Shown here: in pieces, positions 1 through 64,000 of the stretch
Layout of the letters: the number at the start of each line of letters is the position of its first letter
Numbering within the stretch: position 1 is the stretch's first letter
NCBI RefSeq assembly: GCF_024298765.1
Contig: NZ_CP101210.1
Length of the DNA stretch: 64,000 nt
Strand: one strand, 5' to 3'
Source: Escherichia coli
Lineage (GTDB): Bacteria; Pseudomonadota; Gammaproteobacteria; Enterobacterales; Enterobacteriaceae
Notes under the pieces: model-generated
The model's database searches: none
The model's input: the letters and a program-made list of their open reading frames with translations, nothing else
What the model was told of the DNA's origin: nothing
Program-made: the position numbers and the translations under genes

Positions 1-394
1 TATAACGAATGGCTGCGGTCAGGGCTTCAAACATGAGTCCTTTGCCCTGCCATTTTTGCCCAATCGAATAACCGAGATAGCAGGCATGAAAAGAGCCACG
101 AACAACATTGGAAAAATTGGCAACGCCAATAATCTCTTTTTCGTCCGGGTCGAATAAGCCAAAGTAGAAAGCTGAACCTTGTTTATGAAATTCGTTAATC
201 ATCCCCAGCCTGGCCTGCCAGCCTGATGGATAACAGTGGCTTTCGTCGCGCACTGGCTCCCAGGGCTTGAGGAAATGGCGATTCTCTGCGTAATAATCCG
301 CAAGACGCCAGGCATCACGATCATGCACCAGACGCACGACCAGTCGGTCTGTGGTTAAGCGCACTTTTGGCACGTTACTGCGATAGCCAAACAT
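1..394 (-). CDS. rimJ: Ribosomal-protein-S5 alanine N-acetyltransferase RimJ, N-terminal part (3' end lies beyond the window start)
   Basis: The reverse complement of 361-394 reads ATG TTT GGC TAT CGC AGT AAC GTG CCA AAA GTG = [11 protein letters not shown], the RimJ N-terminus as I recall it. The frame stays open to position 1. It is absent from the ORF track because it is truncated. Confidence 0.85.
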
Positions 395-629
395 TCTATA
401 CCTACTCCTTCCCGTAACGTCTTTAATACGCTGTAAGTATTACTATACCTGCGCAACCAGACCCTGTGAAAAGTCCAGAATGTCATTTTCTGCATTATTC
501 ACATATTTGATAAAAACTCTCTATCAAAGCGACGTTTTGATAAAAAAATATTGTCCCCGAAGTGATGGGAAAAGTCTTAGCGGCAATGCAGAATAGAAAG
601 TGCTCATCTTTTATTTCCCGGGAGGGGAA

Positions 630-1838
630 ATGTCCCGCGTATCGCAGGCGAGGAACCTGGGTAAATATTTCCTGCTCATCGATAATATGCTGGTCGTGCT
701 GGGGTTCTTTGTTGTCTTCCCGCTGATCTCTATCCGCTTCGTTGATCAAATGGGCTGGGCCGCCGTCATGGTCGGTATTGCCCTCGGCCTACGCCAGTTT
801 ATTCAGCAAGGTCTGGGTATTTTCGGCGGAGCAATTGCCGACCGCTTTGGTGCCAAACCGATGATTGTTACCGGTATGCTGATGCGTGCCGCCGGATTCG
901 CCACAATGGGTATCGCCCACGAACCGTGGCTATTGTGGTTTTCATGCCTGCTTTCGGGACTCGGCGGCACGTTGTTTGATCCTCCGCGTTCGGCGCTGGT
1001 GGTGAAATTAATCCGTCCACAGCAGCGTGGTCGTTTTTTCTCGCTGTTGATGATGCAGGACAGTGCCGGTGCGGTCATTGGCGCATTGTTGGGGAGCTGG
1101 CTGTTGCAATACGACTTTCGCCTGGTCTGCGCCACAGGGGCAGTTTTGTTTGTGCTGTGTGCAGCGTTCAATGCGTGGTTGTTACCGGCATGGAAACTCT
1201 CCACCGTACGCACGCCCGTTCGCGAAGGCATGACCCGCGTGATGCGCGACAAGCGTTTTGTCACCTATGTACTGACGCTGGCGGGTTACTACATGCTGGC
1301 TGTACAAGTGATGCTGATGCTGCCAATTATGGTCAACGACGTGGCGGGCGCGCCCTCTGCCGTTAAATGGATGTATGCCATTGAAGCGTGTCTGTCGTTA
1401 ACGTTGCTCTACCCTATCGCCCGCTGGAGTGAAAAGCATTTTCGTCTGGAACACCGGTTGATGGCTGGGCTATTGATAATGTCATTAAGCATGATGCCGG
1501 TGGGCATGGTCAGCGGTCTGCAACAACTTTTCACCCTGATTTGTCTGTTTTATATCGGGTCAATCATTGCCGAGCCTGCGCGTGAAACCTTAAGTGCTTC
1601 GCTGGCGGACGCAAGAGCTCGCGGCAGCTATATGGGGTTTAGCCGTCTGGGTCTGGCGATTGGCGGCGCTATTGGTTACATCGGTGGCGGCTGGCTGTTT
1701 GACCTGGGCAAATCGGCGCACCAGCCAGAGCTTCCGTGGATGATGCTGGGCATTATTGGCACCTTCACTTTCCTTGCGCTGGGTTGGCAGTTTAGCCAGA
1801 AACGCGCCGCGCGTCGTTTGCTTGAACGCGACGCCTGA
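630..1838 (+). CDS. mdtH: MFS multidrug efflux transporter MdtH (402 aa)
   Basis: ORF track 600..1838. The internal ATG at 630 gives [21 protein letters not shown]..., recognised as MdtH. The protein is a multi-TM MFS type. Confidence 0.93.
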
Positions 1839-1901
1839 TTTGATACTCCCCCCTGACTCCTCCATACTGAAAGTGAACTGACAGCCAAATGGAGGAGTCA
1901 C

Positions 1902-2549
1902 GTGAAGCTATACATTTACGATCACTGCCCTTACTGCCTCAAAGCCCGCATGATTTTCGGCCTGAAAAATATCCCCGTCGAATTACATGTTCTGCTCAAC
2001 GACGACGCAGAAACACCCACCCGGATGGTCGGTCAAAAACAGGTTCCCATTCTGCAAAAAGATGACAGCCGCTATATGCCAGAAAGCATGGACATCGTTC
2101 ACTATGTCGATAAACTCGACGGCAAACCGTTACTGACCGGCAAACGTTCCCCTGCCATTGAAGAGTGGCTGCGCAAGGTCAATGGCTACGCCAACAAACT
2201 GCTGTTGCCGCGTTTTGCCAAATCGGCATTTGATGAGTTTTCTACTCCTGCCGCGCGCAAATATTTCGTCGACAAGAAAGAGGCCAGCGCGGGTAATTTT
2301 GCCGACCTGCTGGCCCACTCTGACGGTCTGATTAAGAATATCAGCGATGATTTACGTGCGCTGGACAAACTGATCGTCAAACCGAACGCCGTGAATGGCG
2401 AACTTTCGGAAGATGATATTCAGCTATTTCCGCTGCTGCGTAATCTGACGCTGGTAGCCGGAATTAACTGGCCAAGCCGCGTTGCTGATTACCGCGATAA
2501 TATGGCGAAACAGACACAAATCAATTTGTTATCATCAATGGCGATTTAA
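1902..2549 (+). CDS. grxB: Glutaredoxin 2
   Basis: 215-aa ORF with a GTG start. MKLYIYDHCPYCLKARMIFGLKNIP carries the CPYC active site and is recognised as GrxB. Confidence 0.95.
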   Translation: MKLYIYDHCPYCLKARMIFGLKNIPVELHVLLNDDAETPTRMVGQKQVPILQKDDSRYMPESMDIVHYVDKLDGKPLLTGKRSPAIEEWLRKVNGYANKLLLPRFAKSAFDEFSTPAARKYFVDKKEASAGNFADLLAHSDGLIKNISDDLRALDKLIVKPNAVNGELSEDDIQLFPLLRNLTLVAGINWPSRVADYRDNMAKQTQINLLSSMAI

Positions 2550-2682
2550 TCCTGACCCGCCGCGGCAGCCTGTATTCGCGGGTTGCCGCCGTTTTCAGTT
2601 TTTTCTGCTGGCGCGTTTATCGCTGGTGACACATGCTGCGTTGTGTCAGGATATTGACGCAGATTTCATGTCGAGGACTACC

Positions 2683-3243
2683 ATGAACAAGTTTTTATTT
2701 GCCGCTGCATTGATCGTCAGTGGCCTGCTCGTTGGCTGTAATCAACTCACCCAATACACCATCACCGAACAAGAAATTAACCAGTCGCTTGCGAAACATA
2801 ATAATTTCTCAAAAGATATCGGTTTACCCGGCGTGGCTGACGCCCATATTGTTCTGACAAACCTGACCAGCCAAATTGGTCGCGAAGAGCCGAATAAGGT
2901 TACCCTAACCGGAGACGCCAATCTGGACATGAACTCCCTGTTCGGTAGCCAGAAAGCGACCATGAAACTGAAGCTGAAAGCGCTGCCCGTGTTTGATAAA
3001 GAAAAAGGCGCTATCTTCCTGAAAGAGATGGAAGTGGTCGATGCGACGGTACAACCGGAAAAAATGCAAACGGTGATGCAAACGTTGCTTCCCTATTTAA
3101 ACCAGGCATTACGCAATTACTTTAACCAGCAACCTGCTTACGTCCTGCGCGAAGATGGCAGCCAGGGCGAAGCAATGGCGAAGAAACTGGCGAAAGGCAT
3201 TGAAGTGAAGCCAGGCGAAATTGTCATTCCGTTTACTGATTAA
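2683..3243 (+). CDS. yceB: Lipoprotein YceB (186 aa)
   Basis: The internal ATG of ORF 2482..3243 gives MNKFLFAAALIVSGLLVGC, which contains a lipobox (LVGC). Confidence 0.9.
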   Translation: MNKFLFAAALIVSGLLVGCNQLTQYTITEQEINQSLAKHNNFSKDIGLPGVADAHIVLTNLTSQIGREEPNKVTLTGDANLDMNSLFGSQKATMKLKLKALPVFDKEKGAIFLKEMEVVDATVQPEKMQTVMQTLLPYLNQALRNYFNQQPAYVLREDGSQGEAMAKKLAKGIEVKPGEIVIPFTD

Positions 3244-3248
3244 TCACG

Positions 3249-3275
3249 AGGGCGCATTCGCGCCCTTTATTTTTC
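3249..3275 (+). terminator. Rho-independent terminator after yceB
   Basis: The stem AGGGCGC / GCGCCCT has the loop ATTC and is followed by TTATTTTTC. Confidence 0.7.
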
Positions 3276-3348
3276 GTGCAAAGGAAAACGTTTCCGCTTA
3301 TCCTTTGTGTCCGGCAAAAACATCCCTTCAGCCGGAGCATAGAGATTA

Positions 3349-4395
3349 ATGACTGCACCATCCCAGGTATTAAAGATCCGCCGCCCAGACGACTGGCACC
3401 TTCACCTCCGCGATGGCGACATGTTAAAAACTGTCGTGCCGTATACCAGCGAAATTTATGGACGGGCTATCGTAATGCCCAATCTGGCTCCGCCCGTGAC
3501 CACCGTTGAGGCTGCCGTGGCGTATCGCCAGCGCATTCTTGACGCCGTACCTGCCGGGCATGATTTCACCCCATTGATGACCTGTTATTTAACAGATTCG
3601 CTGGATCCTAATGAGCTGGAGCGCGGATTTAACGAAGGCGTGTTCACCGCTGCAAAACTTTACCCGGCAAACGCAACCACTAACTCCAGTCACGGCGTGA
3701 CGTCAGTTGACGCAATCATGCCGGTATTAGAGCGCATGGAAAAAATCGGTATGCCGCTACTGGTGCATGGTGAAGTGACACATGCAGATATCGACATTTT
3801 TGATCGTGAAGCGCGCTTTATAGAAAGCGTGATGGAACCGCTACGCCAGCGTCTGACTGCGCTGAAAGTCGTTTTTGAGCACATCACCACCAAAGACGCT
3901 GCCGACTATGTCCGTGACGGAAATGAACGGCTGGCTGCCACCATCACTCCGCAGCATCTGATGTTTAACCGCAACCATATGCTGGTTGGTGGCGTGCGTC
4001 CGCACCTGTATTGTCTACCCATCCTCAAACGCAATATCCACCAACAGGCATTGCGTGAACTGGTCGCCAGCGGTTTTAATCGCGTATTCCTCGGTACGGA
4101 TTCTGCGCCGCATGCACGTCATCGCAAAGAGAGCAGCTGCGGCTGCGCGGGCTGCTTCAACGCCCCAACCGCGCTGGGCAGTTACGCTACCGTCTTTGAA
4201 GAGATGAATGCTCTGCAGCACTTTGAAGCATTCTGTTCTGTAAACGGCCCACAGTTCTATGGCTTGCCGGTCAACGACACATTCATCGAACTGGTCCGCA
4301 AAGAGCAACAGGTTGCTGAAAGCATCGCATTGACTGATGACACGCTGGTGCCATTCCTCGCCGGGGAAACGGTACGCTGGTCCGTTAAACAATAA
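3349..4395 (+). CDS. pyrC: Dihydroorotase
   Basis: 348-aa ORF starting [26 protein letters not shown], with the HxH metal motif. Recognised as PyrC. Confidence 0.96.
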
Positions 4396-4431
4396 AAATC
4401 GTAGCTTCCTGTTGTCATTAGGTTATTTTAA

Positions 4432-4447
4432 CTGTATAAATAACCAG
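4432..4447 (+). promoter_or_regulatory. LexA (SOS) box upstream of dinI
   Basis: CTGTATAAATAACCAG fits the CTG-N10-CAG SOS-box consensus and lies 22 nt upstream of the dinI ATG. Confidence 0.85.
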
Positions 4448-4468
4448 TATATTCAACAGGGGGCTATT

Positions 4469-4714
4469 ATGCGAATTGAAGTCACCATAGCGAAAACTTC
4501 TCCATTGCCAGCTGGGGCTATTGACGCCCTGGCTGGCGAACTTTCCCGCCGTATTCAGTATGCGTTTCCTGATAATGAAGGCCACGTATCGGTACGTTAT
4601 GCCGCAGCGAATAATTTATCGGTTATTGGCGCGACAAAAGAAGATAAACAGCGCATTAGCGAAATTCTCCAGGAAACGTGGGAAAGCGCCGATGACTGGT
4701 TTGTCAGCGAATAA
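4469..4714 (+). CDS. dinI: DNA damage-inducible protein I (81 aa)
   Basis: The internal ATG of ORF 4337..4714 gives MRIEVTIAKTSPLPAGAIDALAGELSRRIQ..., recognised as DinI. Confidence 0.93.
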   Translation: MRIEVTIAKTSPLPAGAIDALAGELSRRIQYAFPDNEGHVSVRYAAANNLSVIGATKEDKQRISEILQETWESADDWFVSE

Positions 4715-4735
4715 TATGCAGTGATTTTTGTTTTT

Positions 4736-4762
4736 GCCGGGTCGCCCCGGCTTTTTTATTTT
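4736..4762 (+). terminator. Rho-independent terminator after dinI
   Basis: GCCGGG tcgc CCCGGC is followed by TTTTTTATTTT. Confidence 0.8.
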
Positions 4763-5003
4763 ACTTGCGAATTGTGAGTACAAAATTTCTACACTTCCTC
4801 AAAATAATTGCACAATATGCTAAAAAAATATGAATGACATGCTGTTTTATTGTTCATATAAATCTTAAAAGCAAAAATTTATCTGTTCCCCCCTTTAAAA
4901 ATTCGGTGAATACCCTTACTTATTGGTATACTGAAGTTGCTTCAGATAAAAACGCATTGAACCTCGAATAACGTTGTCTAGTAACACGAATTAGGGGGCC
5001 ATG

Positions 5004-5258
5004 ATGGAAAAAAATAATGAAGTCATTCAGACTCATCCGCTCGTAGGGTGGGACATCAGCACCGTTGATAGCTATGATGCGCTGATGTTGCGTTTGCACT
5101 ACCAGACCCCAAATAAGTCCGAGCAGGAAGGGACTGAAGTTGGTCAGACGCTCTGGTTAACCACTGATGTTGCCAGACAATTTATTTCGATATTAGAAGC
5201 AGGAATCGCCAAAATTGAATCCGGTGATTTCCCGGTAAACGAGTATCGGCGTCATTAA
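5004..5258 (+). CDS. bssS: Biofilm regulator BssS (84 aa)
   Basis: ORF 5001..5258. MEKNNEVIQTHPLVGWDISTVDSYDALMLRLHYQ is recognised as BssS. Confidence 0.9.
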   Translation: MEKNNEVIQTHPLVGWDISTVDSYDALMLRLHYQTPNKSEQEGTEVGQTLWLTTDVARQFISILEAGIAKIESGDFPVNEYRRH

Positions 5259-5372
5259 CATGACATGACCATCCACCCAAAAGGCACCTCACCGGTGCCT
5301 TTACCATTTCTGGGTTGTATATCTGCATTCAGTTAATTACTCTGCTTAAACCATGAGAGCAGAGAGAAAAAA

Positions 5373-6491
5373 ATGAAATACGATCTCATCATTATTGGCA
5401 GCGGTTCCGTAGGCGCTGCCGCCGGGTATTATGCAACCCGTGCCGGTTTAAACGTGCTAATGACCGACGCCCATATGCCACCGCATCAACACGGCAGCCA
5501 CCACGGCGATACGCGATTAATTCGCCATGCTTATGGTGAAGGCGAAAAGTATGTCCCGCTGGTTCTCCGCGCGCAAACGCTGTGGGATGAACTCTCCCGC
5601 CACAACGAAGAAGATCCCATTTTTGTACGCTCTGGCGTCATTAACCTTGGCCCGGCTGATTCCACATTTCTCGCCAACGTCGCCCACAGCGCCGAACAAT
5701 GGCAACTCAACGTTGAAAAGCTCGATGCGCAAGGGATTATGGCCCGCTGGCCAGAAATACGCGTCCCGGACAACTACATCGGCTTATTTGAGACTGATTC
5801 CGGCTTTTTACGCAGCGAACTGGCGATTAAAACCTGGATCCAACTGGCGAAGGAAGCGGGCTGTGCGCAGCTGTTCAACTGCCCGGTCACCGCAATTCGT
5901 CATGACGATGATGGCGTAACTATTGAAACGGCTGACGGTGAGTATCAGGCGAAAAAAGCGATTGTCTGCGCGGGAACATGGGTAAAAGACCTGCTCCCGG
6001 AGTTGCCTGTCCAGCCCGTACGCAAAGTATTTGCCTGGTATCAGGCCGATGGGCGCTATAGCGTGAAGAATAAATTCCCGGCGTTTACCGGTGAACTTCC
6101 CAATGGCGATCAATATTATGGTTTTCCGGCAGAAAACGACGCGTTGAAGATTGGCAAACATAACGGAGGCCAGGTTATCCATTCAGCGGATGAACGTGTT
6201 CCGTTTGCGGAAGTGGTCAGCGATGGTTCGGAAGCCTTCCCGTTCTTGCGCAATGTATTGCCGGGTATCGGTTGCTGCCTGTACGGCGCCGCCTGCACCT
6301 ATGATAATTCGCCTGACGAAGATTTTATTATCGATACCCTACCCGGCCACGATAATACACTGCTCATTACCGGCCTGAGTGGGCACGGTTTTAAATTTGC
6401 GTCAGTTTTAGGGGAAATAGCTGCCGATTTTGCGCAAGACAAAAAAAGCGATTTTGATTTGACGCCATTCAGGCTTTCCCGCTTCCAATAA
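5373..6491 (+). CDS. solA: N-methyl-L-tryptophan oxidase
   Basis: 372-aa ORF. The N-terminal [13 protein letters not shown] motif is an FAD-binding Rossmann fold. Recognised as SolA. Confidence 0.95.
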
Positions 6492-6499
6492 TCATCATT

Positions 6500-6525
6500 A
6501 CGGCCTCCAGAATGAGGCCGTTTTT
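6500..6525 (+). terminator. Rho-independent terminator after solA
   Basis: ACGGCCTC cagaat GAGGCCGT is followed by TTTTT. Confidence 0.8.
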
Positions 6526-6538
6526 ACAGGAGTATTTA

Positions 6539-6652
6539 ATGCGTCGGCTGTTGCACTATCTCATCAATAATATTCGCGAGCATCTGATGCTTTATCTTTT
6601 TCTCTGGGGATTGTTGGCAATTATGGATCTGATCTATGTGTATTATTTTTAG
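6539..6652 (+). CDS. yceO: Small hydrophobic protein YceO (37 codons as read here)
   Basis: My own translation gives [37 protein letters not shown]. It is below the ORF-track size cut-off. Position and sequence match my recollection of yceO. Confidence 0.6.
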
Positions 6653-6912
6653 TTTTCCGCACTGACATAAACTGACAAATATTTAATCCCCCTTTCATTT
6701 AGCGTGAAAAATTGAATGAGATTATTCCTGCTTCAACAGCACTCACCAGACATCTCTGATGCTGAACCCACTAAACTTATGAAGATTCTTTCATTATTAA
6801 TTCAAAATTATTGAAATAAAAATAAATATCATTCAAATTGTTATTTTTGTGTTGCAATTCATTCTCCGACACGCCATTTTCTTTCTCTCGCAAAGTCGTT
6901 TTGGATGCACTT

Positions 6913-7479
6913 ATGTCATTCACAAATACCCCTGAACGCTATGGTGTTATATCTGCGGCCTTCCATTGGCTAAGCGCAATTATTGTCTACGGCATGTTTG
7001 CTTTAGGTCTGTGGATGGTCACGCTCAGTTATTACGATGGCTGGTATCACCAGGCACCCGAACTGCATAAAAGCATCGGTATTTTGTTAATGATGGGGCT
7101 GGTTATTCGCGTTCTGTGGCGCGTCATATCTCCACCGCCGGGTCCGCTGCAGAGTTATTCGCCCATGACTCGTCTTGGCGCAAAGGCTGGACATCTCGCA
7201 TTGTACTTATTGCTGTTCGCCATCGGCATCAGCGGCTATCTGATCTCAACTGCCGATGGTAAACCGATCAGCGTTTTTGGCTGGTTTGACGTCCCCGCGA
7301 CCCTCGCCGACGCTGGCGCACAGGCTGACTTTGCCGGTGCCCTGCATTTTTGGCTCGCGTGGAGCGTCGTAGTACTGTCCGTTATGCACGGATTTATGGC
7401 CCTGAAGCATCATTTCATCGATAAAGACGACACTCTGAAGCGCATGCTGGGAAAGTCGTCATCTGACTATGGAGTATAA
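6913..7479 (+). CDS. yceJ: Cytochrome b561 homologue YceJ (188 aa)
   Basis: The internal ATG of ORF 6838..7479 gives MSFTNTPERYGVISAAFHWLSAIIVYGMF... The protein has four TM segments with conserved His residues. Confidence 0.9.
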   Translation: MSFTNTPERYGVISAAFHWLSAIIVYGMFALGLWMVTLSYYDGWYHQAPELHKSIGILLMMGLVIRVLWRVISPPPGPLQSYSPMTRLGAKAGHLALYLLLFAIGISGYLISTADGKPISVFGWFDVPATLADAGAQADFAGALHFWLAWSVVVLSVMHGFMALKHHFIDKDDTLKRMLGKSSSDYGV

Positions 7480-7482
7480 AAA

Positions 7483-8058
7483 ATGAAAAAAAGCCTGCTT
7501 GGTTTAACCTTCGCTTCCCTGATGTTCTCTGCCGGTTCAGCGGTTGCCGCCGATTACAAAATTGACAAAGAAGGTCAGCACGCCTTTGTTAACTTCCGCA
7601 TACAGCACCTTGGCTATAGCTGGTTATACGGCACCTTTAAAGATTTCGACGGTACTTTTACCTTTGATGAAAAAAATCCAGCTGCCGATAAAGTGAATGT
7701 GACAATTAACACCACCAGCGTCGATACTAATCACGCCGAACGCGATAAACATCTTCGCAGTGCAGATTTCCTCAATACTGCAAAATATCCACAGGCAACA
7801 TTCACCTCCACCAGCGTGAAGAAAGACGGTGACGAACTGGATATTACCGGCGATCTGACGCTGAATGGCGTAACCAAACCCGTCACGCTGGAAGCGAAAT
7901 TAATTGGTCAGGGCGACGACCCATGGGGTGGTAAACGTGCAGGCTTCGAGGCCGAAGGCAAAATTAAGCTCAAGGACTTCAATATCAAAACAGATTTAGG
8001 TCCAGCTTCTCAGGAAGTGGATCTGATTATTTCAGTGGAAGGCGTACAGCAGAAGTAA
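7483..8058 (+). CDS. yceI: Periplasmic polyisoprenoid-binding protein YceI
   Basis: 191-aa ORF with signal peptide [22 protein letters not shown]. The start lies 3 nt after the yceJ stop. Confidence 0.93.
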
Positions 8059-8068
8059 GCGTGAAATG

Positions 8069-8093
8069 TTGCCGGATGGCACGCATCCGGCAA
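8069..8093. terminator. Bidirectional hairpin between the convergent genes yceI and trhO
   Basis: TTGCCGGATG gcacg CATCCGGCAA forms a perfect 10-bp stem. Confidence 0.6.
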
Positions 8094-8099
8094 TGATAT

Positions 8100-9152
8100 T
8101 TATTCTGTTGGATCAGGAATGCCCAGTGTTGTATTCAGACGTCCACGAGACTTATTAAAGATCTTATTGCCATTTTCACGTCCTGCCCGACGGCGTCGCT
8201 GTTCTTCAGACGGTAACGCGCTTTCTTCGCAGCAAATCTCACTACAACAACCTTTGTATTTTTCCGCACATACTGGACACTGAATAAAAAGCAGGTGGCA
8301 GCCATCATTTTTACAGTTGGTATGGCTGTCGCACGGCGCACCGCACTGGTGGCAATGCGCGATAATCTCATCAGAGATACGTTCGCCCATCCGCTCGTCA
8401 AAAACAAAATTTTTGCCAATAAAACGTACCGGTAAACCCTGCTCGCGCGCCTTGCGGGCGTATTCAATAATTCCGCCCTCGATATGCCAGACTTTATTGA
8501 ATCCGTTATGTTTCATCCAGGCACTGGCCTTTTCACAACGAATGCCGCCGGTGCAGTACATAACGATTTTTTTATCTTTATGTGCCTGCATCATCTCGAC
8601 TGCTTTTGGCAGCTGCTCACGGAAGGTATCTGCCGGAATTTCCAGCGCGTTTTCAAAGTGCCCCACTTCATACTCATAGTGGTTACGCATGTCGATAAAC
8701 AATGCATCGGGATCGTCAAGCATGGCGTTCACTTCCGCCGCTTGCAGATACTCACCCACATTGCTGGCATCAAAGTGAGGATCGTTAATACCGTCGGCAA
8801 CGATACGATCACGGACCTTCATGCGCAGTACCCAGAAGGATTTCCCGTCATCATCCAACGCGATATTCAGGCGTAAGCCCTCTAAAGCCGGGTCGAAGGC
8901 ATAAAGCTGCGCGCGAAATGTTTCAACATTGCTCGCAGGTACGCTGATTTGCGCGTTAATGCCCTCATGCGCCAGATACACTCGCCCAAAAACATCCAGC
9001 GCGGTAAACAGCTGATATAAAGCGTCACGGGTCGCCTTAGGATCGGCGATGTGGAAGTACTTATAAAACGAAATGGTGGTTCGCGGTTCGCTCTCAGCCA
9101 ACATTTTGGCTTTTAACGCGTCGTTGGAAATGCGGTTGTGTAACACTGGCAT
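8100..9152 (-). CDS. trhO: tRNA uridine(34) hydroxylase TrhO / rhodanese-domain protein YceA (350 aa)
   Basis: ORF 8100..9206. The internal start gives [26 protein letters not shown]... The protein has a rhodanese CTGGIRCEK loop and a Cys-rich C-terminus. Confidence 0.92.
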
Positions 9153-9376
9153 GGTGTACGGTTCCTGCGAGATGGGAAAGTAAAAATCCGCGGCATGATA
9201 TAGCAATTATCGATAATTAACATCCACACATTTTACGCTACATTTGCGCATTAAAAATTATTTGTTATTTACAAGCGCGGCAATTTCGCCCAGTCTTCAG
9301 CCACAAATTTTGGTTGCGGGCGAAAAAATGCGACAATACATACAATTGCCCGAATAGGTTGAAAAACAGGATTGAT

Positions 9377-10297
9377 ATGACGAATCTACCCAAGTTCTCC
9401 ACCGCACTGCTTCATCCGCGTTATTGGTTAACCTGGTTGGGTATTGGCGTACTTTGGTTAGTCGTGCAATTGCCCTACCCGGTTATCTACCGCCTCGGTT
9501 GTGGATTAGGAAAACTTGCGTTACGTTTTATGAAACGACGCGCAAAAATTGTGCATCGCAACCTGGAACTGTGCTTCCCGGAAATGAGCGAACAAGAACG
9601 CCGTAAAATGGTGGTGAAGAATTTCGAATCCGTTGGCATGGGACTGATGGAAACTGGCATGGCGTGGTTCTGGCCGGACCGCAGAATCGCCCGCTGGACG
9701 GAAGTGATCGGCATGGAACACATTCGTGACGTGCAGGCGCAAAAACGCGGCATCCTGTTAGTTGGCATCCATTTTCTGACACTGGAGCTTGGTGCGCGGC
9801 AGTTTGGTATGCAGGAACCGGGGATTGGCGTTTACCGCCCGAACGATAATCCACTGATTGACTGGCTACAAACCTGGGGCCGTTTGCGCTCAAATAAATC
9901 GATGCTCGACCGCAAAGATTTAAAAGGCATGATTAAAGCCCTGAAAAAAGGCGAAGTGGTCTGGTACGCACCGGATCATGATTACGGCCCGCGCTCAAGC
10001 GTTTTCGTCCCGTTGTTTGCCGTTGAGCAGGCTGCGACCACAACCGGAACCTGGATGCTGGCACGGATGTCCGGCGCATGTCTGGTGCCCTTCGTTCCAC
10101 GCCGTAAGCCAGATGGCAAAGGGTATCAGTTGATTATGCTGCCGCCAGAGTGTTCTCCGCCGCTGGATGATGCCGAAACTACCGCCGCGTGGATGAACAA
10201 AGTGGTCGAAAAATGCATCATGATGGCACCAGAGCAGTATATGTGGTTACACCGTCGCTTTAAAACACGCCCGGAAGGCGTTCCTTCACGCTATTAA
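9377..10297 (+). CDS. lpxL: Lipid A biosynthesis lauroyltransferase (306 aa)
   Basis: The internal ATG of ORF 9314..10297 gives [27 protein letters not shown]..., recognised as LpxL/HtrB. Confidence 0.95.
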
Positions 10298-10468
10298 ATC
10301 TCCCATGCCGGATGCTTCAGAAGGGTATCCGGCATTACCACAGCAAATCCCCCTGATTTAGCGATAAAAGCTCTCTGGATTGCGCCCCCTGGAAGTCGGG
10401 CGCATAATTAGTGTGCTTATCTTTTCTTCTTATGTTCACCGCGCCTGGCGCACCAACAGCGGATTGCT

Positions 10469-10650
10469 ATGTCACCCTGTGAAAATGACACCCCTATAAA
10501 CTGGAAACGAAACCTGATCGTCGCCTGGCTAGGCTGTTTTCTTACCGGTGCCGCCTTCAGCCTGGTAATGCCCTTCTTACCCCTCTACGTTGAGCAGCTT
10601 GGCGTTACCGGCCACTCCGCCCTGAATATGTGGTCCGGTATTGTCTTCAG
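10469..10650 (+). pseudogene. mdtG: mdtG 5' fragment (codons 1 to about 61) cut by an insertion
   Basis: [62 protein letters not shown] is the MdtG N-terminus. The frame then reads MGP* in foreign sequence, with the stop at 10664-10666. Confidence 0.93.
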
Positions 10651-10672
10651 TATAATGGGTCCCTAAACACAT
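10628..10672. other. attL junction of the mdtG-borne element
   Basis: The sequence reads host ...ggtattgtcttc, then AG, then element tataatgggtccctaaacac. The arm TCCCTAAACAC (10660-10670) is the inverted partner of GTGTATTTAGGGA at 14933-14945. Confidence 0.75.
10651..10656 (+). promoter_or_regulatory. Consensus -10 hexamer TATAAT at the extreme left end of the element, upstream of the recombinase gene
   Basis: TATAAT lies 34 nt upstream of the ATG at 10690. No good -35 is visible in either the integrated or the reconstructed circular context. Confidence 0.3.
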
Positions 10673-10689
10673 CATTTTAGGTATTGAAT

Positions 10690-12219
10690 ATGAGACGGGC
10701 AATCAGCTACATCAGATTTTCAAGTGAACGACAACTAAAAGGGGACTCTGTACGCAGACAATCTAAGCTGGTCACTGACTGGCTTGATAAGAACCCTGAG
10801 TTTTACTTGGATTCATCCTTGAGCTTTAAAGATTTGGGGAAAAGTGCTTTTAGTGGTAAGCACTTGAAAGGTGGCTTAGGTGACTTTTTAACCGCTATCG
10901 AGAAAGGGCTTGTTAAAGCTGGTGATACACTACTAATCGAGAGTTTAGACCGTCTCTCACGTCAGGATATTGATATTGCTTCTGAGCTATTACGTCGTAT
11001 CTTAAGGGCTGGTGTAGATATAGTCACACTGAGCGATGGTGAACATTACACACGAGAAAGTTTAAAAGACCCGTTATCCCTGATTAAAAGCATTCTGATA
11101 ATGCAGCGGGCGCATGAGGAAAGTCTGAGGAAGTCTGAGCGTGTCCAAGCTGCATGGAACCGTAAAAAAGAACTCATCTCCGAAGGTATCAAGGTATCTA
11201 GGCGTTGTCCTGCATGGTTAAGGCTGAATGATGACCGTCGAACATTCACTATCATCCCCGATAAAGTGGAAGTTGTTAAACGAGCATTTGACCTGAGATT
11301 ACAGGGTTTAAGCTTTTGGGCTATCACCAGAACTTTAAACGATGAAGGCCACTTGTCATTGAATCAATACACACCTAAACAAAAGGGATGGTCTGATACT
11401 GCTGTAAAGAAACTACTCAGAAATCGTGCTGTGATTGGATGTTTCACACCTGCTGGACGTGAAGAAGTTCAGGGTTACTACCCCGCAATAATCAGTGAGT
11501 CACTATTCTATCGAGTACAGCAACTGAACACAGGGCAATATGGTAGGGCTTCTGTATCAAGTAATCCGCTATCAGTCAACTTGTTCAGGGGTATCATCAA
11601 ATGTTCTGAGTGTGGGGCTACTATTGTTCTTGGTGGATATGCCTTAAAACGTTTTGGGATGTACAGATGCCCTAATCGTTCAGCTAACAGGTGTAGTGCA
11701 AAGGCTATCAGTCGTAAGCAAACGGATACAACTATCCTTTACATGCTCGCATTATGCGACCGTTTTGAAACTGAAAATACTGACACTATTGATAGCCTTA
11801 AATTACAGCGTGAAGATTTGCAGCGTAAAATCTCAAAAATGGCAGAACTCGCTATTGAACTCGATGACATGACAATTATCACAGAGAAATTACGTGATAT
11901 GAAGAATGCGCTATCAAAACTCAATCATGATATCGAAGAGGAAACAAAGCGGATAAAGGCCATCACAACTGGAAGCCTCAAAGATATTGACAGGACAACA
12001 AAGGAAGGGATGATAGAGACACAGCTACTTATCAAGGGCGTACTCAAAGAAATAGTTATAGATGCCGCTAAACGTCGCTGTAAAGTGACTTTTCACAACG
12101 GTAAGGTAATTGACCTACCTATAACAGAAAACCCCTCAGAGGACGTTACAGAGGCCATACAGTCGCTTTCTGAAGTCACTGAGAGGGGTTTAATAGATGT
12201 TGATGTAGTAGCGATTTAG
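10690..12219 (+). CDS. Large serine recombinase (integrase), 509 aa from the ATG
   Basis: ORF track 10684..12219. The N-terminal catalytic domain has AISYIRFSSERQ and ESLDRLSRQ motifs. It is followed by a recombinase domain, a Cys4 zinc ribbon (CSECG...CPNRSANRC) and a long coiled coil (LKLQREDLQRKISKMAELAIELDD...). Confidence 0.9.
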   Translation: MRRAISYIRFSSERQLKGDSVRRQSKLVTDWLDKNPEFYLDSSLSFKDLGKSAFSGKHLKGGLGDFLTAIEKGLVKAGDTLLIESLDRLSRQDIDIASELLRRILRAGVDIVTLSDGEHYTRESLKDPLSLIKSILIMQRAHEESLRKSERVQAAWNRKKELISEGIKVSRRCPAWLRLNDDRRTFTIIPDKVEVVKRAFDLRLQGLSFWAITRTLNDEGHLSLNQYTPKQKGWSDTAVKKLLRNRAVIGCFTPAGREEVQGYYPAIISESLFYRVQQLNTGQYGRASVSSNPLSVNLFRGIIKCSECGATIVLGGYALKRFGMYRCPNRSANRCSAKAISRKQTDTTILYMLALCDRFETENTDTIDSLKLQREDLQRKISKMAELAIELDDMTIITEKLRDMKNALSKLNHDIEEETKRIKAITTGSLKDIDRTTKEGMIETQLLIKGVLKEIVIDAAKRRCKVTFHNGKVIDLPITENPSEDVTEAIQSLSEVTERGLIDVDVVAI

Positions 12220-12263
12220 TATCTCTTATTAGGATTCACTGAGTACTTTTTAAGCTTTGAAGC

Positions 12264-12307
12264 TACCCGACCAGCGTTACTGTTAGCATTGGTGAGGTTG
12301 GTTTTTT
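12264..12307 (+). terminator. Candidate intrinsic terminator after the large recombinase gene
   Basis: The imperfect stem ACCCGACCA...TGGTGAGGT (alternatively CCGACC/GGTTGG with a G-U pair) is followed by TTTTTT. Confidence 0.45.
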
Positions 12308-12482
12308 CAGCTTCTTCACAAAAAAGCTTCAGAGGTCTTCTTAACCATCCGCTAAGCAGGAGAGAGGGTGGTACATGAGAAAGAACCCTCACTTCTAAAA
12401 AGATTTTTTAGCTATTTTGCTTAAAACCATATCAAAAGATACATTTTATTGATTCAGGTCAAAGACAAAAGCATTGACAAAA

Positions 12483-12580
12483 TGGTAAAATTGTTCACAT
12501 GACCTTACTTAACAGACTTTTTAAGAGCTTTTGAGAAGCTTGTTGAACAGACACTCTTTCTGGAGTGTTGTCTTTTACTT
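12483..12580 (+). ncRNA. Hypothetical sRNA-like transcription unit of about 80 nt (promoter to terminator)
   Basis: An extended -10 TGGTAAAAT (12483-12491) is followed by the terminator-like hairpin ACAgACACTC tttctg GAGTGTTGT and CTTTTACTT (12547-12580). This is a prediction from sequence only. Confidence 0.2.
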
Positions 12581-12934
12581 AAGAGGTTTGTTTAGATAAC
12601 TCTCAAGGCATCTCTTAAGAATCACTGTTAAGGTGATACTCTCCCTTCGGGTTATATCGTATCTCTTCTCCCGTTAGACAGTTTTTCCTAGCAACTTCAT
12701 AGTTATCTGTCAAGTGCCTTTGAAGATTCCATCAAGACCTCTGAATCTGACCTGATATAGATGCTGTGAAGGCATATTCTCTAGGTCTGTGTAGCTTACT
12801 TAGTGGGAAGAGAGGGATATAGTGACCATAGGGGAACCCCTCCTGTTAAAAAGACTACTTAGAAGTCTGAGACTTTAGTAAAATCTGTGAATATAGCTTC
12901 TCAGACGCTCTGTAACGCATTCTAAGCGATTTTA

Positions 12935-12953
12935 CCACCTTATTTTAAGGTGG
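12935..12953. other. Perfect 7-bp hairpin CCACCTT-atttt-AAGGTGG
   Basis: Read directly from the sequence. It is immediately followed by the second copy of GGGTGGTACAT (12952-12962). Confidence 0.6.
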
Positions 12954-13206
12954 GTGGTACATCCCTATAGGTTACCCTAAAAATGGGGTTAAAACTCGCT
13001 ACAGAGCTTTCTATGAGGCTTGGTAGAGTTGCATAAATTTTACACAACACTTATTCAGCTTCTAAATTTTTTTATAAAAAATCGTAGTAACCCCTCTACA
13101 TTCCCCTTCACCGATAATCTTCAAAAATATCTATCACAGGTCTATACCTGCTAAGTACCCGTCACTACGCCTAAGTGGTCCCCTTTGCAAAATTTTAAAA
13201 TATCTA

Positions 13207-13233
13207 TTGACTTTTTATGTGAACTGTTATAAA
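13207..13233 (+). promoter_or_regulatory. Candidate sigma-70 promoter reading toward the small recombinase
   Basis: TTGACT (13207-13212), a 15-nt spacer, and the extended -10 TGtTATAAA (13225-13233). Confidence 0.4.
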
Positions 13234-13303
13234 GACCGCTCCATCTCTTAGGCATACCGTTATAGCATACTAAAAAGGTATAGCTAACCCCCTGTAAAAA
13301 CCA

Positions 13304-13345
13304 TACCGATTAGCCTTGTAAAACACTTTATCGGTACATTATACT
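13304..13345 (+). promoter_or_regulatory. Inverted repeat overlapping the proximal promoter of the small recombinase (res-like or operator candidate)
   Basis: TACCGAT (13304-13310) and ATCGGTA (13330-13336) are separated by 19 nt. They overlap TTGTAA (13316-13321), an 18-nt spacer and TATACT (13340-13345). A related ATACC-N18-GGTAT lies at 13254-13281. Confidence 0.4.
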
Positions 13346-13380
13346 CAACTCATCAAATGAGTAAGGCAAATGAGTATATT

Positions 13381-13926
13381 ATGGCTAACATTGGTTATAT
13401 CCGAGTTTCATCAATCCAGCAGATTACAGACCGTCAACTTGAAGGGGTCGTACTGGATAAGATATTTACTGATAAAGCATCTGGGAAGAATACAGACCGT
13501 CCACAACTAAAGGCTATGCTCGATTATGTTCGTGAAGGTGATGTTATCCATGTACACGACTTGTCACGTTTAGGGCGCTCTACCGTGGATGTATTAACGC
13601 TGGTGGATAAACTTTCACAGAAAGGTATCAAGGTTCACTTTCACAAAGAAGGTCTGATAACTGGTGACGATAACCCCACGTCTAAGATGATTCTCACAAT
13701 CTTTTCAGCAGTGGCTGAAGCTGAACGTAAAATGATGCTTGAGCGTCAACGAGAAGGCTATGAAGCTGCTAAAGCTGCTGGTCGTGTAGTTGGAAGGGGT
13801 AACGGTAAAGCGGTTGACAGAGAAGGTATTAAAGCTGCTCTTGCTGCTGGTGGTTCAATCGCTAAAGTAGCCGCTCAATTCAACGTTGCCAAGTCAACTG
13901 TACAGCGTATTAAAGCTGAAGATTAA
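13381..13926 (+). CDS. Small serine recombinase of the resolvase/invertase family (181 aa; alternative start at 13357 gives 189 aa)
   Basis: MANIGYIRVSSIQQ carries the catalytic Ser. The protein also has DLSRLGRS and AERKMMLERQREG motifs and a C-terminal HTH (SIAKVAAQFNVAKSTVQRI). The layout matches gamma-delta/Tn3 resolvase and Hin/Gin. Confidence 0.9.
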   Translation: MANIGYIRVSSIQQITDRQLEGVVLDKIFTDKASGKNTDRPQLKAMLDYVREGDVIHVHDLSRLGRSTVDVLTLVDKLSQKGIKVHFHKEGLITGDDNPTSKMILTIFSAVAEAERKMMLERQREGYEAAKAAGRVVGRGNGKAVDREGIKAALAAGGSIAKVAAQFNVAKSTVQRIKAED

Positions 13927-13939
13927 GTCAGGAAATACA

Positions 13940-14623
13940 TTAGATTTTTCTTCCAAATAAACTTGGGAGATTCTTACGGTTTCTTGCTTGCATCATTATT
14001 TCTGGGCTAACAAGTTTTTTTAATTCGCTTCTGTACTCATCAATAGAACACTCATCCGCAACAAGTTTTGAAATCAGGTCTTCAATAGACATAACATCTT
14101 GTTGCAGGAAATCAAGTTCACGAGACAAGTGCTTTTTTTGATTCTCTAACTTTCCTATCTCAGCATTTAAGTTATCTACATCTGTCGCCAATTTCTCTGC
14201 CTGAGATTTCAAATTACTTGTATCTTCTTTTTCTCTTTCGATAAGGTTTTTTTGTTTCTCAATCTTCAACTTTGACGTCAGTCTAGCTGACTCTTCAAGA
14301 TTTTCAGCTTCTACTTTTTGTCTTGCTCGCCATGCGGTTGCCTTGATTTGAAGTAGTGTTACAAGGTTGCTGAAGTAAGGGAAAAAGGTCGCCAAAATGA
14401 ACCCTAGCCCTACGGGATAGCATAATGTTTTTAGATAGAAGTCTTCCGTCGATGTGATTTGTTGAATACGAGTAACAACCGAAGCCTCACTAAGACACAT
14501 GATAGCAATGCTTTTCCAGTTAAATCCCACCCATGACAAAATGATGTAGCCCCATAAAGGGTTAGCTACTCGTTCCTTCAACGCCTGCTTAACTGATTCC
14601 GTGATACTTTCTTCACTACTCAC
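13940..14623 (-). CDS. Hypothetical protein with two TM segments and a coiled coil (227 aa)
   Basis: The GTG start is preceded by GGAG 8 nt upstream. Hydrophobic segments are PLWGYIILSWVGFNWKSIAIMCL and LCYPVGLGFILATFFPYFSNLVTLL. A charged heptad-like region of about 110 aa follows (EAENLEESARLTSKLKIEKQKNLIEREKED...). I do not recognise the family. Confidence 0.7.
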   Translation of the reverse strand: MSSEESITESVKQALKERVANPLWGYIILSWVGFNWKSIAIMCLSEASVVTRIQQITSTEDFYLKTLCYPVGLGFILATFFPYFSNLVTLLQIKATAWRARQKVEAENLEESARLTSKLKIEKQKNLIEREKEDTSNLKSQAEKLATDVDNLNAEIGKLENQKKHLSRELDFLQQDVMSIEDLISKLVADECSIDEYRSELKKLVSPEIMMQARNRKNLPSLFGRKI

Positions 14624-14893
14624 AATTACTGCTCCATAGAAAACTCTGGTTTGAGAAATTTTAATGCGAATCCAATCAGTTAGATAGACCTGTAAATAGC
14701 AATTTTATAGAAGTCGAGAGAGGGATGACTAACACCCTGCATAGTTTCCTGAAAAGAGACTTCGCATATTATCTATATATTTCAATAAGTTATGCTAAAA
14801 AGGAACTATACCAATACTGCATAGATTCTGCGTAAAACTGCTTGGATACTTGGAAATCCACCATTAAATTGCATAGTCATTCACCTGATAAAG

Positions 14894-14908
14894 CCTGTTA
14901 TTAACAGG
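14894..14908. other. Perfect 15-bp palindrome CCTGTTATTAACAGG near the right end of the element
   Basis: Read directly from the sequence. It is nested within TCACCTG (14881-14887) and CAGGTGA (14905-14911). Confidence 0.6.
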
Positions 14909-14932
14909 TGATAGGATTCGGATGTTCTCATA

Positions 14933-14980
14933 GTGTATTTAGGGAATTAATATCAGCATTACATTTTTATTTTCGGCCAT
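14933..14980. other. attR junction of the mdtG-borne element
   Basis: The sequence reads element GTGTATTTAGGGAATTAATATC, then AG, then host cattacatttttattttcggcc, which resumes MdtG as (S)[15 protein letters not shown]. Confidence 0.75.
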
Positions 14981-16001
14981 CGCCTCACCGTTTTGGGGTG
15001 GACTCGCCGACCGTAAAGGCCGAAAACTCATGCTATTACGCTCTGCCCTCGGCATGGGCATCGTGATGGTGTTGATGGGACTGGCACAAAATATCTGGCA
15101 GTTTTTGATCCTGCGGGCGCTTCTTGGGTTACTTGGCGGATTTGTCCCCAACGCTAATGCTCTTATCGCCACACAAGTACCGCGTAATAAAAGCGGCTGG
15201 GCGCTGGGTACGCTCTCCACAGGCGGCGTTAGTGGTGCGTTGCTCGGCCCAATGGCTGGCGGCCTGCTCGCCGATAGCTACGGCTTACGTCCGGTATTCT
15301 TTATTACCGCCAGTGTGCTCATACTCTGCTTTTTCGTCACCCTGTTCTGCATCAGAGAAAAATTCCAGCCGGTCAGCAAAAAAGAGATGCTGCACATGCG
15401 GGAAGTGGTGACATCACTTAAAAACCCGAAACTGGTACTCAGCCTGTTTGTCACCACGTTAATCATCCAGGTGGCGACAGGCTCAATTGCCCCCATTCTG
15501 ACGCTGTATGTCCGCGAACTGGCGGGTAACGTCAGTAACGTCGCCTTTATCAGTGGCATGATCGCCTCGGTGCCAGGCGTGGCGGCTCTGCTAAGCGCAC
15601 CACGACTCGGCAAACTTGGCGATCGAATCGGACCCGAAAAGATCCTGATTACAGCGCTGATCTTTTCTGTACTGCTGTTGATCCCAATGTCTTACGTTCA
15701 GACGCCATTGCAACTTGGGATTTTACGTTTTTTGCTCGGTGCCGCCGATGGTGCACTACTCCCCGCCGTACAGACACTGTTGGTTTACAACTCGAGCAAC
15801 CAGATCGCCGGGCGTATCTTCAGCTATAACCAATCGTTTCGTGATATTGGCAACGTTACCGGACCATTGATGGGAGCAGCGATTTCAGCGAACTACGGTT
15901 TCAGAGCGGTATTTCTCGTCACCGCTGGCGTCGTGTTATTCAACGCAGTCTATTCATGGAACAGTCTACGTCGTCGTCGAATACCCCAGGTATCGAACTG
16001 A
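14957..16001 (+). pseudogene. mdtG: mdtG 3' fragment (codon 61 to the stop)
   Basis: The frame reads [38 protein letters not shown]... and runs to the stop at 16001. ORF-track entry 15030..16001 is its internal-Met portion. Confidence 0.93.
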
Positions 16002-16083
16002 TTTTTCGCCTTTCATACTTGCAAAAGCGGAGAATCAGCTATCCTTTTCCCTGAAACCTCATCAACTCAAAGGGAGAATCGTG

Positions 16084-16458
16084 ATGACCATGTACGCAAC
16101 GCTTGAAGAAGCCATTGACGCTGCACGCGAAGAATTTCTTGCAGACAACCCCGGCATCGACGCCGAAGATGCGAATGTGCAACAGTTCAATGCCCAAAAA
16201 TACGTTTTGCAGGACGGCGACATCATGTGGCAAGTTGAGTTTTTTGCCGACGAAGGGGAAGAAGGTGAATGTTTACCTATGCTTAGCGGTGAAGCCGCGC
16301 AAAGTGTTTTTGATGGCGACTATGATGAGATAGAGATACGCCAGGAGTGGCAGGAAGAGAATACATTACATGAATGGGACGAGGGGGAATTTCAGCTTGA
16401 GCCACCGCTGGATACCGAGGAAGGACGCGCAGCAGCTGATGAGTGGGATGAACGTTAA
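16084..16458 (+). CDS. msyB: Acidic protein MsyB (124 aa)
   Basis: MTMYATLEEAIDAAREEFLADNPGIDAEDANVQQ... is highly acidic and recognised as MsyB. Confidence 0.93.
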   Translation: MTMYATLEEAIDAAREEFLADNPGIDAEDANVQQFNAQKYVLQDGDIMWQVEFFADEGEEGECLPMLSGEAAQSVFDGDYDEIEIRQEWQEENTLHEWDEGEFQLEPPLDTEEGRAAADEWDER

Positions 16459-16686
16459 TCACTCATACGGGCCATGATGAATGTCGATCGGCAGCAGTAA
16501 AGTATCGAAAACCAGGGAGAATGGCAGATCAAGGATCGTGACGTAACGCCAGGCGGAGTCACGCACGTCCCATTGCACACCGGGATAATATTGGTTGCCA
16601 TGCCCCTGCCCCGGTATAGTGCGACTAATGATGCTGCCACAGCCACTCAGCAAGGTCACCATTATGCTCATCACAATTAAACGCAT
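16459..16686 (-). CDS. yceK: Lipoprotein YceK (75 aa)
   Basis: MRLIVMSIMVTLLSGC contains a lipobox. Recognised as YceK. Confidence 0.9.
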   Translation of the reverse strand: MRLIVMSIMVTLLSGCGSIISRTIPGQGHGNQYYPGVQWDVRDSAWRYVTILDLPFSLVFDTLLLPIDIHHGPYE

Positions 16687-16749
16687 TTGATACCTCTTCC
16701 GTAAAAAATACCGGCATAACGCCGGTATTTTTATTGGCTCGTTGTTTTT

Positions 16750-16848
16750 GCCGGATGCGGCGTGAACGCTTTACCCGACCTACAAAATCTTGCAAAATCA
16801 ATAAATTGCAGGAACGATGTAGGCCTGATAAGCGTAGCGCATCAGGCA
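16750..16848. repeat. REP/BIME element (two opposed REP palindromes)
   Basis: GCCGGATGCGGCGTGAACGCTTTACCCGACCTAC and GTAGGCCTGATAAGCGTAGCGCATCAGGC are canonical E. coli REP sequences. Confidence 0.85.
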
Positions 16849-16857
16849 ACTACGTTT

Positions 16858-21040
<4,183 letters not shown>

Positions 21041-21322
21041 TCAGCACACTGGCTCATGGATTAAGCACCTGATTGCAACCGTTTTCACTTTCCGTGCTTC
21101 TCCTAAAGACAGAAGCATCGACTTCGTGTAGGGTTTGCCAGCAAATTTATTTATCAACCGTCTTACAGACGCTTCCATTCTGGTTAGTGGTAGCGATGAT
21201 GCTATGCATAAAAACCTTGAAGCCTGCGCCTGGCGCGGTCAGGTCGGTGTCGCTATGGCAACAAGCCTAAAGGCATAACCCGACAGGGATAAGACGAAAA
21301 ATCCGAGATTAGTTAACCATAT

Positions 21323-22480
21323 ATGAATCCAGTACCCGCGCAACGTGAATATTTCCTCGACTCCATCCGCGCCTGGCTGATGTTGTTAGGGATCCCTTTT
21401 CATATTTCTTTAATCTATTCGAGCCATACATGGCATGTGAATAGCGCCGAACCGTCATTGTGGCTGACCCTTTTTAATGACTTCATCCACTCGTTCCGCA
21501 TGCAGGTATTTTTCGTTATATCCGGGTACTTTTCCTACATGCTTTTTTTACGCTATCCCTTGAAAAAATGGTGGAAAGTACGTGTCGAACGTGTAGGTAT
21601 CCCGATGTTAACAGCCATCCCCCTACTGACATTACCGCAATTTATTATGCTGCAATACGTCAAAGGGAAAGCGGAAAGTTGGCCTGGGCTATCATTGTAT
21701 GACAAATATAATACGTTGGCCTGGGAATTAATATCACACCTGTGGTTTTTACTGGTGTTAGTAGTCATGACGACGCTGTGCGTATGGATATTTAAGCGCA
21801 TCAGAAATAATTTAGAAAATTCTGATAAAACGAATAAAAAATTCTCGATGGTAAAACTATCGGTGATTTTTTTGTGCCTCGGCATCGGTTATGCGGTAAT
21901 AAGAAGAACGATTTTTATTGTGTATCCGCCCATTCTGAGTAATGGCATGTTCAATTTTATTGTCATGCAAACGCTATTTTATTTGCCGTTCTTTATCCTC
22001 GGCGCACTGGCTTTCATTTTCCCTCATCTTAAAGCCTTGTTTACCACGCCGTCTCGTGGCTGTACCCTTGCAGCAGCATTGGCATTTGTCGCTTATTTAC
22101 TCAACCAGCGCTATGGCAGTGGCGATGCCTGGATGTACGAAACCGAGTCGGTGATCACCATGGTCCTCGGTCTGTGGATGGTGAATGTGGTCTTCTCCTT
22201 TGGCCACCGTTTGCTTAACTTCCAGTCAGCGCGGGTGACTTATTTTGTTAACGCATCGCTGTTTATCTATCTGGTTCACCACCCGTTAACGCTGTTTTTC
22301 GGCGCATACATTACACCACACATCACCTCCAACTGGCTTGGTTTTCTCTGTGGCCTGATATTCGTAGTAGGGATTGCGATAATTCTGTATGAAATTCATT
22401 TACGCATCCCATTATTGAAGTTTTTGTTCTCTGGTAAACCGGTTGTTAAGCGTGAGAACGATAAAGCACCAGCCCGTTAA
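21323..22480 (+). CDS. opgC: Glucan succinyltransferase OpgC/MdoC
   Basis: 385-aa polytopic acyltransferase-3 type protein starting [27 protein letters not shown]... Confidence 0.93.
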
Positions 22481-22487
22481 GCCACGC

Positions 22488-23918
22488 TTATAATAACCAT
22501 TCCACGGGCAATATCGACGCCAGTCTGACCATAACCCGCTTCCAGAAACTGGTGGCGGGTTCTTTTTTGAGAATAATCTCTTTCTTTGCATGACGATCAA
22601 CCCAGTTGATCCGTCCCCACCTGTCCAGACGGAGCTGCCAGGCCGCATCATACTGGCTCTGAATAAAGCGTTTATCAATTAACTGTGCCAACGTTTCGCT
22701 CTCTATCACGAAGCCCATTTCAGTATTGAGCAATGTCGAACGTGGATCGAAATTGAAAGAGCCGATAAACACCGTTTTACCATCGATGCTAAAGGTTTTA
22801 GCATGCAAGCTGGCACCGGAATTACCGGTTATACCGCGATCGTGTAACGTACTACTTTGTTCACGCGTCGGCTTGAGTTCATATAATTCCACGCCATAGC
22901 GGAGCAATTTTTTGCGCCAGCGCGCGTATCCGGCATGGACGACAGCAACATCGTTAGCGGCAAGAGAATTGGTTAGGATCGCAATCTTTACCCCTTTTCT
23001 CACCATCCGTAAGAGTTGCGCCACACCTGCGCGTGTCGGTACAAAATAGGAAGAGATAATATCGATGCGTTCACTGGGTGAGCCCATGATATCGAACAGG
23101 CGCTGCGGTAACAGTGAATGCCGTTTTGCCTTGCCTTCCCCTTTCGCCGGATCATCACTTAATAAACGTGTTTTCGCCCAGATAAGCGGCAACGTTCCAT
23201 CAACCAGATGATTTATAAACGGGCTGGATTCCATTTTGCGTAAATAACGATGCGTCATGGCATCGTTGTGCCAGGATGCTGGTAACTCGATGCGATCCGC
23301 CATTTCACCTTCCGGGACATCCAGCACCTGCTGTAGGGGTGAAACCGATTTGCAATACCAGTAGCGGGCGAAATCATCGGCAACGTCCTCTACAACTGGT
23401 CCTATTGCCATGACATCTAAATCCGAAAAAAGTGGCTCTTCCCCTGCACCAAAATAGGCATCACCAATATTTCGCCCCCCTACCAGGGTAACCACGCCAT
23501 CGACAGTGAAACTTTTATTGTGCATACGGCGATTGAGACGGGAAAAGTCGGTGATATAACCAAGCGGACGCAGCAAGCGAAACGAGAAAGGATTAAAAAG
23601 CCGGACTTCAATGCGGGGATGACTGTCAAGCAAGCGTAAAATGTCGTCAAGTCCGGGCGTATTGTTGTCATCCAGCAACAAACGGACGCGAACGCCACGC
23701 TTTGCTGCGGCTAACAGGGCGGAAAAGAGTAACCGACCCGACATATCGTCCTGCCAGATGTAATACTGAACATCCAGCGTATGCTCTGCCATTTCGGCCA
23801 GACGGTACCGGGCGGCAAACGCATCCAGACTTTTCTCCAGAGGAAAAAGGCCACACTGACCGGGATGTTGCGAACACAGTGGCAGCACCGCGCTCGCCAG
23901 CCGGGGCAAATCATTCAT
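22488..23918 (-). CDS. clsC: Cardiolipin synthase C (PLD family)
   Basis: ORF 22488..23978. Two HKD motifs are present ([12 protein letters not shown] and [11 protein letters not shown]). The start was chosen at [11 protein letters not shown] (ATG 23918), which overlaps the ymdB stop as ATGAATGA. The start is uncertain, and 23978 is also possible. Confidence 0.88.
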
Positions 23919-24444
23919 CTCCTTGTTGAGTAAGGAGTCTTTCGTAGAGGTGGGCGTTTTCTTCATCATAACAGACAAAGTATACCTGTTCGGGTAAAGC
24001 GTGACGGGTAATAAATTCTGAAACGGTTTTTACTGCGATTTCAGCCGCTGCCGCACGAGGGTAACCATAAACCCCAGTACTGATTGCAGGAAAAGCCACT
24101 GACGTATAGCTGTTTGCCGCCACCAGTCGTAGGCTATTGAGATAGGCATCCTGCAAAAGCTGGTCTTCGTTTTGTTCACCACCACGCCAGACTGGCCCGA
24201 CGGTGTGCACTACGGCTTTAGCAGGAAGATCGCCTGCAAGCGTAATAACGGCATGCCCCGTAGGGCAATCGCCCTGCTGCTGCCTGACTTTTAAACAGGC
24301 ATCCAACAGGGCCGGACCCGCTGCGCGATGAATGGCCCCATCGACGCCGCCGCCTCCCATTAATGACGGATTAGCCGCATTCACAATCACATCAACGGCC
24401 AGTTTGGTAATATCACCCTGCACAACATGAATACGCGTTTTCAT
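23911..24444 (-). CDS. ymdB: O-acetyl-ADP-ribose deacetylase (macrodomain) YmdB
   Basis: 177-aa ORF starting [43 protein letters not shown], which is a macrodomain signature. Confidence 0.94.
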
Positions 24445-24538
24445 AACGCCTCCTTACACCTTCTTGTTTCTTAAGTGTACAGCAGGCTTTTTGGTTAAAT
24501 CGCATTTTTCTGCTCAGCAACGTGAGTTGTTCAGAAAC

Positions 24539-24966
<428 letters not shown>

Positions 24967-24969
24967 TAG

Positions 24970-25303
<334 letters not shown>

Positions 25304-25361
25304 ATTCTTCTCCCGAAAAAAAACAGGGCTTGCGCCCTGTTTCTTTAATACAGATGATGTA

Positions 25362-25820
25362 TTAGTACTGATGAGCGGTCGCGTTGTTACCAAAGCCAAC
25401 CTGAGTCACGTTGACGGAGGAGTTAGATGCAGTCTGATCAACTGCAGCACCGTTGCCACCACCGAACTGTTTAACAGTCATTTCAGAATTTTTGCCGTTC
25501 CACTGATCAAGAGTGGCGCTGTTACCGAAGCCACGTTGGGTCAGATCGATTGAGCTGTCATCTGAGCCCTGACCAACATCTGCACCATTACCACCGCCAT
25601 GTTGGGTAATAGTCAAGTCAGAGTTACGGGCATCAGCTTGCAGAGCAAGTGCAGAGTTACCGCCACCGTACTGGTAAATGTTCAGCTCTGAATTTGGGCC
25701 GCTATTATTACCGCCACCACCGTGGTTGCCGCCACCGCCGCCGTACTGAGGAACAACACCTGCCAGAGCGCTACCGGAGAATACGATTGCTGCAATTGCT
25801 GCTACTTTTAAAAGTTTCAT
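25362..25820 (-). CDS. csgA: Major curlin subunit CsgA
   Basis: 152-aa ORF with a signal peptide and five imperfect S-X5-Q-X-G-X-G-N-X-A-X3-Q repeats. Confidence 0.96.
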   Translation of the reverse strand: MKLLKVAAIAAIVFSGSALAGVVPQYGGGGGNHGGGGNNSGPNSELNIYQYGGGNSALALQADARNSDLTITQHGGGNGADVGQGSDDSSIDLTQRGFGNSATLDQWNGKNSEMTVKQFGGGNGAAVDQTASNSSVNVTQVGFGNNATAHQY

Positions 25821-25860
25821 GTAAAACCCCCATCGGATTGATTTAAAAGTCGAATGGAAA

Positions 25861-26316
25861 TTAACGTTGTGTCACGCGAATAGCCATTTGCGACTGTCTC
25901 TGCACTACAATTGCCGTTTTTTGAGTACCATACTGTGTAATATTTGCTTTATTACCCGAACCTTTCTGGATAATCATCGCAGTATTACCATAAGCACCTT
26001 GCGAAATACTGGCATCGTTGGCACTGCCCGCCTGATCAATATATGCAAGGTTATAATCTCCTGTCTGGTCAATCTTTGCCCGGTTGCTACTACCTTCTTG
26101 CGCAACAACCGCCAAAAGTTTTGAGCCTCCCTGCCGTAACTGAGCACTATTATTAGTCCCAGCTTGACCAATTATGGCTGCCTGATTAAATGAAGACTTA
26201 CTCAATTCATTTACCGCGAAGTTATATTCTGAATTAGCTAAATCATAACCTGCTGCGGCTGCAATCCCAGGCGCACCCAGTATTGTTAACATCATAAATA
26301 ACAATTTGTTTTTCAT
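25861..26316 (-). CDS. csgB: Minor curlin / nucleator CsgB (151 aa)
   Basis: The internal ATG of ORF 25861..26343 gives MKNKLLFMMLTILGAPGIAAA..., followed by curlin repeats. Confidence 0.95.
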   Translation of the reverse strand: MKNKLLFMMLTILGAPGIAAAAGYDLANSEYNFAVNELSKSSFNQAAIIGQAGTNNSAQLRQGGSKLLAVVAQEGSSNRAKIDQTGDYNLAYIDQAGSANDASISQGAYGNTAMIIQKGSGNKANITQYGTQKTAIVVQRQSQMAIRVTQR

Positions 26317-27069
26317 GTTGTCACCCTGGACCTGGTCGTACATTTAAGAAATTAAATCATTTCAACTTGGTTGTTAACGCAACCTGTATTTTGTTAACGC
26401 TGCGTTACGATGGAAAGTATGTCTGCGGAAATATTTTTAATAACTCACCCGCGCGTTGTATTTTTCTTTTTTTGTTCATACCAAAGTATTAAAACTCACG
26501 TAAATACGCTGTTATCTACGCAAAAAATATTTTGTTTTCTTTTAAATCTCCGTTTTCCGCTATCAAAAATCACCAGACAATCATTCTTCTTGCCCGTCGC
26601 TGATTGCTGCGATATGTCTTGCGCACAAGCCGTGACAAACCTCGTCTTTTTGCAGTAAAAAATTGTCCACGGAGGTGTGGAGAAAAAACAAGAACGTTTT
26701 ACATGACGAAAGGACTACACCGAAATATTTTTTATATGCATTATTAGTAAGTTAGCACCATTTGTATGATTTTTTAAAATTGTGCAATAAAAACCAAATG
26801 TACAACTTTTCTATCATTTCTAAACTTAATAAAACCTTAAGATTAACATTTTAATATAACGAGTTACATTTAGTTACATGTTTAACACTTGATTTAAGAT
26901 TTGTAATGGCTAGATTGAAATCAGATGTAATCCATTAGTTTTATATTTTACCCATTTAGGGCTGATTTATTACTACACACAGCAGTGCAACATCTGTCAG
27001 TACTTCTGGTGCTTCTATTTTAGAGGCAGCTGTCAGGTGTGCGATCAATAAAAAAAGCGGGGTTTCATC
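26317..27069. promoter_or_regulatory. Divergent csgBAC/csgDEFG control region (753 bp, AT-rich)
   Basis: This long AT-rich intergenic region lies between csgB and csgD. From the literature it holds the csgD and csgB promoters and many regulator sites. I did not map individual sites. Confidence 0.8.
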
Positions 27070-27720
<651 letters not shown>

Positions 27721-27724
27721 AGCC

Positions 27725-28114
27725 ATGAAACGTTATTTACGCTGGATTGTGGCGGCAGAATTTCTGTTCGCCGCAGGGAATCTTCACGCCGTTGAGGTAG
27801 AAGTCCCGGGATTGTTAACTGACCATACTGTTTCATCTATTGGCCATGATTTTTACCGAGCCTTTAGTGATAAATGGGAAAGTGACTATACGGGTAACTT
27901 AACGATTAATGAAAGGCCCAGTGCACGATGGGGAAGCTGGATCACAATAACGGTGAATCAGGACGTTATTTTCCAGACTTTTTTATTTCCGTTGAAAAGA
28001 GACTTCGAGAAAACTGTCGTCTTTGCACTGATTCAAACTGAAGAAGCACTAAATCGTCGCCAGATAAACCAAGCGTTATTAAGTACGGGCGATTTGGCGC
28101 ATGATGAATTTTAA
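27725..28114 (+). CDS. csgE: Curli secretion specificity factor CsgE
   Basis: 129-aa ORF in operon position after csgD. Confidence 0.93.
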
Positions 28115-28138
28115 ATAATAAATTGTTCGGAGGCTGCA

Positions 28139-28555
28139 ATGCGTGTCAAACATGCAGTAGTTCTACTCATGCTTATTTCGCCATTAAGTTGGGCTGGAAC
28201 CATGACTTTCCAGTTCCGTAATCCAAACTTTGGTGGTAACCCAAATAATGGCGCTTTTTTGTTAAATAGCGCTCAGGCCCAAAACTCTTATAAAGATCCG
28301 AGCTATAACGATGACTTTGGTATTGAAACGCCCTCGGCGTTAGATAACTTTACTCAGGCCATCCAGTCACAAATTTTGGGTGGGCTACTGTCGAATATTA
28401 ATACCGGTAAACCGGGCCGCATGGTGACCAACGATTATATTGTTGATATTGCTAACCGCGATGGTCAATTGCAGTTGAACGTGACAGATCGTAAAACCGG
28501 ACAAACCTCGACCATCCAGGTTTCGGGTTTACAAAATAACTCAACCGATTTTTAA
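28139..28555 (+). CDS. csgF: Curli assembly component CsgF
   Basis: 138-aa ORF with a signal peptide. Confidence 0.93.
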
Positions 28556-28581
28556 GCCCCAGCTTCATAAGGAAAATAATC

Positions 28582-29415
28582 ATGCAGCGCTTATTTCTTT
28601 TGGTTGCCGTCATGTTACTGAGCGGATGCTTAACCGCCCCGCCTAAAGAAGCCGCCAGACCGACATTAATGCCTCGTGCTCAGAGCTACAAAGATTTGAC
28701 CCATCTGCCAGCGCCGACGGGTAAGATCTTTGTTTCGGTATACAACATTCAGGACGAAACCGGGCAATTTAAACCCTACCCGGCAAGTAACTTCTCCACT
28801 GCTGTTCCGCAAAGCGCCACGGCAATGCTGGTCACGGCATTGAAAGATTCTCGCTGGTTTATACCGCTGGAGCGCCAAGGCTTACAAAACCTGCTTAACG
28901 AGCGCAAGATTATTCGTGCGGCACAAGAAAACGGCACGGTTGCCATTAATAACCGAATCCCGCTGCAATCTTTAACGGCGGCAAATATCATGGTTGAAGG
29001 TTCAATTATCGGTTATGAAAGCAACGTTAAATCGGGCGGGGTTGGGGCAAGATATTTTGGGATCGGTGCAGACACGCAATACCAGCTTGATCAGATTGCC
29101 GTGAACCTGCGCGTCGTCAATGTGAGTACCGGCGAGATCCTCTCCTCGGTGAACACCAGTAAGACGATACTTTCCTATGAAGTTCAGGCGGGGGTCTTCC
29201 GCTTTATTGACTACCAGCGCTTGCTGGAAGGGGAAGTAGGTTACACCTCGAACGAACCCGTTATGCTGTGCCTGATGTCGGCTATCGAAACAGGCGTCAT
29301 TTTCCTGATTAATGATGGTATCGACCGCGGTCTTTGGGATTTGCAAAATAAAGCAGAACGGCAGAATGACATTCTGGTGAAATACCGCCATATGTCGGTT
29401 CCACCGGAATCCTGA
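28582..29415 (+). CDS. csgG: Curli outer-membrane secretion channel lipoprotein CsgG
   Basis: 277-aa ORF starting MQRLFLLVAVMLLSGC, which contains a lipobox. Confidence 0.95.
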   Translation: MQRLFLLVAVMLLSGCLTAPPKEAARPTLMPRAQSYKDLTHLPAPTGKIFVSVYNIQDETGQFKPYPASNFSTAVPQSATAMLVTALKDSRWFIPLERQGLQNLLNERKIIRAAQENGTVAINNRIPLQSLTAANIMVEGSIIGYESNVKSGGVGARYFGIGADTQYQLDQIAVNLRVVNVSTGEILSSVNTSKTILSYEVQAGVFRFIDYQRLLEGEVGYTSNEPVMLCLMSAIETGVIFLINDGIDRGLWDLQNKAERQNDILVKYRHMSVPPES

Positions 29416-29421
29416 TAGATA

Positions 29422-29450
29422 AAAATGCCGGAATTATCATCCGGCATTTT
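29422..29450. terminator. Bidirectional terminator between csgG and ycdZ
   Basis: AAAATGCCGGA attatca TCCGGCATTTT is a hairpin with A/T runs on both sides. Confidence 0.8.
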
Positions 29451-29478
29451 ACTGTTTAAGCGAAAGCGTGAGTGCCCC

Positions 29479-29970
29479 TCACGCTTTATTTTTGATTTGC
29501 TGCTCACGGTGAGCGGTCTTCGTACTACGCGCCGCCAGCCACAAGCCGCTGTTTTTCATTGCGTAACCAAATATCAACCCGAGCGCCAGCGAAGGTAACA
29601 CCAGTTTCCAGTCACCCTGCCCGGCAAACGTCGCGCATGCGCCTATAAACGTTCCCGGAACAAATGAAAGCAGCAGCTGTTTGGCCTGAATACACATCAG
29701 AAACGCGACAATACCGGTTATGACATAACCGAGAATTTCCAGATGTGGTGCCAGTGCACTACCGTAAATAATGACCATCGCCCACACCACGCCACTAAGC
29801 AGGGTTGCAGCGGAGATCGCCAGCCCTTTCAGCCCACCTTGCGGGCAGGCAAAGTAGGCCGTACAGCCCAGGAAGCCCGCCCAGCTTAGTAAGCCCAGGG
29901 AAACAGCCACCCATCCCCAGATACCGGAGAGAATGCCTGTTGTGATTGCAATAGAGAGAAGTATGTTCAT
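29479..29970 (-). CDS. ycdZ: Inner membrane protein YcdZ (163 aa)
   Basis: The internal ATG of ORF 29479..30018 gives MNILLSIAITTGILSGIWGWVAVSLGLL... Confidence 0.88.
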   Translation of the reverse strand: MNILLSIAITTGILSGIWGWVAVSLGLLSWAGFLGCTAYFACPQGGLKGLAISAATLLSGVVWAMVIIYGSALAPHLEILGYVITGIVAFLMCIQAKQLLLSFVPGTFIGACATFAGQGDWKLVLPSLALGLIFGYAMKNSGLWLAARSTKTAHREQQIKNKA

Positions 29971-30071
29971 GCCGCGCATGATAGCAGAAAACGCGGCCAT
30001 GAATGAGATCGAGCACACATTTTATGCAACAACAAATTATCTGTTGCAGTTATGAGTGATGTAGATCACAT

Positions 30072-30626
30072 TTACTCTTCAGAATCTTCTTCCAGCTCGT
30101 CCCACATTGCACTAATGGCATCGCGGGTTAGCGGTGCCATGGTGCGCCAGAAAGGCGTGGTTGCATGGGCCTCCACTTTGCCAAGGAACGCACCACACCA
30201 GGGTAACAGATACTCACTGAACAGTGTTTCCAGTGCTTCGCTCTCATCTTCCGTTGACTGATCTTCCAGCCAGGAAGCCGCGAGCAGCAATGTGCCGATG
30301 TGATCGGCTGGCGTATCCGCTAATGGCATCCCCCGTTCGGAAAGAAAAGCGCGCACTTCCGCTTCCGTCGCGCCCTCAACCCATGCGCTACGATATGGCG
30401 GCACAGCACATTCATCGCCGATAAACAACGCATTGTAATCGGCAGAGACTTGCGTCATATCACAGCTTTTCTGTAAACGCGTCAGTAACTCATCCTGCTC
30501 CAGTGGCCAGTTCGCAGCCAGTTTCCCCTCACGAATCAGGGTAAACAACGGCACCAGTAAAGGATCTTGCGGTTGGCGGTAATAGAGCGAACCCAGCACA
30601 CGACAGAGGATAGAAAACTCATTCAT
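30072..30626 (-). CDS. ycdY: TorD-family redox-enzyme maturation chaperone YcdY
   Basis: 184-aa ORF starting MNEFSILCRVLGSLYYRQPQDPLLVPLF... Confidence 0.92.
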   Translation of the reverse strand: MNEFSILCRVLGSLYYRQPQDPLLVPLFTLIREGKLAANWPLEQDELLTRLQKSCDMTQVSADYNALFIGDECAVPPYRSAWVEGATEAEVRAFLSERGMPLADTPADHIGTLLLAASWLEDQSTEDESEALETLFSEYLLPWCGAFLGKVEAHATTPFWRTMAPLTRDAISAMWDELEEDSEE

Positions 30627-30649
30627 TAATATATTTCCATTACTAGTAA

Positions 30650-31387
30650 TTAAAGGTCTGCAAATTCCGCAATCGGTGCCATACCGCGAGATTCAAGGAA
30701 GTTAAGTAAGCGGCGCGGAGAAACATTCAAAATGCGCTCTGGCGGAAAATCTACCGCGTCGAGGATTTTAAGACACTCTTCAAATTCCCCCATGGTAAAC
30801 GCAGTGTGAGAATCCGAGCCTAATGCCACCCAACCTCCAGCGTCACGTACCGCTGCGGCTACCGCCCGACAGTTGTCTTCACTGCCCTTACGTGAGTGTA
30901 AAAATGAGGAATTATTGATTTCCAGCGCCACCTGATGTTTCGCGGCTGCTTCAGCAACGGCTTTAACATCTATTTCATATTTCGGATTTCCGGGATGGCT
31001 TATTATATGCACATTGCCGCTGGCGATAGTGGCGATCATCGCTTGCGTATTGGTCGCTTTGTCATGCGGCGCAAACACCGGCTCATGAAAACCGGCAATA
31101 ATCAGATCCAGCGAATCAAACATTTTTCCGCTGCAGTCAATTTCACCATCAACATTTTTAATGTTAGCTTCGATGCCGCGCAGGATCCCTACCCCATCAA
31201 CCACTCGCGGCCAGATACGCATGTTAATGAAGTGCCAGTGATGCGGCGCATCTTCCATATCCGGGCCATGATCGGTGATCGCAAAAAGTTTAATGCCCTT
31301 TTGTTTGGCCTGGGCAATGTAATCACTCAATGTGCTATATGCATGCGTGCTGGCAACGGTATGCATATGAAGGTCGACGGGATACAT
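30650..31387 (-). CDS. ycdX: PHP-family zinc phosphatase YcdX
   Basis: 245-aa [23 protein letters not shown] carries the PHP His motif. Confidence 0.93.
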
Positions 31388-31441
31388 AACTCTCTCCTGT
31401 ATTCAATTCCCGCCAAGGATAGCAGGAAACCTGATGCTTTA

Positions 31442-32431
<990 letters not shown>

Positions 32432-32613
32432 CTACAAAGACCACCAGCATAACAAATCCGTGGTCGGTGGCAAAAAAAGCAAATTTCGCTTATTAAAACT
32501 GCATATTGATTGAAGTTTGAATAATCGAGCGATTTTTTAAAAAAAGTTTGTTGACCTCAGGTCATGATTTCCCTAAATTAGCGCCCGTTCCAGCAAGACA
32601 GGAACGACAATTT

Positions 32614-32701
32614 GGTGAGGTGTCCGAGTGGCTGAAGGAGCACGCCTGGAAAGTGTGTATACGGCAACGTATCGGGGGTTCGAATCCCCCCCTCACCGCC
32701 A
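32614..32701 (+). tRNA. serX: tRNA-Ser (anticodon GGA), 88 nt including CCA
   Basis: The sequence is GGTGAGGTGTCCGAGTGGCTGAAGGAGCACGCCTGGAAAGTGTGTATACGGCAACGTATCGGGGGTTCGAATCCCCCCCTCACCGCCA. The acceptor stem GGTGAGG/CCTCACC pairs, the anticodon loop is CT-GGA-AA, and it has the long variable arm typical of Ser and a T-loop GGTTCGAATCC. Confidence 0.95.
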
Positions 32702-33107
32702 TCTTTAAAGAAGAGCTCGTACGAAAGTACGAGCTTTTTTTTCGTATATTGCACACACCGGGGGGATGAGAAGCCCCGACCGGGGTTCGACAACTGGCGA
32801 CAGCCAGTTGGACAGACCGTGAACGCAGTGAGCGGGCTGCCCGCAGGGCGAGCGAAGCGAGTCAATCCCCCCCTCACCGCCATCTTTAAAGAAGAGCTCG
32901 TACGAAAGTACGGGCTTTTTTTTCGTATATTGCACACACCGGGGGGATGAGAAGCCCCGACCGGGGTTCGACAACTGGCGACAGCCAGTTGGACAGACCG
33001 TGAACGCAGTGAGCGGGCTGCCCGCAGGGCGAGCGAAGCGAGTCAATCCCCCTCACCGCCATCTTTAAAGAAGAGCTCGTACGAAAGTACGGGCTTTTTT
33101 TCGTATA
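32683..33107 (+). repeat. Tandem 181-bp direct repeat (2 full copies plus a third interrupted by an IS) containing the tRNA-Ser 3' end
   Basis: AATCCCCCCCTCACCGCCATCTTTAAAG... starts at 32683, 32864 and 33045. The copies are nearly identical. The third copy has CCCCC instead of CCCCCCC and resumes after the IS at 34418-34447. Confidence 0.9.
32715..32742 (+). terminator. Rho-independent terminator after serX
   Basis: GCTCGTAC gaaa GTACGAGC is followed by TTTTTTTT. The terminator is repeated in each 181-bp unit. Confidence 0.9.
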
Positions 33108-33160
33108 TGACCCGTCCTGAATAGCGTTGACACGTTCCTGACTTAAATCCGGAGAACGTG

Positions 33161-33561
33161 ATGATGACTGAGTTCAAACGCACCCAACGTGATTATCCTC
33201 TATCCTTTAAAATAGCTGTTGTTGAGCAGGTTGAAAAAGGCGAGATGACCTATAAACAGGCCCAGCAGCGGTATGGCATTCAGGGGCGCTCCACCGTTCT
33301 TGTCTGGTTACGTAAATTGGCCGGCTTGACTGGAGTCCTGGACTTCCTGACCTGGTGAAGAGGAAACTGCCTGTGACTCAGACAACTATCCCGCTCACAC
33401 CCGAGCAAAGAATCAGGGAACTTGAAGCGCAGCTTGAGCTGGCGAACCAGAAAGCTGAGTTTTTTGAGTCAGTTATCAATGTCCTTAAAAATGATTACGG
33501 GGTGAGTATCGTAAAAAAGCGGCCCGGCAAGTCCTCGCGCAAAGTCCGGCCCCCAAAATAA
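33161..33561 (+). pseudogene. IS3-family orfA (HTH plus leucine zipper), apparently frameshifted
   Basis: Frame 1 reads MMTEFKRTQRDYPLSFKIAVVEQVEKGEMTYKQAQQRYGIQGRSTVLVWLRK and then stops at 33358. The sequence continues in another frame as (I)GRLDWSPGLPDLVKRKLPVTQ...VKKRPGKSSRKVRPPK. This is consistent with a 1-nt deletion near 33317. Confidence 0.7.
33513..33519 (+). promoter_or_regulatory. Programmed -1 ribosomal frameshift heptamer A AAA AAG
   Basis: The heptamer is in the orfA frame as GTA AAA AAG. The -1 frame is continuous with orfB (33564 frame). Confidence 0.75.
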
Positions 33562-33563
33562 CT

Positions 33564-34414
33564 GTGACGCGTGCATGTCTGTTCCTGGGACACAGCAGAC
33601 AGGCATGGTATCAGGACAACACAAGGCGCAGAAAACGGCAGGAACATCATGCTCAGGTTCTTGATTTTGTTGCCCGTGTCAGATGTCGTCAGCCCCGAAT
33701 CGGTGCGCGTAAGCTGCACTATCTGCTGAACACTCAGGCCGATAAAAGGCTGAATATCGGGCGAGACCGCCTGTTTAACCTGCTCGATGAATACCGACTC
33801 CTGGTGCCAGTAAAACGGGCATATCACAAAACTACCAACAGTCATCATCGCTTCTACCGACATCCAAACCTGCTTAAACCAGGCCCTGAACAGGTTACCG
33901 CTCTTGAACCAGAACAGGTCTGGGTCGCCGATATTACTTACCTTCCACTGCGCAATGGTACGGCCTATCTGAGTCTGGTCACCGATGCCTGCTCCAGAAA
34001 AATTATGGGCTACCATGTTGGGGAAAACCTGCAGACAGAAAATGTGGTAAAAGCGTTCAGACAGGCGCTGAGGCTGAGAAAAACGACGAGTCCCCTGGTG
34101 CATCATTCTGACAGGGGCTGCAATACTGTTCAGCGCTCTATCAGTCAGTTCATGAAAGAAATGGAATAACCTGTTCAATGACGGATGGTTATGACTGCTA
34201 CCAGAACGCACTGGCTGAGCGAATAAACGGTATCCTGAAAGATGAGTTTTTACTCTCGCGTCCTGCAGACCTGGCGCAGGCCCGGGAAATGGTCAAAGAG
34301 TCCGTGGCAATTTATAACCATGAGCGGCCACATCTGGCTCTGAAATACAAAACGCCCGATGACGTTCATCAGGCGTTTTACAGACAGAAAAGTGTCAACT
34401 TATATCAGGACTAG
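33564..34414 (+). pseudogene. IS3-family orfB (DDE transposase), frameshifted in a G-run
   Basis: ORF 33564..34169 ends ...HHSDRGCNTVQ...*. The other frame reads GLQYCSALYQSVHERNGITCSMTDGYDCYQNALAERING... (ORF 34178..34414). This is consistent with a 1-nt loss in GGGG at 34114-34117. Confidence 0.75.
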
Positions 34415-34464
34415 TCAATATTGCACACACCGGGGGGATGAGAAGCCCCGACCGGGGTACTTAG

Positions 34465-35151
34465 TTAATGCAACGGTTCACCCTTTGTCGCCGCGGCTAA
34501 TGGGCGAATTTTGTCACGGGTATCCCAGACCGGAGGGATTTCATCCAATTTAGTGACAGAAGCTCGTACAAAAGGCACCCGTGCAATAGTCATAATCGTA
34601 TTCAACCAACGGTCACGAATAATGCGATCTGCCCTTTCATGACTCGGATCATCCAGCTCAATAACACAGACTATTTTGTTGTTCTTCTTTGAAACCAGAA
34701 CATAATCCATTGCCATTCCATTATAAATTGCAAAGAAACGCTTTCTTTCTTCTTCGCTAAACTCGGGTTGTTCTGGAAAGTTGATCAAGCGCCCCAGAGA
34801 GACCTGGCAATGGATATGACAATAATGTCCAAACCATTTCTCCAGATTATCAAAATAGATTTTTTCACAACGCGTAATTAACCACTCTTTTCCTTCCAAT
34901 AAAATACCTTCGGCAACCATTCCATGAAATAACTCATCTCGTTCTTGCCAACGAGAATCACGATAGGTTTTCTGCGGTGTATAGCTCCTTGTCGACGCCT
35001 TAGCAGCAGGGGGAGTTGCAGATGAAGGGACTGGTTGCGATTTAGAGATGATCACCGATGAGGCAACTTTTCGGAGTGTCAATTTTCTGGCAACAACAAA
35101 ACCGGCGACAAATGCAATTGTCAAACAAGTTACAAAAGCCATAAAGCTCAT
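34465..35151 (-). CDS. Hypothetical membrane-anchored protein with a DUF2726-like (endonuclease-fold) C-terminal domain, 228 aa
   Basis: The N-terminal TM segment is FMAFVTCLTIAFVAGFVVA. The C-terminal MDYVLVSKKNNKIVCVIELDDPSHERADRIIRDRWLNTIMTIARVPFVR resembles the DUF2726 pattern as I recall it. This was not verified. Confidence 0.6.
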   Translation of the reverse strand: MSFMAFVTCLTIAFVAGFVVARKLTLRKVASSVIISKSQPVPSSATPPAAKASTRSYTPQKTYRDSRWQERDELFHGMVAEGILLEGKEWLITRCEKIYFDNLEKWFGHYCHIHCQVSLGRLINFPEQPEFSEEERKRFFAIYNGMAMDYVLVSKKNNKIVCVIELDDPSHERADRIIRDRWLNTIMTIARVPFVRASVTKLDEIPPVWDTRDKIRPLAAATKGEPLH

Positions 35152-35667
35152 AATTAATTTTCACCTATCCATGTTGATTATATTTCATTACCAACGTTAC
35201 TCGCTGTAGCGTGTTACATGCCAACAATTCAACGATCAATATATAGTTAGTATCATGTTTTTATTATTACAACCACCCCTATTTTGCCATTGCGGCTTGC
35301 CTTCCACAAAAAATAAAAACACAAAACATTAGCCAAAGAATTAATTAAGATTAACCTGACATTTTTAATGTTATCCCTAAAAAATATAATCAGGAGAATA
35401 TATTCGGTGTTAATCAGTCAGTCAAATTTTGGCTCATTGTTGATTAAACCTCATACGCAAAATTGGCACCAGACCTCCTGTACAGGTTGAATGGCTGGAA
35501 AAAGATAGGCAAAAAACTCTCCGCGCTGGCGGCATTACATTGGTCGCGTGCTATGACGAAAAATGCCTGGTAAAAGTATCTAAACCAGAATTAATTTCAG
35601 CTTATCAACACGCTCAAAGTCGCCCCCCAGAACGTTAACCTGAAGTGAAAGTCTTTGCTGTTAATGA

Positions 35668-35697
35668 AATAAAACAAAGCCCGGTTCGCCCGGGCTC
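35668..35697 (-). terminator. Rho-independent terminator after phoH
   Basis: On the minus strand, AGCCCGG gcgaa CCGGGCT is followed by TTGTTTTATTT. Confidence 0.8.
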
Positions 35698-35713
35698 TGC
35701 GCCGATAATACAC

Positions 35714-36637
35714 TTAACTGTATGCATGTAGCGTACGTTGGCAAAGTGCCGAACGTACGCAATCCTCTTTACCGAATCGGACGATCCCGACCATTTCATC
35801 TTCTTCGAAACGTTCCAGCGCGTCACTTAATCCGGAGCGCACGCCGCGAGGCAAATCGCATTGCGTGATATCACCGTTGACGATAACCGTCACGTTCTCC
35901 CCGAGGCGGGTTAAAAACATTTTCATTTGCGCGGCAGTCACATTCTGCGCCTCGTCAAGAATGACGACTGCATTTTCAAAGGTACGTCCACGCATATAGG
36001 CGAACGGCGCAATTTCCACCTTCCCTATTTCCGGTCGCAGGCAGTACTGCATAAAGGAAGCCCCTAAGCGCCGAACCAGCACGTCGTAGACCGGGCGAAA
36101 ATAGGGAGCAAACTTTTCTGCGATATCACCAGGTAAGAAGCCAAGATCTTCATCGGCTTGCAGAACTGGACGGGTGACGATAATCCTGTCGACATCCTTA
36201 TGTATCAGGGCCTCTGCCGCTTTTGCTGCGCTGATCCAGGTTTTTCCGCACCCGGCTTCGCCCGTGGCGAATATCAGCTGCTTACTCTCAATAGCCTTCA
36301 GATAGTGCAATTGCGCTTCATTTCGCGCGAGGATGGGCGAGGTATCGCGACTATCGCGGGCCATACCAATGGCTTCTACGCCGCTCATTTGCACAAGCGA
36401 GGTGACCGATTCTTCTTCACGCTGCTTATGGCTGCGCGAATCCCGTCTCAGCACACGTTTTGCCTCGCGACGAGCTTTGATCACTGCTTTTTGTCTTCCC
36501 ATGGAGAGCACCTTGAGTTGTTTGTATTCATCACACGCGCCGTTGGCAGCGCGATTATGCGCACGAACATCAGAGGGTTGGCTTCCTTGTAAGCCATAGT
36601 TTGCTTTTGGATAAAATGCCGAAAAACGGCTACGCAC
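35714..36637 (-). CDS. phoH: PhoH, phosphate-starvation-inducible ATPase
   Basis: ORF 35714..36637 starts at GTG. An ATG at 36502 (MGRQKAVIKARREAKR...) would give 262 aa. The protein has a Walker A motif GEAGCGKT. The start is uncertain. Confidence 0.9.
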   Translation of the reverse strand: MRSRFSAFYPKANYGLQGSQPSDVRAHNRAANGACDEYKQLKVLSMGRQKAVIKARREAKRVLRRDSRSHKQREEESVTSLVQMSGVEAIGMARDSRDTSPILARNEAQLHYLKAIESKQLIFATGEAGCGKTWISAAKAAEALIHKDVDRIIVTRPVLQADEDLGFLPGDIAEKFAPYFRPVYDVLVRRLGASFMQYCLRPEIGKVEIAPFAYMRGRTFENAVVILDEAQNVTAAQMKMFLTRLGENVTVIVNGDITQCDLPRGVRSGLSDALERFEEDEMVGIVRFGKEDCVRSALCQRTLHAYS

Positions 36638-36926
36638 ACCGTTTGCGGCGTCGGTAACACGAGTAAAGAGAGGAAGTGAGAAAAATACAGAGTGACGAAG
36701 TTGCTACCGGAGGAGAAATCTCCGCGAGTGGTGGAGCCTTGCTTAACAAAACATTGTCCAGAACAGGACGTTACCATCCGCGATCTCCATAGTGACTGAC
36801 TATCACTGCCGGGAACTTCCGCTGCTACTTAATAATTACAACAGATTTCGCATTCATTGCAACAATATATTCACTTACATTTAACCATAAAACACCATTT
36901 CAGTGACATTAGTTTCTACTGGAAAG

Positions 36927-36944
36927 ATGACAAAGTGATGACAG
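36927..36944 (-). promoter_or_regulatory. Pho box (PhoB binding site) upstream of phoH
   Basis: The minus strand reads CTGTCATCACTTTGTCAT, two 7-bp direct repeats (CTGTCAT / TTGTCAT) separated by 4 bp. Confidence 0.75.
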
Positions 36945-36996
36945 AGATGAAAAAAGCTGTGTGCTTTCAGCAGGATTCGCAGGGCTGGTAAAAGCT

Positions 36997-37120
36997 TGCC
37001 GGATGCGGCGTGAACGCCTTATCCGGCCTACCGACCCGCACCGATTGTAGGCATGATAAGACGCGCATGCGTCGCATCAGCGCACGAACGCCTGGTGCGG
37101 CACGAACGCCTTATCCGCCT
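36997..37120. repeat. REP/BIME cluster
   Basis: TGCCGGATGCGGCGTGAACGCCTTATCCGGCCTAC, GTAGGCATGATAAGACGCGCATGCGTCGCATCAG and a third REP (GCGGCACGAACGCCTTATCCGCCT). Confidence 0.85.
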
Positions 37121-37127
37121 GAAAACA

Positions 37128-38399
37128 TTAAACCCGCAATAACGCGCTTCCGAGATAATCGTTCGTGTCCTTCACCCCCGGCAGCGCAAAAAAATAACCG
37201 CCGCCGATAGGTTTAACGTATTCCTCCAGCGCTTCGCCATTGAGCCTTTTTTGTACTGTCAGGAAGCCTTTTTCCAGATCGTGTTGATAGCAGACAAACA
37301 GTAGCCCCATATCCAGTTGTCCGGAGTTGGTGACGCCCAACGAATAACTGTAGCCACGACGCAGCATCAGACTTGACTCACTCTCTGGCGTGCGGGGATT
37401 CGCCAGCCGGATATGGCTGTCCAGCGCAATCACCTTCCCTTCCGGATCGCTGGCGTAATCGGGAACATCATGCTCATGCTGCATTCCCAGCGGCGCGCCG
37501 GTTTGCTTATCACGCCCAAATATCGTCTGCTGTTCTTTCAGCGGCGTTCTGTCCCAAAATTCCACCCGAAACTGAATCAACCGCACCGCCTGGTAGCTGC
37601 CGCCGATTGTCCACGCAGGCTCCTGCTGATCTGCCGTCACCCACACCACTTTTTGCATCAACTTATCATTCTGGCTATCGGGATTGGCAGTGCCGTCTTT
37701 GAAACCCAGCAAATTAATCGGCGTCTCTTTGCCTTTACTACGCGCCGCGTGATCGGAAATAAACCCTTCCCGCTTCCAGCGCACACTGAGCAAATCCGGC
37801 GTGTGTTTGATGATATCGCGCAGCGCATGGATCACCGTATCCTGGGTGTTGGCGCAAATTTGTAGCAACACATCACCATGACATAATGCTGCATCAAGCG
37901 AGTCGTTGGGGAAACGCGTCATCTTCTGCAACTTTTTCGGCATCTGTGGCGCAAGACCAAACCGTTCATCAAACAACGAGTGACCCACCGATAACGTGAT
38001 GGTGAGATTATCGGGCGCAATGTAGCCGCCAAGAATGCCGGAATCGAGTGGTGGCAGGCGCGGATTTGGCGTTTCTGGTGCCGCTCCGCCCTGAGTCAGA
38101 AAAGCAAAACGCTGAGTCAACAAGCGAAACAACCGTTCAAGATCGGCTTTATCGCTGGCAAGCACATCAAACGCCACCAGCATCATTGCAGCCTGTTGTG
38201 GTGTCAGGATCCCTGCCTGATGCTCACCATAAAACGGCTGTTTCTCATTGCGTGCATCCGGTGAAAGCGTACCCGGCGCACTTTGCGTTTTTTGTGCATG
38301 AGCGACCGGACAACTTCCCGCCAGCGCCAGTGCACCAATCCCTTTCAGTAAACGTCGGCGTGACGGTTCATTCACGCCGTTTTCATCTTTATACTGCAT
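37128..38399 (-). CDS. efeB: Dye-decolourising-type haem peroxidase / deferrochelatase EfeB (Tat-exported)
   Basis: 423-aa ORF with a twin-arginine signal [17 protein letters not shown]. Confidence 0.94.
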
Positions 38400-38404
38400 A
38401 ACGT

Positions 38405-39532
38405 TTAATCCAGTCCCAGCACACCGCGAAGTTGCGCCAGATCTTCCGCCAGCGCAGTAATCGGTCCTTTCAGTGCATTCCGGTCGGCATCGGTCAATTT
38501 GTCGTAGGTTTCAAAACCGTCTTTAGTACGGTATTTCGCCAGAATGGTATCGACCTTTTTAAAGTTGGCATCGACTTTTGCCAACAGTTCCGGGTTGGCT
38601 TTTTGCAGTTGTGGACGCAGTAGATCGACAATTTTCTGCGAGCCTTCAACGTTAGCCTGGAAATCCCACAGATCGGTGTGGCTGTAGCGATCTTCTTCAC
38701 CGCTGATTTTGCTGGCTGCCACTTCCTCAATCAGTCCGGCTGCACCGCCGACCACTTTTGAAGGTGGGAAAGCCAGTTCACTGATGCGTTTTTGCAAATC
38801 GACCACATCGGTATAAAGCTGGTCAGCGTACTTATCCATTCCTTTGGTGGTGTTGTCGCCAAACAATGCTTTTTCCAGACGGTGGAAACCGGTGAATTTT
38901 GGATCGGCGGCTTTTTGCTCATAATCATCTTCACGGGCGTCAATGCTACCATCCAGATCGGAGAACAGTTCAGCAATCGGTTCAATGCGCTCATAGTGCT
39001 GGCGCGTCGGCGCATACAGTGCTTTTGCTTTTTCGATATCGCCTGCTTTAATAGCGTCGGTAAAGGCTTTGGTGTCGGCCACCAGCTGCGTGGTTTCCGC
39101 CATGACATACGCTTTATATGCAGTAATTGCACCACCAAGACTTAACAGCGCATCACTTTGCGCCGCATCCGCCGTTGCCTCACCTTTGACAATCAACTTC
39201 CCTTTCGGGTTAGTCAGCAGACCGCAGGTCATATCGTATTCGCCAGGCTGTAAATTCGCCGTCATTTTCTGGCTAAAGCCAGGGGCGATATTTTCTCGCT
39301 CTTCCACCACCATCACGCCTTTGAGGATCTCCCACTCCAGCGCCTTCTGGCTGTGGTTCTGAATAATGAACTGTGTTTTCCCGGCGTTAACCGTAATGGT
39401 CATCGGTTCGCACTGCTTATCCGTCACGGTGACTTTGACTTGCGGCACATCAGCGGCGTTAGCCATAAAAGCGGAAGAAAACAGCACAGCCACACTCAAC
39501 TGCAATGCGTTACGGCGGAAGTTAATGGTCAT
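38405..39532 (-). CDS. efeO: Periplasmic iron uptake component EfeO
   Basis: 375-aa ORF with a signal peptide, followed by a cupredoxin-like domain and an M75-like domain. Confidence 0.94.
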
Positions 39533-39589
39533 GACGAGACTATCCCTTTAAAGTATGTTGTAACTAAGCAAGAGTTTGCGTCGTATTTG

Positions 39590-40420
39590 CTACGCAGAGC
39601 GAGACGCTGTCGCCCCTGCACGTGGTGGCAGGGCAAATGCCACCAGCGCCGGGATGAGATAAATAAACCAGACGGCGACTTCGCTGACACTTGGCGCTTC
39701 CTGATAGCCAAAAATCCCTTCCATCAGCGTGCCAAACAGCGAGTGAGTTGACAGCACCGCGCTCATATCGAAGGCGATTTCCTGAAAGTGGTTCCACAAT
39801 CCGGCTTCATGAAATGCGCGAATGGCACCAGCTGCCAGCCCAGCGGCGACGAAGAGAATAAACAGACTGGTCCATTTAAAAAATGCACCAAGATTGAGGC
39901 GAATACCGCCCCAGTAGAGCAGGAAGCCGAGCACCACGGCTGTAGCAAGACCGAGCATTGCACCCAGCGGCGGCCAGATCCCGACATCTTGTTGAAATGC
40001 CGCCAGCAGGAAAAAGACCGACTCCAGCCCTTCCCTTGCAACGGCAAAAAAGACCATCATCACCAGCGCCCAGCCATGATGATTTCCACGCTGCAATGCG
40101 CTATCGACTGCCTGTTCCAGTTGCACTTTGACGTTGCGCGACACTTTACGCATCCAGAAAACCATCCAGGTAAGGATCACCACGGCGATCACCGCCACGA
40201 TACCTTCAAACAGTTCCTGTTCTTTTTGCGGGAATTCGCCGGTGGTTTCGTTAATGAAGATACCCAAGCCCAGGCACAACGCAGCGGCAAGCAACACGCC
40301 AATCCACATCACACTAATCCATCGGCCTCGCTGGGTACGCTTAAGATAGCTGGCAATCAAACTGACAATCAGCGCGGCTTCAAGTCCTTCGCGCAACATA
40401 ATGAGAAACGGAACAAACAT
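39590..40420 (-). CDS. efeU: Ferrous iron permease EfeU (FTR1 family), intact 276 aa
   Basis: ORF 39590..40429. The start MFVPFLIMLREGLEAALIV carries the first REGLE motif, and the second is in AREGLESVFF. The reading frame is uninterrupted. Confidence 0.92.
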   Translation of the reverse strand: MFVPFLIMLREGLEAALIVSLIASYLKRTQRGRWISVMWIGVLLAAALCLGLGIFINETTGEFPQKEQELFEGIVAVIAVVILTWMVFWMRKVSRNVKVQLEQAVDSALQRGNHHGWALVMMVFFAVAREGLESVFFLLAAFQQDVGIWPPLGAMLGLATAVVLGFLLYWGGIRLNLGAFFKWTSLFILFVAAGLAAGAIRAFHEAGLWNHFQEIAFDMSAVLSTHSLFGTLMEGIFGYQEAPSVSEVAVWFIYLIPALVAFALPPRAGATASRSA

Positions 40421-40479
40421 GCCACCCACCCTTAAACGTTTTTCTGAGTCAATCTATGCAAAGAAAAGTAAATCGCAGT

Positions 40480-40497
40480 GATAGCGATTATCATTAC
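40480..40497 (-). promoter_or_regulatory. Fur box upstream of efeU
   Basis: The minus strand reads GTAATGATAATCGCTATC. This matches 15 of 17 positions of the Fur consensus core TAATGATAATCATTATC. Confidence 0.7.
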
Positions 40498-40789
40498 GGC
40501 AAAGAAAAATACAAGCGGAATGTTTATAAAATGATGTTGGAATGTAAACAAAGAGAGGTAATGGCAGGGGATATAAACGATTATTCCAGGTACAAAGATG
40601 GGATTGTTTACAACGAGCCATGTGTTCTTGCCAGATGCCGCGTAAACGCCTTATCCAGCCGACAAAACTGTCCAGACTCAATGCATCAGAGCTTCCATGT
40701 AAAACTGATAAGCGGGTGTATCAAGCAATTTCGTCCATCCGCGATTATCAAATCTAACTTTTTGCCCGGAACATAATAACAGCTCGGGT

Positions 40790-41000
40790 GTTGGTGGCGT
40801 CAAAGTCGCTGAAGCGTTCCCCGAAGGCCGGGGCAGCCCACATGGATGTGGGCTGAGGGCGCGTCTTACAGGACATTACCTCGCGCCCGACCCGGTAGCC
40901 GAAGGGGATAAGCTGAAGGTACCGCGCAGCGGCGATTTTGTTCGCCAGAGCCCGGGGTGCAGGGGGTGGCGGCGATTGGCCGCCCCCTGCACCATTCAAT
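40790..41000. repeat. GC-rich, hairpin-dense intergenic module between efeU and putP
   Basis: It contains the palindrome CAGCCCACAT-gg-ATGTGGGCTG (40834-40855) and a stem of about 14 bp, GTGCAGGGGGTGGC...GCCGCCCCCTGCAC (40957-40992). Its composition differs from the AT-rich surroundings. Confidence 0.5.
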
Positions 41001-41073
41001 TTATATGGCGAGGCACATTAAGGGAGCGCAACCCGCTGCTGAAGCCAAACAAAACCGCCGCAGGCTAAGTCCC

Positions 41074-42582
<1,509 letters not shown>

Positions 42583-42770
42583 CTAAAGTCTCCAAAAAAT
42601 TATTATCGGCAATGTCGAAACTTGCCGTTATATCTGCCACCGGAACGGGGTAACAGAGTTTATGTTTTACCAGGGCGACCGTATCCTGCCGGAAGCGCTG
42701 GTTATTCACAATCGATTTAACACACCATTTACATTAAATTTTAGTGCTCAGCGACACTATTTTTCATCAG

Positions 42771-42978
42771 GTTGCACTCTCTCACATTTTTTGCGGTTGC
42801 ACCTTTCAAAAATGTTAACTGCCGCAGAGAAAAAGTCTGAGTTATTTTTTTAATCCCTGTCATATCGATTTCGTTTATTAACATTTCATTCATTTTTAAG
42901 CTTGCTACGCAGGTCACATTTAACACAGTTGCACAAAGTTGCAACATCATGGATATTTCACGATAACGTTAAGTTGCA
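42771..42978. promoter_or_regulatory. put control region with five GTTGCA PutA operator motifs
   Basis: GTTGCA occurs at 42771, 42796, 42928, 42938 and 42973. Five GTTGCA sites are what I recall as published for the put intergenic region. Confidence 0.8.
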
Positions 42979-43004
42979 CCTTTCAGAACAACAGGAGTAA
43001 TGGC

Positions 43005-46000
43005 ATGGGAACCACCACCATGGGGGTTAAGCTGGACGACGCGACGCGTGAGCGTATTAAGTCTGCCGCGACACGTATCGATCGCACGCCACACTGGTTA
43101 ATTAAACAGGCGATTTTTTCTTATCTTGAACAACTGGAAAACAGCGATACTCTGCCGGAGCTACCTGCGCTGCTTTCTGGCGCTGCCAATGAGAGCGATG
43201 AAGCACCGACTCCGGCAGAGGAACCACACCAGCCTTTCCTCGACTTTGCCGAGCAAATTTTGCCCCAGTCGGTTTCCCGCGCCGCGATCACCGCTGCCTA
43301 TCGCCGTCCGGAAACCGAAGCGGTTTCGATGCTGCTGGAACAAGCTCGCCTGCCGCAGCCAGTTGCTGAACAGGCGCACAAACTGGCGTATCAACTGGCC
43401 GATAAACTGCGTAATCAAAAAAACGCCAGTGGTCGCGCAGGTATGGTTCAGGGGTTATTGCAGGAGTTTTCGTTGTCATCGCAGGAAGGCGTGGCGCTGA
43501 TGTGTCTGGCGGAAGCGTTGTTGCGTATTCCCGACAAAGCCACCCGTGATGCGTTAATTCGCGACAAAATCAGCAACGGTAACTGGCAGTCACACATTGG
43601 TCGTAGCCCGTCGTTGTTTGTTAATGCCGCCACCTGGGGGCTGCTGTTTACCGGCAAACTGGTTTCCACCCATAACGAAGCCAGCCTCTCCCGCTCGCTG
43701 AACCGCATTATCGGTAAGAGCGGTGAACCGCTGATCCGCAAAGGTGTGGATATGGCGATGCGCCTGATGGGCGAGCAGTTCGTCACTGGCGAAACCATCG
43801 CAGAAGCGTTAGCCAATGCCCGCAAGCTGGAAGAAAAAGGTTTCCGTTACTCTTACGATATGCTGGGCGAAGCTGCACTGACCGCCGCAGATGCACAGGC
43901 GTATATGGTTTCCTATCAGCAGGCGATTCACGCCATTGGTAAAGCGTCTAACGGTCGTGGCATCTATGAAGGTCCGGGCATTTCAATCAAGCTGTCGGCG
44001 CTGCATCCGCGTTACAGCCGCGCCCAGTATGACCGGGTAATGGAAGAGCTTTACCCGCGTCTGAAATCACTCACCCTGCTGGCGCGTCAGTACGATATTG
44101 GTATTAACATCGATGCCGAAGAGGCCGATCGTCTGGAGATCTCCCTCGATCTGCTGGAAAAACTCTGTTTCGAGCCGGAACTGGCAGGCTGGAACGGCAT
44201 CGGTTTTGTTATTCAGGCTTATCAAAAACGCTGCCCACTGGTGATTGATTACCTGATTGATCTCGCCACCCGCAGCCGTCGCCGTCTGATGATTCGCCTG
44301 GTGAAAGGCGCGTACTGGGATAGTGAAATCAAGCGCGCGCAGATGGACGGCCTTGAAGGTTATCCGGTTTATACCCGCAAGGTGTATACCGACGTTTCAT
44401 ATCTCGCCTGTGCGAAAAAGCTGCTGGCGGTGCCGAATCTAATCTACCCGCAGTTCGCAACGCATAACGCCCATACGCTGGCGGCAATTTATCAACTGGC
44501 GGGTCAGAACTACTACCCGGGTCAGTACGAGTTCCAGTGCCTGCACGGTATGGGCGAGCCACTGTATGAGCAGGTCACCGGGAAAGTTGCCGACGGCAAA
44601 CTTAACCGTCCGTGTCGTATTTATGCTCCTGTCGGTACCCATGAAACGCTGCTGGCGTATCTGGTGCGTCGCCTGCTGGAAAACGGTGCTAACACCTCGT
44701 TTGTTAACCGTATTGCTGACACCTCTTTGCCACTGGATGAACTGGTTGCCGATCCGGTCACTGCTGTAGAAAAACTGGCGCAACAGGAAGGGCAAACTGG
44801 ATTACCGCATCCGAAAATTCCCCTGCCGCGCGATCTTTACGGTGACGGGCGCGACAACTCGGCAGGGCTGGATCTCGCCAATGAACACCGGCTGGCCTCG
44901 CTCTCTTCTGCCCTGCTCAATAGTGCACTGCAAAAATGGCAGGCCTTGCCAATGCTGGAACAATCGGTCGCGGCTGGTGAGATGTCGCCCGTTATTAACC
45001 CTGCGGAACCGAAAGATATTGTGGGCTTTGTGCGTGAAGCCACGCCGCGTGAAGTAGAACAGGCGCTGGAAAGTGCGGTTAATAACGCGCCAATCTGGTT
45101 TGCCACTCCTCCGGCTGAACGCGCGGCGATTTTGCATCGCGCTGCTGTGCTGATGGAAAGCCAGATGCAGCAACTGATTGGTATTCTGGTGCGTGAGGCC
45201 GGAAAAACCTTCAGTAACGCCATTGCCGAAGTGCGCGAAGCGGTCGATTTTCTCCACTACTACGCCGGACAGGTGCGGGATGATTTCGCTAACGAAACCC
45301 ACCGTCCATTAGGGCCTGTGGTATGTATCAGTCCGTGGAACTTCCCGCTGGCGATTTTCACCGGGCAGATCGCTGCCGCACTGGCGGCAGGTAACAGCGT
45401 ACTGGCAAAACCGGCAGAACAAACGCCGCTGATTGCCGCGCAAGGGATCGCCATTTTGCTGGAAGCGGGTGTACCGCCAGGCGTGGTGCAATTGCTGCCA
45501 GGTCGGGGTGAAACCGTGGGCGCGCAACTGACGGGTGATGAACGCGTGCGCGGGGTGATGTTTACCGGTTCAACCGAAGTCGCTACGTTACTGCAGCGCA
45601 ATATCGCCAGCCGCCTGGACGCTCAGGGTCGCCCTATTCCGCTCATCGCTGAAACCGGCGGTATGAACGCGATGATTGTCGATTCTTCAGCACTGACCGA
45701 ACAGGTCGTCGTGGATGTACTGGCCTCGGCGTTCGACAGTGCAGGCCAACGTTGTTCGGCGCTGCGCGTGCTGTGTTTACAAGATGAAATTGCCGACCAC
45801 ACGTTGAAAATGCTGCGCGGCGCAATGGCCGAATGCCGGATGGGTAATCCGGGTCGCCTGACCACCGATATCGGTCCGGTGATTGATAGCGAAGCGAAAG
45901 CCAATATTGAGCGTCATATTCAGACTATGCGTAGTAAAGGCCGTCCGGTGTTCCAGGCGGTGCGGGAAAACAGTGAAGATGCCCGTGAATGGCAAAGCGG

Positions 46001-46967
46001 CACCTTTGTCGCCCCGACGCTGATCGAACTGGATAACTTTGCCGAATTGCAAAAGGAGGTCTTTGGTCCGGTGCTGCATGTGGTGCGTTATAACCGTAAC
46101 CAGCTGCCGGAACTGATCGAGCAGATTAACGCTTCCGGCTATGGTCTGACGCTTGGCGTTCATACGCGTATTGATGAAACCATCGCCCAGGTCACTGGCT
46201 CGGCCCATGTCGGTAACCTGTACGTTAACCGTAATATGGTGGGCGCAGTGGTCGGGGTGCAGCCATTCGGCGGCGAAGGGTTGTCCGGCACCGGGCCGAA
46301 AGCAGGCGGTCCGCTCTATCTCTACCGTCTGCTGGCGAATCGCCCGGAAAGTGCACTGGCAGTGACGCTCGCGCGTCAGGATGCAGAGTATCCGGTGGAT
46401 GCGCAGTTGAAAGCCGCATTGATCCAGCCGCTAAATGCACTGCGGGAATGGGCGGCAAACCGTCCAGAATTGCAGGCGTTATGTACGCAATATGGCGAGC
46501 TGGCGCAGGCAGGAACACAGCGATTGCTGCCAGGGCCGACGGGTGAACGCAACACCTGGACGCTGCTGCCGCGTGAGCGCGTGTTGTGTATTGCGGATGA
46601 TGAACAGGATGCGCTGACTCAGCTCGCCGCCGTGCTGGCGGTGGGCAGCCAGGTACTGTGGCCGGATGACGCGCTGCATCGTCAGTTAGTGAAGGCATTG
46701 CCATCGGCAGTCAGCGAACGTATTCAACTGGCGAAAGCGGAAAATATAACCGCTCAACCGTTTGATGCGGTGATCTTCCACGGTGATTCGGATCAGCTTC
46801 GCGCATTGTGTGAAGCAGTTGCCGCGCGGGATGGCGCAATTGTTTCGGTGCAGGGTTTTGCCCGTGGCGAAAGCAATATCCTTCTGGAACGGCTGTATAT
46901 CGAGCGTTCGCTGAGTGTGAATACCGCTGCTGCTGGCGGTAACGCCAGTTTAATGACGATCGGTTAA
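43005..46967 (+). CDS. putA: Bifunctional proline dehydrogenase / P5C dehydrogenase and transcriptional repressor PutA (1320 aa)
   Basis: The internal ATG of ORF 42939..46967 gives MGTTTMGVKLDDATRERIKSAATRIDRTPHWLIKQAIFSY, a ribbon-helix-helix N-terminus. Confidence 0.96.
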   Translation: MGTTTMGVKLDDATRERIKSAATRIDRTPHWLIKQAIFSYLEQLENSDTLPELPALLSGAANESDEAPTPAEEPHQPFLDFAEQILPQSVSRAAITAAYRRPETEAVSMLLEQARLPQPVAEQAHKLAYQLADKLRNQKNASGRAGMVQGLLQEFSLSSQEGVALMCLAEALLRIPDKATRDALIRDKISNGNWQSHIGRSPSLFVNAATWGLLFTGKLVSTHNEASLSRSLNRIIGKSGEPLIRKGVDMAMRLMGEQFVTGETIAEALANARKLEEKGFRYSYDMLGEAALTAADAQAYMVSYQQAIHAIGKASNGRGIYEGPGISIKLSALHPRYSRAQYDRVMEELYPRLKSLTLLARQYDIGINIDAEEADRLEISLDLLEKLCFEPELAGWNGIGFVIQAYQKRCPLVIDYLIDLATRSRRRLMIRLVKGAYWDSEIKRAQMDGLEGYPVYTRKVYTDVSYLACAKKLLAVPNLIYPQFATHNAHTLAAIYQLAGQNYYPGQYEFQCLHGMGEPLYEQVTGKVADGKLNRPCRIYAPVGTHETLLAYLVRRLLENGANTSFVNRIADTSLPLDELVADPVTAVEKLAQQEGQTGLPHPKIPLPRDLYGDGRDNSAGLDLANEHRLASLSSALLNSALQKWQALPMLEQSVAAGEMSPVINPAEPKDIVGFVREATPREVEQALESAVNNAPIWFATPPAERAAILHRAAVLMESQMQQLIGILVREAGKTFSNAIAEVREAVDFLHYYAGQVRDDFANETHRPLGPVVCISPWNFPLAIFTGQIAAALAAGNSVLAKPAEQTPLIAAQGIAILLEAGVPPGVVQLLPGRGETVGAQLTGDERVRGVMFTGSTEVATLLQRNIASRLDAQGRPIPLIAETGGMNAMIVDSSALTEQVVVDVLASAFDSAGQRCSALRVLCLQDEIADHTLKMLRGAMAECRMGNPGRLTTDIGPVIDSEAKANIERHIQTMRSKGRPVFQAVRENSEDAREWQSGTFVAPTLIELDNFAELQKEVFGPVLHVVRYNRNQLPELIEQINASGYGLTLGVHTRIDETIAQVTGSAHVGNLYVNRNMVGAVVGVQPFGGEGLSGTGPKAGGPLYLYRLLANRPESALAVTLARQDAEYPVDAQLKAALIQPLNALREWAANRPELQALCTQYGELAQAGTQRLLPGPTGERNTWTLLPRERVLCIADDEQDALTQLAAVLAVGSQVLWPDDALHRQLVKALPSAVSERIQLAKAENITAQPFDAVIFHGDSDQLRALCEAVAARDGAIVSVQGFARGESNILLERLYIERSLSVNTAAAGGNASLMTIG

Positions 46968-46974
46968 ACAGGTA

Positions 46975-47002
46975 GCCGGAGGATGTTACAACCTCCTCCG
47001 GC
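46975..47002. terminator. Bidirectional hairpin between putA and rutR
   Basis: GCCGGAGGA tgttacaacc TCCTCCGGC forms a 9-bp stem. Confidence 0.65.
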
Positions 47003-47006
47003 ATCT

Positions 47007-47645
47007 TTAACGTGGTCGAATCCCCTCAATAATTATCCGCTGCACGTTTTCAACCGTTTGATTGAAAAACACCTCATCGCGCAACGTCGCGCCTGTCACC
47101 GCCTCCACCTGAGGGGCAAAATCGGCGTAATGTTGAGTGGAAGCCCAAATCATAAAAATCAAATGCTGCGGGTCAATCGGCGCGAGTTTGCCGCTTTTGA
47201 CCCAACCGGCAATCAGCGCCGATTTCTCATCAATTAATGCCTTCAAATCGCCCGTCAGTTCATCCATTAACAGCGGTGCACCTGCCAGCATCTCCATACA
47301 GAACAGGCGCGAAGCCTGCGGATAATCGCGTGAGACTTCCAGCTTCAGACGGATGTACTCTTTGATCGCCGCCAGCGGGGCGAAATCTTCACGAAACGCT
47401 TTTAACGGTGCCAGCCAGATATCGAGAATCTGCCGCAGTACGGCTATATACAGCGCCTCTTTTGACGGAAAGTAATACAGCAGATTGGTTTTTGAAACAC
47501 CCGCCAACTCCGCGATCTGCTCCAGCCTTGTGCCGTGAAAACCGAATTGTGAAAAAGTGTCCAGTGCTGCGCTAAGAATCGCTTTTTTCTTCGCGCTTAC
47601 TGCGCGCGAACGCTTACCCGTTGTTTTCACTGCGCCTTGCGTCAT
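47007..47645 (-). CDS. rutR: TetR-family repressor RutR (212 aa)
   Basis: The internal ATG of ORF 47007..47672 gives MTQGAVKTTGKRSRAVSAKKKAILSAALDTFSQFGFHGTRLEQIAELAGVSKTNLLYYF. Confidence 0.94.
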   Translation of the reverse strand: MTQGAVKTTGKRSRAVSAKKKAILSAALDTFSQFGFHGTRLEQIAELAGVSKTNLLYYFPSKEALYIAVLRQILDIWLAPLKAFREDFAPLAAIKEYIRLKLEVSRDYPQASRLFCMEMLAGAPLLMDELTGDLKALIDEKSALIAGWVKSGKLAPIDPQHLIFMIWASTQHYADFAPQVEAVTGATLRDEVFFNQTVENVQRIIIEGIRPR

Positions 47646-47751
47646 GCGCTCTCCCCTCTTGTTGATTGGCAACAGGATAGCAAAACCCCCGCCCGGCCTC
47701 GACCTTCTGCACTCTCATCGCGCACGAATGCATGTTTTATGTGCAACTGTT

Positions 47752-47767
47752 TTGACCGTTTAGTCCA
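47752..47767. promoter_or_regulatory. Candidate RutR box
   Basis: TTGACCGTTTAGTCCA resembles the palindromic consensus TTGACCAnnTGGTCAA recalled from the literature. The match is partial. Confidence 0.5.
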
Positions 47768-47831
47768 CTTTTTTTCAGGCATTTTAGACAACTTAACATT
47801 AACACATTAATAACATTCACTTTTTAAAAAC

Positions 47832-47847
47832 TGGCATCCGCTTTGCA
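47832..47847 (+). promoter_or_regulatory. Sigma-54 (-24/-12) promoter of the rut operon
   Basis: TGGCATCCGCTTTGCA has GG (47833-47834) and GC (47845-47846) spaced as in the TGGCAC-N5-TTGCA consensus. The rut operon is known to be NtrC/sigma-54 dependent. Confidence 0.75.
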
Positions 47848-47875
47848 AACAAGCCATTACGCGGCTGAAAAGGAT

Positions 47876-49716
<1,841 letters not shown>

Positions 49717-49727
49717 GGAGTTTAACG

Positions 49728-50114
49728 ATGCCAAAATCCGTAATTATTCCTGCTGGCAGCAGCGCACCGCTGGCCCCCTTCGTTCCCGGCACGCTGGCTG
49801 ATGGCGTGGTGTATGTCTCCGGTACGCTGGCTTTTGATCAACATAACAACGTGCTGTTTGCCGATGACCCAAAGGCGCAAACCCGCCACGTTCTGGAAAC
49901 CATCCGCAAGGTCATCGAGACGGCGGGTGGCACGATGGCGGATGTGACCTTCAACAGCATCTTTATTACCGACTGGAAAAATTACGCCGCGATTAACGAA
50001 ATCTACGCCGAGTTTTTCCCGGGTGACAAACCGGCGCGATTCTGCATTCAGTGCGGACTGGTAAAACCTGACGCGCTGGTGGAAATCGCCACAATTGCGC
50101 ATATCGCCAAGTGA
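49728..50114 (+). CDS. rutC: Aminoacrylate peracid reductase RutC (RidA/YjgF family)
   Basis: 128-aa ORF. Confidence 0.93.
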
Positions 50115-50121
50115 GGCCGCG

Positions 50122-50934
50122 ATGAAACTTTCACTCTCACCTCCCCCTTATGCTGATGCGCCCGTAGTGGTGTTGATTTCGGGTCTTGGCGGTAGCGGCA
50201 GTTACTGGTTACCGCAACTGGCGGTGCTGGATCAGGAGTATCAGGTAGTCTGTTACGACCAGCGCGGCACCGGCAATAATCCCGACACGCTGGCAGAAGA
50301 TTACAGTATCGCCCAGATGGCAGCGGAACTGCATCAGGCGCTGGTAGCCGCAGGGATTGAGCGTTACGCGGTGGTCGGCCATGCGCTCGGTGCGCTGGTG
50401 GGAATGCAGCTGGCGCTGGATTATCCCGCGTCGGTAACTGTGCTGGTCAGCGTTAACGGCTGGCTACGAATAAACGCCCATACGCGCCGCTGTTTTCAGG
50501 TTCGCGAACAGTTACTACATAGCGGCGGCGCGCAGGCATGGGTGGAAGCGCAGCCGTTGTTCCTCTATCCCGCCGACTGGATGGCGGCCCGCGCACCTCG
50601 CCTTGAGGCAGAAGACGCGCTGGCACTGGCGCATTTTCAAGGCAAAAATAATTTACTGCGTCGACTTAACGCCCTCAAACGCGCTGACTTTAGTCACCAT
50701 GCGGATCGTATCCGCTGCCCGGTGCAAATCATCTGCGCCAGTGATGATCTGCTGGTGCCAACAGCATGTTCCAGTGAACTTCATGCCGCCCTGCCCGATA
50801 GCCAGAAAATGGTGATGCGCTATGGCGGACACGCCTGCAACGTGACCGATCCCGAAACGTTTAATGCTCTGTTACTCAACGGGCTTGCCAGCCTGTTACA
50901 TCACCGTGAAGCCGCCTGTAAGGAATTGCTATGA
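50122..50934 (+). CDS. rutD: Alpha/beta hydrolase RutD
   Basis: The internal ATG of ORF 50095..50934 gives [29 protein letters not shown]. The nucleophile motif GHALGA is present. Confidence 0.92.
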
Positions 50935-51521
50935 ACGAAGCCATTAGCCCAGGTGCGCTTAGCACCTTGTTCACCGATGCCCGCACTCACAACGGCTGGC
51001 GGGAGACACCCGTCAGCGATGAGACGTTACGGGAGATTTATGCCCTGATGAAATGGGGGCCGACATCAGCTAACTGTTCTCCGGCACGGATCGTGTTTAT
51101 CCGCACTGCAGAAGGAAAAGAACGTCTGCGCCCGGCGCTTTCCAGCGGCAATCTGCAAAAAACCCTGACCGCGCCCGTCACCGCTATCGTCGCCTGGGAC
51201 AGTGAATTTTATGAACGGTTACCACTACTGTTTCCCCACGGTGATGCCCGCAGTTGGTTTACCTCCAGCCCACAACTTGCCGAAGAAACAGCGTTTCGCA
51301 ACAGTTCCATGCAGGCGGCTTATCTGATCGTCGCCTGCCGCTCGCTGGGGCTGGATACCGGCCCGATGTCGGGCTTTGACCGTCAACACGTGGACGACGC
51401 CTTTTTTACGGGCAGCACGCTGAAGAGCAATCTGCTGATTAATATTGGCTATGGCGATAGCAGCAAGCTTTATGCGCGCCTGCCACGTCTGTCCTTTGAG
51501 GAAACCTGCGGGCTGATGTAA
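50931..51521 (+). CDS. rutE: Malonic semialdehyde reductase RutE (nitroreductase family)
   Basis: 196-aa ORF whose start overlaps the rutD stop. Confidence 0.93.
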
Positions 51522-51531
51522 GGAGCAAACT

Positions 51532-52026
51532 ATGAACATTGTCGATCAACAAACTTTTCGCGATGCGATGTCCTGCATGGGCGCGGCGGTCAATATCATC
51601 ACCACGGACGGTCCAGCCGGGCGCGCCGGGTTCACCGCCAGCGCCGTCTGCAGCGTGACCGATACGCCGCCCACATTACTGGTGTGCCTGAATCGTGGGG
51701 CGTCCGTCTGGCCGGTATTCAATGAAAATCGAACGCTGTGTGTAAATACACTTAGCGCCGGACAGGAGCCGCTTTCAAACCTTTTTGGCGGCAAAACGCC
51801 CATGGAACACCGCTTTGCCGCCGCCCGCTGGCAGACTGGTGTGACCGGATGCCTGCAACTGGAAGAAGCACTGGTTTCGTTTGACTGCCGTATCAGCCAG
51901 GTGGTGAGCGTCGGCACCCACGACATTCTGTTTTGCGCCATCGAAGCGATTCATCGTCACGCCACCCCCTACGGGCTGGTGTGGTTTGATCGCAGTTATC
52001 ACGCGCTGATGCGCCCTGCTTGTTAA
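51532..52026 (+). CDS. rutF: FMN reductase RutF
   Basis: 164-aa ORF of the flavin reductase family. Confidence 0.93.
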
Positions 52027-52046
52027 CCTCCTTAAGGAGACAGCTG

Positions 52047-53375
52047 ATGGCAATGTTCGGTTTTCCTCACTGGCAGTTAAAATCGACCTCTACAGAGAGC
52101 GGCGTGGTCGCGCCGGATGAACGATTGCCGTTTGCTCAGACGGCAGTAATGGGCGTTCAACACGCGGTGGCGATGTTTGGCGCGACGGTGTTAATGCCGA
52201 TTCTGATGGGGCTGGATCCCAATCTTTCCATTTTTATGTCGGGGATCGGCACGTTACTGTTTTTCTTTATTACCGGCGGGCGCGTGCCCAGTTATCTCGG
52301 TTCCAGCGCGGCTTTTGTCGGCGTGGTGATTGCCGCAACGGGCTTTAATGGTCAGGGAATTAATCCGAATATCAGCATCGCGCTGGGCGGGATTATCGCC
52401 TGTGGGCTGGTTTATACCGTCATTGGCCTGGTGGTGATGAAAATCGGTACGCGCTGGATTGAACGACTAATGCCGCCGGTTGTGACGGGTGCGGTAGTGA
52501 TGGCGATTGGCCTGAACTTAGCGCCTATCGCAGTGAAAAATGTATCGGCTTCGGCCTTTGATAGCTGGATGGCGGTAATGACGGTGCTGTGTATTGGGCT
52601 GGTGGCCGTATTTACCCGTGGCATGATCCAGCGATTATTGATTCTCGTAGGATTAATTGTCGCCTGTCTGCTGTATGGCGTGATGACCAACGTTTTAGGG
52701 CTGGGAAAAGCCGTCGATTTTACTCTCGTCAGCCATGCTGCCTGGTTCGGTCTGCCACATTTTTCCACTCCTGCTTTTAATGGTCAGGCAATGATGCTGA
52801 TTGCGCCCGTGGCGGTGATTCTGGTGGCGGAAAACTTAGGTCATCTCAAGGCGGTCGCCGGGATGACCGGACGCAATATGGACCCGTATATGGGGCGGGC
52901 ATTCGTCGGTGATGGTCTGGCGACGATGCTTTCTGGCTCTGTCGGCGGTAGCGGCGTAACCACCTACGCCGAGAATATCGGTGTGATGGCCGTGACAAAA
53001 GTCTACTCGACGCTGGTGTTTGTTGCCGCTGCCGTCATCGCCATGCTGTTGGGCTTTTCGCCGAAATTTGGCGCGCTGATTCATACCATTCCAGCACCGG
53101 TGATTGGTGGTGCATCAATTGTTGTGTTCGGGCTGATTGCCGTCGCAGGCGCAAGGATCTGGGTACAAAACCGTGTCGATTTAAGCCAGAACGGTAATTT
53201 GATTATGGTCGCAGTAACCTTAGTGCTGGGCGCGGGTGATTTTGCTCTCACGCTGGGCGGTTTTACGTTGGGAGGGATCGGTACAGCCACCTTTGGCGCG
53301 ATTTTACTCAATACGTTGTTAAGCAGAAGGTTGGTTGACGTTCCACCGCCAGAAGTTGTTCATCAGGAGCCATAA
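52047..53375 (+). CDS. rutG: Pyrimidine permease RutG (NCS2 family, 442 aa)
   Basis: The internal ATG of ORF 52020..53375 gives MAMFGFPHWQLKSTSTESGVVAPDERLPF... Confidence 0.93.
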   Translation: MAMFGFPHWQLKSTSTESGVVAPDERLPFAQTAVMGVQHAVAMFGATVLMPILMGLDPNLSIFMSGIGTLLFFFITGGRVPSYLGSSAAFVGVVIAATGFNGQGINPNISIALGGIIACGLVYTVIGLVVMKIGTRWIERLMPPVVTGAVVMAIGLNLAPIAVKNVSASAFDSWMAVMTVLCIGLVAVFTRGMIQRLLILVGLIVACLLYGVMTNVLGLGKAVDFTLVSHAAWFGLPHFSTPAFNGQAMMLIAPVAVILVAENLGHLKAVAGMTGRNMDPYMGRAFVGDGLATMLSGSVGGSGVTTYAENIGVMAVTKVYSTLVFVAAAVIAMLLGFSPKFGALIHTIPAPVIGGASIVVFGLIAVAGARIWVQNRVDLSQNGNLIMVAVTLVLGAGDFALTLGGFTLGGIGTATFGAILLNTLLSRRLVDVPPPEVVHQEP

Positions 53376-53457
53376 ATAGAAAACCGCCGGGGTAACCGGC
53401 GGTGATGACTTTTTGACGAGCTTCAGACAAAAATACATTCGTCATTGATTAGCCCGG

Positions 53458-53631
53458 CTAGTTGTCGCTTTTGCCGTGACTGCTCTTGCCACCTTTTTTA
53501 CCTGCTTCAGATGCGCGCTGCGGGTCATTTTTGAAATTACCCCCGCTGTGCTGTCCACCTTTTTTACCTGCTTCTGATGCTCTTTCGCGGTCTTCTGCAA
53601 AATTGCCGGAACCGCCTCGATGGTTTGCCAT
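53458..53631 (-). CDS. ymdF: Stress-induced KGG-repeat protein YmdF (57 aa)
   Basis: The internal ATG of ORF 53458..53661 gives MANHRGGSGNFAEDRERASEAGKKGGQHSGGNFKNDPQRASEAGKKGG... Confidence 0.88.
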   Translation of the reverse strand: MANHRGGSGNFAEDRERASEAGKKGGQHSGGNFKNDPQRASEAGKKGGKSSHGKSDN

Positions 53632-53985
53632 TACTGACCTCCGTCTGGGTATAGACATCATATTGCATAGAATTAACGCGGCGTATGGCGGCTGCCATAT
53701 TTTCGCTACGTGGGACTAAGCTTAGTGAACTGACGCGGGCAGACCCGCGTTTGGTAATATCCTGCAACAGCTTCTTAGCGAGAATAGATATCATCTCCAA
53801 TAATTATCCATAAGCCGCTCTTATGATTAAAAAAACGCGATGAGATAAAAATGTGTCATTTTGCGACAAAATTACGTGCTTGTGAAAGTTGTTATAAATC
53901 AAATAAGTGGTTGTGAAATTTGCACTCTGAAAAGGACGTCTTATCTTTAAATAAGTGGTAGCGAATCGCTACGGAATAGAGATAA

Positions 53986-54600
<615 letters not shown>

Positions 54601-54620
54601 TCTTCAACAGGAGGATACGC

Positions 54621-54848
54621 ATGCCAACTCAAGAAGCGAAAGCTCATCACGTCGGTGAATGGGCATCTCTGCGCAATACGTCGCCGGAAATAGCCGAGGC
54701 CATTTTCGAAGTCGCCGGGTACGACGAAAAAATGGCGGAAAAGATTTGGGAAGAAGGTAGCGATGAAGTGTTAGTCAAAGCCTTTGCTAAGACCGATAAA
54801 GATTCGCTTTTTTGGGGCGAACAGACCATCGAACGTAAAAACGTTTAA
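54621..54848 (+). CDS. yccJ: Small protein YccJ (75 aa)
   Basis: ORF starting [37 protein letters not shown]... Confidence 0.9.
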
Positions 54849-54854
54849 CCAGCG

Positions 54855-54885
54855 ACTCCCCCGCTTCACGCGGGGGAGTTTTCTG
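54855..54885. terminator. Terminator hairpin between yccJ and agp
   Basis: ACTCCCCCG cttcacg CGGGGGAGT is followed by TTTTCTGTT. Confidence 0.8.
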
Positions 54886-56127
54886 TTATTTCACCGCTTC
54901 ATTCAATACGCGATCAAACTTATCCATTGGGCAAAAACCGTTGGCATCTATCGGGCAACCGCTTAATTCCAGCGTCACGCGCTGCGCAGGTGCCTGCAGG
55001 GTTAACGCATCGGCATTACGTAACTGTTCCGCACTCTGGTACACATATTCAATTTTCATCAAATCGCGATTGGCTTTGCTGTCATGCCAACGCTGGAAAA
55101 CGATTTTGCCGCCAATCGGCGTGCGTTCGTTCTGGTCATGCAACTGATACGGTTTGAAATCCAGCGCCGTTAACAGAGAGGCAATGTTGGAGTCGTGCCC
55201 AACTAATACCGTGATTTTCGGTGCACTGGTGCGATCGGTGACCAGGGCTTTGTCGATATAACTGACCAGCGGTTTCGCAACATTGCGCGCCACTTCCGGT
55301 GAGGTAAACAGGCTGTCCTGGTAACCGTTTTTCAGCTTCGACAACACCTTCCACTGCTGGTCAGATTTGATTTCTCCCCAGGCCACCTGATCCATCGGAA
55401 AACCTTCGTAGTATTGCAAAGTAAACGCATCTACCAGCGAGTTGCCGACTTTCAGCGGCCCGGAAACGCCCGGTTCTTGTTGATACTTCGCGCTAAAGGT
55501 ATTTTTGCCATCTACAAGCGAACATTGTTGCTTCTCTTTACACGCAGGAGAATCTTTATAGTTAACGATTTGTTCCAGTAGCTTGTAGCTGTCGGTAAGC
55601 TGGAGTTTGCTGAGCTCTTTCTCCATTGCCGCCACCGCCTGTTCACTGAATGCGGCGGAATCATCGGTGATCACTGGGTTAAAGGTGGGGTCCATAGTGC
55701 CCATTTTTTCCTGGTGATGAACAGGAATATCACACCCAGGGAATGCGCCAGTAATAAAGAACTGCGCGGTCGCGACGGTGCGTTGCAGACTATTGGCATA
55801 GGCATAAACGGTGTCCGGTGGCGGGCATTCCCCTGATTTCACCATCCCCTGTTCTGCCAGCCATTCACGCATATAATGGCCCATATACACTTCGAGCACG
55901 CCCCCTTTAGTGGTGAGCTGCCCACCGGGGACGTCCCATTCAGGCCATTTATTCGGCGTCGACTGCTCCAGCACACTGCCATTGTTCGCCAGCGGCGCAC
56001 GTAAGTTATGACGGCTCATCATAAGGACTTGCTGTAGCTGATAGCCTTCCGGTACGGTTTGTGCCTGAGCATTTGAAGCGAGTAAAACTATCCCTGCCAC
56101 AGTTGCGGCGATTAGCGTTTTGTTCAT
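54886..56127 (-). CDS. agp: Periplasmic glucose-1-phosphatase
   Basis: 413-aa ORF with a signal peptide and the histidine acid phosphatase motif MSRHNLRAP. Confidence 0.95.
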
Positions 56128-56661
56128 TCCTCATACCTCTTTTGTTATCAATAATTAAAGAGTGTGACAGAAATATGTCATTTTTCCGGGAACAGGTTCG
56201 CAAAATGGCTCGTTGAACGCCTGTTTTTCTATATTCCCCTTTAAAAACAGGCAAGTTTTGACGCAAACTATGCCTGATTAGCCCCGGCCTCGTTTACGCC
56301 GCTAATGATTACATCAGTAGCTATAAAGAAAATCAGCGGCGTTACCATTACCAATAAAAAAAGAATGTGAGACTAATAGAAATGGTTTTTAGCACATGTC
56401 TTTATCATTAAATTGCATAACGATTTAAATAGTCGAGTTGTGCATTCCTTTCCTTATTGTTTAACTTGTAAGCATGAGCCATAAGTTCAGGAGGGAGGTA
56501 AATAAAATATGTTCCTCCCACCTTGAGGCGACCTCCTCTCCGCGATGATTTCAATAACATATTCTGTGTTGGCATATGAAATTTTGAGGATTACCCTACA
56601 CTTATAGGAGTTACCTTACAGGGGTTCCTTCAATTTGAGTTGATTTACGCGAGATAACGCT

Positions 56662-57582
56662 ATGGAATTAAAGGATTATTACGCCATCATGGGCGTGAAA
56701 CCGACGGACGATCTCAAGACAATCAAGACCGCCTATCGTCGACTGGCCCGCAAATACCATCCTGATGTCAGCAAAGAACCGGATGCCGAAGCCCGCTTCA
56801 AAGAGGTCGCTGAAGCCTGGGAAGTGTTAAGTGATGAACAACGTCGCGCTGAGTATGATCAGATGTGGCAACATCGCAACGATCCGCAATTTAGCCGTCA
56901 GTTCCAGCATGGCGACGGTCAGAGTTTTAACGCCGAAGATTTTGACGATATCTTCTCGTCAATTTTCGGTCAGCATGCCCGCCAGAGCCGTCAACGCCCC
57001 GCCACACGCGGCCACGATATTGAAATCGAAGTGGCGGTTTTCCTCGAAGAAACGCTTACTGAGCATAAGCGTACCATCAGCTATAACCTGCCGGTTTATA
57101 ACGCCTTTGGCATGATCGAACAGGAAATCCCGAAAACGCTGAATGTGAAGATCCCGGCGGGCGTCGGCAATGGTCAACGCATCCGCCTGAAAGGCCAGGG
57201 GACGCCGGGCGAAAACGGCGGTCCAAATGGCGACCTGTGGCTGGTGATTCACATTGCGCCACATCCGCTGTTTGATATTGTCGGCCAGGATCTGGAAATA
57301 GTGGTGCCGGTTAGCCCGTGGGAAGCGGCGCTGGGTACTAAAGTCACCGTTCCAACACTGAAAGAAAGCATTTTGCTGACTATCCCGCCTGGCAGCCAGG
57401 CCGGGCAACGATTGCGCGTTAAAGGCAAAGGTCTGGTGAGCAAAAAACAGACCGGCGATCTGTATGCGGTACTGAAAATCGTGATGCCGCCGAAACCGGA
57501 TGAAAACACTGCCGCGCTGTGGCAGCAACTGGCAGACGCCCAGTCGTCTTTTGATCCACGTAAAGATTGGGGGAAAGCATAA
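56662..57582 (+). CDS. cbpA: Curved-DNA-binding DnaJ homologue CbpA
   Basis: 306-aa ORF with a J-domain containing the HPD motif ([15 protein letters not shown]). Confidence 0.96.
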
Positions 57583-57887
57583 TGGCTAATGTTACGGTGA
57601 CTTTTACTATTACCGAATTTTGCCTGCATACCGGCATCTCTGAAGAGGAGTTGAATGAAATTGTCGGTTTGGGGGTGGTTGAACCGAGTGAGATCCAGGA
57701 GACAACCTGGGTATTTGACGACCATGCCGCCATTGTGGTGCAACGCGCGGTACGCCTGCGTCATGAACTGGCTCTGGACTGGCCGGGGATCGCGGTGGCG
57801 CTGACGTTAATGGATGATATTGCGCACCTGAAGCAGGAAAACCGCCTGCTGCGCCAGCGGCTTTCCCGGTTTGTGGCTCACCCGTGA
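57582..57887 (+). CDS. cbpM: CbpA modulator CbpM (101 aa)
   Basis: The internal ATG of ORF 57567..57887 gives [31 protein letters not shown]. The start overlaps the cbpA stop as TAATG. Confidence 0.93.
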
Positions 57888-57894
57888 GTTTGTT

Positions 57895-58240
57895 GCCTGA
57901 TGCGACGCTTAACGCGTCTTATCAGGCCCACAAAAAGCACTGTTCCCGTAGGCCGGATAAGGCGTTCATGCCGCATCCGGCAACTGCGCCATAATGCCTG
58001 ATGCGACGCTTAACGCATCTTATCAGGCCCACAAAAAGCACTGTTCCCGTAGGCCGGATAAGGCGTTCTCGCCGCATCCGGCAACTGCGCCATAATGCCT
58101 GATGCGACGCTTAACGCATCTTATCAGGCCCACAAAAAGCACTGTTCCCGTAGGCCGGATAAGGCGTTCTCGCCGCATCCGGCAACTGCGCACTAATGCC
58201 TGATGCGACGCCTGCCGCGTCTTATCAGGCCTACAAACGG
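57895..58240. repeat. BIME array: about 3.4 tandem copies of a 101-bp unit built from REP palindromes
   Basis: GCCTGATGCGACGCTTAACGC(G/A)TCTTATCAGGCC...GTAGGCCGGATAAGGCGTT...GCCGCATCCGGCA starts at 57895, 57996, 58097 and 58198. Confidence 0.9.
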
Positions 58241-58242
58241 CA

Positions 58243-58842
58243 TTATCTTTTTTGGTAGTCACACTCCACTAACACCAGCAATAACTGGCTTAGTGCCGCG
58301 TAAAAACCAAAGCTGTCATACTGTCGACAACGCGCAGCAAACTCTGGTAACCATTCCCGCAGAGCCGTCAGTGTTTTTTGCCGCAAACCGTCGATTCTTC
58401 GCGCAGGAACGGTCCCCTCTCCCAGCGAAAAATGCAGATGACTCAACAAATCGAGATAGATCGCCAGATGATCTGCCGGTTCGTTGAAATTGCCGCTGGT
58501 TTCCATCCCCGCCTCAACTAACAAGCGTTTAATCTCTTGCTCGTCCTGTTTGTAGGCCGATGCATACGGCAGCGCCGCTTGTTTGTCGGTCATCAGAAAC
58601 AGGCCGCAAAAGTCAGCGGCCAGTTCCAGACGGGCATCGTCACGTACTGTCAGAGTGGCAATACTGTTTTCCAGCCCATTCACCGCCGCAGTGAGCGGAG
58701 GTTCGCTTTTCAGCAACGAAAACCATTCAGCCATCTGCGCACTGGCGATTTGCGTCAGTTGTTCATCGTCCAGTTCACGGGAGAACAACTGCGCCAGCCA
58801 GGCGTAAACACAGGCAATCTGTTGTGCTGTCAGCGTGGTCAT
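58243..58842 (-). CDS. torD: TMAO reductase maturation chaperone TorD (199 aa)
   Basis: The internal ATG of ORF 58243..58875 gives [29 protein letters not shown]. It overlaps the torA stop as ATGA. Confidence 0.94.
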
Positions 58843-61385
58843 GATTTCACCTGCGACGTGGGAACATATTCGCACTGCGCCACCATCTCAACAGGGCCGT
58901 TAAACGCCGTCACCTGCTCCACTGTTCCGTTGTACTTCTCAATTTCCACCAGCGTGGTATGCGCACTGGTCGCCTGCGCCAACTGCGAAGTACCGATGTC
59001 GATGGTCAACACGTTGGGGTTACCGTATTTGCACAGCGCACCAGGCTCGCCGCCTTTATCTGGATCGTACCATGCCCCTTCATGAATTCGCGCCACGCCG
59101 GGTGCATAGCGGTCAGAAACCACTGCCCCTGCCAACACCTGACCGCGAGCGTTAAACACGCGTACCACATCACCGTTACGAATACCGCGCGCGCTGGCAT
59201 CCTGCGGGTTAATGAACACTGGCTCTTTGCCCGCTACCGTATATTGCTGACGCAGCGTTTCCGACTCACATAACTGCGAGTGAAGTCGGAAATCCGGATG
59301 CACAGATTGCAGATGCAACGGATACTTCTGCGAGCCGGGCCCACCGTGGGAGCGTTCGATTTTCTCAAACCACATCGGATGCCCCTGACAATCGTCGTAG
59401 TTCATATCAGCGATGGTTTTCGAGTAGATCTCAATCAGGCCACTCGGCGTGCCCAGCGGTTCGAGATCCGGATCTTCGCGGAATGCCTGGTGGCGAACAA
59501 ACATCTGCGGATGGTCAAACTCGACGTACTCTTTATTATTCCAGAAGTCATCAAACGCTGGCAGATGAACGCCGCGTCCTTTGCCCTGTTGTACACCTTC
59601 CTGCCAGATGCGTTTCAGCCAGCCCATTTCGTCCAGCCCTTCGGTAAAGGCTTCTTCGCGATTAAAGCGACGGCACAGCTCGCGGAAAATATCGAAGTCG
59701 TTGCGCGCCTCGAACTGCGGCGGCACGACCTGTTTCATGGCGATAATGCCACGATTGGAGTGGTTGCCGTACTGGTCGAGATCGTTACGCTCAAACTGCG
59801 TGGTCGCAGGCAGCACGATATCGGCAAAGCGGCAGGTTGAGGTCCACTGGTTATCTATGGCGATAACCGTTTCCAGCTTGCGCCAGCCTTCAATAATGCG
59901 GTTGATCTGCTGATGGCGATGGAACGGGTTAGTTCCGGCAAAAATACACATTTTCAGCGGCGGTAGTTTTACCGATTTACCGTTCCAGTTGATCACTTTC
60001 CCCGGTTCGAGGATCGCATCGATAAAACGGGCAATCGGAATGGTGCTGCTGTAGCCTTTGTAGTCGCTGTTGTCGTGAACAGGCGGAATCGACGTAGAGC
60101 CGGAGAAACCACTCAGAATAACGCCTTTACGCCCCGGCGTGCCTGCGCCGTTATAGTGCCAGCCAAAACCAAAACCTCCACCTGGCAGGCCAATTTGCCC
60201 CAACATCGCCGCCAGAACGACAATCATCCACGCCCACTGTTCACCGTGCTGCATACGCTGCACGCACCAGCCAGCAATAATCTGCGTTCTGTTCGCCGCC
60301 ATCTGCCGCGCCAGCCCACGAATGGTTTCGGCATTAATACCTGTCAGTTTTTCAGCCCATGCGGCATCTTTCGGCTGACCGTCTTTCTCACCCAGCAGAT
60401 ACGGCAGGAACTGCTCAAAACCTACACAGTAGTTAGCGAGGAAGTTTTTGTCGTACAGGTTTTCACTGTACAGCGTATGCGCCAGAGCCAGTTGCAGCGG
60501 CACGTCAGTTTGCGGGTTAACCGCAATGTGCTTCACATGCTCGCGCCCCAGATACTCATGGGTGGATGTGACAACCGGATCGATGCTGATGACCTCAATT
60601 TCACCGGCGGCGACTTTCGCTTTTAGCTGCTCGTAATATTCATAAACATCGTGATCCGGGCACCACCAGTTCGCTTGCTGGTTTTTCAGCAAATCGGAGC
60701 CCCACAGCACAATGGTTTTGCTGTTCTGCAATACCAGCGGCCAGGAGGTTTGCTGTTCATACACTTCCATCGAACCGACTACGCGCGGCAGGATCACCTG
60801 CGCAGCCCCGGTAGAGTAATCTCCGCCTGTACCCACGCTATTACCATGCAAGGCAATCGCTTTCGCCAGCATCCCCGAAGCGTTATGGAACATCCCCGTC
60901 GATTGCCAACCACTGGCGGTCAGCAAGGCACTCGGCCCGTGAATTTTCTGTACGCGTTCCAGTTCTTCATAGAACATGTCGAGGGCTTCATCCCAGCTCA
61001 CGCGCACAAAACGGTTATCACCGCGCTGGGAGGTGTCTCTCAGATGGCGCTTACGCAGCCAGTCCACGCGTACCATCGGGTAACGAATACGCGCCGCGTT
61101 GTGTACATGATCCGGCAATCCGGCGATCATTTTCGACGGATATTTATCCAGTTCGAACGGTTTTGCTGCCACAAAGCGACCCTCCTTCACCGTCGCGCGG
61201 ATAGCCCCCCAGTGCGACCCGGTAAGAATGCCCTCTTTCGAGATGACAGCCTCAGTCGCCGCTTGCGCCGCAGTCGCACGGCGCGGCGTTAACAATGACG
61301 GCCCCAGCATCCCGGCGACGGTTAAGCCGCCGAGTTGTGCCAGAAAACGCCGACGTGATGCCTGAAAGAGATCGTTATTGTTCAT
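58839..61385 (-). CDS. torA: Trimethylamine-N-oxide reductase TorA (molybdoenzyme, Tat signal)
   Basis: 848-aa ORF starting [32 protein letters not shown], a twin-arginine signal. Confidence 0.96.
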
Positions 61386-62557
61386 TATTTTTCTTCCTTC
61401 TTATCGCCGTGAGCTTTACCTGCGGTGTCAGACGCATTCATTTGCAGATATTTCAACAAGGTGCGTTCTTCACGTTTATCGAGGCTGGTAAAGCCAATCA
61501 TGCCGTTGAGCGTGCCGATCCAACCGTTAGCGTCAAAGTGGGATATTTCCGGTGCGCCGTGGCACTGGTTACAGGTGCCGTTGTACAGCGAATCCGCATA
61601 AGCCCAGATCGGTTTGATATCGTTCACCATGTCGCCTTTCTTCATCCACGCAGTAGCCTGCAACTTGCTCCACTCGGTATTGGTGTCGGCAACGGTGGTT
61701 TTCTCCAGCGTTTTCACCTGCTGCTGCACATCACCACGAATCGAGGCAACAAAGATGCGTTTACCTGGGAATTGGGTGAGTACACGCTGACGTCCTGCAC
61801 TTTCCGTCCAACCAGTGATTTCAATTTGCAGCCAGTCGCCGTCACGTTTAAGGACTTTCACTTCCGAAGCAGGCAGCAGAGAACCAGACGCTTCTTTATC
61901 GCCTTTCGCCGCATAAATCGGCTTAATATCAATGGAGTACAGCGTGTCACCACTATCATTAGCACTGGCGCGCAGCTCATCGAACTGCTTACGGAAGCCA
62001 CTACTCATATCCGGTAACTGGTGGGCAATACCTTTATGACAGTCGATGCAGGATTGATTATCTTTCGCTGCCACCTTCATCTGACGCGCCGCTTCAGGAT
62101 GCTGCTTGGCATGATCCATCGCATCGTAGTTATGGCAGGAGCGACAGGTTGCCGAGTTGTTTTCTTTCATTCGCGCCCATTCACGCTCGGCAAGTTCCGC
62201 GCGTTTGGCTTCGAATTTTTCAGGTGTATCAATGGAGTGGGCAATAAAGGTCTGGTAAATGTCGTTGCTCGCTTCCAGTTTGCGCTTCACCATGCCTGGA
62301 ATATCCGGCGGGATATGACAGTCATGGCATTCAGCTCGCACGCCGGAGGCGTTCTGGAAGTGCACCGACTGTTTATATTCTTCATACACCGGTTGCATAC
62401 TGTGGCAACTGACACAAAATTCGGTTGTGCTGGTGACTTTGATCCCAACGTGTGGCAATACAATCAGCGCAATGCCAATCACAATCCCAATAGCGACCAG
62501 CGCCAGTACCGACCAACGAGCACTGGGTCGGCGTAGCGCGTTCCAGAGTTTCCGCAT
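61385..62557 (-). CDS. torC: Pentahaem c-type cytochrome TorC
   Basis: 390-aa ORF with five CxxCH motifs (CVSCH, CHDCH, CRSCH, CIDCH, CNQCH). Confidence 0.96.
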   Translation of the reverse strand: MRKLWNALRRPSARWSVLALVAIGIVIGIALIVLPHVGIKVTSTTEFCVSCHSMQPVYEEYKQSVHFQNASGVRAECHDCHIPPDIPGMVKRKLEASNDIYQTFIAHSIDTPEKFEAKRAELAEREWARMKENNSATCRSCHNYDAMDHAKQHPEAARQMKVAAKDNQSCIDCHKGIAHQLPDMSSGFRKQFDELRASANDSGDTLYSIDIKPIYAAKGDKEASGSLLPASEVKVLKRDGDWLQIEITGWTESAGRQRVLTQFPGKRIFVASIRGDVQQQVKTLEKTTVADTNTEWSKLQATAWMKKGDMVNDIKPIWAYADSLYNGTCNQCHGAPEISHFDANGWIGTLNGMIGFTSLDKREERTLLKYLQMNASDTAGKAHGDKKEEK

Positions 62558-62605
62558 AATAGCCCCTGTAAAATTATGGTTTAGTGAAGCGATCTTAATG
62601 AGTAA

Positions 62606-62668
62606 ATATGAACAGCGGCACTGGTCAGGATGAACGGCTTACGGCAGAATATGAACAGATATGAACAG
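62606..62668 (-). promoter_or_regulatory. tor boxes (TorR binding decamers) in the torC-torR intergenic region
   Basis: The minus-strand decamer CTGTTCATAT occurs at 62606-62615, 62649-62658 and 62659-62668. A degenerate copy (CCGTTCATCC) lies at 62628-62637. Confidence 0.85.
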
Positions 62669-62686
62669 AATGAGTAAAACCCTCTG

Positions 62687-63379
62687 ATGCCACATCACAT
62701 TGTTATTGTTGAAGATGAGCCGGTTACCCAGGCGCGATTACAATCCTACTTCACTCAGGAGGGGTATACCGTTTCCGTTACGGCGAGCGGTGCCGGGCTG
62801 CGGGAAATTATGCAGAATCAGCCGGTGGATTTAATTCTGCTGGATATTAATTTGCCCGATGAAAATGGCCTGATGTTAACCCGCGCCCTGCGAGAACGCT
62901 CAACGGTGGGGATTATTCTGGTTACGGGACGCAGCGATCGGATTGACCGTATTGTTGGGCTGGAAATGGGCGCAGACGATTACGTCACCAAACCGCTGGA
63001 ACTGCGCGAACTGGTAGTACGGGTGAAAAATCTGCTCTGGCGAATCGACCTCGCGCGACAAGCTCAACCGCACACACAGGACAACTGCTATCGCTTTGCC
63101 GGTTATTGCCTGAATGTGTCGCGCCATACGCTGGAGCGGGATGGCGAGCCGATTAAACTGACCCGCGCAGAGTATGAAATGTTGGTGGCATTTGTGACGA
63201 ATCCGGGCGAAATTCTTAGCCGTGAACGTCTGCTGCGTATGCTCTCTGCGCGTCGGGTGGAAAACCCTGACTTGCGCACCGTCGATGTGTTAATTCGTCG
63301 TTTACGCCATAAACTCAGCGCGGATTTACTGGTGACGCAACATGGCGAAGGTTATTTCTTAGCCGCTGATGTGTGCTGA
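62687..63379 (+). CDS. torR: OmpR-family response regulator TorR
   Basis: 230-aa ORF with a receiver domain (IVIVEDEPV...LDINLPDENG) and a winged-helix domain. Confidence 0.95.
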   Translation: MPHHIVIVEDEPVTQARLQSYFTQEGYTVSVTASGAGLREIMQNQPVDLILLDINLPDENGLMLTRALRERSTVGIILVTGRSDRIDRIVGLEMGADDYVTKPLELRELVVRVKNLLWRIDLARQAQPHTQDNCYRFAGYCLNVSRHTLERDGEPIKLTRAEYEMLVAFVTNPGEILSRERLLRMLSARRVENPDLRTVDVLIRRLRHKLSADLLVTQHGEGYFLAADVC

Positions 63380-64000
63380 TAAAAATAGACCGGACGAAAT
63401 CCCCCTGGTGACAGCGAGCGGCGGATATGTTCACGGTCGGCATTTTTCGGCGTCATGACTAAAATCGGTGGGCTGACATTATCAGACACCGATTGCCCCT
63501 GTAATTGCCTGATGGCCTGCTCAACCGCCAGTTCCCCCTGCCAGACCATTTGATCGCTGGCAGCCATAATGACTCTCCCTCGCTTCAGGCCTCGGTATAC
63601 CTGATGCGACAGATAAAACGATACCACGGTAAGCGGCGTTTTCAGGTTACGCCCTTCCCCCATTGCCGCCTCTGCCGCAATGGCCGTTCCGGCAACGACG
63701 TCGATTTCTGGATGGCGCTCCAGCATCTCCTGCAACAGGTTACGCTGGATTTCAATATCGTTGTCACCGAGCGCAATATCGACAATACGCACCGGGCTTC
63801 CGGCAATGGCTGCGCGAAAACCCTCGACCATCTCCTTACTACCCCCGGCGTTATCGGGGCCGGGCATCAACAGCACGTTCAGTGGTTTACCGTGCGCCCA
63901 TTGCACAAGATATCGCCCTGGTTGATAGCCCATCTGAAACCAGGGCACACCAACGCGGCTTTTCACGTGGGGAGCATCAATAGCATTTACCAGTTCGATC
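63352..64000 (-). CDS. torT: Periplasmic TMAO-binding protein TorT, C-terminal part (5' end lies beyond the window end)
   Basis: ORF 63352..63966 (…VGVPWFQMGYQPGRYLVQWAHGKPLNVLLMPGPDNAGGSKEMVEGF…) stays open to the window edge. It overlaps the torR 3' end convergently by 28 nt. Confidence 0.9.
   Translation of the reverse strand, partial: IELVNAIDAPHVKSRVGVPWFQMGYQPGRYLVQWAHGKPLNVLLMPGPDNAGGSKEMVEGFRAAIAGSPVRIVDIALGDNDIEIQRNLLQEMLERHPEIDVVAGTAIAAEAAMGEGRNLKTPLTVVSFYLSHQVYRGLKRGRVIMAASDQMVWQGELAVEQAIRQLQGQSVSDNVSPPILVMTPKNADREHIRRSLSPGGFRPVYFYQHTSAAKK

Follow-up and report, generated by a model that had tools for sequence, protein, structure and literature searches.

A probable AG crossover dinucleotide for a large serine recombinase element that interrupts mdtG in Escherichia coli

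Serine recombinases make 2-bp staggered double-strand cuts, form a 5'-phosphoserine link with the DNA and exchange strands by subunit rotation, and in the serine integrases the central dinucleotide alone sets the polarity of integration. Elements that carry a large serine recombinase (LSR) and interrupt host genes include SPbeta in spsM and the skin element in sigK of Bacillus subtilis, and the A118-like phages in comK of Listeria. The element described here resembles these in that it lies within a host coding sequence and its precise excision would restore the gene, here with an AGC codon. The phage-type LSRs of A118/LI, phiC31, Bxb1 and TP901-1 have the same parts as the LSR of this element, namely a resolvase-type catalytic domain, a recombinase domain and a zinc ribbon with a coiled-coil insert, and as in those systems attP adjoins the integrase gene and orientation is apparently set by the core dinucleotide. 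In the A118 system a short attP has pseudo-palindromic half-sites about a central dinucleotide, and attB shares little with it beyond the core (PMC3783163); the att sites at the present locus have this same architecture. The locus differs from the phage-type systems in its carrier, which is a 4.3-kb remainder of an 11.5-kb element rather than a phage, and its LSR differs from the solved integrases in that the similarity is marginal and confined to the C-terminal domains (residues 244-460 match those of the A118 integrase distantly; 4kis, E = 3e-4).

Among phage and plasmid proteins, the best match to this LSR is YbcK of DLP12 and the lambdoid coliphages, which is approximately 37% identical over its full length. 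Lambdoid phages normally integrate by a tyrosine integrase. Unlike the LSR described here, YbcK is encoded within lambdoid genomes, with the replication genes on one side and the nin region on the other, and those phage records call it a recombinase or a hypothetical protein rather than the integrase. No recognisable GTGTTTAGG-type arms were present in the flanks of YbcK in phage 4A7, and YbcK was therefore left out of the att analysis. A scan with an LSR alignment over one genome per species returned only truncated Shigella/Escherichia copies and very distant relatives, none of which could serve for comparing att sites.

The window, which is the whole 64-kb stretch of DNA analysed here, is E. 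coli chromosome carrying flg genes, lpxL, mdtG, msyB and mdoH. An insert of 4.3 kb, at 10651-14954, interrupts mdtG at the Ser62 codon and encodes the 509-aa LSR, a 189-aa small serine recombinase and, on the opposite strand, a 227-aa coiled-coil protein. The features of the locus are as follows.

10469 to 10650, plus strand: mdtG 5' fragment, codons 1-61 plus the AG of Ser62 (open reading frame list; identical loci are annotated as truncated mdtG)
10627 to 10672, no strand: attL, comprising B half-site 10627-10648, AG crossover (probable) 10649-10650 and P' half-site 10651-10672
10690 to 12219, plus strand: large serine recombinase (integrase), 509 aa (Pfam Resolvase, Recombinase and Zn_ribbon_recom; phrog_95; 4kis)
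12216 to 12392, minus strand: 58-aa open reading frame whose C-terminus is left over from the Dit-like tail gene that full-length relatives carry (comparison with relatives)
12394 to 13356, no strand: stretch with no open reading frame of at least 50 aa, upstream of the small recombinase (12394-12851 conserved across LSR lineages)
13357 to 13926, plus strand: small serine recombinase of resolvase/invertase type, 189 aa (Pfam Resolvase and HTH_7)
13940 to 14623, minus strand: 227-aa coiled-coil protein (cargo) (sub-threshold coiled-coil matches; PHROG families)
14679 to 14932, no strand: conserved attP-adjacent region (86-89% identity among mdtG-type elements; three TGCATAG repeats)
14933 to 14978, no strand: attR, comprising P half-site 14933-14954, AG crossover (probable) 14955-14956 and B' half-site 14957-14978
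14955 to 16001, plus strand: mdtG 3' fragment, from Ser62 (AGC) (open reading frame list; annotation of relatives)

The open frame of the mdtG 5' fragment continues into the element and ends at a TAA (10664-10666) within the P' arm. Because this stop lies 24 nt before the integrase start, the integrase could be read through from the mdtG promoter in the integrated state. At the other end an in-frame TAG in the P arm, 15 nt upstream of the mdtG 3' fragment, leaves no translational rescue from the element, so mdtG is inactivated. The 509-aa protein is a large serine recombinase by its domain set: it matches the N-terminal catalytic domain PF00239 (E = 2.9e-16), PF07508 (9.9e-18) and PF13408 (8.7e-07), the latter two above their gathering scores, and the phrog_95 integrase at 3.7e-80. 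Its start codon is 40 bp from the left junction, its reading frame is intact, and its conserved catalytic motif reads YIRFSSERQ (R9, S11), with R9 and S11 invariant in an alignment of three of the LSR lineages described below. Searches of the 227-aa protein against defence-system models and NCBIfam gave coiled-coil noise only, and its PHROG matches are to families without known function.

Related elements of about 11.5 kb were found at L005 20000-31450, L002 20000-31660, L027 14020-25870, L021 7830-19270 and L020 6950-18060. The full-length relatives in mdtG are 11.4-11.8 kb long, with one copy reaching about 15 kb through IS insertions. Their products include a protein resembling phage replication initiators, a tape-measure protein (PF20155), a Dit-like protein (PF21821) and a small serine recombinase, and Dam or HNH genes are present as well. 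Strains JNU, A1 and APEC O18 are among those with a full-length element. There are at least four LSR lineages in the family, whose targets are the 5' parts of mdtG, dinB and wrbA. In strain PK6 an 11.8-kb element (L027) occupies the same mdtG position in the same orientation and uses the same attB with an LSR 76% identical to that of the window. The dinB type (L006, L021 and L026) has an LSR 37% identical to the window LSR and integrates at dinB codons 4-5, with junctions at L006 3960-4010 and 15440-15500, L021 7780-7830 and 19240-19300, and L026 14000-14050 and 19480-19590. The empty dinB sequence occurs without change in 1,305 genomes, and the only overlap of the dinB type with it is the 2-bp AT. 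The wrbA type (L020) has an LSR 35% identical to that of the window and lies in the 5' end of wrbA, with a 7-bp identity and a symmetry centre at AC. The PK6, dinB and wrbA sisters are like the window element in having the integrase gene directly after attL and in being inserted in the 5' part of a host gene; they differ in their cores (AG at mdtG, palindromic AT at dinB and AC within the 7-bp identity at wrbA) and in retaining the Dit-like, tape-measure and replication-initiator-like genes, which the window copy does not have. Compared with L005, about 7.6 kb is absent from the window copy through internal deletion and most of the family genes are lost; the deletion is marked by the 58-aa frame at 12216-12392, a C-terminal stub of the Dit-like gene. 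By this comparison the window copy arose by deletion within the ~11.5-kb element family.

The junction sequences and coordinates given by a first-pass annotation of this DNA were exact on re-reading. The left junction, attL, reads ...GGTATTGTCTTC-AG-TATAATGGGTCCCTAAACAC with the AG at 10649-10650, and the right junction, attR, reads GTGTATTTAGGGAATTAATATC-AG-CATTACATTTT with the AG at 14955-14956; both contain TCAG, then T or C, then AT, as that annotation had reported. Joining the right end of the element to its left end gives an attP of roughly 46 bp, GTGTATTTAGGGAATTAATATC-AG-TATAATGGGTCCCTAAACAC, and joining the flanks gives an attB of the same approximate length, ...GGTATTGTCTTC-AG-CATTACATTTT..., with the core region ...GTCTTC-AG-CATTACA.... 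In 50-bp form the two sites are AGTGTATTTAGGGAATTAATATC-AG-TATAATGGGTCCCTAAACACAT for attP and TGTGGTCCGGTATTGTCTTC-AG-CATTACATTTTTATTTTCGGC for attB. Exact and degenerate patterns for a free attP junction found none in viral or metagenome contigs, and a junction-spanning 47-mer had 0 matches in complete E. coli assemblies. Since the unintegrated site was not found, the attP given here is reconstructed, not observed.

Outward from AG the two element arms agree at 15 of 22 positions, and positions 10-17 of both read AGGGATTT, which bears out the earlier description. Across the window, arm symmetry averages 5.5 (sd 2.1), and 15 or more matches occur at 3 of 63,954 dinucleotide centres, an empirical frequency of 5e-5 for symmetry as strong as that of attP. 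The best score at any other centre within 30 bp is 11, and shuffled arms reach 15 in 26 of 200,000 trials. The symmetry of the attP arms is real and far beyond chance. The symmetry of attB was described as only weak, and a hand count agrees: about 5 of the first 20 half-site positions match. In the LI integrase model the outer motif of attP, a zinc-ribbon-domain motif, recurs in attB 5 bp nearer the core (PMC3783163). Here the P-type half-sites have a common motif, A10, G13, A14 and T16 counted from the core, found in 10/10 half-sites from four LSR lineages with targets in mdtG, dinB and wrbA; its counterpart at positions 5, 8, 9 and 11 of the B and B' half-sites is not visible in any lineage, among the few sites available.

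Comparison of these sites argues that AG is very probably the crossover dinucleotide of the window element, as the first-pass annotation had proposed; empty alleles, the PK6 overlap and the register fixed by the dinB type all point to it. Two other placements had to be weighed. The annotation had noted that the AT three bases downstream, within TCAGnAT, is common to both junctions; were this palindromic dinucleotide the crossover, the original codon would be AGT and excision circles would carry ...TCAGCATAATGGG. A 3-bp shift of the centre does offset the arms by 6 bp, as had been calculated, and about AT the arms match at only 5/22 positions. Of 5,415 E. coli genomes, 4,819 matched a 92-mer uniting both flanks with AGC and had no mismatch inside it, giving AGC at no fewer than 4,819 empty sites, whereas a 43-mer for which a megablast hit requires AGT at this codon found 1 of 5,426. 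This lone empty AGT allele, in E. coli 23AR1101 (L022 6008-6031), is the one host sequence that an AT crossover can claim, and at 98.4% identity its flanks resemble the window no more than those of unrelated strains do. Because 23AR1101 is not close to the window strain, we read its AGT as a single change that is probably synonymous; a footprint of excision at AT was considered for it and rejected, given its occurrence once in 5,426 genomes and in such a lineage. The survey of empty alleles thus came out opposite to the pattern of AGT throughout the closest relatives that the annotation had named as telling against AG, and its proposal of AGC (Ser) as the original host codon holds. That empty sites carry AGC effectively excludes AT and leaves TCAG as all that attP has in common with attB. 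A palindromic core should moreover yield both orientations, as at dinB, yet the 22 insertions in mdtG all have the same orientation. We consider a crossover at AT extremely improbable.

Exchange by the integrase at CA or TC within TCAG fits the junctions of the window element and of L002-L005, where attL and attR share the full TCAG and identity cannot separate TC, CA and AG. PK6 does separate them, since its attL (gtcttcAGtataatacc) and attR (catatatgAGcattaca) place G before AG in attP as against C in attB; attP and attB mismatch on both sides of AG, so that the overlap there is AG alone and neither CA nor TC is shared, presuming no mutation beside the core after integration. Identity between attP and attB accordingly covers TCAG in the window type and only AG in the PK6 type. 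Symmetry falls from 15/22 about AG to 10/22 about CA and 8/22 about TC, with the AGGGATTT blocks 2 or 4 bp out of register. The 2-bp overlap of the dinB sister sets the distance from motif to core, and the window attP fits this distance only with AG at its centre. A position matrix derived solely from other lineages (the six half-sites of the PK6, dinB and wrbA types) gives the window attP +19.6 bits when centred on AG and a negative score at all nine other centres tried, including CA (-5.5), TC (-9.9) and AT (-21.5). A crossover at CA or TC is, on this evidence, very unlikely, and AG is kept in what follows.

Ordinary serine-integrase integration of a 4.3-kb element into mdtG appears to be the best reading of the locus, with the staggered cut and rotation inferred from the mechanism of the family. 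Two integrase dimers would bind the two sites, of which attP is quasi-symmetric and attB weakly symmetric; both sites would be cut at the central AG with a 2-bp stagger, the subunits would rotate and the ends would be religated, yielding attL (10627-10672) and attR (14933-14978). Excision would return an intact mdtG with the AGC Ser codon, and the junction of the excised circle is predicted to be ...AATATC-AG-TATAAT... (...AATATCAGTATAATGG...). We identified no candidate directionality factor for excision.

There is little probability, in our judgement, that the element is instead an inert relic, or that it owes its position to homologous recombination or the small serine recombinase, with an arm symmetry that has no function. 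The loss of 7.6 kb including the replication and structural genes, the absence of an excised form from the viral contigs, metagenome contigs and complete E. coli assemblies searched, and the presence of a second serine recombinase would all suit it. Against a relic, the LSR frame is intact with its catalytic motif kept, and the symmetry far beyond chance is conserved across lineages. Import through flanking homology is opposed by the pig strain NT1F25 (L001). Over the region compared (window 9150-16450 versus L001), its element differs at 1 of 4,304 nt and its flanks at 21 of 3,000 nt, and the flank differences begin 38 and 91 bp away from the junctions. A near-identical element between diverged flanks indicates recent, independent, site-specific acquisition in the NT1F25 and window lineages, not shared descent or flanking-homology import. 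The attL junction, found in 22 E. coli genomes, is also base-identical among them even though they include at least three element variants. Besides NT1F25, CT265 and APEC E12049 are carrier strains. As for the small serine recombinase, it was rejected as the integrase because its sequence does not follow the integration site: it is 34% identical to its counterpart in L005, which has the same att sites, and its module is 95.6% nucleotide-identical to that of L006, a dinB integrant with a different LSR. Site choice tracks the LSR lineage and not the small recombinase. An element that has neither replication nor structural genes seems to have spread recently between lineages.

Orientation provides a further comparison. 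Among 5,426 complete E. coli genomes all 22 occupied mdtG sites hold the element in the same orientation, and a search for the inverted mdtG junction returned only cross-matches to the normal one. As AG is not palindromic, an element with this core can enter in one orientation only, and the single orientation at mdtG supports a non-palindromic core. For the dinB type, with its palindromic AT core, the forward junction was found in 8 genomes and the inverted junction in 17, and the inversion was confirmed in strain H2 by reading both junctions; a palindromic core here goes with insertion in both orientations in nature.

The arm of the dinB type (..AGTGAARATY-AT-TCATG..) rebuilds a GTG-start dinB frame, one codon shorter, in either orientation (L006 3960-3990; L026 19540-19580). 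Annotation gives dinB as intact at these integrants, although the sequence that normally precedes the gene now lies on the far side of the element. Relative to the integrase gene and attP, the dinB and mdtG types have opposite orientations of the cargo block that runs from the Dit-like gene through the small recombinase (L005 versus L006 and L021), and L002 and L003 differ in the direction of the small recombinase gene, a pattern that suggests inversions within the elements.

Part of the non-coding stretch upstream of the small recombinase is shared among the family. Elements whose integrases differ keep the segment 12394-12851 at 74-89% conservation, with counterparts at L005 29444-29900, L020 16001-16461 and L021 15594-16077. 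Within it a promoter-like site (12462-12491) is invariant, and a hairpin resembling a terminator lies at 12550-12569. From an alignment read by eye, the pairing of the hairpin is kept in L021 with a different sequence. An Rfam scan of the element assigned no family to 12394-12851 and gave one sub-threshold chance match only; this segment could encode a small RNA, act as an origin or serve in regulation. Just inside the P arm, three copies of TGCATAG lie on the same strand within 140 bp (at 14738, 14818 and 14870), out of 7 in the 64-kb window, and more occur in the equivalent region of the wrbA type (L020 17570-18000). These repeats may be candidate binding sites for a regulator or accessory factor.

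Taken more broadly, the window element could be a decayed member of an undescribed ~11.5-kb E. coli family, possibly a tail-gene-carrying phage satellite, whose integrases share one attP arm motif and have diversified to the 5' parts of mdtG, dinB and wrbA, with one lineage using a palindromic AT core and inserting in both orientations. We offer this whole picture tentatively and regard it as possible but doubtful. Literature on mdtG or wrbA with a serine recombinase, and on satellites with tail genes, yielded no description of this element or family.

Nothing here overturns current understanding, and the insertion of the dinB type in both orientations and the ~11.5-kb family are more novel than the AG crossover itself. 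For E. coli, mdtG is disrupted, reversibly in principle, in about 0.4% of complete genomes (22/5,426). A previously uncharacterised LSR would now have a defined attP, attB and core dinucleotide, read from the compared sequences, which is the minimum for a trial as a recombination tool or element marker. The dinB lineage is a natural example of polarity set by the central dinucleotide, and the four related integrases, with a common attP arm motif and different cores and targets, form a natural series on the change of target specificity.

Follow-up and report, generated by a model that had tools for sequence, protein, structure and literature searches.

An integrase gene abutting its attachment site inside Escherichia coli mdtG: architecture of the attL joint and a proposed origin of its transcript in the disrupted host gene

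The DNA analysed here, a stretch of 64 kb referred to as the window, covers the lpxL-mdtG region of E. coli. The efflux-pump gene mdtG starts at 10469, is broken after residue 60 and picks up again near 14957, the interruption being a 4.3-kb element that spans 10651-14956 (Table 1). At the left end of the element lies an intact gene for a large serine recombinase (LSR), in which the Pfam families PF00239, PF07508 and PF13408 all exceed their curated cut-offs. The catalytic motif R9-F-S11-S-E-R-Q15 (N-terminal IRFSSERQ) is invariant in the alignment of relatives, and the protein combines the resolvase, recombinase and zinc-ribbon domains with the R-x-S-x-x-x-Q signature of an LSR. Its start codon, ATG at 10690, is the one annotated by PGAP/RefSeq in an identical copy, and the ORF is identical to a protein (P0001) named 'recombinase family protein', whose identical-protein cluster counts 954 member sequences. 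No intact phage carrying this integrase was found, the best matches in the phage collection being YbcK-like proteins of lambdoid phages, with 37% identity. As for a possible RNA structure or attenuator in the short leader of the gene, shuffled sequences fold as well as this segment does (z = -0.3 and -0.07), and an Rfam search with the leader returned no match.

Table 1. Positions in the window of the disrupted mdtG gene, the inserted element and its attachment half-sites
Feature	Position	Strand	Details and basis
Candidate mdtG promoter, TTGCGC-17 nt-CATAAT	10380..10408	+	about 60 nt upstream of the mdtG ATG; PWM 7.92 bits, best in 10280-10700; predicted
Truncated mdtG frame	10469..10666	+	residues 1-60 of MdtG, then 5 element-encoded residues; tblastn against MdtG, ORF list, K-12 comparison
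Central crossover dinucleotide AG of attL	10649..10650	+	comparison of attB, attL and attR; L015; symmetry centre of the reconstructed attP
P' half-site of attP	10651..10672	+	13 inner nt TATAATGGGTCCC and outer motif TAAACACAT; half-site table
Leader, 17 nt	10673..10689	+	weak Shine-Dalgarno-like AGGT (10679-10682); sequence
Large serine recombinase (integrase), 509 aa, intact	10690..12219	+	Pfam Resolvase, Recombinase, Zn_ribbon_recom
Dit-like tail/baseplate gene remnant, 3' end	12216..12392	-	left boundary of the internal deletion
Small serine recombinase (resolvase/invertase type), right-end variable cargo	13357..13926	+	Pfam Resolvase 2.8e-37
Coiled-coil hypothetical protein, 227 aa, cargo	13940..14623	-	Pfam and PADLOC, weak matches
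Conserved right-end region, common to mdtG- and yecE-type relatives	14679..14932	+	blastn 77-83% identity to L002, L012 and L013; alignment; motif search
P half-site at attR with central AG	14933..14956	+	outer GTGTATTTA, inner 13 nt GGGAATTAATATC, AG 14955-14956; half-site proper 14933-14954
3' part of mdtG, residue 61 to stop	14957..16001	+	tblastn 99.4% identity; RefSeq annotation of an identical copy

The limits of the element can be set by comparison with the uninterrupted mdtG of K-12, which reads gtcttcAGcattacattt at the site and provides the attB sequence gtcttcAGcattac. In the window, attL is gtcttcAGtataat (junction stretch gtcttcAGtataatggg) and attR is aatatcAGcattac (junction stretch aatatcAGcattacattt). 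When the window is compared with K-12 mdtG, the core common to attB, attL and attR is TCAG, found at 10647-10650 and again at 14953-14956. In strain PK6 (locus L015), whose recombinase is 76% identical to that of the window, the identity between attL and attR is limited to AG, which fixes the central dinucleotide at 10649-10650. Since the crossover lies within TCAG and is narrowed to AG, element DNA starts at 10651. A crossover at AT, which would turn TATAAT into a host-element hybrid, was also considered and is ruled out by the K-12 record, with AGC ATT ACA at the site. The hexamer TATAAT (10651-10656) is then formed by the first six bases of the element and stands 33 nt upstream of the recombinase ATG. 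The stop codon of the truncated mdtG frame, TAA at 10664-10666, is supplied by the outer att motif, and 23 untranslated nt separate it from the integrase ATG. The K-12 comparison, together with the ORF list, bears out much of what the first-pass annotation had read at this joint, namely an element start at 10651 lying 39 nt from the recombinase ATG at 10690, TATAAT as the opening bases of the element, an mdtG frame that stops just upstream of the ATG, and a geometry that leaves no room for a -35 inside the element.

In order to describe the attachment site as a whole, attP sites were rebuilt by joining right ends to left ends, and the half-sites were tabulated across lineages. Five lineages share the geometry GTGTATTTA-N13-NN-N13-TAAATACAC. 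It is seen in full in the window lineage, in L002 and in L013, a yecE type; L015 fits it with a degenerate outer motif on the P arm (GTGCATTAA), and L016 and L018, for which the P' arm alone is available, fit it on that arm. The centre is AG in the mdtG types and TT in the yecE types. The window attP, rebuilt from attL and attR, reads GTGTATTTA-N13-AG-N13-TAAACACAT (joint sequence aatatcAGtataat), and both of its half-sites keep the family geometry. The features of LSR attachment sites are all present, i.e., an imperfect inverted repeat around a 2-bp centre, a short shared core and no target-site duplication. In addition, a metagenome contig of 11,473 bp (L023) contains the attP predicted for the yecE type, with an exact match across the 30 nt of the search pattern. 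The element is circularly permuted in this contig, its right end running straight into its left end with no yecE flanks, and the presence of the joint there indicates that the family excises and directly supports the reconstruction. The mdtG-type joint was not found in the viral or metagenome contig collections. The segment 10649-10692 is the attL joint of an LSR element, composed of the AG dinucleotide, the 22-bp P' half-site, the 17-nt leader and the integrase start codon.

The state of the element is best appreciated from its relatives. In other genomes, this mdtG site is occupied by an element of 11.6-15 kb that shares both the recombinase and the ends, and 279 genomes have, inserted in yecE, a sister element whose recombinase is about 68% identical. 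Full-length relatives of 11.6-12.1 kb display one gene order in both mdtG and yecE. The LSR occupies the left end and reads inward. The opposite strand encodes the other shared products, namely a Dit-like tail protein, a tape-measure protein, several proteins of unknown function, a replication-initiator-like protein and a Dam methylase, and the right end is taken up by a variable cargo gene. Alignment of the window element with these relatives is confined to its two ends, 10640-12315 and 14679-14970. Homology to L002 ends at 12315, and the C-terminal ...SVNPNKRY of the Dit-like remnant matches the Dit-like proteins of the relatives. On these alignments, the 4.3-kb element is a decayed, internally deleted derivative of a phage-like family of about 12 kb that integrates in mdtG or yecE. 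As for its cargo, the HTH_7 domain of the small serine recombinase scores 22.1 bits (E 1.7e-4), under the curated cut-off of 23.8, and beyond the resolvase domain the Pfam and PADLOC searches of the cargo genes gave only weak matches to coiled-coil/SMC-like families, those from Pfam being below the curated cut-offs. TGCATAG is present three times in the right-end region, and a fourth occurrence of the motif, as CTCATAG (14927-14933), extends into the P arm. A scan of genome contigs gave 3 loci only, all in Escherichia/Shigella save for one short contig labelled Mycobacterium, which is probably a contamination. A literature search on this mdtG/yecE element found nothing specific to it. The 4.3-kb remnant yielded no candidate for a directionality factor; it may have lost that function and be immobile.

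The remnant might be inert, its integrase gene being a decaying passenger without any expression signal under selection and 10651-10689 a mere fossil of the att sequence. The window copy has lost about 8 kb of the ancestral element, the full element was found at this site in just 6 genomes among 5,426 complete ones of E. coli (two records of one further strain, at 76% coverage, come in addition), and the search for an mdtG-type attP joint in the viral and metagenome collections was negative, all of which would fit such a fate. Against it, the recombinase is encoded in full, its catalytic motif included, the att half-sites on both arms have retained the family geometry, and the identical-protein cluster is as large as described above. 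On balance, we consider an inert remnant unlikely.

The hexamer at the element end can be examined both as a promoter element and as att sequence. TATAAT occurs 13 times in the 64-kb window when both strands are counted. On a simple sigma-70 position weight matrix (PWM) the whole attL site scores 7.74 bits, within the top 0.14% of window positions, and an upstream site at least as good is present at 14% of the window ORFs of at least 150 aa. A separate sigma-70 promoter scan of the window did not list the attL TATAAT site. The best -35 candidate in the attL context, ATGTGG at a spacing of 17 bp, matches TTGACA at 2 of 6 positions, so that the poor quality previously ascribed to the -35 candidates in mdtG is confirmed, and no TG extension precedes the hexamer.

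It could be argued that TATAAT nonetheless functions as a sigma-70 -10, supporting weak initiation in attL and attP alike even though no usable -35 is present, in which case integrase expression would be low, constitutive and independent of context, perhaps autorepressed. The hexamer is a perfect match, the 33 nt to the ATG would leave a leader of about 27 nt that includes AGGT, and the PWM total ranks high, as stated. It has also been kept as TATAAT at the same P'-arm position in L015 (LSR 76% identical) and as TATTAT in the L016/E. albertii lineage (87%). Nevertheless, the 14 bases beside the hexamer are identical between the window and L015 at 9 positions, so that the 6/6 match of the hexamer itself does not represent significant conservation. 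Moreover, the Pluralibacter lineage has GATTAC at this position and the yecE type has TATTAG, so that the T at hexamer position 6 is absent from the P' arm in two of the five lineages. A 2/6 -35 in every context, the missing TG extension and the silence of the separate scan also speak against a promoter that depends on the -10 alone. Finally, the mirror arm has an equivalent GATATT, and att-site symmetry accounts for the sequence. More generally, the same inner position on the mirror arm reads GATATT, CATATA or AATCAT, and in attB it reads CATTAC or AATCAC, the inner half-site position being nAT in most of the arms tabulated, attP and attB alike. The resemblance of TATAAT to a -10 is explained by its occupying the inner position of the P' half-site, and no promoter is needed to account for it. 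The simplest reading of these comparisons is that the -10 likeness is largely a by-product of an AT-rich inner att motif, although the hexamer may have a dual role, as att motif and as real promoter element. We regard such a weak constitutive promoter at TATAAT as a possible but rather doubtful explanation.

A different possibility is raised by the circular form, in which the upstream context of the integrase gene is replaced by the right end. In Tn4451, the excised circle reportedly assembles a good -35/-10 pair for tnpX. A switch of this type here would join a right-end -35 to the left-end -10 into a strong promoter present only on the circle, and the integrase would be made mainly after excision, driving re-integration. 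The layout agrees, with an LSR gene that reads inward from the extreme end of the element, excised joints do exist in the family, and there is the precedent itself (Lyras & Rood 2000, as cited in PMC13023037). The sequence of the joint points in the other direction. TGTATT (14934-14939), which as had been noted beforehand stands 17 bp upstream of TATAAT in the circle and is poor, matches TTGACA at 2 of 6 positions, as does the second candidate, GTGTAT, and both fall inside the conserved outer att motif, which is constrained by recombinase recognition. The reconstructed circle joint scores 6.74 bits versus 7.74 bits for attL, and the circle joint likewise scores below attL in L002, L012 and L015. 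Within the right-end 400 nt, no strong conserved outward-facing promoter was found, the best candidate (TAGATA/TTGGAT..TAAATT) being moderate, at 7.4-8.6 bits. The near-consensus -35 on one end and -10 on the other, strong only when joined on the circle, that characterize the Tn4451 arrangement are consequently not found here. Because the circle joint scores no better than attL, a circle-specific promoter in the Tn4451 style is not supported, and we deem it very improbable. Since TGTATT is no better as a -35, any additional expression on the circle would need read-through out of the right end.

The arrangement of the host gene suggests another source of transcripts. The integrase gene is co-oriented with mdtG, its ATG lying 221 nt downstream of the mdtG start, and the candidate mdtG promoter (7.92 bits) scores about the same as the junction site on the PWM. 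The + strand has only two terminator-like sites here, one at 10398-10418, ahead of the point where transcription probably starts, and the other at 12550-12569, beyond the integrase gene; no such site was detected on this strand between 10418 and 12550. The locus thus presents the organization known from ICEKp1, in which a host promoter precedes a co-oriented integrase gene and no terminator separates the two. Co-orientation, the absence of a terminator and the 23-nt gap between the frames together make read-through from mdtG the most likely source of the transcript when the element is integrated. On the other side of the joint, a recombinase-binding site that reaches almost to the ribosome-binding site leaves the integrase gene without a private promoter region. 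The first-pass annotation had concluded from this geometry that the promoter must span the junction, a conclusion that does not follow, since read-through needs no promoter there; it had also entertained read-through from mdtG, and this possibility is the one that the co-orientation, the absence of terminator-like sites and the short untranslated gap strengthen. Taken as a whole, the anatomy of attL, read-through from mdtG and TATAAT as an att motif appear to be the best explanation of the locus, to which we would assign a probability of roughly 0.6.

The yecE-type relatives offer a contrast. Their ATG lies about 70 nt from the att centre, and the intervening DNA contains a promoter-like site, TTTAAA-N17-TACAAT, that scores 10.57 bits (top 0.01%). 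Conservation of this site extends over seven loci (E. coli, E. albertii and Citrobacter), and the window lineage lacks it; judging from the spacing, the mdtG types have no room for an internal promoter of the yecE style. An overlap between promoter-like and att sequences is seen in silico in both types, given that the window TATAAT coincides with the inner P' half-site and the yecE-type -35, TTTAAA, is inside the outer motif. Co-orientation with the target gene was considered as a rule for the family and set aside, as no more than two independent sites support it. At the same yecE site, an LSR group of greater distance (44-47% identity) is inserted in the opposite orientation.

The transcripts present, and a possible repression of the integrase gene by its own product, are inferred from what the sequence shows, namely the anatomy of the joint, its att architecture, the promoter scores and the lack of terminators. 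In the integrated state, the integrase gene would most probably ride along with the 5' fragment of mdtG, transcribed from the promoter of this host gene; a weak, -35-independent initiation at TATAAT might add to this. Integrase bound at attL is predicted to cover 10627-10672, including TATAAT, which predicts a negative feedback of the kind described for KplE1 intS. On the excised circle, the same -10 would face the TGTATT of the outer motif of the P arm. The SoxRS, MarRAB and Rob regulons are reported to include mdtG (PMC12046405, which cites Fabrega 2010). Its promoter may be nearly silent without MarA, SoxS or Rob. On the read-through model, the level of integrase in integrated elements would be expected to follow the Mar/Sox/Rob regulon.

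Should read-through from mdtG prove true, this element would represent another case in which mobile DNA borrows the promoter of the gene that it disrupts, as an enterobacterial example with an LSR, and the level of the recombinase would be tied to the Mar/Sox/Rob stress regulons. A far more speculative extension, which we consider very unlikely, is a reversible switch coupled to stress, in which the mdtG promoter drives the integrase and, with a directionality factor, stress excises the element and rebuilds mdtG. Antibiotic or oxidative stress would in that case trigger precise LSR excision. Such an arrangement would resemble the LSR prophage switches in comK, sigK and spsM, except that it would be controlled through the promoter of the target gene itself. 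Irrespective of the origin of the transcript, the comparisons define attB, attP, the central dinucleotides and the half-site motif for an uncharacterised family of E. coli LSRs with two natural targets, mdtG and yecE, and these att definitions could interest collectors of orthogonal serine integrases.

An integrase gene that abuts its att site without a private promoter is a layout already known from other mobile elements, and the promoter proposed here is likewise a prediction of a known type. State-dependent integrase promoters have been described for ICEKp1 and ICEclc (PMC13023037). The geometry of the joint and the idea of context-dependent expression put forward in the first-pass annotation hold; the need for a promoter that spans the junction does not follow, and the analogy with Tn4451 is not supported by the scores of the circle joint. 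In ICEKp1, the integrase is driven by the host tRNA-Asn promoter when the element is integrated (PMC13023037), and as in the window its gene adjoins the att site downstream of a co-oriented host promoter. ICEKp1 differs in having a tyrosine integrase, a tRNA-Asn gene as host and a demonstrated 3'-end promoter for the excised state (PMC13023037), while the element in mdtG has an LSR, a disrupted coding gene as host and no convincing promoter at its right end. The integrase promoter of KplE1 overlaps the attL region, and intS is regulated by its own product (PMC2951348). The two systems share an overlap between recombinase-binding sites and sequence needed for integrase transcription, an arrangement that predicts negative autoregulation; in KplE1 the integrase is of the tyrosine type, with arm-type sites, and its promoter has been mapped, in contrast to the LSR half-site and hypothetical promoter of the present locus. 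With Tn4451/Tn4453 TnpX, the element shares an LSR gene at the extreme end that reads inward and whose upstream sequence switches between the integrated and circular forms. It departs from Tn4451 in the 2/6 -35 of its circle, in a joint that scores below attL, and in being a site-specific phage-like integrant and not a transposon. At the level of recombination it parallels the serine integrases of phiC31/Bxb1 type, with the same Resolvase, Recombinase and zinc-ribbon domains, an attP of about 46 bp organized as an imperfect inverted repeat around a non-palindromic 2-bp centre, and a short attB that shares little beyond the core and suffers no target duplication. Unlike those, the LSR described here is far from the integrases of the phage collection (37% at best) and has att sequences that are specific to its own family.

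The integrase-bearing family of about 12 kb to which the window element belongs occupies yecE in 279 of the 5,426 complete E. coli genomes and mdtG in about 25 of them, and it is also present in E. albertii, Citrobacter and Pluralibacter. Its genes encode the large serine recombinase (LSR), a Dit-like tail protein, a tape-measure protein, a replication-initiator-like protein and a Dam methylase, and no capsid or terminase genes occur in the structure represented by the yecE-type relative L013 and the mdtG-type relative L002. Elements of such small size and high uniformity cannot come from random prophage decay, and for this reason the family may represent a satellite-like element. A literature search on the family returned nothing. 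Separately, a 548-bp contig labelled Mycobacterium sp. (NZ_LMVQ01000531.1) carries the N-terminus of the family's enterobacterial LSR at 83% identity, and probably reflects contamination of that assembly.

The metagenome contig L023 (ERZ1090866 NODE-760, 11,473 bp) holds a circularly permuted yecE-type element without host flanks, whose right and left ends meet directly at the predicted attP. Such an arrangement is evidence that the yecE-type element has an excised or replicating form.

The window retains only two segments of the full-length structure. The right-end cargo differs among the window, L002, L013, L023, the mdtG-type L015 and the further relative L012. Mutually unrelated small serine recombinases are found in the window, L002, L015 and L012 (on the opposite strand in the latter), and probably also in L023; L013 carries an AP2/ERF-type protein in their place. 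The window cargo additionally holds a coiled-coil ORF of 227 aa, and about 1.1 kb of its right-end region (12393-13356) contains no convincing gene.

Adjoining the P arm, a 196-bp stretch of the conserved right end holds four YKCATAG copies (TGCATAG three times, CTCATAG once), against about 0.03 expected from the rate across the whole window. The last three are kept in both mdtG- and yecE-type relatives, and the first (14738) is common only to the window and L012. These repeats may be accessory-factor binding sites.

Coordinates of element features (window positions unless a contig is named)
Feature	Position	Strand
Full-length copy, yecE-type	L013:19930-32104	
Full-length copy, mdtG-type	L002:20350-32003	
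Retained segments	10651-12315; 14679-14956	
Right-end cargo	12393-14623	
YKCATAG cluster	14738-14933	+
Host-frame TAA stop	10664-10666	
Circular joint	L023:2950-2979	
Doubly occupied yecE	L005:4205-5948	
Second LSR group at yecE	L020, L021, L022, around 2440-2500	

In both target genes, the two bases of the central dinucleotide fall on the first and second positions of a codon. At attL the host frame therefore continues for five codons past the crossover and stops at the TAA within TAAATACAC, the conserved outer motif, likewise in L013, L015 and the E. albertii lineage L016. Sharing of the codon phase by both targets would arise by chance about 1 time in 3.

Other elements also occupy yecE. 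In one IMG/VR contig (L005) the gene is doubly occupied, its 5' end being replaced by a tyrosine-integrase element, and the LSR element lies a further 490 bp or so downstream. In Pectobacterium, Cronobacter and E. coli, a second LSR group (44-47% identity) uses a yecE position identical to that of the yecE-type family in reversed orientation, with no Dit or tape-measure neighbours beside its recombinases, and its P' arm also starts with a -10-like sequence, GATAAT or GATTAC.

Follow-up and report, generated by a model that had tools for sequence, protein, structure and literature searches.

A miniaturised serine-recombinase island in Escherichia coli mdtG and its putative ties to Felix O1-like phages

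Phage-inducible chromosomal minimalist islands (PICMI) of Vibrionaceae are reported to be packaged as concatemers (PMC10803314), and islands with nothing but an integrase and an oriT have been reported to be common among E. coli and related bacteria (bioRxiv 10.64898/2026.01.13.699239). Some known phage defences interfere with the assembly of tails (PMC11364771), and a direct terminal repeat (DTR) of 581 bp has been published for phage Pr103Blw (PMC8303462). A preliminary description of the locus analysed here had looked instead to the clostridial transposons Tn4451/Tn4453; the insert shares with these the pairing of one large with one small serine recombinase, but has no mob, oriT or cat. The locus is a 4.3-kb insert in mdtG, located in a 64,000-nt stretch of the E. 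coli assembly GCF_024298765.1 (contig NZ_CP101210.1), referred to as the window. We consider it rather likely that the insert is a miniaturised member of an 11–12-kb island family integrated by a large serine recombinase (LSR), and that this family exploits virulent Felix O1-like myoviruses (Ounavirinae) as a satellite or dedicated parasite; we infer its helper dependence. Its sequence suggests a new type of phage satellite, because its tail genes and genome-end packaging region are borrowed from virulent Felix O1-like phages.

The insert splits mdtG cleanly at 10650/10651 and 14956/14957 and is flanked by a duplicated TCAG, one of whose two copies (10647–10650 and 14953–14956) is counted in the insert length of 4,306 bp. 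The 5' fragment of mdtG (61 codons, 10469–10650, plus strand) enters foreign DNA and meets a stop at 10664–10666, and the frame is picked up again by the 3' fragment (14957–16001, plus strand). Joining the two restores 1,227 nt encoding an uninterrupted 408-codon MdtG, the intact mdtG of strain 2014C-3338 matches the joined flanks at 100% (600-nt query), and an intact, empty site is found in 5,403 of 5,426 complete E. coli genomes. The mini element itself is rare, occurring in approximately eight of these 5,426 genomes. The comparison with other E. coli thereby bears out the initial reading of a clean, LSR-type insertion without host loss that inactivates mdtG. Likewise, the GC content of the insert, estimated at 35–40% and lower than that of the flanks, was computed as 39.8%, the flanks (5 kb on each side) having 48.9% and 53.0%; the insert's value is near the 38.7% of phage Pr103Blw (PMC8303462). 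The left TCAG copy read from the sequence forms the core at attL, and the crossover dinucleotide should lie within it; the attL junction is identical in the full-length elements of strains A1 and FDAARGOS_944. The element's left end (10651–10689) corresponds to the right arm of attP and contains the dyad arm TCCCTAAACAC at 10660–10670, while its right end (14916–14956) corresponds to the left arm and contains GTGTATTTAGGGA at 14933–14945 followed by the right TCAG copy. In the reconstructed attP, GTGTATTTAGGGA ... TCCCTAAACAC form an imperfect dyad with the TCAG core between them. In the integrated state, the mdtG promoter reads into the LSR gene.

This gene (10690–12219, plus strand) encodes a 509-aa LSR specific for the mdtG attB, with Pfam Resolvase, Recombinase and Zn_ribbon_recom domains, a match to a PHROG integrase family (3.7e-80) and a weak match to the A118 integrase structure. 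The small serine recombinase is of the resolvase type (181 aa, Pfam Resolvase and HTH_7); its reading frame opens at 13357 and its probable start lies at 13381, giving a gene at 13381–13926 on the plus strand. The nearest solved structures are the Tn3 and gamma-delta resolvases (E ~5e-31), followed by the Gin invertase (1e-23). No inversion is seen in complete copies of the element, all four uninterrupted ones being collinear single alignments and the two IS-interrupted ones consisting of two same-strand pieces. The third gene, convergent and on the minus strand (13940–14623), encodes an accessory protein of 227 aa, in which a two-helix membrane part at the N-terminus is conserved and the coiled-coil C-terminus varies; no real Pfam or PADLOC family was found for it. 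Homologues occur solely in E. coli and Citrobacter; the genomic context was examined for one of them, which lies inside this element family. More distant matches (21–34% identity) are to hypothetical proteins from phages, namely temperate ones of Klebsiella and one of Escherichia. This gene content, and the lack of Mob, Rep, Xis or resistance cargo, are as the preliminary description had them. Two of its other statements have to be revised. The 1.14 kb said to lack any ORF includes a 58-aa ORF at 12216–12392 (minus strand), the last 32 codons of which are the 3' end of a Dit-like baseplate gene. This remnant (12216–12315, minus strand) ends in EAEKTNLTNANSNAGRVASKLKKYSVNPNKRY, which equals the C-terminus of the A1 Dit-like protein (PF21821) except for one residue (V in A1, L in the window). 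The view that nothing in the insert is phage-like is also wrong, both because of this remnant, which ties the insert to a phage-related island family, and because positions 13045–13204 are homologous to a Felixounavirus non-coding region.

The island family is present in approximately 10% of E. coli genomes and also in Citrobacter. Its members combine a site-specific LSR, Dit-like baseplate and tape-measure genes, small genes, 1–2 kb of non-coding DNA and a Tn3-like resolvase, and this architecture is found at mdtG, yecE, tonB/yciI, wrbA/ymdF and lafU/dinB, with an LSR of its own for each site. The resolvase slot is always occupied, by one of three unrelated resolvase types. Capsid, terminase, lysis and repressor genes were not found in the family, its phage-like genes being those for the tape-measure and Dit-like proteins only. 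Full-length elements with the same mdtG junctions and the same LSR gene occur in A1 (11.6 kb) and in FDAARGOS_944 (~15 kb, IS-disrupted); the LSR-gene region of the window is 96.7–98.8% identical in nucleotides to full-length mdtG elements over aligned stretches that include flanking mdtG DNA. By sequence comparison, the 4.3-kb insert is an internal-deletion derivative of this family. Approximately 7 kb, from the interior of the Dit-like gene to the non-coding region, are absent from the window copy, including the tape-measure gene and the small-gene operon. Comparison with A1 and NCTC10444 places the deletion junction at a 10-nt microhomology, TTCAGCTTCT (12306–12315): up to this decamer the window follows the A1 Dit gene, and beyond it the NCTC10444 non-coding region, which contains the same decamer. 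Retained are the LSR with attP, about 1 kb of family non-coding DNA, the Tn3-like resolvase with its upstream repeats, and the membrane/coiled-coil protein; a replication-initiator-like gene, present in some full elements, is absent. The insert had been taken for a minimal integrative element of an undescribed type; the shared LSR and site, the Dit remnant and the microhomology argue against "minimal" as an original state, while "undescribed" holds for the literature, as no publication on the family was found among open-access papers and bioRxiv.

The tie to Felix O1-like phages is evident in the tail genes of the full-length members. The Dit-like gene is up to 96.6% identical in nucleotides to Felixounavirus over 529 bp, and the tape-measure gene contains a weaker stretch (~90% at best over joined pieces). 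All named phage matches of the two genes are Ounavirinae, apart from two records that look mislabelled. Compared with phage TP1, the Dit protein is 76% and the tape-measure protein 33% identical in amino acids, and no other element protein matches TP1; the N-terminus of the family's tape-measure protein differs from that of the phage. Searched as a whole against 50,697 phage records, the insert gives no DNA match; deposited phage records contain no family marker, and neither IMG/VR nor JGI metagenome contigs yielded a circular attP junction.

The second tie lies in the non-coding DNA. A 160-nt module (13045–13204, plus strand), a putative packaging (pac) site, shares homology with the left genome end of Felix O1-like phages; it is kept in all family members examined, including those of Citrobacter, and the family profile has a unique match at TP1 26013–26169 (E=2e-14). 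Within it, CTGCTAAGTACCC (13148–13160), which varies at one position among six aligned sequences, is aligned to CTGCTT|GGTAGCCC at the phage left end, and 13183–13204 is a 22-nt exact match to the same TP1 interval. Position 26119 of TP1 is the left end of the DTR (cf. PMC8303462); the 592-bp DTR of ECP2307 begins with GGTAGCCC, and two further phage records are linearised at the same base. Since the homologous phage terminus is a DTR boundary, the module is probably a packaging-site mimic, although some other function common to both, for instance as an origin or an array for protein binding, could also account for the homology. A mimic of the right DTR boundary was not detected. A conserved block further upstream (12394–12860, plus strand) contains a promoter-like site from a promoter scan (12462–12491), nested inverted repeats (CTTAACAG / CTGTTAAG) and a covarying hairpin with a TTC loop (12635–12663), in which 13 base pairs are changed on both sides, against 1–4 in slid controls. 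A query of 12316–13356 matches 540 of 5,426 E. coli genomes, at up to six places per genome and nearly always in unannotated DNA; most of these matches span the block and start at 12394. In other family members, the 5' domain of the block is homologous to the Felixounavirus DTR interior (TP1 26310–26512; E-values of 3.7e-7 for A7, 2.3e-4 for Citrobacter and 2.6e-3 for NCTC10444); the window's own block has no significant match to that interval. The block is followed by a 165-nt motif (12860–13030, plus strand), an approximately 70%-identical duplicate of the leader upstream of a 107-aa gene in full-length elements, with folding z-scores of -2.7 on the plus and -4.7 on the minus strand. Between the terminus-like module and the resolvase gene, a resolvase promoter (TTGACT ... 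TGtTATAAA) is read from the sequence at 13207–13345 (plus strand) together with repeated half-sites, ATACCG(N)TTA / TATCGGTA, which are kept upstream of type-I resolvases; these repeats are assigned as a putative res site because they are organised as in Tn3/gamma-delta. The non-coding core, with its phage-terminus-like and DTR-interior-like sequences and probable res site, is not the anonymous payload that it had been suggested to be. At the opposite end, a module next to the att site (14679–14909), ending in the palindrome CCTGTTATTAACAGG (14894–14908), is present in all family members regardless of LSR, integration site or resolvase type; after excision and circularisation, this module would be upstream of the LSR gene.

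In the satellite model, infection by a Felix O1-like helper would lead the LSR, read from the mdtG promoter, to excise the element, which would then be amplified. The phage terminase would recognise the terminus mimic, and helper particles would take up element DNA as concatemers. In the next cell, the resolvase would act on directly repeated res sites to free circular monomers, which the LSR would insert into mdtG at TCAG. The mini version no longer has the full element's tail-gene and replication functions, for which it would rely on the helper and perhaps also on full-length elements in the same cell, and the inactivation of MdtG would be a side effect of integration. A different and unlikely reading makes the family mainly an anti-phage defence island, in which decoy tape-measure and baseplate-hub proteins, and terminus-like DNA that titrates DNA-binding factors of the phage, poison Felix O1-like assembly while the element stays unpackaged, the mini form being a DNA decoy plus the 227-aa membrane protein. 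The tail genes, homologous to those of the phage yet diverged and with a different tape-measure N-terminus, would fit this reading, as would the conserved membrane anchor and fast-changing C-terminus of the 227-aa protein, the AbiTii and DUF4145 genes that occupy its slot in a related Atlantibacter island, and the precedent for tail-assembly interference (PMC11364771). It accounts neither for the variety of LSRs and the presence of several copies in one genome nor for the obligatory resolvase slot and the horizontal spread of the mini form, and PADLOC gave no convincing family match. Defence is also compatible with the satellite model, since PLE does both.

The mini form is found as three or more sequence variants, distributed over three or more unrelated chromosomal backgrounds. 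In strain 1428, the element is 99.7% identical to that of the window and the flanks 98.5–98.7%, with flank SNPs from 160 bp to the left and 124 bp to the right of the junctions; strain E8 shows a similar pattern (nearest flank SNPs ~40 bp to the left and 124 bp to the right). Conversely, the flanks of APEC E12049 are 100% identical to the window over 12 kb, and its element differs by 15 SNPs, 12 of them common to strain 1428. Since the variants do not track the backgrounds, the 4.3-kb unit apparently still moves between cells, in line with its initial description as a mobile unit; part of this spread could be due to recombination with incoming DNA rather than LSR integration. Copies in other strains have been hit by insertion sequences, namely ISEc52 in 104 and E166 and IS100 in the LSR gene of E8. 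These patterns bear on the likewise unlikely reading that the insert is inert: it would be what decay has left of a larger island, unable to transfer by itself and passed on solely through vertical inheritance and the ordinary homologous exchange of chromosomal segments. Its demonstrable origin by deletion, its rarity and the IS-damaged copies in 104, E166 and E8 would suit a remnant. Against this, none of the three ORFs is disrupted and the two att arms are complete, elements are 99.7–99.9% identical across backgrounds about 1.4% apart, flank divergence in strain 1428 begins within 124–160 bp of both junctions, and the clone with identical flanks has a different variant. It is improbable that the insert is a stand-alone minimal element moved by conjugative helpers through an oriT in its non-coding DNA, with incidental phage similarity: such integrase and oriT-only islands are indeed reported to be common in E. 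coli and its relatives, and 1 kb of conserved non-coding DNA without a relaxase would fit, but a BLASTN search of 72,556 plasmids matched the resolvase gene only and nothing in the non-coding DNA, which is homologous to a phage terminus region instead. A Tn4451/Tn4453-like mobilisable transposon or an ordinary temperate prophage remnant, suggested by the paired recombinases and the PHROG "integrase" assignment, is highly improbable given the absence of Mob/oriT and cat, the family's lack of capsid, terminase, lysis and repressor genes beside its tape-measure and Dit-like ones, and the lack of a DNA match to the whole insert in the phage records.

Under the satellite model, the element resembles several known systems in part. 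Like Tn4451/Tn4453, it pairs an LSR for excision and integration (TnpX) with a resolvase-like small serine recombinase (TnpY), but it lacks TnpZ/Mob, the oriT (RSA) and catP, each LSR has one attB rather than many targets, and its family context is phage-related. With Tn3/gamma-delta res-resolvase systems and plasmid multimer resolution it shares the nearest relatives of its small recombinase (E ~5e-31) and repeated half-sites directly upstream of the recombinase gene, overlapping the promoter; unlike these transposons it has neither transposase nor terminal inverted repeats, and the role proposed for its resolvase is the resolution of packaged or replicated concatemers of an integrative element. 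The T7-like packaging of Felixounavirus by a short DTR is mirrored in stretches of approximately 105 nt before and 50 nt after the phage left terminus, in the conserved cut-site neighbourhood CTGCT-A/T-A/G-GTA-C/G-CC and in the repeat-interior homologue in the non-coding DNA of family members; in the element, these pieces are rearranged, a right-boundary homologue was not found and no terminase is encoded. PICMI share the very small gene content, the association with virulent phages and the absence of capsid-remodelling genes, and their concatemer packaging is the model proposed for the 4.3-kb form (PMC10803314). The mini form, by contrast, has no PICMI-like replication gene and is a deletion derivative rather than the normal state of its family. 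The PICMI integrase, moreover, reportedly differs from the LSR of the mini element. PLE differs in its size (~18 kb, against 11–12 kb for this family) and its functions, to which Pfam, PHROG and PADLOC scans revealed no protein homology; the present family lives in Escherichia/Citrobacter, contains the tape-measure and baseplate-hub genes of its putative helper, a copy of the genome terminus and an obligatory small resolvase. Both, however, have a non-coding region with repeats, lack capsid and terminase genes of their own, and are LSR-integrated chromosomal islands tied to one virulent myovirus lineage with evidence of recent DNA exchange.

The mdtG reading frame starts at 10469, follows host sequence to 10650, meets a stop at 10664–10666 and continues from 14957 to its end at 16001. 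When fused, the two parts give 1,227 nt and a 408-codon MdtG, and a 600-nt query of the joined flanks matches the intact mdtG of strain 2014C-3338 at 100%. The insert is 4,306 bp long, carries TCAG at each border (10647–10650 and 14953–14956) and has a GC content of 39.8%, as opposed to 48.9% and 53.0% in the flanks. The preliminary description had proposed a clean insertion and an empty site in other E. coli, both of which are borne out: of the 5,426 complete E. coli genomes searched with the joined-flank query, 5,403 have an unbroken mdtG. In carriers of the insert the MdtG pump is non-functional.

The gene content described from the sequence alone was recovered by ORF and domain scans. It comprises a large serine recombinase (LSR; 10690–12219) with Resolvase, Recombinase and zinc-ribbon domains (Pfam PF00239, PF07508, PF13408), a small serine recombinase (13381–13926) and a convergent 227-aa ORF on the minus strand (13940–14623). 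A 58-aa ORF lies at 12216–12392, also on the minus strand, and a conserved module universal in the related islands occupies 14679–14909. The attP junction of the excised element joins GGGAATTAATATCAG to TATAATGGGTCCC, and the reconstructed attP contains an imperfect dyad, GTGTATTTAGGGA ... TCCCTAAACAC, flanking the core. The LSR domain set, the precise insertion, the identical short core and the intact attB of empty-site genomes are those of an LSR-mediated integrative element. A search of 10400–15200 with the Rfam 15 covariance models (E≤1) returned a single chance-level match to NRON (17.9 bits against a threshold of 50), and ARAGORN found neither tRNA nor tmRNA.

The same architecture recurs in a family of islands at yecE (strain LR-71-1), tonB/yciI (NCTC10444 and Citrobacter freundii), wrbA/ymdF (02E060 and A7) and lafU/dinB (GB089), with one distinct LSR per integration site. 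The gene order begins with the LSR, a Dit-like baseplate gene (PF21821), a tape-measure gene (PF20155) and genes for proteins of 71 and 235 aa. These are followed by small genes, including an HNH gene or an HTH_36 replication-initiator-like gene, and optionally a Dam methylase, and then by 1–2 kb of non-coding DNA, a small serine recombinase and optional cargo. The non-coding block is matched in 540 of the 5,426 genomes, with as many as six places in one genome and hardly ever an annotated feature there; some family members show an “AP2/ERF family transcription factor” gene within the otherwise ORF-free block. In the species-representative genomes scanned, the 235-aa family marker is confined to Escherichia and Citrobacter. 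Searches of open-access papers and bioRxiv turned up no description of the family, nor of any satellite of Ounavirinae, the phage subfamily that includes the Felix O1-like phages. The islands are best classed as phage-satellite-like LSR islands.

The complete 4.3-kb insert is present in mdtG in six of the 5,426 genomes, with two further records, of strain E166, holding a partial, IS-interrupted copy, and parts of it are present in 542. At the same attB in mdtG, strains A1 and FDAARGOS_944 carry elements of 11.6 kb and ~15 kb (the latter IS-disrupted), whose LSR-gene stretch and mdtG flank are 96.7–98.8% identical to the window and whose LSR gene adjoins genes annotated “phage baseplate protein” and “tape measure protein.” The end of the 58-aa ORF is the C-terminus of the baseplate protein of this type, EAEKTN(V/L)TNANSNAGRVASKLKKYSVNPNKRY. 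The window tracks the A1 baseplate gene as far as the decamer TTCAGCTTCT (12306–12315) and beyond it matches non-coding DNA of other members of the family, where the same decamer is found. The window copy is therefore a miniaturised derivative, which lost ~7 kb through microhomology-mediated deletion and not through site-specific recombination.

The non-coding block has a promoter-like site (12462–12491) followed by a terminator-like hairpin, and contains the nested inverted repeats CTTAACAG/CTGTTAAG and AAGAG/CTCTT. A further hairpin at 12635–12663 has a TTC loop (a 4-nt CUUC loop in one relative) and an outer stem that covaries as GATAC/GTATC, GAACC/GGTTC and GTAAC/GTTAC. Across six sequences, two-sided changes affect 13 pairs compared with 1–4 in slid controls, a covariation carried by two or three clades only, and the many G-U pairs favour the plus strand. 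A long-range closing helix of a ~340-nt RNA, predicted with six sequences, was unstable with nine, and only the local helices were retained. Due to the few contributing clades and this instability, the conserved fold at 12490–12670 is put forward as a candidate, either as an RNA or as a protein-binding array at the DNA level. A ~165-nt structured leader preceding the 107-aa gene of full-length elements also has a ~70%-identical duplicate in the block (window 12860–13030). The two copies (comparison locus L010, 8851–9014 and 12488–12650) lie on opposite DNA strands but keep the same sense with respect to local transcription, and the operon leader copies allow two alternative pairings of GCTCTCAATCGC with GCGATTGAGGAG, resembling an attenuator.

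The connection to Felix O1-like phages is visible only through full-length relatives, k-mers and profiles; BLASTN of the whole insert against phage records returned nothing at E≤1e-5. The Dit-like gene of the GB089 island shares 96.6% nucleotide identity over 529 bp with TP1 (Escherichia typing phage 1) and with some 200 further records of Ounavirinae, and the tape-measure stretch matches more weakly (at best ~90% over joined pieces). In the phages these two genes are adjacent and in the same order as in the islands, and they account for the only protein matches to TP1, with 76% amino acid identity for Dit and 33% for the tape-measure protein. Non-coding DNA provides a second connection: an exact 22-nt match joins window 13183–13204 to TP1 26147–26168 within flanking similarity, and a profile of the surrounding module (13045–13204) built from 11 family members has a unique TP1 match at 26013–26169 (E=2e-14).

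The matched TP1 site lies in a CTTAACA-repeat-rich, 1.6-kb gene-free region that separates convergent gene clusters. It is the left genome terminus, since the ECP2307 record has a 592-bp direct terminal repeat (DTR) whose first base is TP1 26119 (GGTAGCCCTTAACA...), the EcSzw_1 and pEP20 records are linearised exactly at this base, and the Felixounavirus phage Pr103Blw has been reported to package by DTR, with repeats of 581 bp (PMC8303462). The family motif CTGCTAAGTACCC (window 13148–13160), which has one variable position in a six-sequence alignment, aligns with the phage sequence CTGCTT|GGTAGCCC. Furthermore, the DTR interior (TP1 26310–26512) is homologous to the 5′ part of the family’s conserved non-coding block (E=3.7e-7), a match made by A7, Citrobacter and NCTC10444 and not by the window’s own sequence, in a region corresponding to about window 12480–12620. 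Shared genes and terminus-region homology thus supply the specific molecular link to a helper phage that is expected of a satellite. The TP1 gene-free region (locus L033, 25513–27155; KP869100) holds the DTR, has nine CTTAACA/CTAACAAG copies per 500 bp as opposed to 48 in the whole 88.5-kb genome, and contains a hairpin, GCCC..CCCTTTCGGG..GGGC, whose build resembles that of the islands’ covarying hairpin. A role of AAAATATCT as a phage-wide promoter motif was rejected, as the motif is confined to the non-coding region at 25.5–26.2 kb of the phage. Felixounavirus tape-measure, Dit and terminus-region sequences also occur at 88–91% identity in GU169904.1 (“Staphylococcus phage SA1,” 147 kb), which looks like a chimeric or contaminated deposit.

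The best PDB matches of the small recombinase are the Tn3 and gamma-delta resolvases (E about 5e-31), ahead of the Gin invertase, which places it among the small serine recombinases of the resolvase type, as in Tn3-family modules. Repeated ATACCG-type half-sites, read by eye at 13250–13345, overlap the resolvase promoter (13207–13345). Together these features would form a res/resolvase system resolving multimers, with a putative res site. Across the family, the resolvase slot holds one of three small serine recombinases that are unrelated to each other; one of the three lies in opposite orientation. A Hin/Gin-type invertible switch, prompted by the reversed resolvases of FDAARGOS_944 and A7, was rejected: these are unrelated genes and not inversions, and the complete copies of the insert align collinearly when uninterrupted (four) or as two same-strand pieces when IS-interrupted (two), with no inversion. 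A related small recombinase is found in many Salmonella enterica assemblies on ~4.5-kb contigs (L019–L024), where it precedes 101-aa and 637-aa proteins without known domains and is not accompanied by an LSR; these contigs could be small plasmids or repeats.

With respect to gene content, the family encodes an integrase and, according to Pfam and PHROG scans covering every family gene, no capsid, terminase or lysis genes of its own, as is characteristic of satellites. A Felix O1-like helper may set off excision by the LSR, upon which the helper terminase would recognise the terminus mimic (13045–13204) and package concatemers of the element. In a new host, the resolvase would reduce these concatemers to circles, which the LSR would insert at mdtG. 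Having lost the family tail genes and operon, the mini form would depend on the helper or full-length relatives. We tentatively suggest, while regarding the complete proposal as rather doubtful, that the insert is a self-integrating “mini-satellite,” among the smallest known, consisting of an LSR, a helper-terminus mimic, a concatemer-resolving resolvase and one accessory gene. It might be packaged as roughly 20-mer concatemers in the capsids of virulent Felix O1-like phages and in effect be a hyperparasite of its 11-kb parent satellites. These parents would in turn be the first satellite family of Ounavirinae, and the first known to us with the tape-measure and baseplate-hub genes of a helper and a copy of a DTR-type packaging site.

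One alternative is an island serving defence only, which is compatible with much of the evidence; a defence role would equally leave the satellite model intact. The 227-aa protein resembles a transmembrane hairpin followed by a coiled coil in a shallow alignment. Its homologues turned up only in E. coli and Citrobacter, and the single one with genomic context examined lies inside a family element. PADLOC returned only coiled-coil noise for the three insert proteins. A ~7.4-kb island at yecE in Atlantibacter hermannii and metagenome contigs (L025–L028; e.g., L027 1528–8864) comprises an LSR, five small genes and a small serine recombinase 72% identical to that of the window, and has AbiTii and DUF4145 genes in the slot of the 227-aa ORF, which suggests that this slot is a position for defence cargo.

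A second alternative, that the insert is an inert remnant, is made unlikely by variants that do not track their flanks. In strain 1428, the element differs by 13 SNPs (99.7% identity) from that of the window, whereas identity in the flanks is only 98.5–98.7% and the first flank SNPs appear 160 bp from one junction and 124 bp from the other. The human strain E8 is broadly similar (nearest flank SNPs about 40 bp and 124 bp away). In APEC E12049, by comparison, 12-kb flanks are identical to the window and the element has 15 SNPs, 12 of them in common with strain 1428. These patterns indicate that the history of the element is uncoupled from that of the chromosome and that, as far as sequence comparison can tell, the 4.3-kb unit moves. 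Some mini copies are now immobile because of interruption by IS100, inside the LSR gene of E8 (L009 7171–9123), or by ISEc52 (104 and E166). Strain NT1F25 (L043; 6752–7449, 27069–27718 and 28632–29329) holds a 100% identical insert but differs from the strain of the window by additional copies of IS1, close to yceI and within the csg operon, and by a frameshifted csgD. Exact patterns of the attP junction and the module were absent from public IMG/VR and JGI metagenome contigs, where mining for circular, excised junctions found no attP junction, and the family marker was absent from deposited phage records. Transfer by hitching on conjugation through an oriT is disfavoured as well: the search for a plasmid origin or plasmid-type oriT gave plasmid matches to the resolvase gene alone and none to the non-coding DNA.

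If the satellite model is true, an apparently undescribed family of satellites of Felix O1-like phages is present in about one in ten E. coli genomes. Felix O1-like phages are in wide use for typing, biocontrol and therapy, in Salmonella as well as in E. coli, and the elements would affect their efficacy and host reach and could carry DNA via virulent-phage lysates. The mini form represents a natural deletion experiment, marking the probable minimal cis and trans needs for transfer, namely LSR/attP, the terminus mimic, res/resolvase and the att-proximal module. Moreover, the LSRs and their att sites make up a set of site-specific pairs, each with a defined attB in E. coli (mdtG, yecE, tonB-yciI, wrbA-ymdF and lafU-dinB), and are of interest as tools for genome engineering.

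Gene content sets the insert and its family apart from known systems. A Tn4451-like element or a prophage fails on this ground: Tn4451 and Tn4453, proposed at first as the closest analogues, have their own TnpZ Mob protein, an oriT (RSA) and catP, whereas the three ORFs of the insert are devoid of any Mob or Cat domain. P4-like satellites, PICIs and cfPICIs carry a tyrosine integrase, AlpA, a primase-replicase and capsid-redirecting or capsid genes; the family differs in its serine-recombinase integrase, and none of those domains were found. PLEs are defined by a specific gene set including RepA, TcaP, NixI and CapR, of which family-library scans showed no sign in the islands; the matches there were all generic, to recombinase, tape-measure, Dit-like, HNH, HTH_36 and Dam families.

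Follow-up and report, generated by a model that had tools for sequence, protein, structure and literature searches.

Two serine recombinases of different classes lie within one short element in the window, a stretch of 64,000 nucleotides of Escherichia coli DNA, and no directionality factor is recognisable beside them. Excision by large serine integrases through attL x attR recombination needs a recombination directionality factor (RDF), and the RDFs of these integrases are diverse and often hard to recognise. The original prediction had listed several options: the small recombinase or a 227-aa protein could supply directionality, the small enzyme could resolve multimers or invert a segment of an ORF-free core, or the element could be excision-defective. 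We lean slightly towards a reading in which the insert is a gutted version of a common phage-satellite-like element of ~11 kb, with the large serine recombinase (LSR) as its integrase and the small serine recombinase (SR) as an exchangeable resolvase module rather than a direction-setting partner.

Limits of the insert and its integrase

The mdtG gene of E. coli is split by an insert of 4306 bp (10651-14956). With this segment removed in silico, the sequence matches strain 181.1, whose mdtG site is empty, at 100% identity (5195/5195, gapless), so the 4.3-kb element that had been predicted is real and has exact limits. The crossover falls inside a TCAG common to both ends, and the attP reconstructed by aligning the K-12 attB with attL and attR has the inverted arms TTTAGGGA...TCCCTAAA. 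Insertion was conservative, with short att sites around the TCAG core. The GC content of the element is 39.8% as against 49-53% in the flanks. The features of the locus are collected in Table 1.

Table 1. Features of the mdtG locus, with positions counted from the first nucleotide of the window.
Feature	Position	Strand	Remarks and basis
mdtG 5' fragment	10469-10650	+	Interrupted host gene; ORF list, K-12 mdtG alignment
attL crossover	10647-10650		TCAG of attB and attP, followed by the P' arm (10651-10690); K-12 attB/attL/attR alignment, empty-site reconstruction
LSR (integrase), 509 aa	10690-12219	+	Intact; Pfam, match to A118 integrase C-terminal domain, identities
3' remnant of Dit-like baseplate gene	12216-12315	-	Left after deletion; 94% identical to L004 4548-4647 (baseplate 3' end)
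Deletion junction	12306-12315		10-bp microhomology; three-way alignment of window, L004 baseplate end and L004 noncoding region, BLAST block map
Conserved ~1.4-kb noncoding region of the family, right part kept	12394-13030	+	75-90% identity to L002/L004/L005
Promoter-like site	12462-12491	+	AAGACA-18 nt-TGgTAAAAT, extended -10, almost invariant in the family; putative, read from sequence and multiple alignment
Candidate structured RNA	12508-12663	+	Three nested helices and a UUCG-type hairpin (12635-12663); RNAalifold, pair counts
Conserved element of ~150 nt	12863-13025	+	BLAST; alignment and fold
Conserved block	13049-13235	+	Terminal promoter-like site facing the variable slot; 12 elements aligned, motif positions
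Candidate res-like site of SR1	13252-13339		Dyad scan; motif and gapped-pattern searches
SR1, resolvase-like, 181 aa	13381-13926	+	189 aa from ATG 13357; Pfam, Tn3/gamma-delta resolvase PDB matches, catalytic residues
227-aa protein, slot cargo	13940-14623	-	N-terminus conserved, C-terminus variable; hydropathy, PHROG, homologue contexts
Conserved right end	14679-14909		Common to elements with differing LSRs; BLAST, 8 right ends aligned
attR	14910-14956		P arm specific to LSR type, terminal crossover TCAG (14953-14956); att alignment, right-end alignment, empty-site reconstruction
mdtG 3' fragment	14957-16001	+	ORF list, att alignment, empty-site reconstruction

The zinc ribbon and coiled coil predicted for the LSR were both borne out. 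Pfam matches cover Resolvase (PF00239, E 2.9e-16, residues 4-160), Recombinase (PF07508, E 9.9e-18) and Zn_ribbon_recom (PF13408, E 8.7e-07), and the C-terminal domain of the A118 integrase, including its coiled coil, aligns with residues 244-460; the coiled coil of the LSR is read from this alignment rather than from a separate prediction. The protein carries the motif YIRFSS, of which Y7, R9 and S11 are invariant across five family LSRs, as are the cysteines C305, C308, C327 and C335. It is 99% identical to the LSR of a full-size mdtG element in strain A1, while the five LSR types of the family are 27-67% identical to one another. In architecture (catalytic domain, recombinase domain, zinc ribbon, coiled coil), in its simple imperfect-dyad att sites and in conservative integration, it resembles the integrases of A118, Bxb1, phiC31 and TP901-1. 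It differs from the solved phage-type integrases in that sequence similarity is very weak (E 3e-4), and the family's five LSR types have in common a conserved C-terminal tail of ~80 aa.

In an alignment of eight right ends, the att arm was the sole type-specific sequence adjoining each LSR. The conserved right end contains TTTCAATAAGTT, three copies of the motif TGCATAG and a terminal dyad, CACCTG...CAGGTG. Its position beside its own attachment site and the precise insertion at TCAG, without target duplication, mark the LSR as the integrase of the element.

The remnant of an ~11-kb family

The insert is established by alignment as an internal deletion derivative of an ~11-kb family, because its block map against full-size relatives is broken at a junction with 10 bp of microhomology (TTCAGCTTCT). 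Full-size members consist of an LSR gene, a leftward operon whose products are Dit-like baseplate, tape-measure and HNH proteins as well as small proteins, a noncoding region of ~1.4 kb, a variable cargo slot and the conserved right end. About 7 kb were lost at the junction, from the baseplate gene through a 184-aa gene, together with the noncoding region's left portion, and owing to this loss an excision-defective state is plausible. The full 4.3-kb form was found as six uninterrupted copies and in two records of one strain whose copy is interrupted by an IS. The 25-kb flanks of carriers and non-carriers are 100% identical, which points to recent precise gain or loss; given these flanks, the remnant could still excise precisely without an element-encoded factor.

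The prediction that no additional ORF of 60 aa or more exists held outside the LSR gene, within which other frames contain three ORFs of 61-93 aa. The largest ORF of the core (58 aa, 12216-12392, minus strand) overlaps the remnant of the deleted baseplate gene. What had been called an "ORF-free core" is noncoding DNA that is conserved and contains RNA helices supported by covariation; neither this nor the origin of the element by deletion from a larger family had been recognised in the original prediction. The family's noncoding region occurs in 538 of 5426 complete E. coli genomes, whose annotation often leaves the matching stretch without a feature. Rfam at gathering scores gave no match in the window, and the homologous region of L004 gave none at E<=5. 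The candidate RNA domain is 97.2% paired compared with 41-53% when slid, has eight two-sided pair changes compared with 0-3 when slid, and shows recurrent G-U pairs that are valid on the plus strand only. The fold of the ~150-nt element shows little covariation; in full-size elements a same-sense copy of it, ~70% identical, lies in the leftward operon, upstream of a gene for a 109-aa protein. The promoter-like site at the end of the following conserved block consists of TTGACT (13207-13212) and TATAAA (13228-13233).

The Dit-like baseplate and tape-measure genes of full-size members are 89-96% identical in nucleotide sequence to genes of virulent Felixounavirus phages, and no phage matches were found for the remaining genes of the ~11-kb elements or their noncoding region. 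The baseplate and tape-measure genes are their only recognisable structural genes, and the elements, in which most phage genes are missing, have an integrase and att sites with too few genes for virions. At least one small operon protein (WP_001337947.1) is identical across elements of three LSR types. The Felixounavirus-like tail genes suggest that the family comprises satellites resembling the PLE elements of Vibrio cholerae, with Felix O1-like phages as candidate helpers by gene similarity alone. Matches in IMG/VR appear, from their numeric ids and sizes, to be isolate-genome contigs and are uninformative on packaging. We found no description of an ~11-kb PLE-like satellite family in the literature.

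It is rather improbable that the ~11-kb family consists of decayed prophage remnants or is a tail-interference defence island, the 4.3-kb element being dead and its recombinases having survived by chance. In its favour, searches of the 11-kb members revealed no capsid, terminase or recognisable initiator of replication, some copies carry IS insertions, and defence genes on mobile elements reportedly interfere with tail assembly according to one study. However, the 11-kb gene order recurs at at least five chromosomal sites with the five LSR types, a recurrence that calls for repeated mobility at this size. Moreover, neither recombinase ORF is broken in any 4.3-kb copy, both being conserved (99.6-100% nucleotide identity), and an independent short derivative at dinB/lafU has likewise kept the LSR, cargo and SR.

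The small recombinase and its upstream dyads

Both recombinase genes are on the plus strand and, as predicted, 1.14 kb apart (intergenic gap 1137-1161 nt). The family carries three SR types, SR1 to SR3, which are 30-42% (~35%) identical between types; the SR of the window is SR1. It matches Resolvase in Pfam (PF00239, E 2.8e-37), and its best PDB matches are the Tn3/gamma-delta resolvases (E 4.5e-31), whose end-to-end alignment includes the predicted C-terminal HTH; HTH_7 scored 22.1 bits, slightly below the cut-off of 23.8 bits. In Tn3 resolvase, Y6, R8, S10, D36, R68 and R71 are most critical and D67 is non-essential (PMC2794168). All six are kept in SR1 (Y6, R8, S10, D31, R63, R66), which also has equivalents of Tn3 Q14, Q19 and R45, and of the residues compared only D67 is changed, to S.

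Upstream of SR1, the dyad scan revealed two clear dyads, A (ATACCGTT-12 nt-AAAGGTAT, 13254-13281) and B (ATACCGAT-19 nt-ATCGGTAC, 13303-13337), as well as a third inverted repeat, whose motif differs. A canonical Tn3-type res has three subsites. Motif and gapped-pattern searches matched the cluster once in the window and never in 100 shuffles. The half-site motif is specific to the SR type (ATACCGWT for SR1, TGTCTATA for SR2, GTCTCATA/TGAGAC for SR3), and the putative half-sites form two to three dyads at most 140 bp upstream of each SR gene, SR2 and SR3 having five to six type-specific half-sites each in the same position as the SR1 sites. The closest relatives of SR1 (55-66% identity) are encoded on plasmid-like replicons of ~2 kb, 4.5 kb and 5.5 kb.

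SR1 thus resembles the Tn3/gamma-delta and small-plasmid resolvases in length, domain order, overall identity (~40% by eye) and key catalytic residues, in having candidate dyad sites directly upstream of its gene that overlap the promoter region, as in Tn3/gamma-delta res, and in the location of its nearest relatives on plasmids of 2-6 kb. In contrast to Tn3/gamma-delta res, its candidate site has only two clear dyads, with the half-site ATACCGWT instead of TGTCYNNTA, and its host is a chromosomally integrated element. Multimer resolution is, by these resolvase-like features, the type-specific upstream dyads and the plasmid relatives, the best supported of the options proposed at the outset, and a module for multimer resolution and autoregulation appears to be the best reading of the SR. 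It would bind the candidate dyad-symmetric sites, resolve multimers of an excised, replicating form and repress its own promoter, in the manner of resolvases from plasmids and transposons; in the integrated element, which has no second SR site, it would be unable to invert or delete DNA. Should the element be packaged from concatemers, it would gain little from a resolvase.

The proposal that the SR inverts part of the core fared less well. A DNA invertase flipping a core segment or a promoter as a phase switch would be similar in size to SR1, as Hin, Gin, Cin and Pin are, and the PDB match to Gin is significant (E 1.4e-23), although the resolvases match better. The orientation of the SR also varies by element, SR3 lying on the minus strand and SR1 and SR2 on the plus strand, but the opposite-strand genes are of a different type and not inverted copies. 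An invertase acts on two inverted crossover sites, whereas the window has one SR1 cluster and a repeat scan of the element yielded no convincing inverted repeat pair. Furthermore, the six uninterrupted 4.3-kb copies each match as a single place collinear with the window, and the relatives L003-L005 are collinear across the shared SR1 region. An invertase is accordingly a highly improbable reading.

Small SR genes have been reported to mark neighbouring anti-phage genes, with mobilisation suggested and function unknown (PLoS Biology 2026, PMC13552941). Along these lines, SR1 could be a defence-cargo recombinase that moves or maintains adjacent slot genes, with the 227-aa protein as a candidate anti-phage or exclusion factor. 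We consider this unlikely, although the reported linkage itself speaks for it, and as in those systems (RADS) the small SR adjoins variable accessory genes inside a mobile element (PMC13552941). The SR lies in the variable slot near proteins of 227, 241, 277, 283 and 320 aa that belong to one family and have variable C-termini; other slot cargo comprises 221-aa and 178-aa proteins and methyltransferases. Several elements have an SR gene and a 227-aa-type gene that converge, separated by 3-13 nt, and the SR1 cassettes of different elements share 94-96% identity, compared with 75-90% for neighbouring DNA. However, members of this membrane protein family accompany each of the three SR types and are also present where there is no SR (L008, L014), so they do not form a fixed pair with it, and L004 and L005 have SR1 without a cargo gene. 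Nor is the cargo flanked by repeated SR sites, there being one dyad cluster in the window, and for the 227-aa protein PADLOC returned nothing beyond weak coiled-coil matches. Unlike in RADS (PMC13552941), the neighbours here are not recognised defence genes, and the SR is tied to no single one of them.

Directionality and comparison with known satellites

Each of the three SR types was found with three LSR types, and the LSR types among which they are shuffled are 27-40% identical. SR1 accompanies LSRs of the mdtG, dinB/lafU and yegS types, and SR1, SR2 and SR3 have all been found together with the mdtG-type LSR. Of two tonB/yciI elements with 93%-identical LSRs, one has SR3 and the other has no SR, and the SR is missing from 4 of the 13 elements examined (L008, L009, L012, L014), which indicates that its function is dispensable or replaceable. 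This comparison of gene content shows the small SR to be a separate exchangeable module of the cargo slot. Since SR and LSR types shuffle freely and 4 of 13 elements have no SR, it is very unlikely that the SR acts as the directionality factor of the LSR.

The 227-aa protein, the other proposed supplier, has hydrophobic segments in its N-terminal part, and its C-terminal half, which is charged and coiled-coil-like, is swapped among family members. Its PHROG matches are families of unknown function, and it is absent from L004 and L005, its relatives elsewhere occurring with any SR type or none. That RDFs are diverse and hard to recognise, and that the SR and 227-aa genes are the sole other intact genes in the remnant, would favour one of the two as the RDF; in view of the shuffling and the variable C-terminal half, we give this almost no credence. 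None of the family's genes co-varies with the type of LSR. Directionality therefore probably comes in trans, or else has been lost.

For the resolvase-module reading favoured here, a trans-acting factor would most plausibly come from a helper phage, as in Vibrio PLE/ICP1; alternatively, directionality may never have been encoded in the element. The 4.3-kb remnant, having lost the tail genes and probable replication functions, would most likely be integration-competent but neither autonomously excising nor transmissible.

Judged from its genes, the family resembles the PLEs of Vibrio cholerae in consisting of small LSR-integrated elements linked, here putatively, to a virulent myovirus with which sequence is exchanged, and neither has a recognisable element-encoded RDF. 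For PLE, directionality is supplied by the ICP1 protein PexA. The present family differs in its host, Escherichia, in its tape-measure and baseplate genes and ~1.4-kb noncoding region, and in often having a small serine resolvase; the two are likened without a sequence relationship.

Putative E. coli satellites of Inny, Muut and Mt1B1_P17, phages of the genus Justusliebigvirus, have been described (Barth et al., 2023, PMC10448857). Like the present elements, these predicted satellites have a tape-measure gene and a baseplate component (in their case baseplate-hub) with most tail genes missing, and a subset of them uses a serine recombinase. They differ in encoding RepA_N along with major capsid and decoration proteins, in having mostly tyrosine integrases next to tRNA genes, and in their candidate helpers, which are Stephanstirmvirinae (PMC10448857), whereas the tail genes here match Felixounavirus. 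None of six checked accession numbers of the present family appeared in the supplementary files of that study.

A fuller picture of the parent family can be offered tentatively, as doubtful but worth stating. Its members may be undescribed Escherichia satellites of virulent Felix O1-like phages, with interchangeable LSRs directed by the helper, a P4-like RNA control of immunity or timing in the ~1.4-kb region, and an anti-competitor cargo slot holding resolvase modules and variable membrane proteins, the remnant perhaps still being precisely gained and lost. If the satellite reading is true, what survives in the 4.3-kb remnant is the LSR together with the 3' RNA domain, the res/resolvase module and a single cargo gene.

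Recombinase genes and boundaries of the insert

The window carries a stretch of E. coli chromosome (yceJ, yceI, trhO, lpxL, mdtG, msyB, opgH) in which mdtG is interrupted by an AT-rich insert (GC 39.8% vs. 49-53% in the flanks). Alignment with K-12 mdtG showed that both junctions lie at a common TCAG (10647-10650 and 14953-14956), and in silico removal of 10651-14956 (4306 bp) yielded a sequence that matched the uninterrupted mdtG of strain 181.1 at all 5195 bases. In the reconstructed attP, inverted arms TTTAGGGA...TCCCTAAA surround the core. Serine integrases insert conservatively at a short core and without target duplication; the insertion at TCAG, which left no duplication, conforms to this behaviour.

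Features of the insert and its surroundings (window coordinates)
Feature	Coordinates	Strand	Remarks
mdtG, 5' piece	10469-10650		multidrug transporter gene, interrupted by the insert
LSR gene, 509 aa	10690-12219		Resolvase, Recombinase and zinc-ribbon domains
Baseplate gene remnant	12216-12315		last 100 bp, directly after the LSR gene
Deletion junction	12306-12315		10-bp microhomology TTCAGCTTCT
Retained part of noncoding region	12394-13030		equivalent in L004, a full-size relative: 11540-12650
Promoter-like site	12462-12491		extended -10, nearly invariant
Predicted RNA structure	12508-12663	plus	three nested helices and a UUCG-type hairpin; covariation
Dyad A, putative SR1 site	13254-13281		half-site ATACCGWT
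Dyad B, putative SR1 site	13303-13337		half-site ATACCGWT
SR1 gene, 181 aa	13381-13926	plus	189 aa from 13357
227-aa protein gene	13940-14623	minus	N-terminal segments hydrophobic; C-terminal half highly charged, coiled-coil-like
mdtG, 3' piece	14957-16001		other side of the insert

The original prediction of two recombinases of different class in one 4.3-kb element was confirmed by domain searches, alignments to PDB entries and the exact insert ends. The large serine recombinase (LSR) had been said to carry a zinc ribbon and a coiled coil; the former was found as a domain, and the latter lies within a weak alignment to the C-terminal domain of A118 integrase. The small serine recombinase (SR1), described from its sequence as a resolvase or invertase, aligned over its whole length with the Tn3 and gamma-delta resolvases (E = 4.5e-31) and less well with the Gin invertase (1.4e-23). 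In Tn3 resolvase, Y6, R8, S10, D36, R68 and R71 matter most for catalysis, while D67 is non-essential (PMC2794168). SR1 retains all of the former together with Q14, Q19 and R45, and only D67 is changed, to S. Outside the LSR gene, no ORF of at least 60 aa was found in the element besides those for the LSR, SR1 and the 227-aa protein, again as predicted. PADLOC returned no matches for the two recombinases and only weak coiled-coil matches to LmuB/JetC for the 227-aa protein.

Derivation from an ~11-kb element

At the mdtG site of strain A1, the same LSR (99% identical) heads an 11.6-kb element that also contains genes for a 'baseplate' and a tape-measure protein, several small genes, a methyltransferase gene and a different small recombinase. 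Parts of the 4.3-kb form recur in ~11-kb elements with the gene order LSR, Dit-like baseplate, tape measure, 69-, 235- and 109-aa proteins, HNH endonuclease, and 71-, 92- and 184-aa proteins, followed by a long gene-free stretch, a slot with variable content and, lastly, the conserved right end. The same order was found at yegR/yegS, ymdF, dinB/lafU, yecE and tonB/yciI, and the LSRs at the chromosomal sites of the family fall into five types that are 27-67% identical to one another. In all five, the ~80 C-terminal residues (~430-509 of the window LSR, 11977-12219) form a common tail, which is conserved although the LSR types are otherwise ~37% identical to the window LSR in that alignment; speculatively, it could be a common docking or interaction surface.

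In the window, the LSR gene runs into a remnant of the baseplate gene that ends in a 10-bp microhomology, and the right-hand part of the family's noncoding region adjoins this junction. Approximately 7 kb was thus lost through illegitimate recombination, which accounts for both the absence of other genes and the core devoid of ORFs. A deletion made by the small SR itself was rejected, as the microhomology junction is unrelated to the SR1 half-sites. A short derivative at dinB/lafU (comparison loci L029, 4419-7539, and L030) consists of an LSR, a 320-aa homologue of the 227-aa protein, SR2 (a second small SR type) and two more genes; it is independent, and remnants made up of LSR, cargo and SR therefore arose more than once.

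The uninterrupted 4.3-kb form was found in only 6 of 5426 complete E. coli genomes, and an IS-interrupted copy occurs in two more records from one strain. Strains 104, CT265, NT1F25, 1428 and APEC E12049 are among the carriers. The sixty genomes that best match the 25-kb right flank of the window are 99.9-100% identical to it, and only two of the eight element-carrying records are among them; strain 181.1, examined among the other flank matches, has an intact mdtG. Since near-identical flanks were found with and without the element, the 4.3-kb form appears to have been gained or lost recently and, in either case, precisely, which counts against its being simply dead. Homologous replacement could also explain the difference between carriers and non-carriers at mdtG.

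The small recombinase and the directionality of the LSR

A directionality factor (RDF) should follow its integrase from element to element. The small SRs, which occupy the same slot in the family, form three types with 30-42% identity between them: SR1 (plus strand) in the window and loci L003, L004 and L005, SR2 (plus strand) in L001, L024 and L029, and SR3 (minus strand) in L002, L010, L011 and L013. Each SR type was combined with LSRs of three types, and LSRs of the mdtG type were accompanied by SR1, SR2 or SR3. The SR was missing in 4 of 13 elements examined (L008, L009, L012 and L014); the LSRs of L009, which has no SR, and L010, which has SR3, are 93% identical and use the same site. Full-length SR1 was present in 28 genomes, as against 538 for the noncoding region of the family. 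Because the small SR does not track the LSR, it is very unlikely to be the LSR's directionality factor, and it behaves as an exchangeable module rather than as the LSR's partner. In the 227-aa protein family, the N-terminal ~100 aa are nearly invariant and the C-terminal halves are swapped. This family occurs with any SR type or none and is missing from L004 and L005, a distribution that would not be expected of an RDF. The proposal that one of these two proteins supplies directionality was thus not borne out, since neither follows the LSR type.

The att arm is the only type-specific sequence adjoining each LSR, and at least one of the small proteins encoded in the operon (WP_001337947.1) does not differ between elements of three different LSR types; the family therefore offers no candidate co-evolving RDF. 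By analogy, LSR directionality is probably either provided in trans by a helper phage, as happens with the Vibrio cholerae satellite PLE, or absent. With most of the element lost from the remnant, the RDF question is displaced to the parent family.

Dyad-symmetric sites were found within the 110-140 bp that precede each SR gene, and their half-sites differ by SR type: ATACCGWT for SR1, TGTCTATA for SR2 (five to six copies, including a 34-bp dyad) and GTCTCATA/TGAGAC for SR3 (five to six copies). As in a res site beside its resolvase gene, these sites adjoin the SR gene and overlap a promoter-like site (13207-13233). A search of the 64 kb with the gapped SR1 dyad pattern gave a single match, against none in 100 shuffles, and motif and gapped-pattern searches revealed no second SR1 site cluster within the element. 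With only one cluster, the SR would therefore have nothing to invert or delete in an integrated single copy. The six uninterrupted copies are collinear with the window, each in a single place, and SR1-bearing relatives are collinear across the shared SR1 region. The suggested inversion of a segment of the ORF-free core was accordingly not supported. The gap between the recombinase genes is filled by a conserved noncoding region and not by an invertible segment.

Taken together, SR1 is most likely a module for multimer resolution and autoregulation. Such a module would serve the excised, replicating form of the element, and its loss would be tolerated, since host systems or other modules can take its place. 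The nearest SR1 relatives (55-66% identity) are on plasmids of ~2.0 kb and 5.5 kb and on Salmonella contigs of ~4.5 kb; others are in other small LSR-bearing elements and in islands with tyrosine integrases. Small SRs linked to defence genes have been suggested to mobilise neighbouring genes (PMC13552941), and by the same token the small SR may possibly move or maintain neighbouring cargo. With SR1 read as a resolution module, the puzzle of the two recombinases is mostly resolved in an ordinary way, as an integrase and an independent resolvase module in a gutted island.

On ~2-kb plasmids of E. coli and Salmonella (NZ_CP116175.1, 1985 bp; NZ_AP027492.1, 1952 bp; NZ_CP130129.1, 2000 bp), a 59%-identical SR1 relative is the annotated feature under the match. 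Two metagenome contigs of ~7 kb (L035 and L036) have a 76%-identical relative at one end and an LSR at the other in a different small element; the combination of LSR and small SR therefore recurs outside the family.

The parent family and its noncoding region

The noncoding region of the family was detected in 538 of 5426 complete E. coli genomes (~10%). Of the family's proteins, only the Dit-like tail protein, the tape measure and the HNH endonuclease were recognised in searches against Pfam and PHROGs. Nucleotide identity to a pair of neighbouring genes in virulent Felixounavirus phages of E. coli is 89-96% for the Dit-like gene and part of the tape-measure gene (e.g., L004 4803-6767 and equivalents in L001 to L010), and 218 phage records, mostly of Escherichia and Salmonella phages, matched the tail genes. 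No match was obtained when window 12200-14960 was compared with 50,697 phage records (blastn, distant setting), or when the family's 235-aa protein served as a tblastn query against phages. With the same protein, a scan of IMG/VR returned only contigs resembling isolate-genome origin and is silent on packaging. A GTDB genome scan, whose reach is limited to close relatives, found Escherichia only (E. sp., E. albertii). In the elements, a 73-bp repeat precedes each tail gene (L004 5412-5484 and 7676-7747), and in the one phage genome examined the two tail genes abut.

Felix O1-like phages are strictly virulent and are used in typing, biocontrol and therapy. With its small size, integration by an LSR, a few helper-like structural genes and signs of recent exchange with a strictly lytic phage, the family would by analogy resemble a satellite such as Vibrio PLE. 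It is the more valuable object, being common in E. coli, linked to Felix O1-like phages and equipped with a long conserved noncoding region. If its members are satellites, E. coli would gain a tractable counterpart to Vibrio PLE/ICP1, a test bed for serine integrase directionality supplied by a helper, and five natural LSR/att pairs with different chromosomal targets as possible genome-engineering tools, and an influence on the efficacy of Felix O1-like phages would be likely.

No description of the family was found in the open-access literature, and it is apparently undescribed. The nearest described elements are putative satellites of phi92-like phages in E. coli, which have genes for a tape measure and a baseplate hub (Barth et al., 2023, PMC10448857); their gene content and integrase differ from those of the present family, and none of six of its accession numbers was present in the supplementary files of that study.

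The noncoding region is ~1.4 kb long and 82-92% conserved across the 538 genomes, which together hold ~900 copies; matches to it often cover no annotated feature. Pairing is found for 97.2% of the cells in the proposed structure (41-53% with slid partners) and eight pairs are changed on both sides (0-3 in slid controls); the covariation score was reached by 0 of 500 shuffles, and the recurrent G-U pairs fit the plus strand only. These values come from 11 sequences in two or three haplotype groups and thus represent few independent events. Our results suggest that the region is probably structured as RNA. Rfam searches with gathering scores (window and L004) and at E<=5 (L004 9200-14150) gave no match in the element or its relatives.

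The full noncoding region also contains many TTAAG-type complementary words, tandem 82-bp repeats and 13-nt CCTTCTTAACCGA repeats (one to four copies). A 174-aa 'AP2/ERF family transcription factor' gene lies inside it in L008 (12428-12952) and L009 (12507-13031), and an N6-adenine methyltransferase gene in other family members.

A second copy of a conserved ~150-nt element (12863-13025), in the same sense, lies in the leftward operon of full-size elements (L004 9611-9756, inverted). Full-size elements thus have two copies, one on each of the divergent transcription units, preceding the 109-aa gene and the cargo slot, respectively; the ~150-nt element might be a shared regulated promoter or leader. 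An RNA motif is not claimed for it, given a weak RNAalifold consensus and little covariation.

The right end (14679-14909) is conserved across elements with different LSRs and could serve as an origin, a pac site or the promoter region of the integrase. Besides TTTCAATAAGTT, which recurs in the tandem 82-bp repeats of full-size elements, it holds three TGCATAG motifs spaced ~50-80 bp apart; a terminal dyad, CACCTG...CAGGTG, immediately precedes the type-specific att arm.

Elsewhere in the window, and unrelated to the insert, are three tandem matches to naRNA4 (CssrE; 57951-58231), a strong match to the Ysr251 antisense RNA (192.8 bits; 35719-35912) and a patch of 32% GC at ~26.5-27 kb (26500-27000).

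Follow-up and report, generated by a model that had tools for sequence, protein, structure and literature searches.

A gene-free core related to the terminal-repeat region of Felix O1-like phages in a small integrated element of Escherichia coli

The element in mdtG and its gene-free core

The window, by which we mean the whole stretch of 64,000 nucleotides that was analysed, is E. coli chromosome and carries an integrated element in the 5' part of mdtG. Both junctions of the element hold a TCAG core, and its ends are imperfect terminal inverted repeats (CCCTAAACAC / GTGTATTTAGGG). Its ORFs are three in number and encode two serine recombinases and a coiled-coil protein. The outer features of the element are as follows.

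10651-14952, no strand: whole integrated element, 4,302 bp, delimited by empty-site comparison with K-12-type genomes
10684-12219, plus strand: large serine recombinase gene, the integrase of the element (Pfam Resolvase, Recombinase and Zn_ribbon_recom)
13357-13926, plus strand: small serine recombinase gene of the resolvase/invertase type (Pfam Resolvase and HTH_7; annotation in strain 104), with its start at 13381 according to RefSeq
14679-14942, no strand: conserved non-coding right end, with 76-85% identity in all related islands, whatever their recombinase type

The right end contains three TGCATAG words, GAGAGAGGGAT and a 15-bp palindrome, CCTGTTATTAACAGG, at 14893-14907. The stretch at issue here lies between the two recombinase genes (12220-13356) and holds no ORF of at least 60 aa, which agrees with an earlier sequence-only reading of this DNA; the longest ATG ORF, however, has 34 codons (minus strand, 13151-13255) and not the 17 given there, and a GTG ORF of 58 codons on the minus strand (12216-12392) crosses the left edge of the stretch. 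The same reading had put the ORF-free part at more than a quarter of the element, and it amounts to 26% of the 4,302 bp, with a GC content of 0.39-0.40. All the repeated words and hairpins that had been listed are present in the sequence at the positions given for them. Among the words, ATCTCTTA occurs at 12221, 12610 and 13243 and nowhere else in the 64-kb window (1.14 copies expected), and GGGTGGTACAT occurs at 12366 and 12952 (0.02 expected). Several of the recurrent words turn out to be strands of conserved helices (CUCUUA, for example, pairs with UAAGAG), and others are copies of a TGTTAAG/CTTAACA word that fills a phage terminal repeat described below.

The core is matched in 541 of 5,426 complete E. 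coli genomes (approximately 10%) and is annotated in none of them, with the short form of the element occurring in only 13-14 genomes. Relatives are found in Shigella sonnei, in which the island is seemingly fixed, and in E. albertii, Citrobacter and Salmonella (E. albertii is among the matches listed in an exact-pattern scan of one genome per species). Most of these relatives are islands of 11-12 kb at yecE, tonB/yciI, ymdF/rutG and other sites, and in a full island the gene for a large serine recombinase is followed by those for a Dit-like baseplate protein and a tape-measure protein, then by several small ORFs of unknown function, a small HNH gene, some 2 kb of gene-free DNA and, often, a small recombinase gene. 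The tape-measure and Dit-like assignments are backed by both Pfam and PHROGs. Searches of the island ORFs with Pfam, PHROGs and NCBIfam gave no terminase, capsid, replication or relaxase domain, several of the small ORFs being without any assignment. Relative to this layout the element in the window is a deletion derivative that has lost its cargo (the genes for the tape-measure, baseplate and HNH proteins) together with the greater part of unit Z, a non-coding unit that lies upstream.

A sister mini-element between tonB and yciI (L002) allows a direct comparison of the core with the genes around it. Its core is 82% identical to that of the window over 920 nt and has the same internal junctions, despite flanking genes that have no DNA similarity to those in the window; at the protein level the large recombinases are 32% identical and the small ones 31%. 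Because the core retains 82% identity against only 31-32% for the recombinase proteins, the non-coding core is the most conserved part of the element. The core is also kept in three relatives that lack the small recombinase (L005, L008 and L013). The proposal of the sequence-only reading that this DNA is conserved for something other than protein is thus strongly supported, by its standing as the best-conserved part of the element, by the free length modulo 3 of its folded unit and by the covariation within that unit. We conclude that the ORF-free stretch is functional.

Comparison of the islands locus by locus was used to define the modules of the core, whose order and orientation are identical at every locus examined. 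They are listed here with the features that lie within them, all on the plus strand.

12220-12310: 3' flank of the large recombinase gene with a terminator-like hairpin (96% identity to positions 5-100 of L016)
12306-12412: remnant of unit Z (island matches)
12394-12851: block A module, including its promoter-like element (locus comparison)
12462-12491: conserved promoter-like element, AAGACA, an 18-nt spacer and the extended -10 TGgTAAAAT (promoter scan)
12497-12850: block A folded unit, about 350 nt (fold z-scores, RNAalifold, covariance model R1)
12852-13028: block B, an exchangeable 175-nt cassette with a CCACCTT/AAGGTGG hairpin (about 95% identity among carriers)
13029-13234: block C, homologous to the part of the phage concatemer junction that crosses one genome terminus (nhmmer, reciprocal profile, blastn)
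13140-13170: site aligned with the phage terminal-repeat boundary, a candidate terminase cleavage or recognition site (alignment with phages D4, Sf14, Michonne and Andreotti)
13209-13356: promoter-like sites and leader of the small recombinase gene (promoter scan)

The recombinase flank, of which 12220-12315 is 96% identical to the corresponding 3' flank in a full island, has a hairpin that can be read from the sequence as CCGACC (12267-12272) and GGTTGG (12296-12301), followed by T6. Unit Z measures approximately 370 nt in full-length islands, and what is left of it here is a 5' piece joined to a 3' terminal hairpin (GAGGGT-N15-ACCCTC) and an A/U hairpin; 12306-12363 matches 4001-4059 of L007 and 3719-3776 of L010, and 12352-12404 matches an alternative 3' end of block A in L008. 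Paralogy between unit Z and block A was considered and rejected, as they have only short purine-rich and pyrimidine-rich words in common and the covariance model finds no second copy.

Block B is optional: its site in other islands holds an sRNA-like cassette (strong promoter and terminator), an HNH-AP2 gene or nothing, and full-length islands carry a 70%-identical paralogue of it just upstream of a 102-aa ORF. We dropped block B as a structured RNA (RNAalifold -13 kcal/mol, little covariation). Block C contains an A/T palindrome at 13064-13082 together with AAAAATATCT and CCCCTTTGCAAAATTTTAAAATATC. Downstream of it lie the promoter-like sites TTGACT at 13209 and TTGTAA-18-TATACT at 13316-13345, and the whole of 13029-13920, comprising block C, the leader and the gene, has 88-91% identity in the islands that carry the same recombinase (L003 and L007).

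The predicted fold of block A

One or more structured RNAs had been among the options of the sequence-only reading. The evidence supports this option for 12497-12850, a folded unit that is specific to one strand and follows a conserved promoter-like element, with a transcript that is putative. The plus strand of 12497-12845 folds to -102.6 kcal/mol with a z-score of -2.63, a value that none of 100 shuffled sequences reached, and the minus strand of the same segment has a z-score of -0.48; the fold is, as predicted by these calculations, strand-specific. Its elements are the following, again on the plus strand.

12495-98/12822-25: helix P1 (predicted fold)
12503-06/12813-16: helix P2 (predicted fold)
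12508-15/12625-32: helix P3 (predicted fold)
12517-12620: long irregular hairpin (predicted fold)
12635-12663: hairpin GAUAC...C(UUCG)G...GUAUC with a UNCG tetraloop (stem alleles)
12669-75/12802-08: helix P5 (predicted fold)
12680-12795: allelic variable domain (island comparison)

The hairpin at 12635-12663 exists in three stem alleles, all of them perfectly paired (GAUAC/GUAUC, GAACC/GGUUC and GUAAC/GUUAC), and its tetraloop becomes C(UCCG)G in a C. koseri island. The length of block A ranges from 345 to 420 nt and is spread evenly over the modulo-3 classes (18, 17 and 12 sequences), which excludes a coding sequence.

Since the 3' domain of block A exists as three unalignable alleles, its interior was removed before the closing helices were aligned, and covariance modelling was limited to the 5' domain (12505-12666 in the window). 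RNAalifold on 45 distinct sequences with the 3' allelic interior cut out gave -50 kcal/mol and 56 pairs, of which 94.5% are canonical. The covariance model built on the 5' domain (R1) detects a single copy in each island and gives the block A of the window 139.6 bits. Over 47 distinct sequences 95.3% of the cells in the 5' domain pair, with compensatory change on both sides in 12 of 40 pairs, and the number of cells altered on both sides is 86 as against 23 ± 4.4 in shuffled alignments. The covariation score, on an alignment fitted to the model, is 0.204 compared to 0.118 ± 0.005 after shuffling, was reached by none of 500 shuffles and drops to 0.04-0.10 in slid controls. The sequences are mosaic relatives, so many of the compensatory cells go back to a small number of allele replacements; in the closing helices P1, P2 and P5 the variation is mostly one-sided, and many G-U pairs are conserved in block A. 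Compensatory change above controls and a strand-specific fold, the general marks of a structured RNA, are both found here.

Both the UNCG loop and the conserved G-U pairs suggest that the predicted structure would act as RNA and not as double-stranded DNA, so the folded unit may serve a purpose separate from packaging. The promoter-like element in front of it is nearly invariant in 12 of 12 aligned sequences, appears in about 50 further variants that were retrieved with the promoter-like element itself as search pattern, and is kept in altered form in Citrobacter; part of it (TGnTAAGAT) is also a variant of the phage word TGTTAAGAT. Together with the strand-specific fold and the UNCG loop, this element suggests that at least block A is also transcribed. 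No terminator closing block A was found in the version carried by the window.

Of the checks that had been proposed with the sequence-only reading, the comparison with Rfam gave no family, and covariation is present in block A as described. A covariance search of 9000-16500 of the window with Rfam 15 at permissive thresholds returned only a spurious NRON match outside the region; the same search on three full-length islands returned only host REP-type matches outside the islands; and ARAGORN gave no tRNA or tmRNA. P4-like complementary boxes between blocks A and B (I1) were also considered, and were rejected on the loss of the complementarity in the second block A allele.

Relationship to Ounavirinae phages

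The cargo of the full-length islands gives a first indication of their relatives. The island Dit-like baseplate protein is approximately 70% identical to proteins of the Ounavirinae (Felix O1-like phages, Suspvirus, Mooglevirus), and the tape-measure and baseplate genes adjoin in the same order as gp016-gp017 of SUSP2. The link between the non-coding core and these phages is visible only at E ≤ 10 and by profiles: blastn of the core against phage and plasmid collections at default thresholds gave zero matches, and blastn at E ≤ 10 matched 13113-13204 of the window, among the matches listed, only to Ounavirinae, in unannotated DNA. With nhmmer against the phage loci, block C reaches E = 3e-21 and block A E = 3e-8 to 4e-8, and a reciprocal phage profile recovers 13050-13204 of the window at E = 3e-7. 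The block A allele of the window itself is too diverged for a significant match to the phage profile, so that block C alone is significant there.

In the phages the counterpart has a length of 1.6 kb, contains no ORF, lies between convergent blocks of genes and is conserved across 295 records. Identical ends of 581 bp in phage D4 and 613 bp in phage SPJ41 share the boundaries GGTAGCCC... and ...AAGGGGGC, and PhageTerm has indicated direct terminal repeats in D4 (PMC11737134). One boundary can be aligned with the window, where phage ...CTGCTTG|GTAGCCC corresponds to CTGCTAA|GTACCC at about 13154-13156, with conserved sequence on both sides. Inside the phage repeat, (C)TTAACA / TGTTAAG words are densely arrayed, and the word so repeated there, CTGTTAAG/CTTAACAG, also recurs in the element. 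A TGTTAAG-type word forms helix P3 of block A and occurs again in the block A 3' tail and in a palindrome close to the element's right end, and 4 of the 12 copies of CTGTTAA in the 64-kb window fall inside the 4.3-kb element. The initial part of block A has its homologue within the phage terminal repeat, and the covariance model gives weak matches to the repeat (E 0.002-0.02).

We consider it slightly more probable than its contrary (about 0.55) that the ORF-free stretch is a diverged copy of the Ounavirinae concatemer-junction or direct-terminal-repeat region and forms the cis-acting core of a phage-parasitic island, or in other words that the core is a satellite's copy of the terminus and packaging region of its helper, accompanied by putatively transcribed units. 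The proposal that a satellite carries the packaging region of its helper rests on the homology to mapped termini, the tail genes, the missing terminase and the presence of an integrase. Homology to a helper terminus, combined with an integrase in an element that has no terminase or capsid genes of its own (Pfam, PHROGs and NCBIfam on the ORFs of the window and islands), is what is expected of a packaging mimic. Two observations count against this reading: the order of modules differs, with A followed by C in the islands and C, repeat array and A-like units in the phages, and no homologue of the second phage terminus was found in the window.

Under the packaging reading, the terminase of an infecting helper phage would recognise and cut the mimic, and island DNA would then be packaged into helper particles, much as P4 uses the cos site of P2 and as plasmids with a T7 junction are transduced. 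The folded units would act as transcripts or as single-strand hairpins and form part of terminase recognition or end formation. The element in the window, as a deletion derivative, may be inert in this respect.

Satellites that copy the packaging site of a helper are already known, and it is useful to compare the element with them. The satellite P4 has its cos site in common with its helper P2 and encodes the CI immunity RNA in a non-coding leader. The likeness lies in an integrated satellite without terminase that bears the packaging site of its helper and an RNA-based control element, whereas P4 differs in its tyrosine integrase, its temperate helper, a cos site that gives cohesive ends and a CI RNA of only about 70-80 nt; the Rfam C4 family has no match in 9000-16500 of the window or in three full-length islands. 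The concatemer junction of T7 combines a terminal repeat, flanked by arrays of short repeats, with pac sequences, a hairpin and a promoter close by, and plasmids that carry it are reportedly packaged. It resembles the core in being a non-coding terminal-repeat region with arrays of short words and hairpin-forming sequence. Its cis role in end formation and packaging, which works on another replicon, would be shared by the element as judged only from its homology to Ounavirinae; the element and T7 have no sequence relationship, and the phages considered here are myoviruses of 86-90 kb with repeats of 581-613 bp.

Satellites of virulent phages have been described as PLE in Vibrio cholerae and PICMI in the Vibrionaceae (PMC9638900, PMC10803314). 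As in these, we are dealing with small chromosomal islands linked to virulent phages; integration by a large serine recombinase is a feature in common with PLE, here combined with tail genes and a terminus region homologous to Ounavirinae, and the minimal gene content of the 4.3-kb form recalls PICMI. Hosts, helpers and gene sets are different, and we found no report of a terminal-repeat mimic or of a large folded non-coding unit in PLE or PICMI.

Our search of the literature turned up no account of these islands or of the non-coding phage region, and the latter is not treated in the Felix O1 genome paper. We propose, tentatively and at somewhat less than even odds, that enterobacteria (E. coli, Shigella sonnei, E. 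albertii, Citrobacter and Salmonella) carry a hitherto undescribed family of satellites whose helpers are virulent Felix O1-like phages. These satellites would be integrated by serine recombinases and defined by a core that combines a mimic of the helper terminal repeat with a folded, transcribed RNA. The window would hold a near-minimal member, with one further gene besides the integrase, the mimic and the invertase-type recombinase. If this is true, the homologous 1.6-kb non-coding region of the phages would encode a structured RNA for end formation or early infection. Phages of the Felix O1 type are in standard use for typing, biocontrol and therapy of Salmonella, E. coli and Shigella. A chromosomal element present in about a tenth of E. 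coli and seemingly fixed in Shigella sonnei would influence the efficacy of these phages, resistance to them and gene transfer if it copies their tail genes and packaging region. Two questions become directly testable, namely the role of the gene-free terminal region of 1.6 kb in Ounavirinae and the existence of virulent-phage satellites in E. coli, and the 4.3-kb form is a very small natural substrate for defining cis requirements.

Other readings of the core

The structural evidence on block A can also be read without packaging. Block A and its neighbours would then be a free-standing regulatory ncRNA gene, an immunity or sensor RNA like the P4 CI RNA that silences the island or responds to the helper, and the phage homology would reflect a shared RNA and not a packaging signal. 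We regard this as unlikely, although an ncRNA role and a packaging role may coexist. The conserved extended -10 promoter-like element, the strand-specific fold, the covariation and the UNCG tetraloop all speak for such a gene; the genes downstream of block A are often convergent with it, which argues that block A is not simply a leader, and other islands carry a clear sRNA-type cassette (strong promoter, clean terminator) at the position of block B. Against such a gene, block A has no closing terminator in the window, and the alignment of block C across a phage genome terminus is left unexplained. The long complementarity between A and B (I1) is lost in the second block A allele, and there is no match to an Rfam family. 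GOLLD, ROOL and HEARO, as listed in Rfam, are similar in being folded units of several hundred nucleotides with conserved helices on mobile DNA, but their covariance models give no match at E ≤ 1, and to our knowledge none of the three is homologous to a phage terminal repeat.

It is quite improbable, in our estimation, that the region is a replication origin served by helper or host enzymes, in which a promoter and a structured transcript would provide priming by an A/T-rich unwinding element and the short repeats would be initiator binding sites, on the models of ColE1 RNA II and the R-loop origins of T4. Such an origin would suit an island that has no recognisable replication gene; the A/T palindrome at 13064-13082 is conserved, with iteron-like TATACAGG repeats directly upstream in some islands, and the 3' part of the folded unit is G-rich and is followed by C-runs in block C. 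The iteron-like repeats are missing, however, from the version in the window, and the alignment to mapped phage termini is the more direct clue. We know of no origin that has been mapped in Ounavirinae.

A further reading, which seems very improbable, takes the core of the 4.3-kb element as an inert relic of a deleted 11-kb island that is kept by recent descent. In its favour are the loss of the cargo and of most of unit Z and the restriction of the short form to 13-14 genomes, but the same short architecture with the same internal junction recurs at a second chromosomal site with unrelated recombinases, which argues that the short form is itself mobile, and block A still scores 139.6 bits against the model.

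Finally, the position of the core between two recombinase genes, together with the inverted block B paralogue approximately 3 kb away in full-length islands, might indicate an array of accessory or crossover sites for the two serine recombinases, one of the options of the sequence-only reading, or an invertible switch. Accessory sites are rejected, and the reading as a whole is extremely improbable. The core is kept while both recombinases are swapped for ones of 31-32% identity and is present where the small one is absent, so that there is neither co-variation with the cognate enzyme nor dependence on its presence. Block order and orientation are the same at every locus, and the two copies of block B are only 70% identical, which leaves an inversion switch without support. 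The res and enhancer sites of Tn3, gamma-delta, Hin and Gin are comparable in being non-coding DNA with repeated half-sites beside a resolvase or invertase gene, but they measure about 120 bp and are specific to their cognate enzyme, whereas here 840 nt are kept while the enzyme changes or is missing.

A conjugative oriT, which had been suggested as well, is rejected in the literal sense, as the ORFs of the element encode the two recombinases and the coiled-coil protein and no relaxase, and the core has no match in 72,556 plasmids. The idea of a transfer site nevertheless comes close to what the homology suggests, the site in question being probably one for phage packaging (a genome terminus) rather than for conjugation.

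Full-length islands and their gene content

L006 (comparison locus) 1781-12814, also L013 and L075-L078: full-length islands, 11-12 kb

These islands, for which a literature search found no published description, are inserted at several sites in the chromosomes of E. coli, Shigella sonnei, Citrobacter and Salmonella, and combine approximately 2 kb of non-coding DNA with genes for a large serine recombinase, a tape-measure protein, a Dit-like baseplate protein and HNH proteins. The tape-measure and Dit-like genes are arranged as gp016-gp017 of SUSP2, a member of the Ounavirinae (virulent Felix O1-like phages), and the Dit-like protein has about 70% identity to its Ounavirinae counterparts. An ORF of 61-62 aa with one hydrophobic helix lies 5' of unit Z, the upstream non-coding unit (L010 3337-3522; L075 6607-6795). 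Its predicted product resembles a small membrane peptide, and the ORF is deleted from the window's element.

Cassettes in place of block B

L007 4733-4935, also L010, L011, L016 and L077: cassette substituting for block B, the exchangeable part of the ORF-free core
L005 6570-7094 and L013 9370-9894: HNH-AP2 homing-endonuclease-type gene

The cassette that takes the place of block B in some islands carries a strong sigma-70 promoter (TTGATG-17-TGTATAAT), a GGT-rich tract repeating roughly every 6 nt, and a clean intrinsic terminator. This L007-type cassette is a candidate sRNA of approximately 150 nt, for which Rfam returned no match. In many E. coli islands the HNH-AP2 gene replaces all of block B together with the 3' end of block A, the folded unit. 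In full-length islands a small HNH gene also adjoins the second copy of block B.

Right end and phage terminal region

Window 14679-14942: non-coding right end of the element
L081 (Shigella phage Sf14) 1937-3535 and FelixO1 AF320576 12306-13897: 1.6-kb ORF-free region of Ounavirinae

The right end retains 76-85% identity across islands whose recombinases are unrelated, and contains TGCATAG three times, GAGAGAGGGAT and the palindrome CCTGTTATTAACAGG. A weak Rfam match to NRON here is spurious. The phage region, conserved in Ounavirinae genomes and essentially without annotation, holds the direct terminal repeat; the termini of this repeat are conserved in phages D4 and SPJ41. Dense arrays of TTAACA words also lie in the region, as does a CCCUUUCGGG hairpin similar to the UUCG hairpin of the island.

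Insertion in mdtG and strain 104

Window 14953-16001 and 10469-10650: mdtG pieces flanking the element

The insertion splits mdtG, and the efflux gene is therefore without its 5' part in the window's strain; the annotation of strain 104 likewise marks mdtG as incomplete. The window has an intact large recombinase gene, whereas in strain 104 a copy of ISEc52 interrupts this gene within an otherwise identical element (L001 3275-4444).

Follow-up and report, generated by a model that had tools for sequence, protein, structure and literature searches.

The interrupted mdtG locus of Escherichia coli carries a gene for a small serine recombinase, and immediately upstream of this gene lies a set of short inverted repeats that overlap a promoter candidate. 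This arrangement raises the question of whether the repeats are the site on which the encoded enzyme itself acts. An earlier note had proposed that they form a cognate res/operator overlapping the recombinase promoter. We examined the whole stretch of chromosomal DNA around the gene (64 kb; hereafter, the window) together with related loci, and the core of this proposal gains support, at the level of sequence, from the protein, the geometry of the sites, the homologues and the single copy in which the sites occur.

The island and its recombinase genes

In the E. coli chromosome window, the efflux gene mdtG is split into an N-terminal part that extends to ~10654 and a C-terminal part that begins at 14943. 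The interruption contains the following features:

10651..14956, no strand: island of 4.3 kb, AT-richer, interrupting mdtG, with TCAG at both junctions
10684..12219, + strand: large serine recombinase of 511 aa (Pfam Resolvase + Recombinase + Zn_ribbon_recom)
12394..13234, no strand: conserved non-coding backbone, with a core (13049-13234) partly homologous to a Felixounavirus intergenic region
13381..13926, + strand: small serine recombinase of 181 aa, Tn3/gamma-delta resolvase-like, with a C-terminal HTH
13940..14623, - strand: coiled-coil protein of 227 aa with N-terminal hydrophobic segments, a variable cargo downstream of the small recombinase

The island is the decayed residue of a larger element, of ~11.5 kb, that uses a large serine recombinase for its integration, and the 511-aa protein is presumed to be this integrase. 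The remnant retains only the last 32 codons of a Dit-like gene and, from an internal intergenic region, a piece of 58 nt, and this reduced form is common to only six genomes. The possibility that the internal deletion was made by the resolvase was rejected, because the deletion joints (12315-12394) lie ~900 bp away from res. Besides the small recombinase, the only genes of the island are those for the large serine recombinase and the 227-aa protein; tnpA is absent, and no flanking inverted repeats were found around the module. The island accordingly lacks the DDE TnpA and the ~38-bp terminal inverted repeats by which Tn3-family transposons are defined.

The genes for the 511-aa and 181-aa recombinases are separated by 1.1 kb without annotated genes. 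An Rfam scan of the island (E <= 1) returned only a spurious NRON match, and ARAGORN gave no match on 12200-13400. For the 227-aa protein and the L088 neighbours, PADLOC yielded weak coiled-coil matches only, and an NCBIfam search yielded nothing above the cut-off.

The RefSeq start codon of the small recombinase gene, the ATG at 13381, gives the length of 181 aa that the earlier note had stated, and an in-frame ATG further upstream (13357) would give 189 aa. The protein comprises an N-terminal catalytic domain, with Ser10 and the Arg residues, and a C-terminal HTH, as expected of a small serine recombinase (Pfam Resolvase, 2.8e-37; HTH_7, 1.7e-4, slightly below the cut-off). The equivalents of R8, S10, R68 and R71 are kept and are invariant across the homologue alignment, and the recognition helix of the HTH carries the residues AKSTVQRIK. 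Among solved structures, the best relatives are the Tn3 and gamma-delta resolvases (E ~5e-31, full length), followed by the Gin invertase (E 1e-23) and Sin (E ~1e-18). D67 of gamma-delta is replaced by S, likewise in L012-L015, and in the alignment the residues of the Tn3 regulatory (R) interface are altered (R2->A, R32->K, K54->Y and E56->R). Because these interface residues are changed, neither a Tn3-type synaptosome nor the assembly of accessory dimers can be assumed from Tn3.

Candidate sites and promoters upstream of the small recombinase gene

The features upstream of the start codon are as follows:

13207..13233, + strand: distal promoter candidate P1, TTGACT, 15-nt spacer, extended -10 TGtTATAAA (TGTTATAAA)
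13254..13281, no strand: site I candidate, 28-bp imperfect palindrome ATACCGTTATAGC-AT-ACTAAAAAGGTAT
13282..13302, no strand: I-II spacer of 21 bp, where the substitutions of this stretch among orthologues mostly fall
13303..13337, no strand: site II candidate of 35 bp, ATACCGAT-N19-ATCGGTAC, with perfect 7-bp arms and a -35 box in its center
13316..13345, + strand: proximal promoter candidate P2, -35 TTGTAA (13316-13321), 18-nt spacer, -10 TATACT (13340-13345)
13341..13364, no strand: site III candidate of 24 bp, ATACTCAAC...AATGAGTAA, half-sites ATAC/TTAC plus TCA
13369..13377, no strand: additional repeat resembling a right half-site, AATGAGTAT; two copies of CAAATGAGTA 13 nt apart, at 13354 and 13367

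The resulting layout is 28/21/35/3/24 bp, the 3 bp being those that separate site II from candidate site III, and it totals 111 bp, with the smallest site nearest the gene and the start codon at 13381. The arms of site I match at 10 of 13 positions, and the AT at 13267-13268 lies exactly at its center. When the half-sites are aligned such that the base before TAC forms the outer end, the six of them read ATACCGTTA, ATACCTTTT, ATACCGATT, GTACCGATA, ATACTCAAC and TTACTCATT. Candidate site III, which was absent from the first reading, contains a 15-bp palindrome, ACTCATCAAATGAGT, at 13348-13362; it is weaker than sites I and II and has only (A/T)TAC-TCA in common with them. Its geometry was drawn by comparison with Tn3, and this candidate is the weakest part of the model.

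Most of the repeats that the earlier note had listed were recovered at the positions given there. ATACC-N18-GGTAT spans 13254-13281, TACCGAT-N19-ATCGGTA spans 13304-13336 and brackets the -35 box, and the repeat CATACCGTTATAGC starts at 13253. The repeat CATACCGATTAGCC is present as well, with its start at 13302 instead of 13301.

The res of Tn3 spans 114 bp and consists of three dimer sites of 28, 34 and 25 bp, with a 22-bp linker between sites I and II and 5 bp between sites II and III; the spacers within sites I and II are 3 and 9 bp longer, respectively, than that within site III (PMC9943657). Site III adjoins tnpR, crossover takes place at the central TA/AT of site I, and promoters located inside res lead to autoregulation of the resolvase, such that one site serves both jobs (PMC7157771). 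The region in the window is like the Tn3/gamma-delta res in that site I is 28 bp long with a central AT, a promoter candidate is embedded, and the gene follows directly after the sites, of which the smallest is nearest to it. The dimensions are also close: 21 versus 22 bp for the I-II spacer, 35 versus 34 bp for site II, 24 versus 25 bp for candidate site III and 111 versus 114 bp in total. The half-site consensus of the window, ATACYNNTW, has the same form as TGTCYNNTA, the consensus of Tn3, whereas the sequence itself differs. Unlike Tn3, however, the module is accompanied by neither a transposase nor terminal inverted repeats and resides in an island whose integration relies on a large serine recombinase; the R-interface residues are changed, site III is weak, and an extra direct half-site is present at 13369-13377.

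Of the two promoter candidates proposed in the earlier note, TTGTAA-N18-TATACT (P2) was the sole + strand promoter-like match adjoining the gene in a consensus scan. Promoter-like matches were not enriched in the region (7 versus 4.2 +/- 1.9 expected). The -35 box of P2 lies in the center of site II and its -10 box in the left half of candidate site III, so occupancy of these sites would be expected to repress the gene. The position of P2 is matched in L008, L011, L013, L014, L016 and plasmid L093. The best sigma-70-like match of seven homologues lies at a conserved position, inside and just past the second site, with the -35 box at -64 to -69 and the -10 box at -41 to -47 from the ATG. The -10 box of P2 is weakened in three orthologues (TATACT -> TACACT).

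The other candidate, TTGACT-N15-TGTTATAAA (P1), is also present at 13207-13233; it is not in the list of the scan, which took spacers of 16-18 nt. The earlier note had counted P1 as part of the res/promoter region of the recombinase, and this assignment was not borne out: P1 is part of the host element's conserved backbone and lies outside the recombinase cassette. Its -35 box is conserved even in the recombinase-less relatives L006 and L007. The backbone ends, and the cassette starts, about five bases past the -10 box (~13238), and P1 faces the cargo position. P1 may drive whatever cargo occupies this position and read through res, and it is not the operator-bearing promoter of the small recombinase. 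The near-palindrome AGGTCTATACCT, likewise listed there, does exist, at 13138-13149 rather than 13139-13150, but it is backbone sequence; it is not conserved among elements, and we treated it as a chance occurrence.

We consider it probable that 13254-13364 is the cognate multi-site res-like binding region of the adjacent 181-aa recombinase. For this region, we infer binding, repression, recombination and a biological substrate as follows. Dimers would occupy site I, the 28-bp crossover-type site distant from the gene, as well as the 35-bp accessory site II, and would probably also bind the 24-bp site III adjoining the gene. Occupancy of sites II/III, which cover P2, would repress the gene and thereby establish autoregulation. 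Where two directly repeated copies are present, as might be the case in dimers or concatemers of an excised replicating element or in plasmid cointegrates, the enzyme would resolve them, with the strands exchanged at the AT in the middle of site I.

An alternative, which we regard as unlikely, is that the sites function as an operator only, and that the recombinase is a domesticated regulator that represses its own promoter, and possibly read-through from P1, without recombining here. Such a role would fit the single copy of the sites per element and per chromosome, the promoter embedded in site II/III at a conserved position, the large serine integrase that the element already possesses and the lack of conservation of the Tn3 R-interface residues. 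However, the catalytic residues are intact and conserved across homologues, and the 28-bp palindrome with its central AT, ~50 bp upstream of the promoter, would be superfluous for a protein that only represses, yet the homologues keep it. Moreover, Tn3 resolvase performs both functions with one site (PMC7157771), and the two roles are therefore not mutually exclusive.

Orthologous loci, diverged homologues and chance expectation

Sites I and II were found exactly once in each of 10 orthologous loci, one of which is a complete 11.4-kb element within a 29.5-kb stretch, and in 0 of 84 other loci. No second copy of either site was detected in the 64-kb window, in any orientation, nor in complete elements. 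That each element has just one copy speaks against an inversion switch and fits a resolvase that represses its own gene and acts only when two copies arise, as in dimers, concatemers or cointegrates; a single copy on the chromosome offers no standing substrate. The small recombinase with its upstream region occurs in only 28 of 5,426 complete E. coli genomes.

We compared the fractions of variable columns among nine orthologous loci. The fraction was 16% in the res segment, 8% at first codon positions and 26.5% at third codon positions, and it reached 56% in the 90 bases just upstream and 97% just after the stop codon. These sharp edges show that res and the gene (~13238-13928, ~690 bp) travel as a unit. 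Across the nine loci, neither half-site of site II varied, nor did the right half-site of site III, and substitutions within res were mostly located in the I-II spacer and the site centers. At the shallow divergence of these orthologues, half-site columns were not significantly more conserved than centers and spacers (7/54 versus 11/57 variable, p = 0.44). The low variability of res could result in part from recent spread of the cassette.

More diverged homologues were collected by a scan that used one genome per species. Relatives at 96% identity were found in Citrobacter, and relatives at 52-65% protein identity in Enterobacter, Yokenella, other Enterobacteriaceae, Pseudomonas and an Alcaligenaceae bacterium. 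The latter show the same pair of a 28-bp site and a site of roughly 31-35 bp, with half-sites that are specific to each lineage; homologous 28-bp sites were present in L009, L011, L012-14 and L016. For example, site I of L012-L014 is GTAGCGATTAAGC-AT-CCTTAATCGCTAC, 28 bp long with a central AT, and a second site, GTAGCGAT-N15-ATCGCTAC, follows ~30 bp on. L016 has half-sites of the GTGTGCA type in sites of 28-30 bp and 33 bp, L011 has GTAGTGAT, and L009 has GTTGCAA/TTACAAC. The central dinucleotide of site I is AT in L008 and L012-14, TC in L009 and AG in L011 and L016. A motif, (A/T)GCCTT(G/T), which carries the -35 box, recurs in the inner part of the second site among homologues. Two direct right-half repeats precede the start codon in L012-14, and the pair in L013 is analogous to the CAAATGAGTA pair of the window. 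Site III is not clearly present in L012-14.

The I-II linker is 29-32 bp long in L012-14 and L016 (homologues at 52-55%), where the second sites measure 31-33 bp. The I-II spacing is thus not conserved among the closest homologues, and the agreement between the 21 bp of the window and the Tn3 spacing may be coincidental.

Outside the element family, the nearest relatives (55-65% identity) are located on enterobacterial plasmids of 2-5.5 kb, including a 2-kb plasmid, where analogous repeats and a promoter-like match in the same position lie upstream of the gene. On small plasmids, enzymes of this type usually serve to resolve multimers. The module in the window is like these plasmid resolvases in its repeats and promoter position, but it is chromosomal and lies in a defective integrated element. 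Across these homologues, the half-sites vary with the protein lineage while the layout and the promoter position remain fixed, as a cognate binding site predicts.

We also asked how often such repeats would be expected by chance. TACCGAT-N15-23-ATCGGTA occurs once in 64 kb and in 0 of 100 dinucleotide shuffles. RTACC-N18-GGTAY likewise occurs once in the 64-kb window, compared with 0.08 expected, and 8 of 100 whole-window shuffles contain one. In addition, we performed a blind search that covered every pair of palindromic sites with lengths of 24-36 bp and separations of 10-40 bp in the 220 bases upstream of the start codon and scored the mutual similarity (sum-of-pairs) of the four 9-nt half-sites. 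The optimum was exactly 13254-13281, a 21-bp gap and 13303-13337, with a score of 40 out of 54, compared with 34.9 +/- 1.7 in dinucleotide shuffles, of which 1 in 200 reached it. The sum-of-pairs statistic replaced a stricter one that counted columns identical across the four half-sites and was not significant (44 of 300 shuffles reached the value of the window). As a positive control, the upstream region of a Tn21-type tnpR from a P1 derivative gave a 28/23/33 arrangement with a score of 35, within the range of the shuffles; the test has low power on degenerate real sites, and the sites selected in this control may differ from the published ones. When the blind test was applied to homologues, the scores were 51 for L012 and 46 for L016, compared with ~33-34 +/- 2, and were reached by 0 of 200 shuffles each.

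The caution of the earlier note, which had called its proposal tentative in view of the short half-sites, was apt: the pattern within the window is real and only moderately above chance. The repeat signal is moderate in the window alone and strong once the homologues are included. It is very unlikely that the inverted repeats arose by chance in AT-rich promoter DNA and play no part in protein binding. The short half-sites, the non-significant result of one of the two shuffle statistics and the failure of a bona fide Tn21-type res to exceed shuffles in the same low-power test are compatible with such an origin. However, the blind search selected exactly this geometry, with a score rarely reached by shuffles, site II is unique, and diverged homologues display the same layout with half-sites of their own at very high significance.

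Another reading is that res and the recombinase form a self-mobile cassette, a circle of ~0.7-2 kb that the small recombinase inserts or excises at the cargo position. In its favor, the junction at ~13238 is in L005 the start of a second small recombinase cassette, unrelated to that of the window and with TGTCTATA-type repeats of its own, other elements lack a cassette at this position, the variability rises abruptly on either side of the res-plus-gene unit, and circular records of ~2 kb carry only a homologous recombinase gene. Nevertheless, we find this reading highly improbable: site I has been kept whole, 16 bp inward of the left boundary, rather than being split between the two ends as a site-I crossover requires, and no obvious half-site-like sequence follows the stop codon. 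The ~2-kb circles may be plain small plasmids, and homologous recombination in the flanking backbone explains the swapping equally well.

The res sites of the Sin/beta type, which comprise two sites, one of them a direct-repeat accessory site, and involve HU/IHF, have fewer or differently arranged accessory sites, and the two direct right-half repeats near the start codon in the window recall the direct-repeat site II of Sin; however, Sin is a much more distant protein match (~1e-18 versus 5e-31), and sites I and II of the window are inverted repeats. We rejected the reading in which the protein is an invertase of the Hin/Gin/Pin type and 13254-13281 is one of two inverted crossover sites, a reading that is barely credible here: like the Hin/Gin/Pin/Cin enzymes, the protein is a small serine recombinase that has a C-terminal HTH and is encoded in phage-related DNA, such recombinases of prophage-like DNA are often invertases, and the NCBIfam top match is to the Mpi master invertase family (weak, 70.7 bits versus a cut-off of 272), but neither the 64-kb window nor the complete elements contain a second site, no long inverted repeats flank an invertible segment, solved resolvases match better than Gin, and several adjacent sites beside the gene constitute the layout of a resolvase and not that of an invertase.

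If the region is a cognate res, a resolvase gene behind its own multi-site res with an embedded promoter is a textbook arrangement, and little changes in the general picture. The locus would contribute one more resolvase lineage with a new half-site (ATACCGAT-type), a clean example of a constant layout in which the half-site sequences differ from one protein lineage to the next, and a possible source of an orthogonal pair of small serine recombinase and site. It would also mark the small recombinase cassette as accessory cargo of a decayed mobile island.

The element family and Felix-O1-like phages

Members of the ~11.5-kb family are inserted in yecE (a full-size one in NZ_AP027599), near yciI/kch, near ymdF and in mdtG, and also beside lafU (lateral-flagellar region, next to a truncated flhA). 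At one end of the full-size members lies the gene for the large serine recombinase; they also encode a tape-measure protein, a Dit-like tail protein, an HNH nuclease and, in many cases, a Dam methylase, and they further comprise several unknown genes, 1-2 kb of non-coding DNA and optional cargo. The non-coding arm (12394-13234) is present in 540 of 5,426 genomes (~10%), without annotation under it.

A k-mer/iteron search revealed no enrichment in the window copy of the conserved non-coding region. RNAalifold, applied to eight sequences of this region, predicted long-range invariant helices with a covariation term of only -1.86 kcal/mol. Within its core, 13049-13204 can be aligned to a portion of a gene-free Felixounavirus region of 1.66 kb that is full of CTTAACAG repeats. 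The Dit-like gene has 85-87% DNA identity to a Felixounavirus gene, and the tape-measure protein has 30% protein identity to its Felixounavirus counterpart. A scan of IMG/VR with the core motif returned only two prophage-sized contigs, and no description of a Felix-O1-like phage satellite or of this element family was found in the literature searched.

The shared Dit-like and tape-measure genes and the shared non-coding region suggest that the family may be a satellite-like parasite of Felix-O1-like lytic phages, which we put forward as a lead and not as a result. These surroundings are of more interest than the site itself; the island is a remnant of a widespread E. coli family that shares genes and a non-coding region with virulent phages. 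A fuller version, which seems improbable to us, would make the res-resolvase unit an exchangeable cargo cassette downstream of a phage-derived control region in an apparently undescribed ~11.5-kb family of Felix-O1-like satellites. If so, the resolvase would serve neither a transposon nor a plasmid, and its substrate would be satellite DNA replicating in the course of a helper infection, or it would move itself as a cassette. The satellite lead leaves the reading of res unchanged.

The mdtG island and its element family

The mdtG island belongs, as a stripped remnant, to a family of ~11.5-kb elements that integrate via a large serine recombinase. The reduced copy and two larger members have these coordinates:

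L004 (comparison locus), 17304-28700: family member
L005 (comparison locus), 5279-16597: family member
Window, 10651-14956: reduced copy in mdtG

The gene set of the ~11.5-kb elements comprises the large serine recombinase, a Dit-like protein, a tape-measure protein, genes of unknown function, HNH and Dam. Family members are inserted in yecE, in mdtG, near yciI/kch, near ymdF and beside lafU in the lateral-flagellar region, and the conserved non-coding arm of their backbone was found in 540 of 5,426 complete E. coli genomes. At the nucleotide level, the Dit-like gene of the elements is 85-87% identical to genes of Felixounavirus, and their tape-measure protein shares 30% amino acid identity with its Felixounavirus counterpart; these sequence similarities suggest that the family is a satellite of Felix-O1-like lytic phages. 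A literature search for this element family or for a satellite of Felix-O1-like phages found no description.

The conserved non-coding arm

The arm (12394-13234) consists of ~840 nt of conserved non-coding DNA without annotation, and may represent an ori, a pac site or a phage-responsive control region. Over its core (13049-13204), the arm is alignable at 74-77% to a portion of a 1.66-kb region of Felixounavirus phages (L095, 1946-3607), a region devoid of genes and dense in CTTAACAG/CTAACAAG repeats. A few copies of TTAACAG occur in the putative satellites (12509, 12625 and 12843 in the window), and a further block, GGTCACTAYCTCT..CTTATCGTTCCCTT, is common to the phage region and these elements. 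At the left edge of the arm, a conserved promoter-like site is followed ~60 nt downstream by a terminator-like hairpin whose sequence varies from one element subgroup to another:

12462-12491, rightward: promoter-like site (AAGACA, 18 nt, TGgTAAAAT)
12550-12569: terminator-like hairpin

An arm segment of ~160 nt (12863-13025) has an inverted paralogue in the full-size elements, with an identity of 70-94%:

L005, 11851-12014, minus strand: paralogue
L088 (a further element-family locus), 116-234, minus strand: paralogue

The paralogue is flanked by the HNH gene and the gene that follows, and ends at the ribosome-binding site of the latter. The segment folds well (z = -4.7, minus strand), but the main stem of this fold is not retained in the paralogues. 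This may reflect antisense or immunity-type RNA regulation, or a packaging site. Within the segment, 43 nt (TATAGCTTCTCAGACGCTCTGTAACGCATTCTAAGCGATTTTA, 12890-12932) match, at ~90% identity, intergenic sequence close to the ends of the genome in T5-like Salmonella phages (Epseptimavirus); Pantoea and Erwinia phages share 28 of these nucleotides exactly. In L007, another element-family locus (9572-10096), and in many ST-related E. coli genomes, the arm contains a 174-aa AP2-domain gene, possibly a homing-endonuclease-type insertion.

Recombinase cassettes and their relatives

The junction next to P1, the distal promoter candidate at 13207-13233, looks to be a hotspot for cargo, with recombinase cassettes that can be exchanged. 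In L005 (15860-16597), a different small serine recombinase (35% identical) begins at this backbone junction, only a few bases past the P1 -10, and has its own 34-bp TGTCTATA...TATAGACA repeats, which are similar to the Tn3 consensus; other family members have no recombinase at this position. Immediately past the stop codon of the recombinase, orthologous loci carry unrelated DNA. In the window, this position is occupied by the following gene:

13940-14623, minus strand: 227-aa protein with a coiled coil and with hydrophobic segments at its N-terminus, in PHROG families of unknown function

Elsewhere, two other unknown genes (L088, 3224-4968) or nothing is found. A PADLOC search of the cargo downstream of the recombinase returned coiled-coil noise only.

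A recombinase homologue with 59% identity is the sole annotated gene of ~2-kb circular records from E. coli and Salmonella (L093, NZ_CP116175.1, 1,985 bp; NZ_AP027492.1; NZ_CP130129.1). Upstream of the recombinase, these circles have repeats of the GTAGTAAT type and share the promoter position; the remaining 1.4 kb is without annotation. In the Yokenella homologue (L012), three tandem copies of ACGCTAC (~2975-2995; positions -65 to -45 relative to the start codon) directly follow its second site; this tandem puts the sites 15 nt farther from the gene and removes the recognisable promoter.
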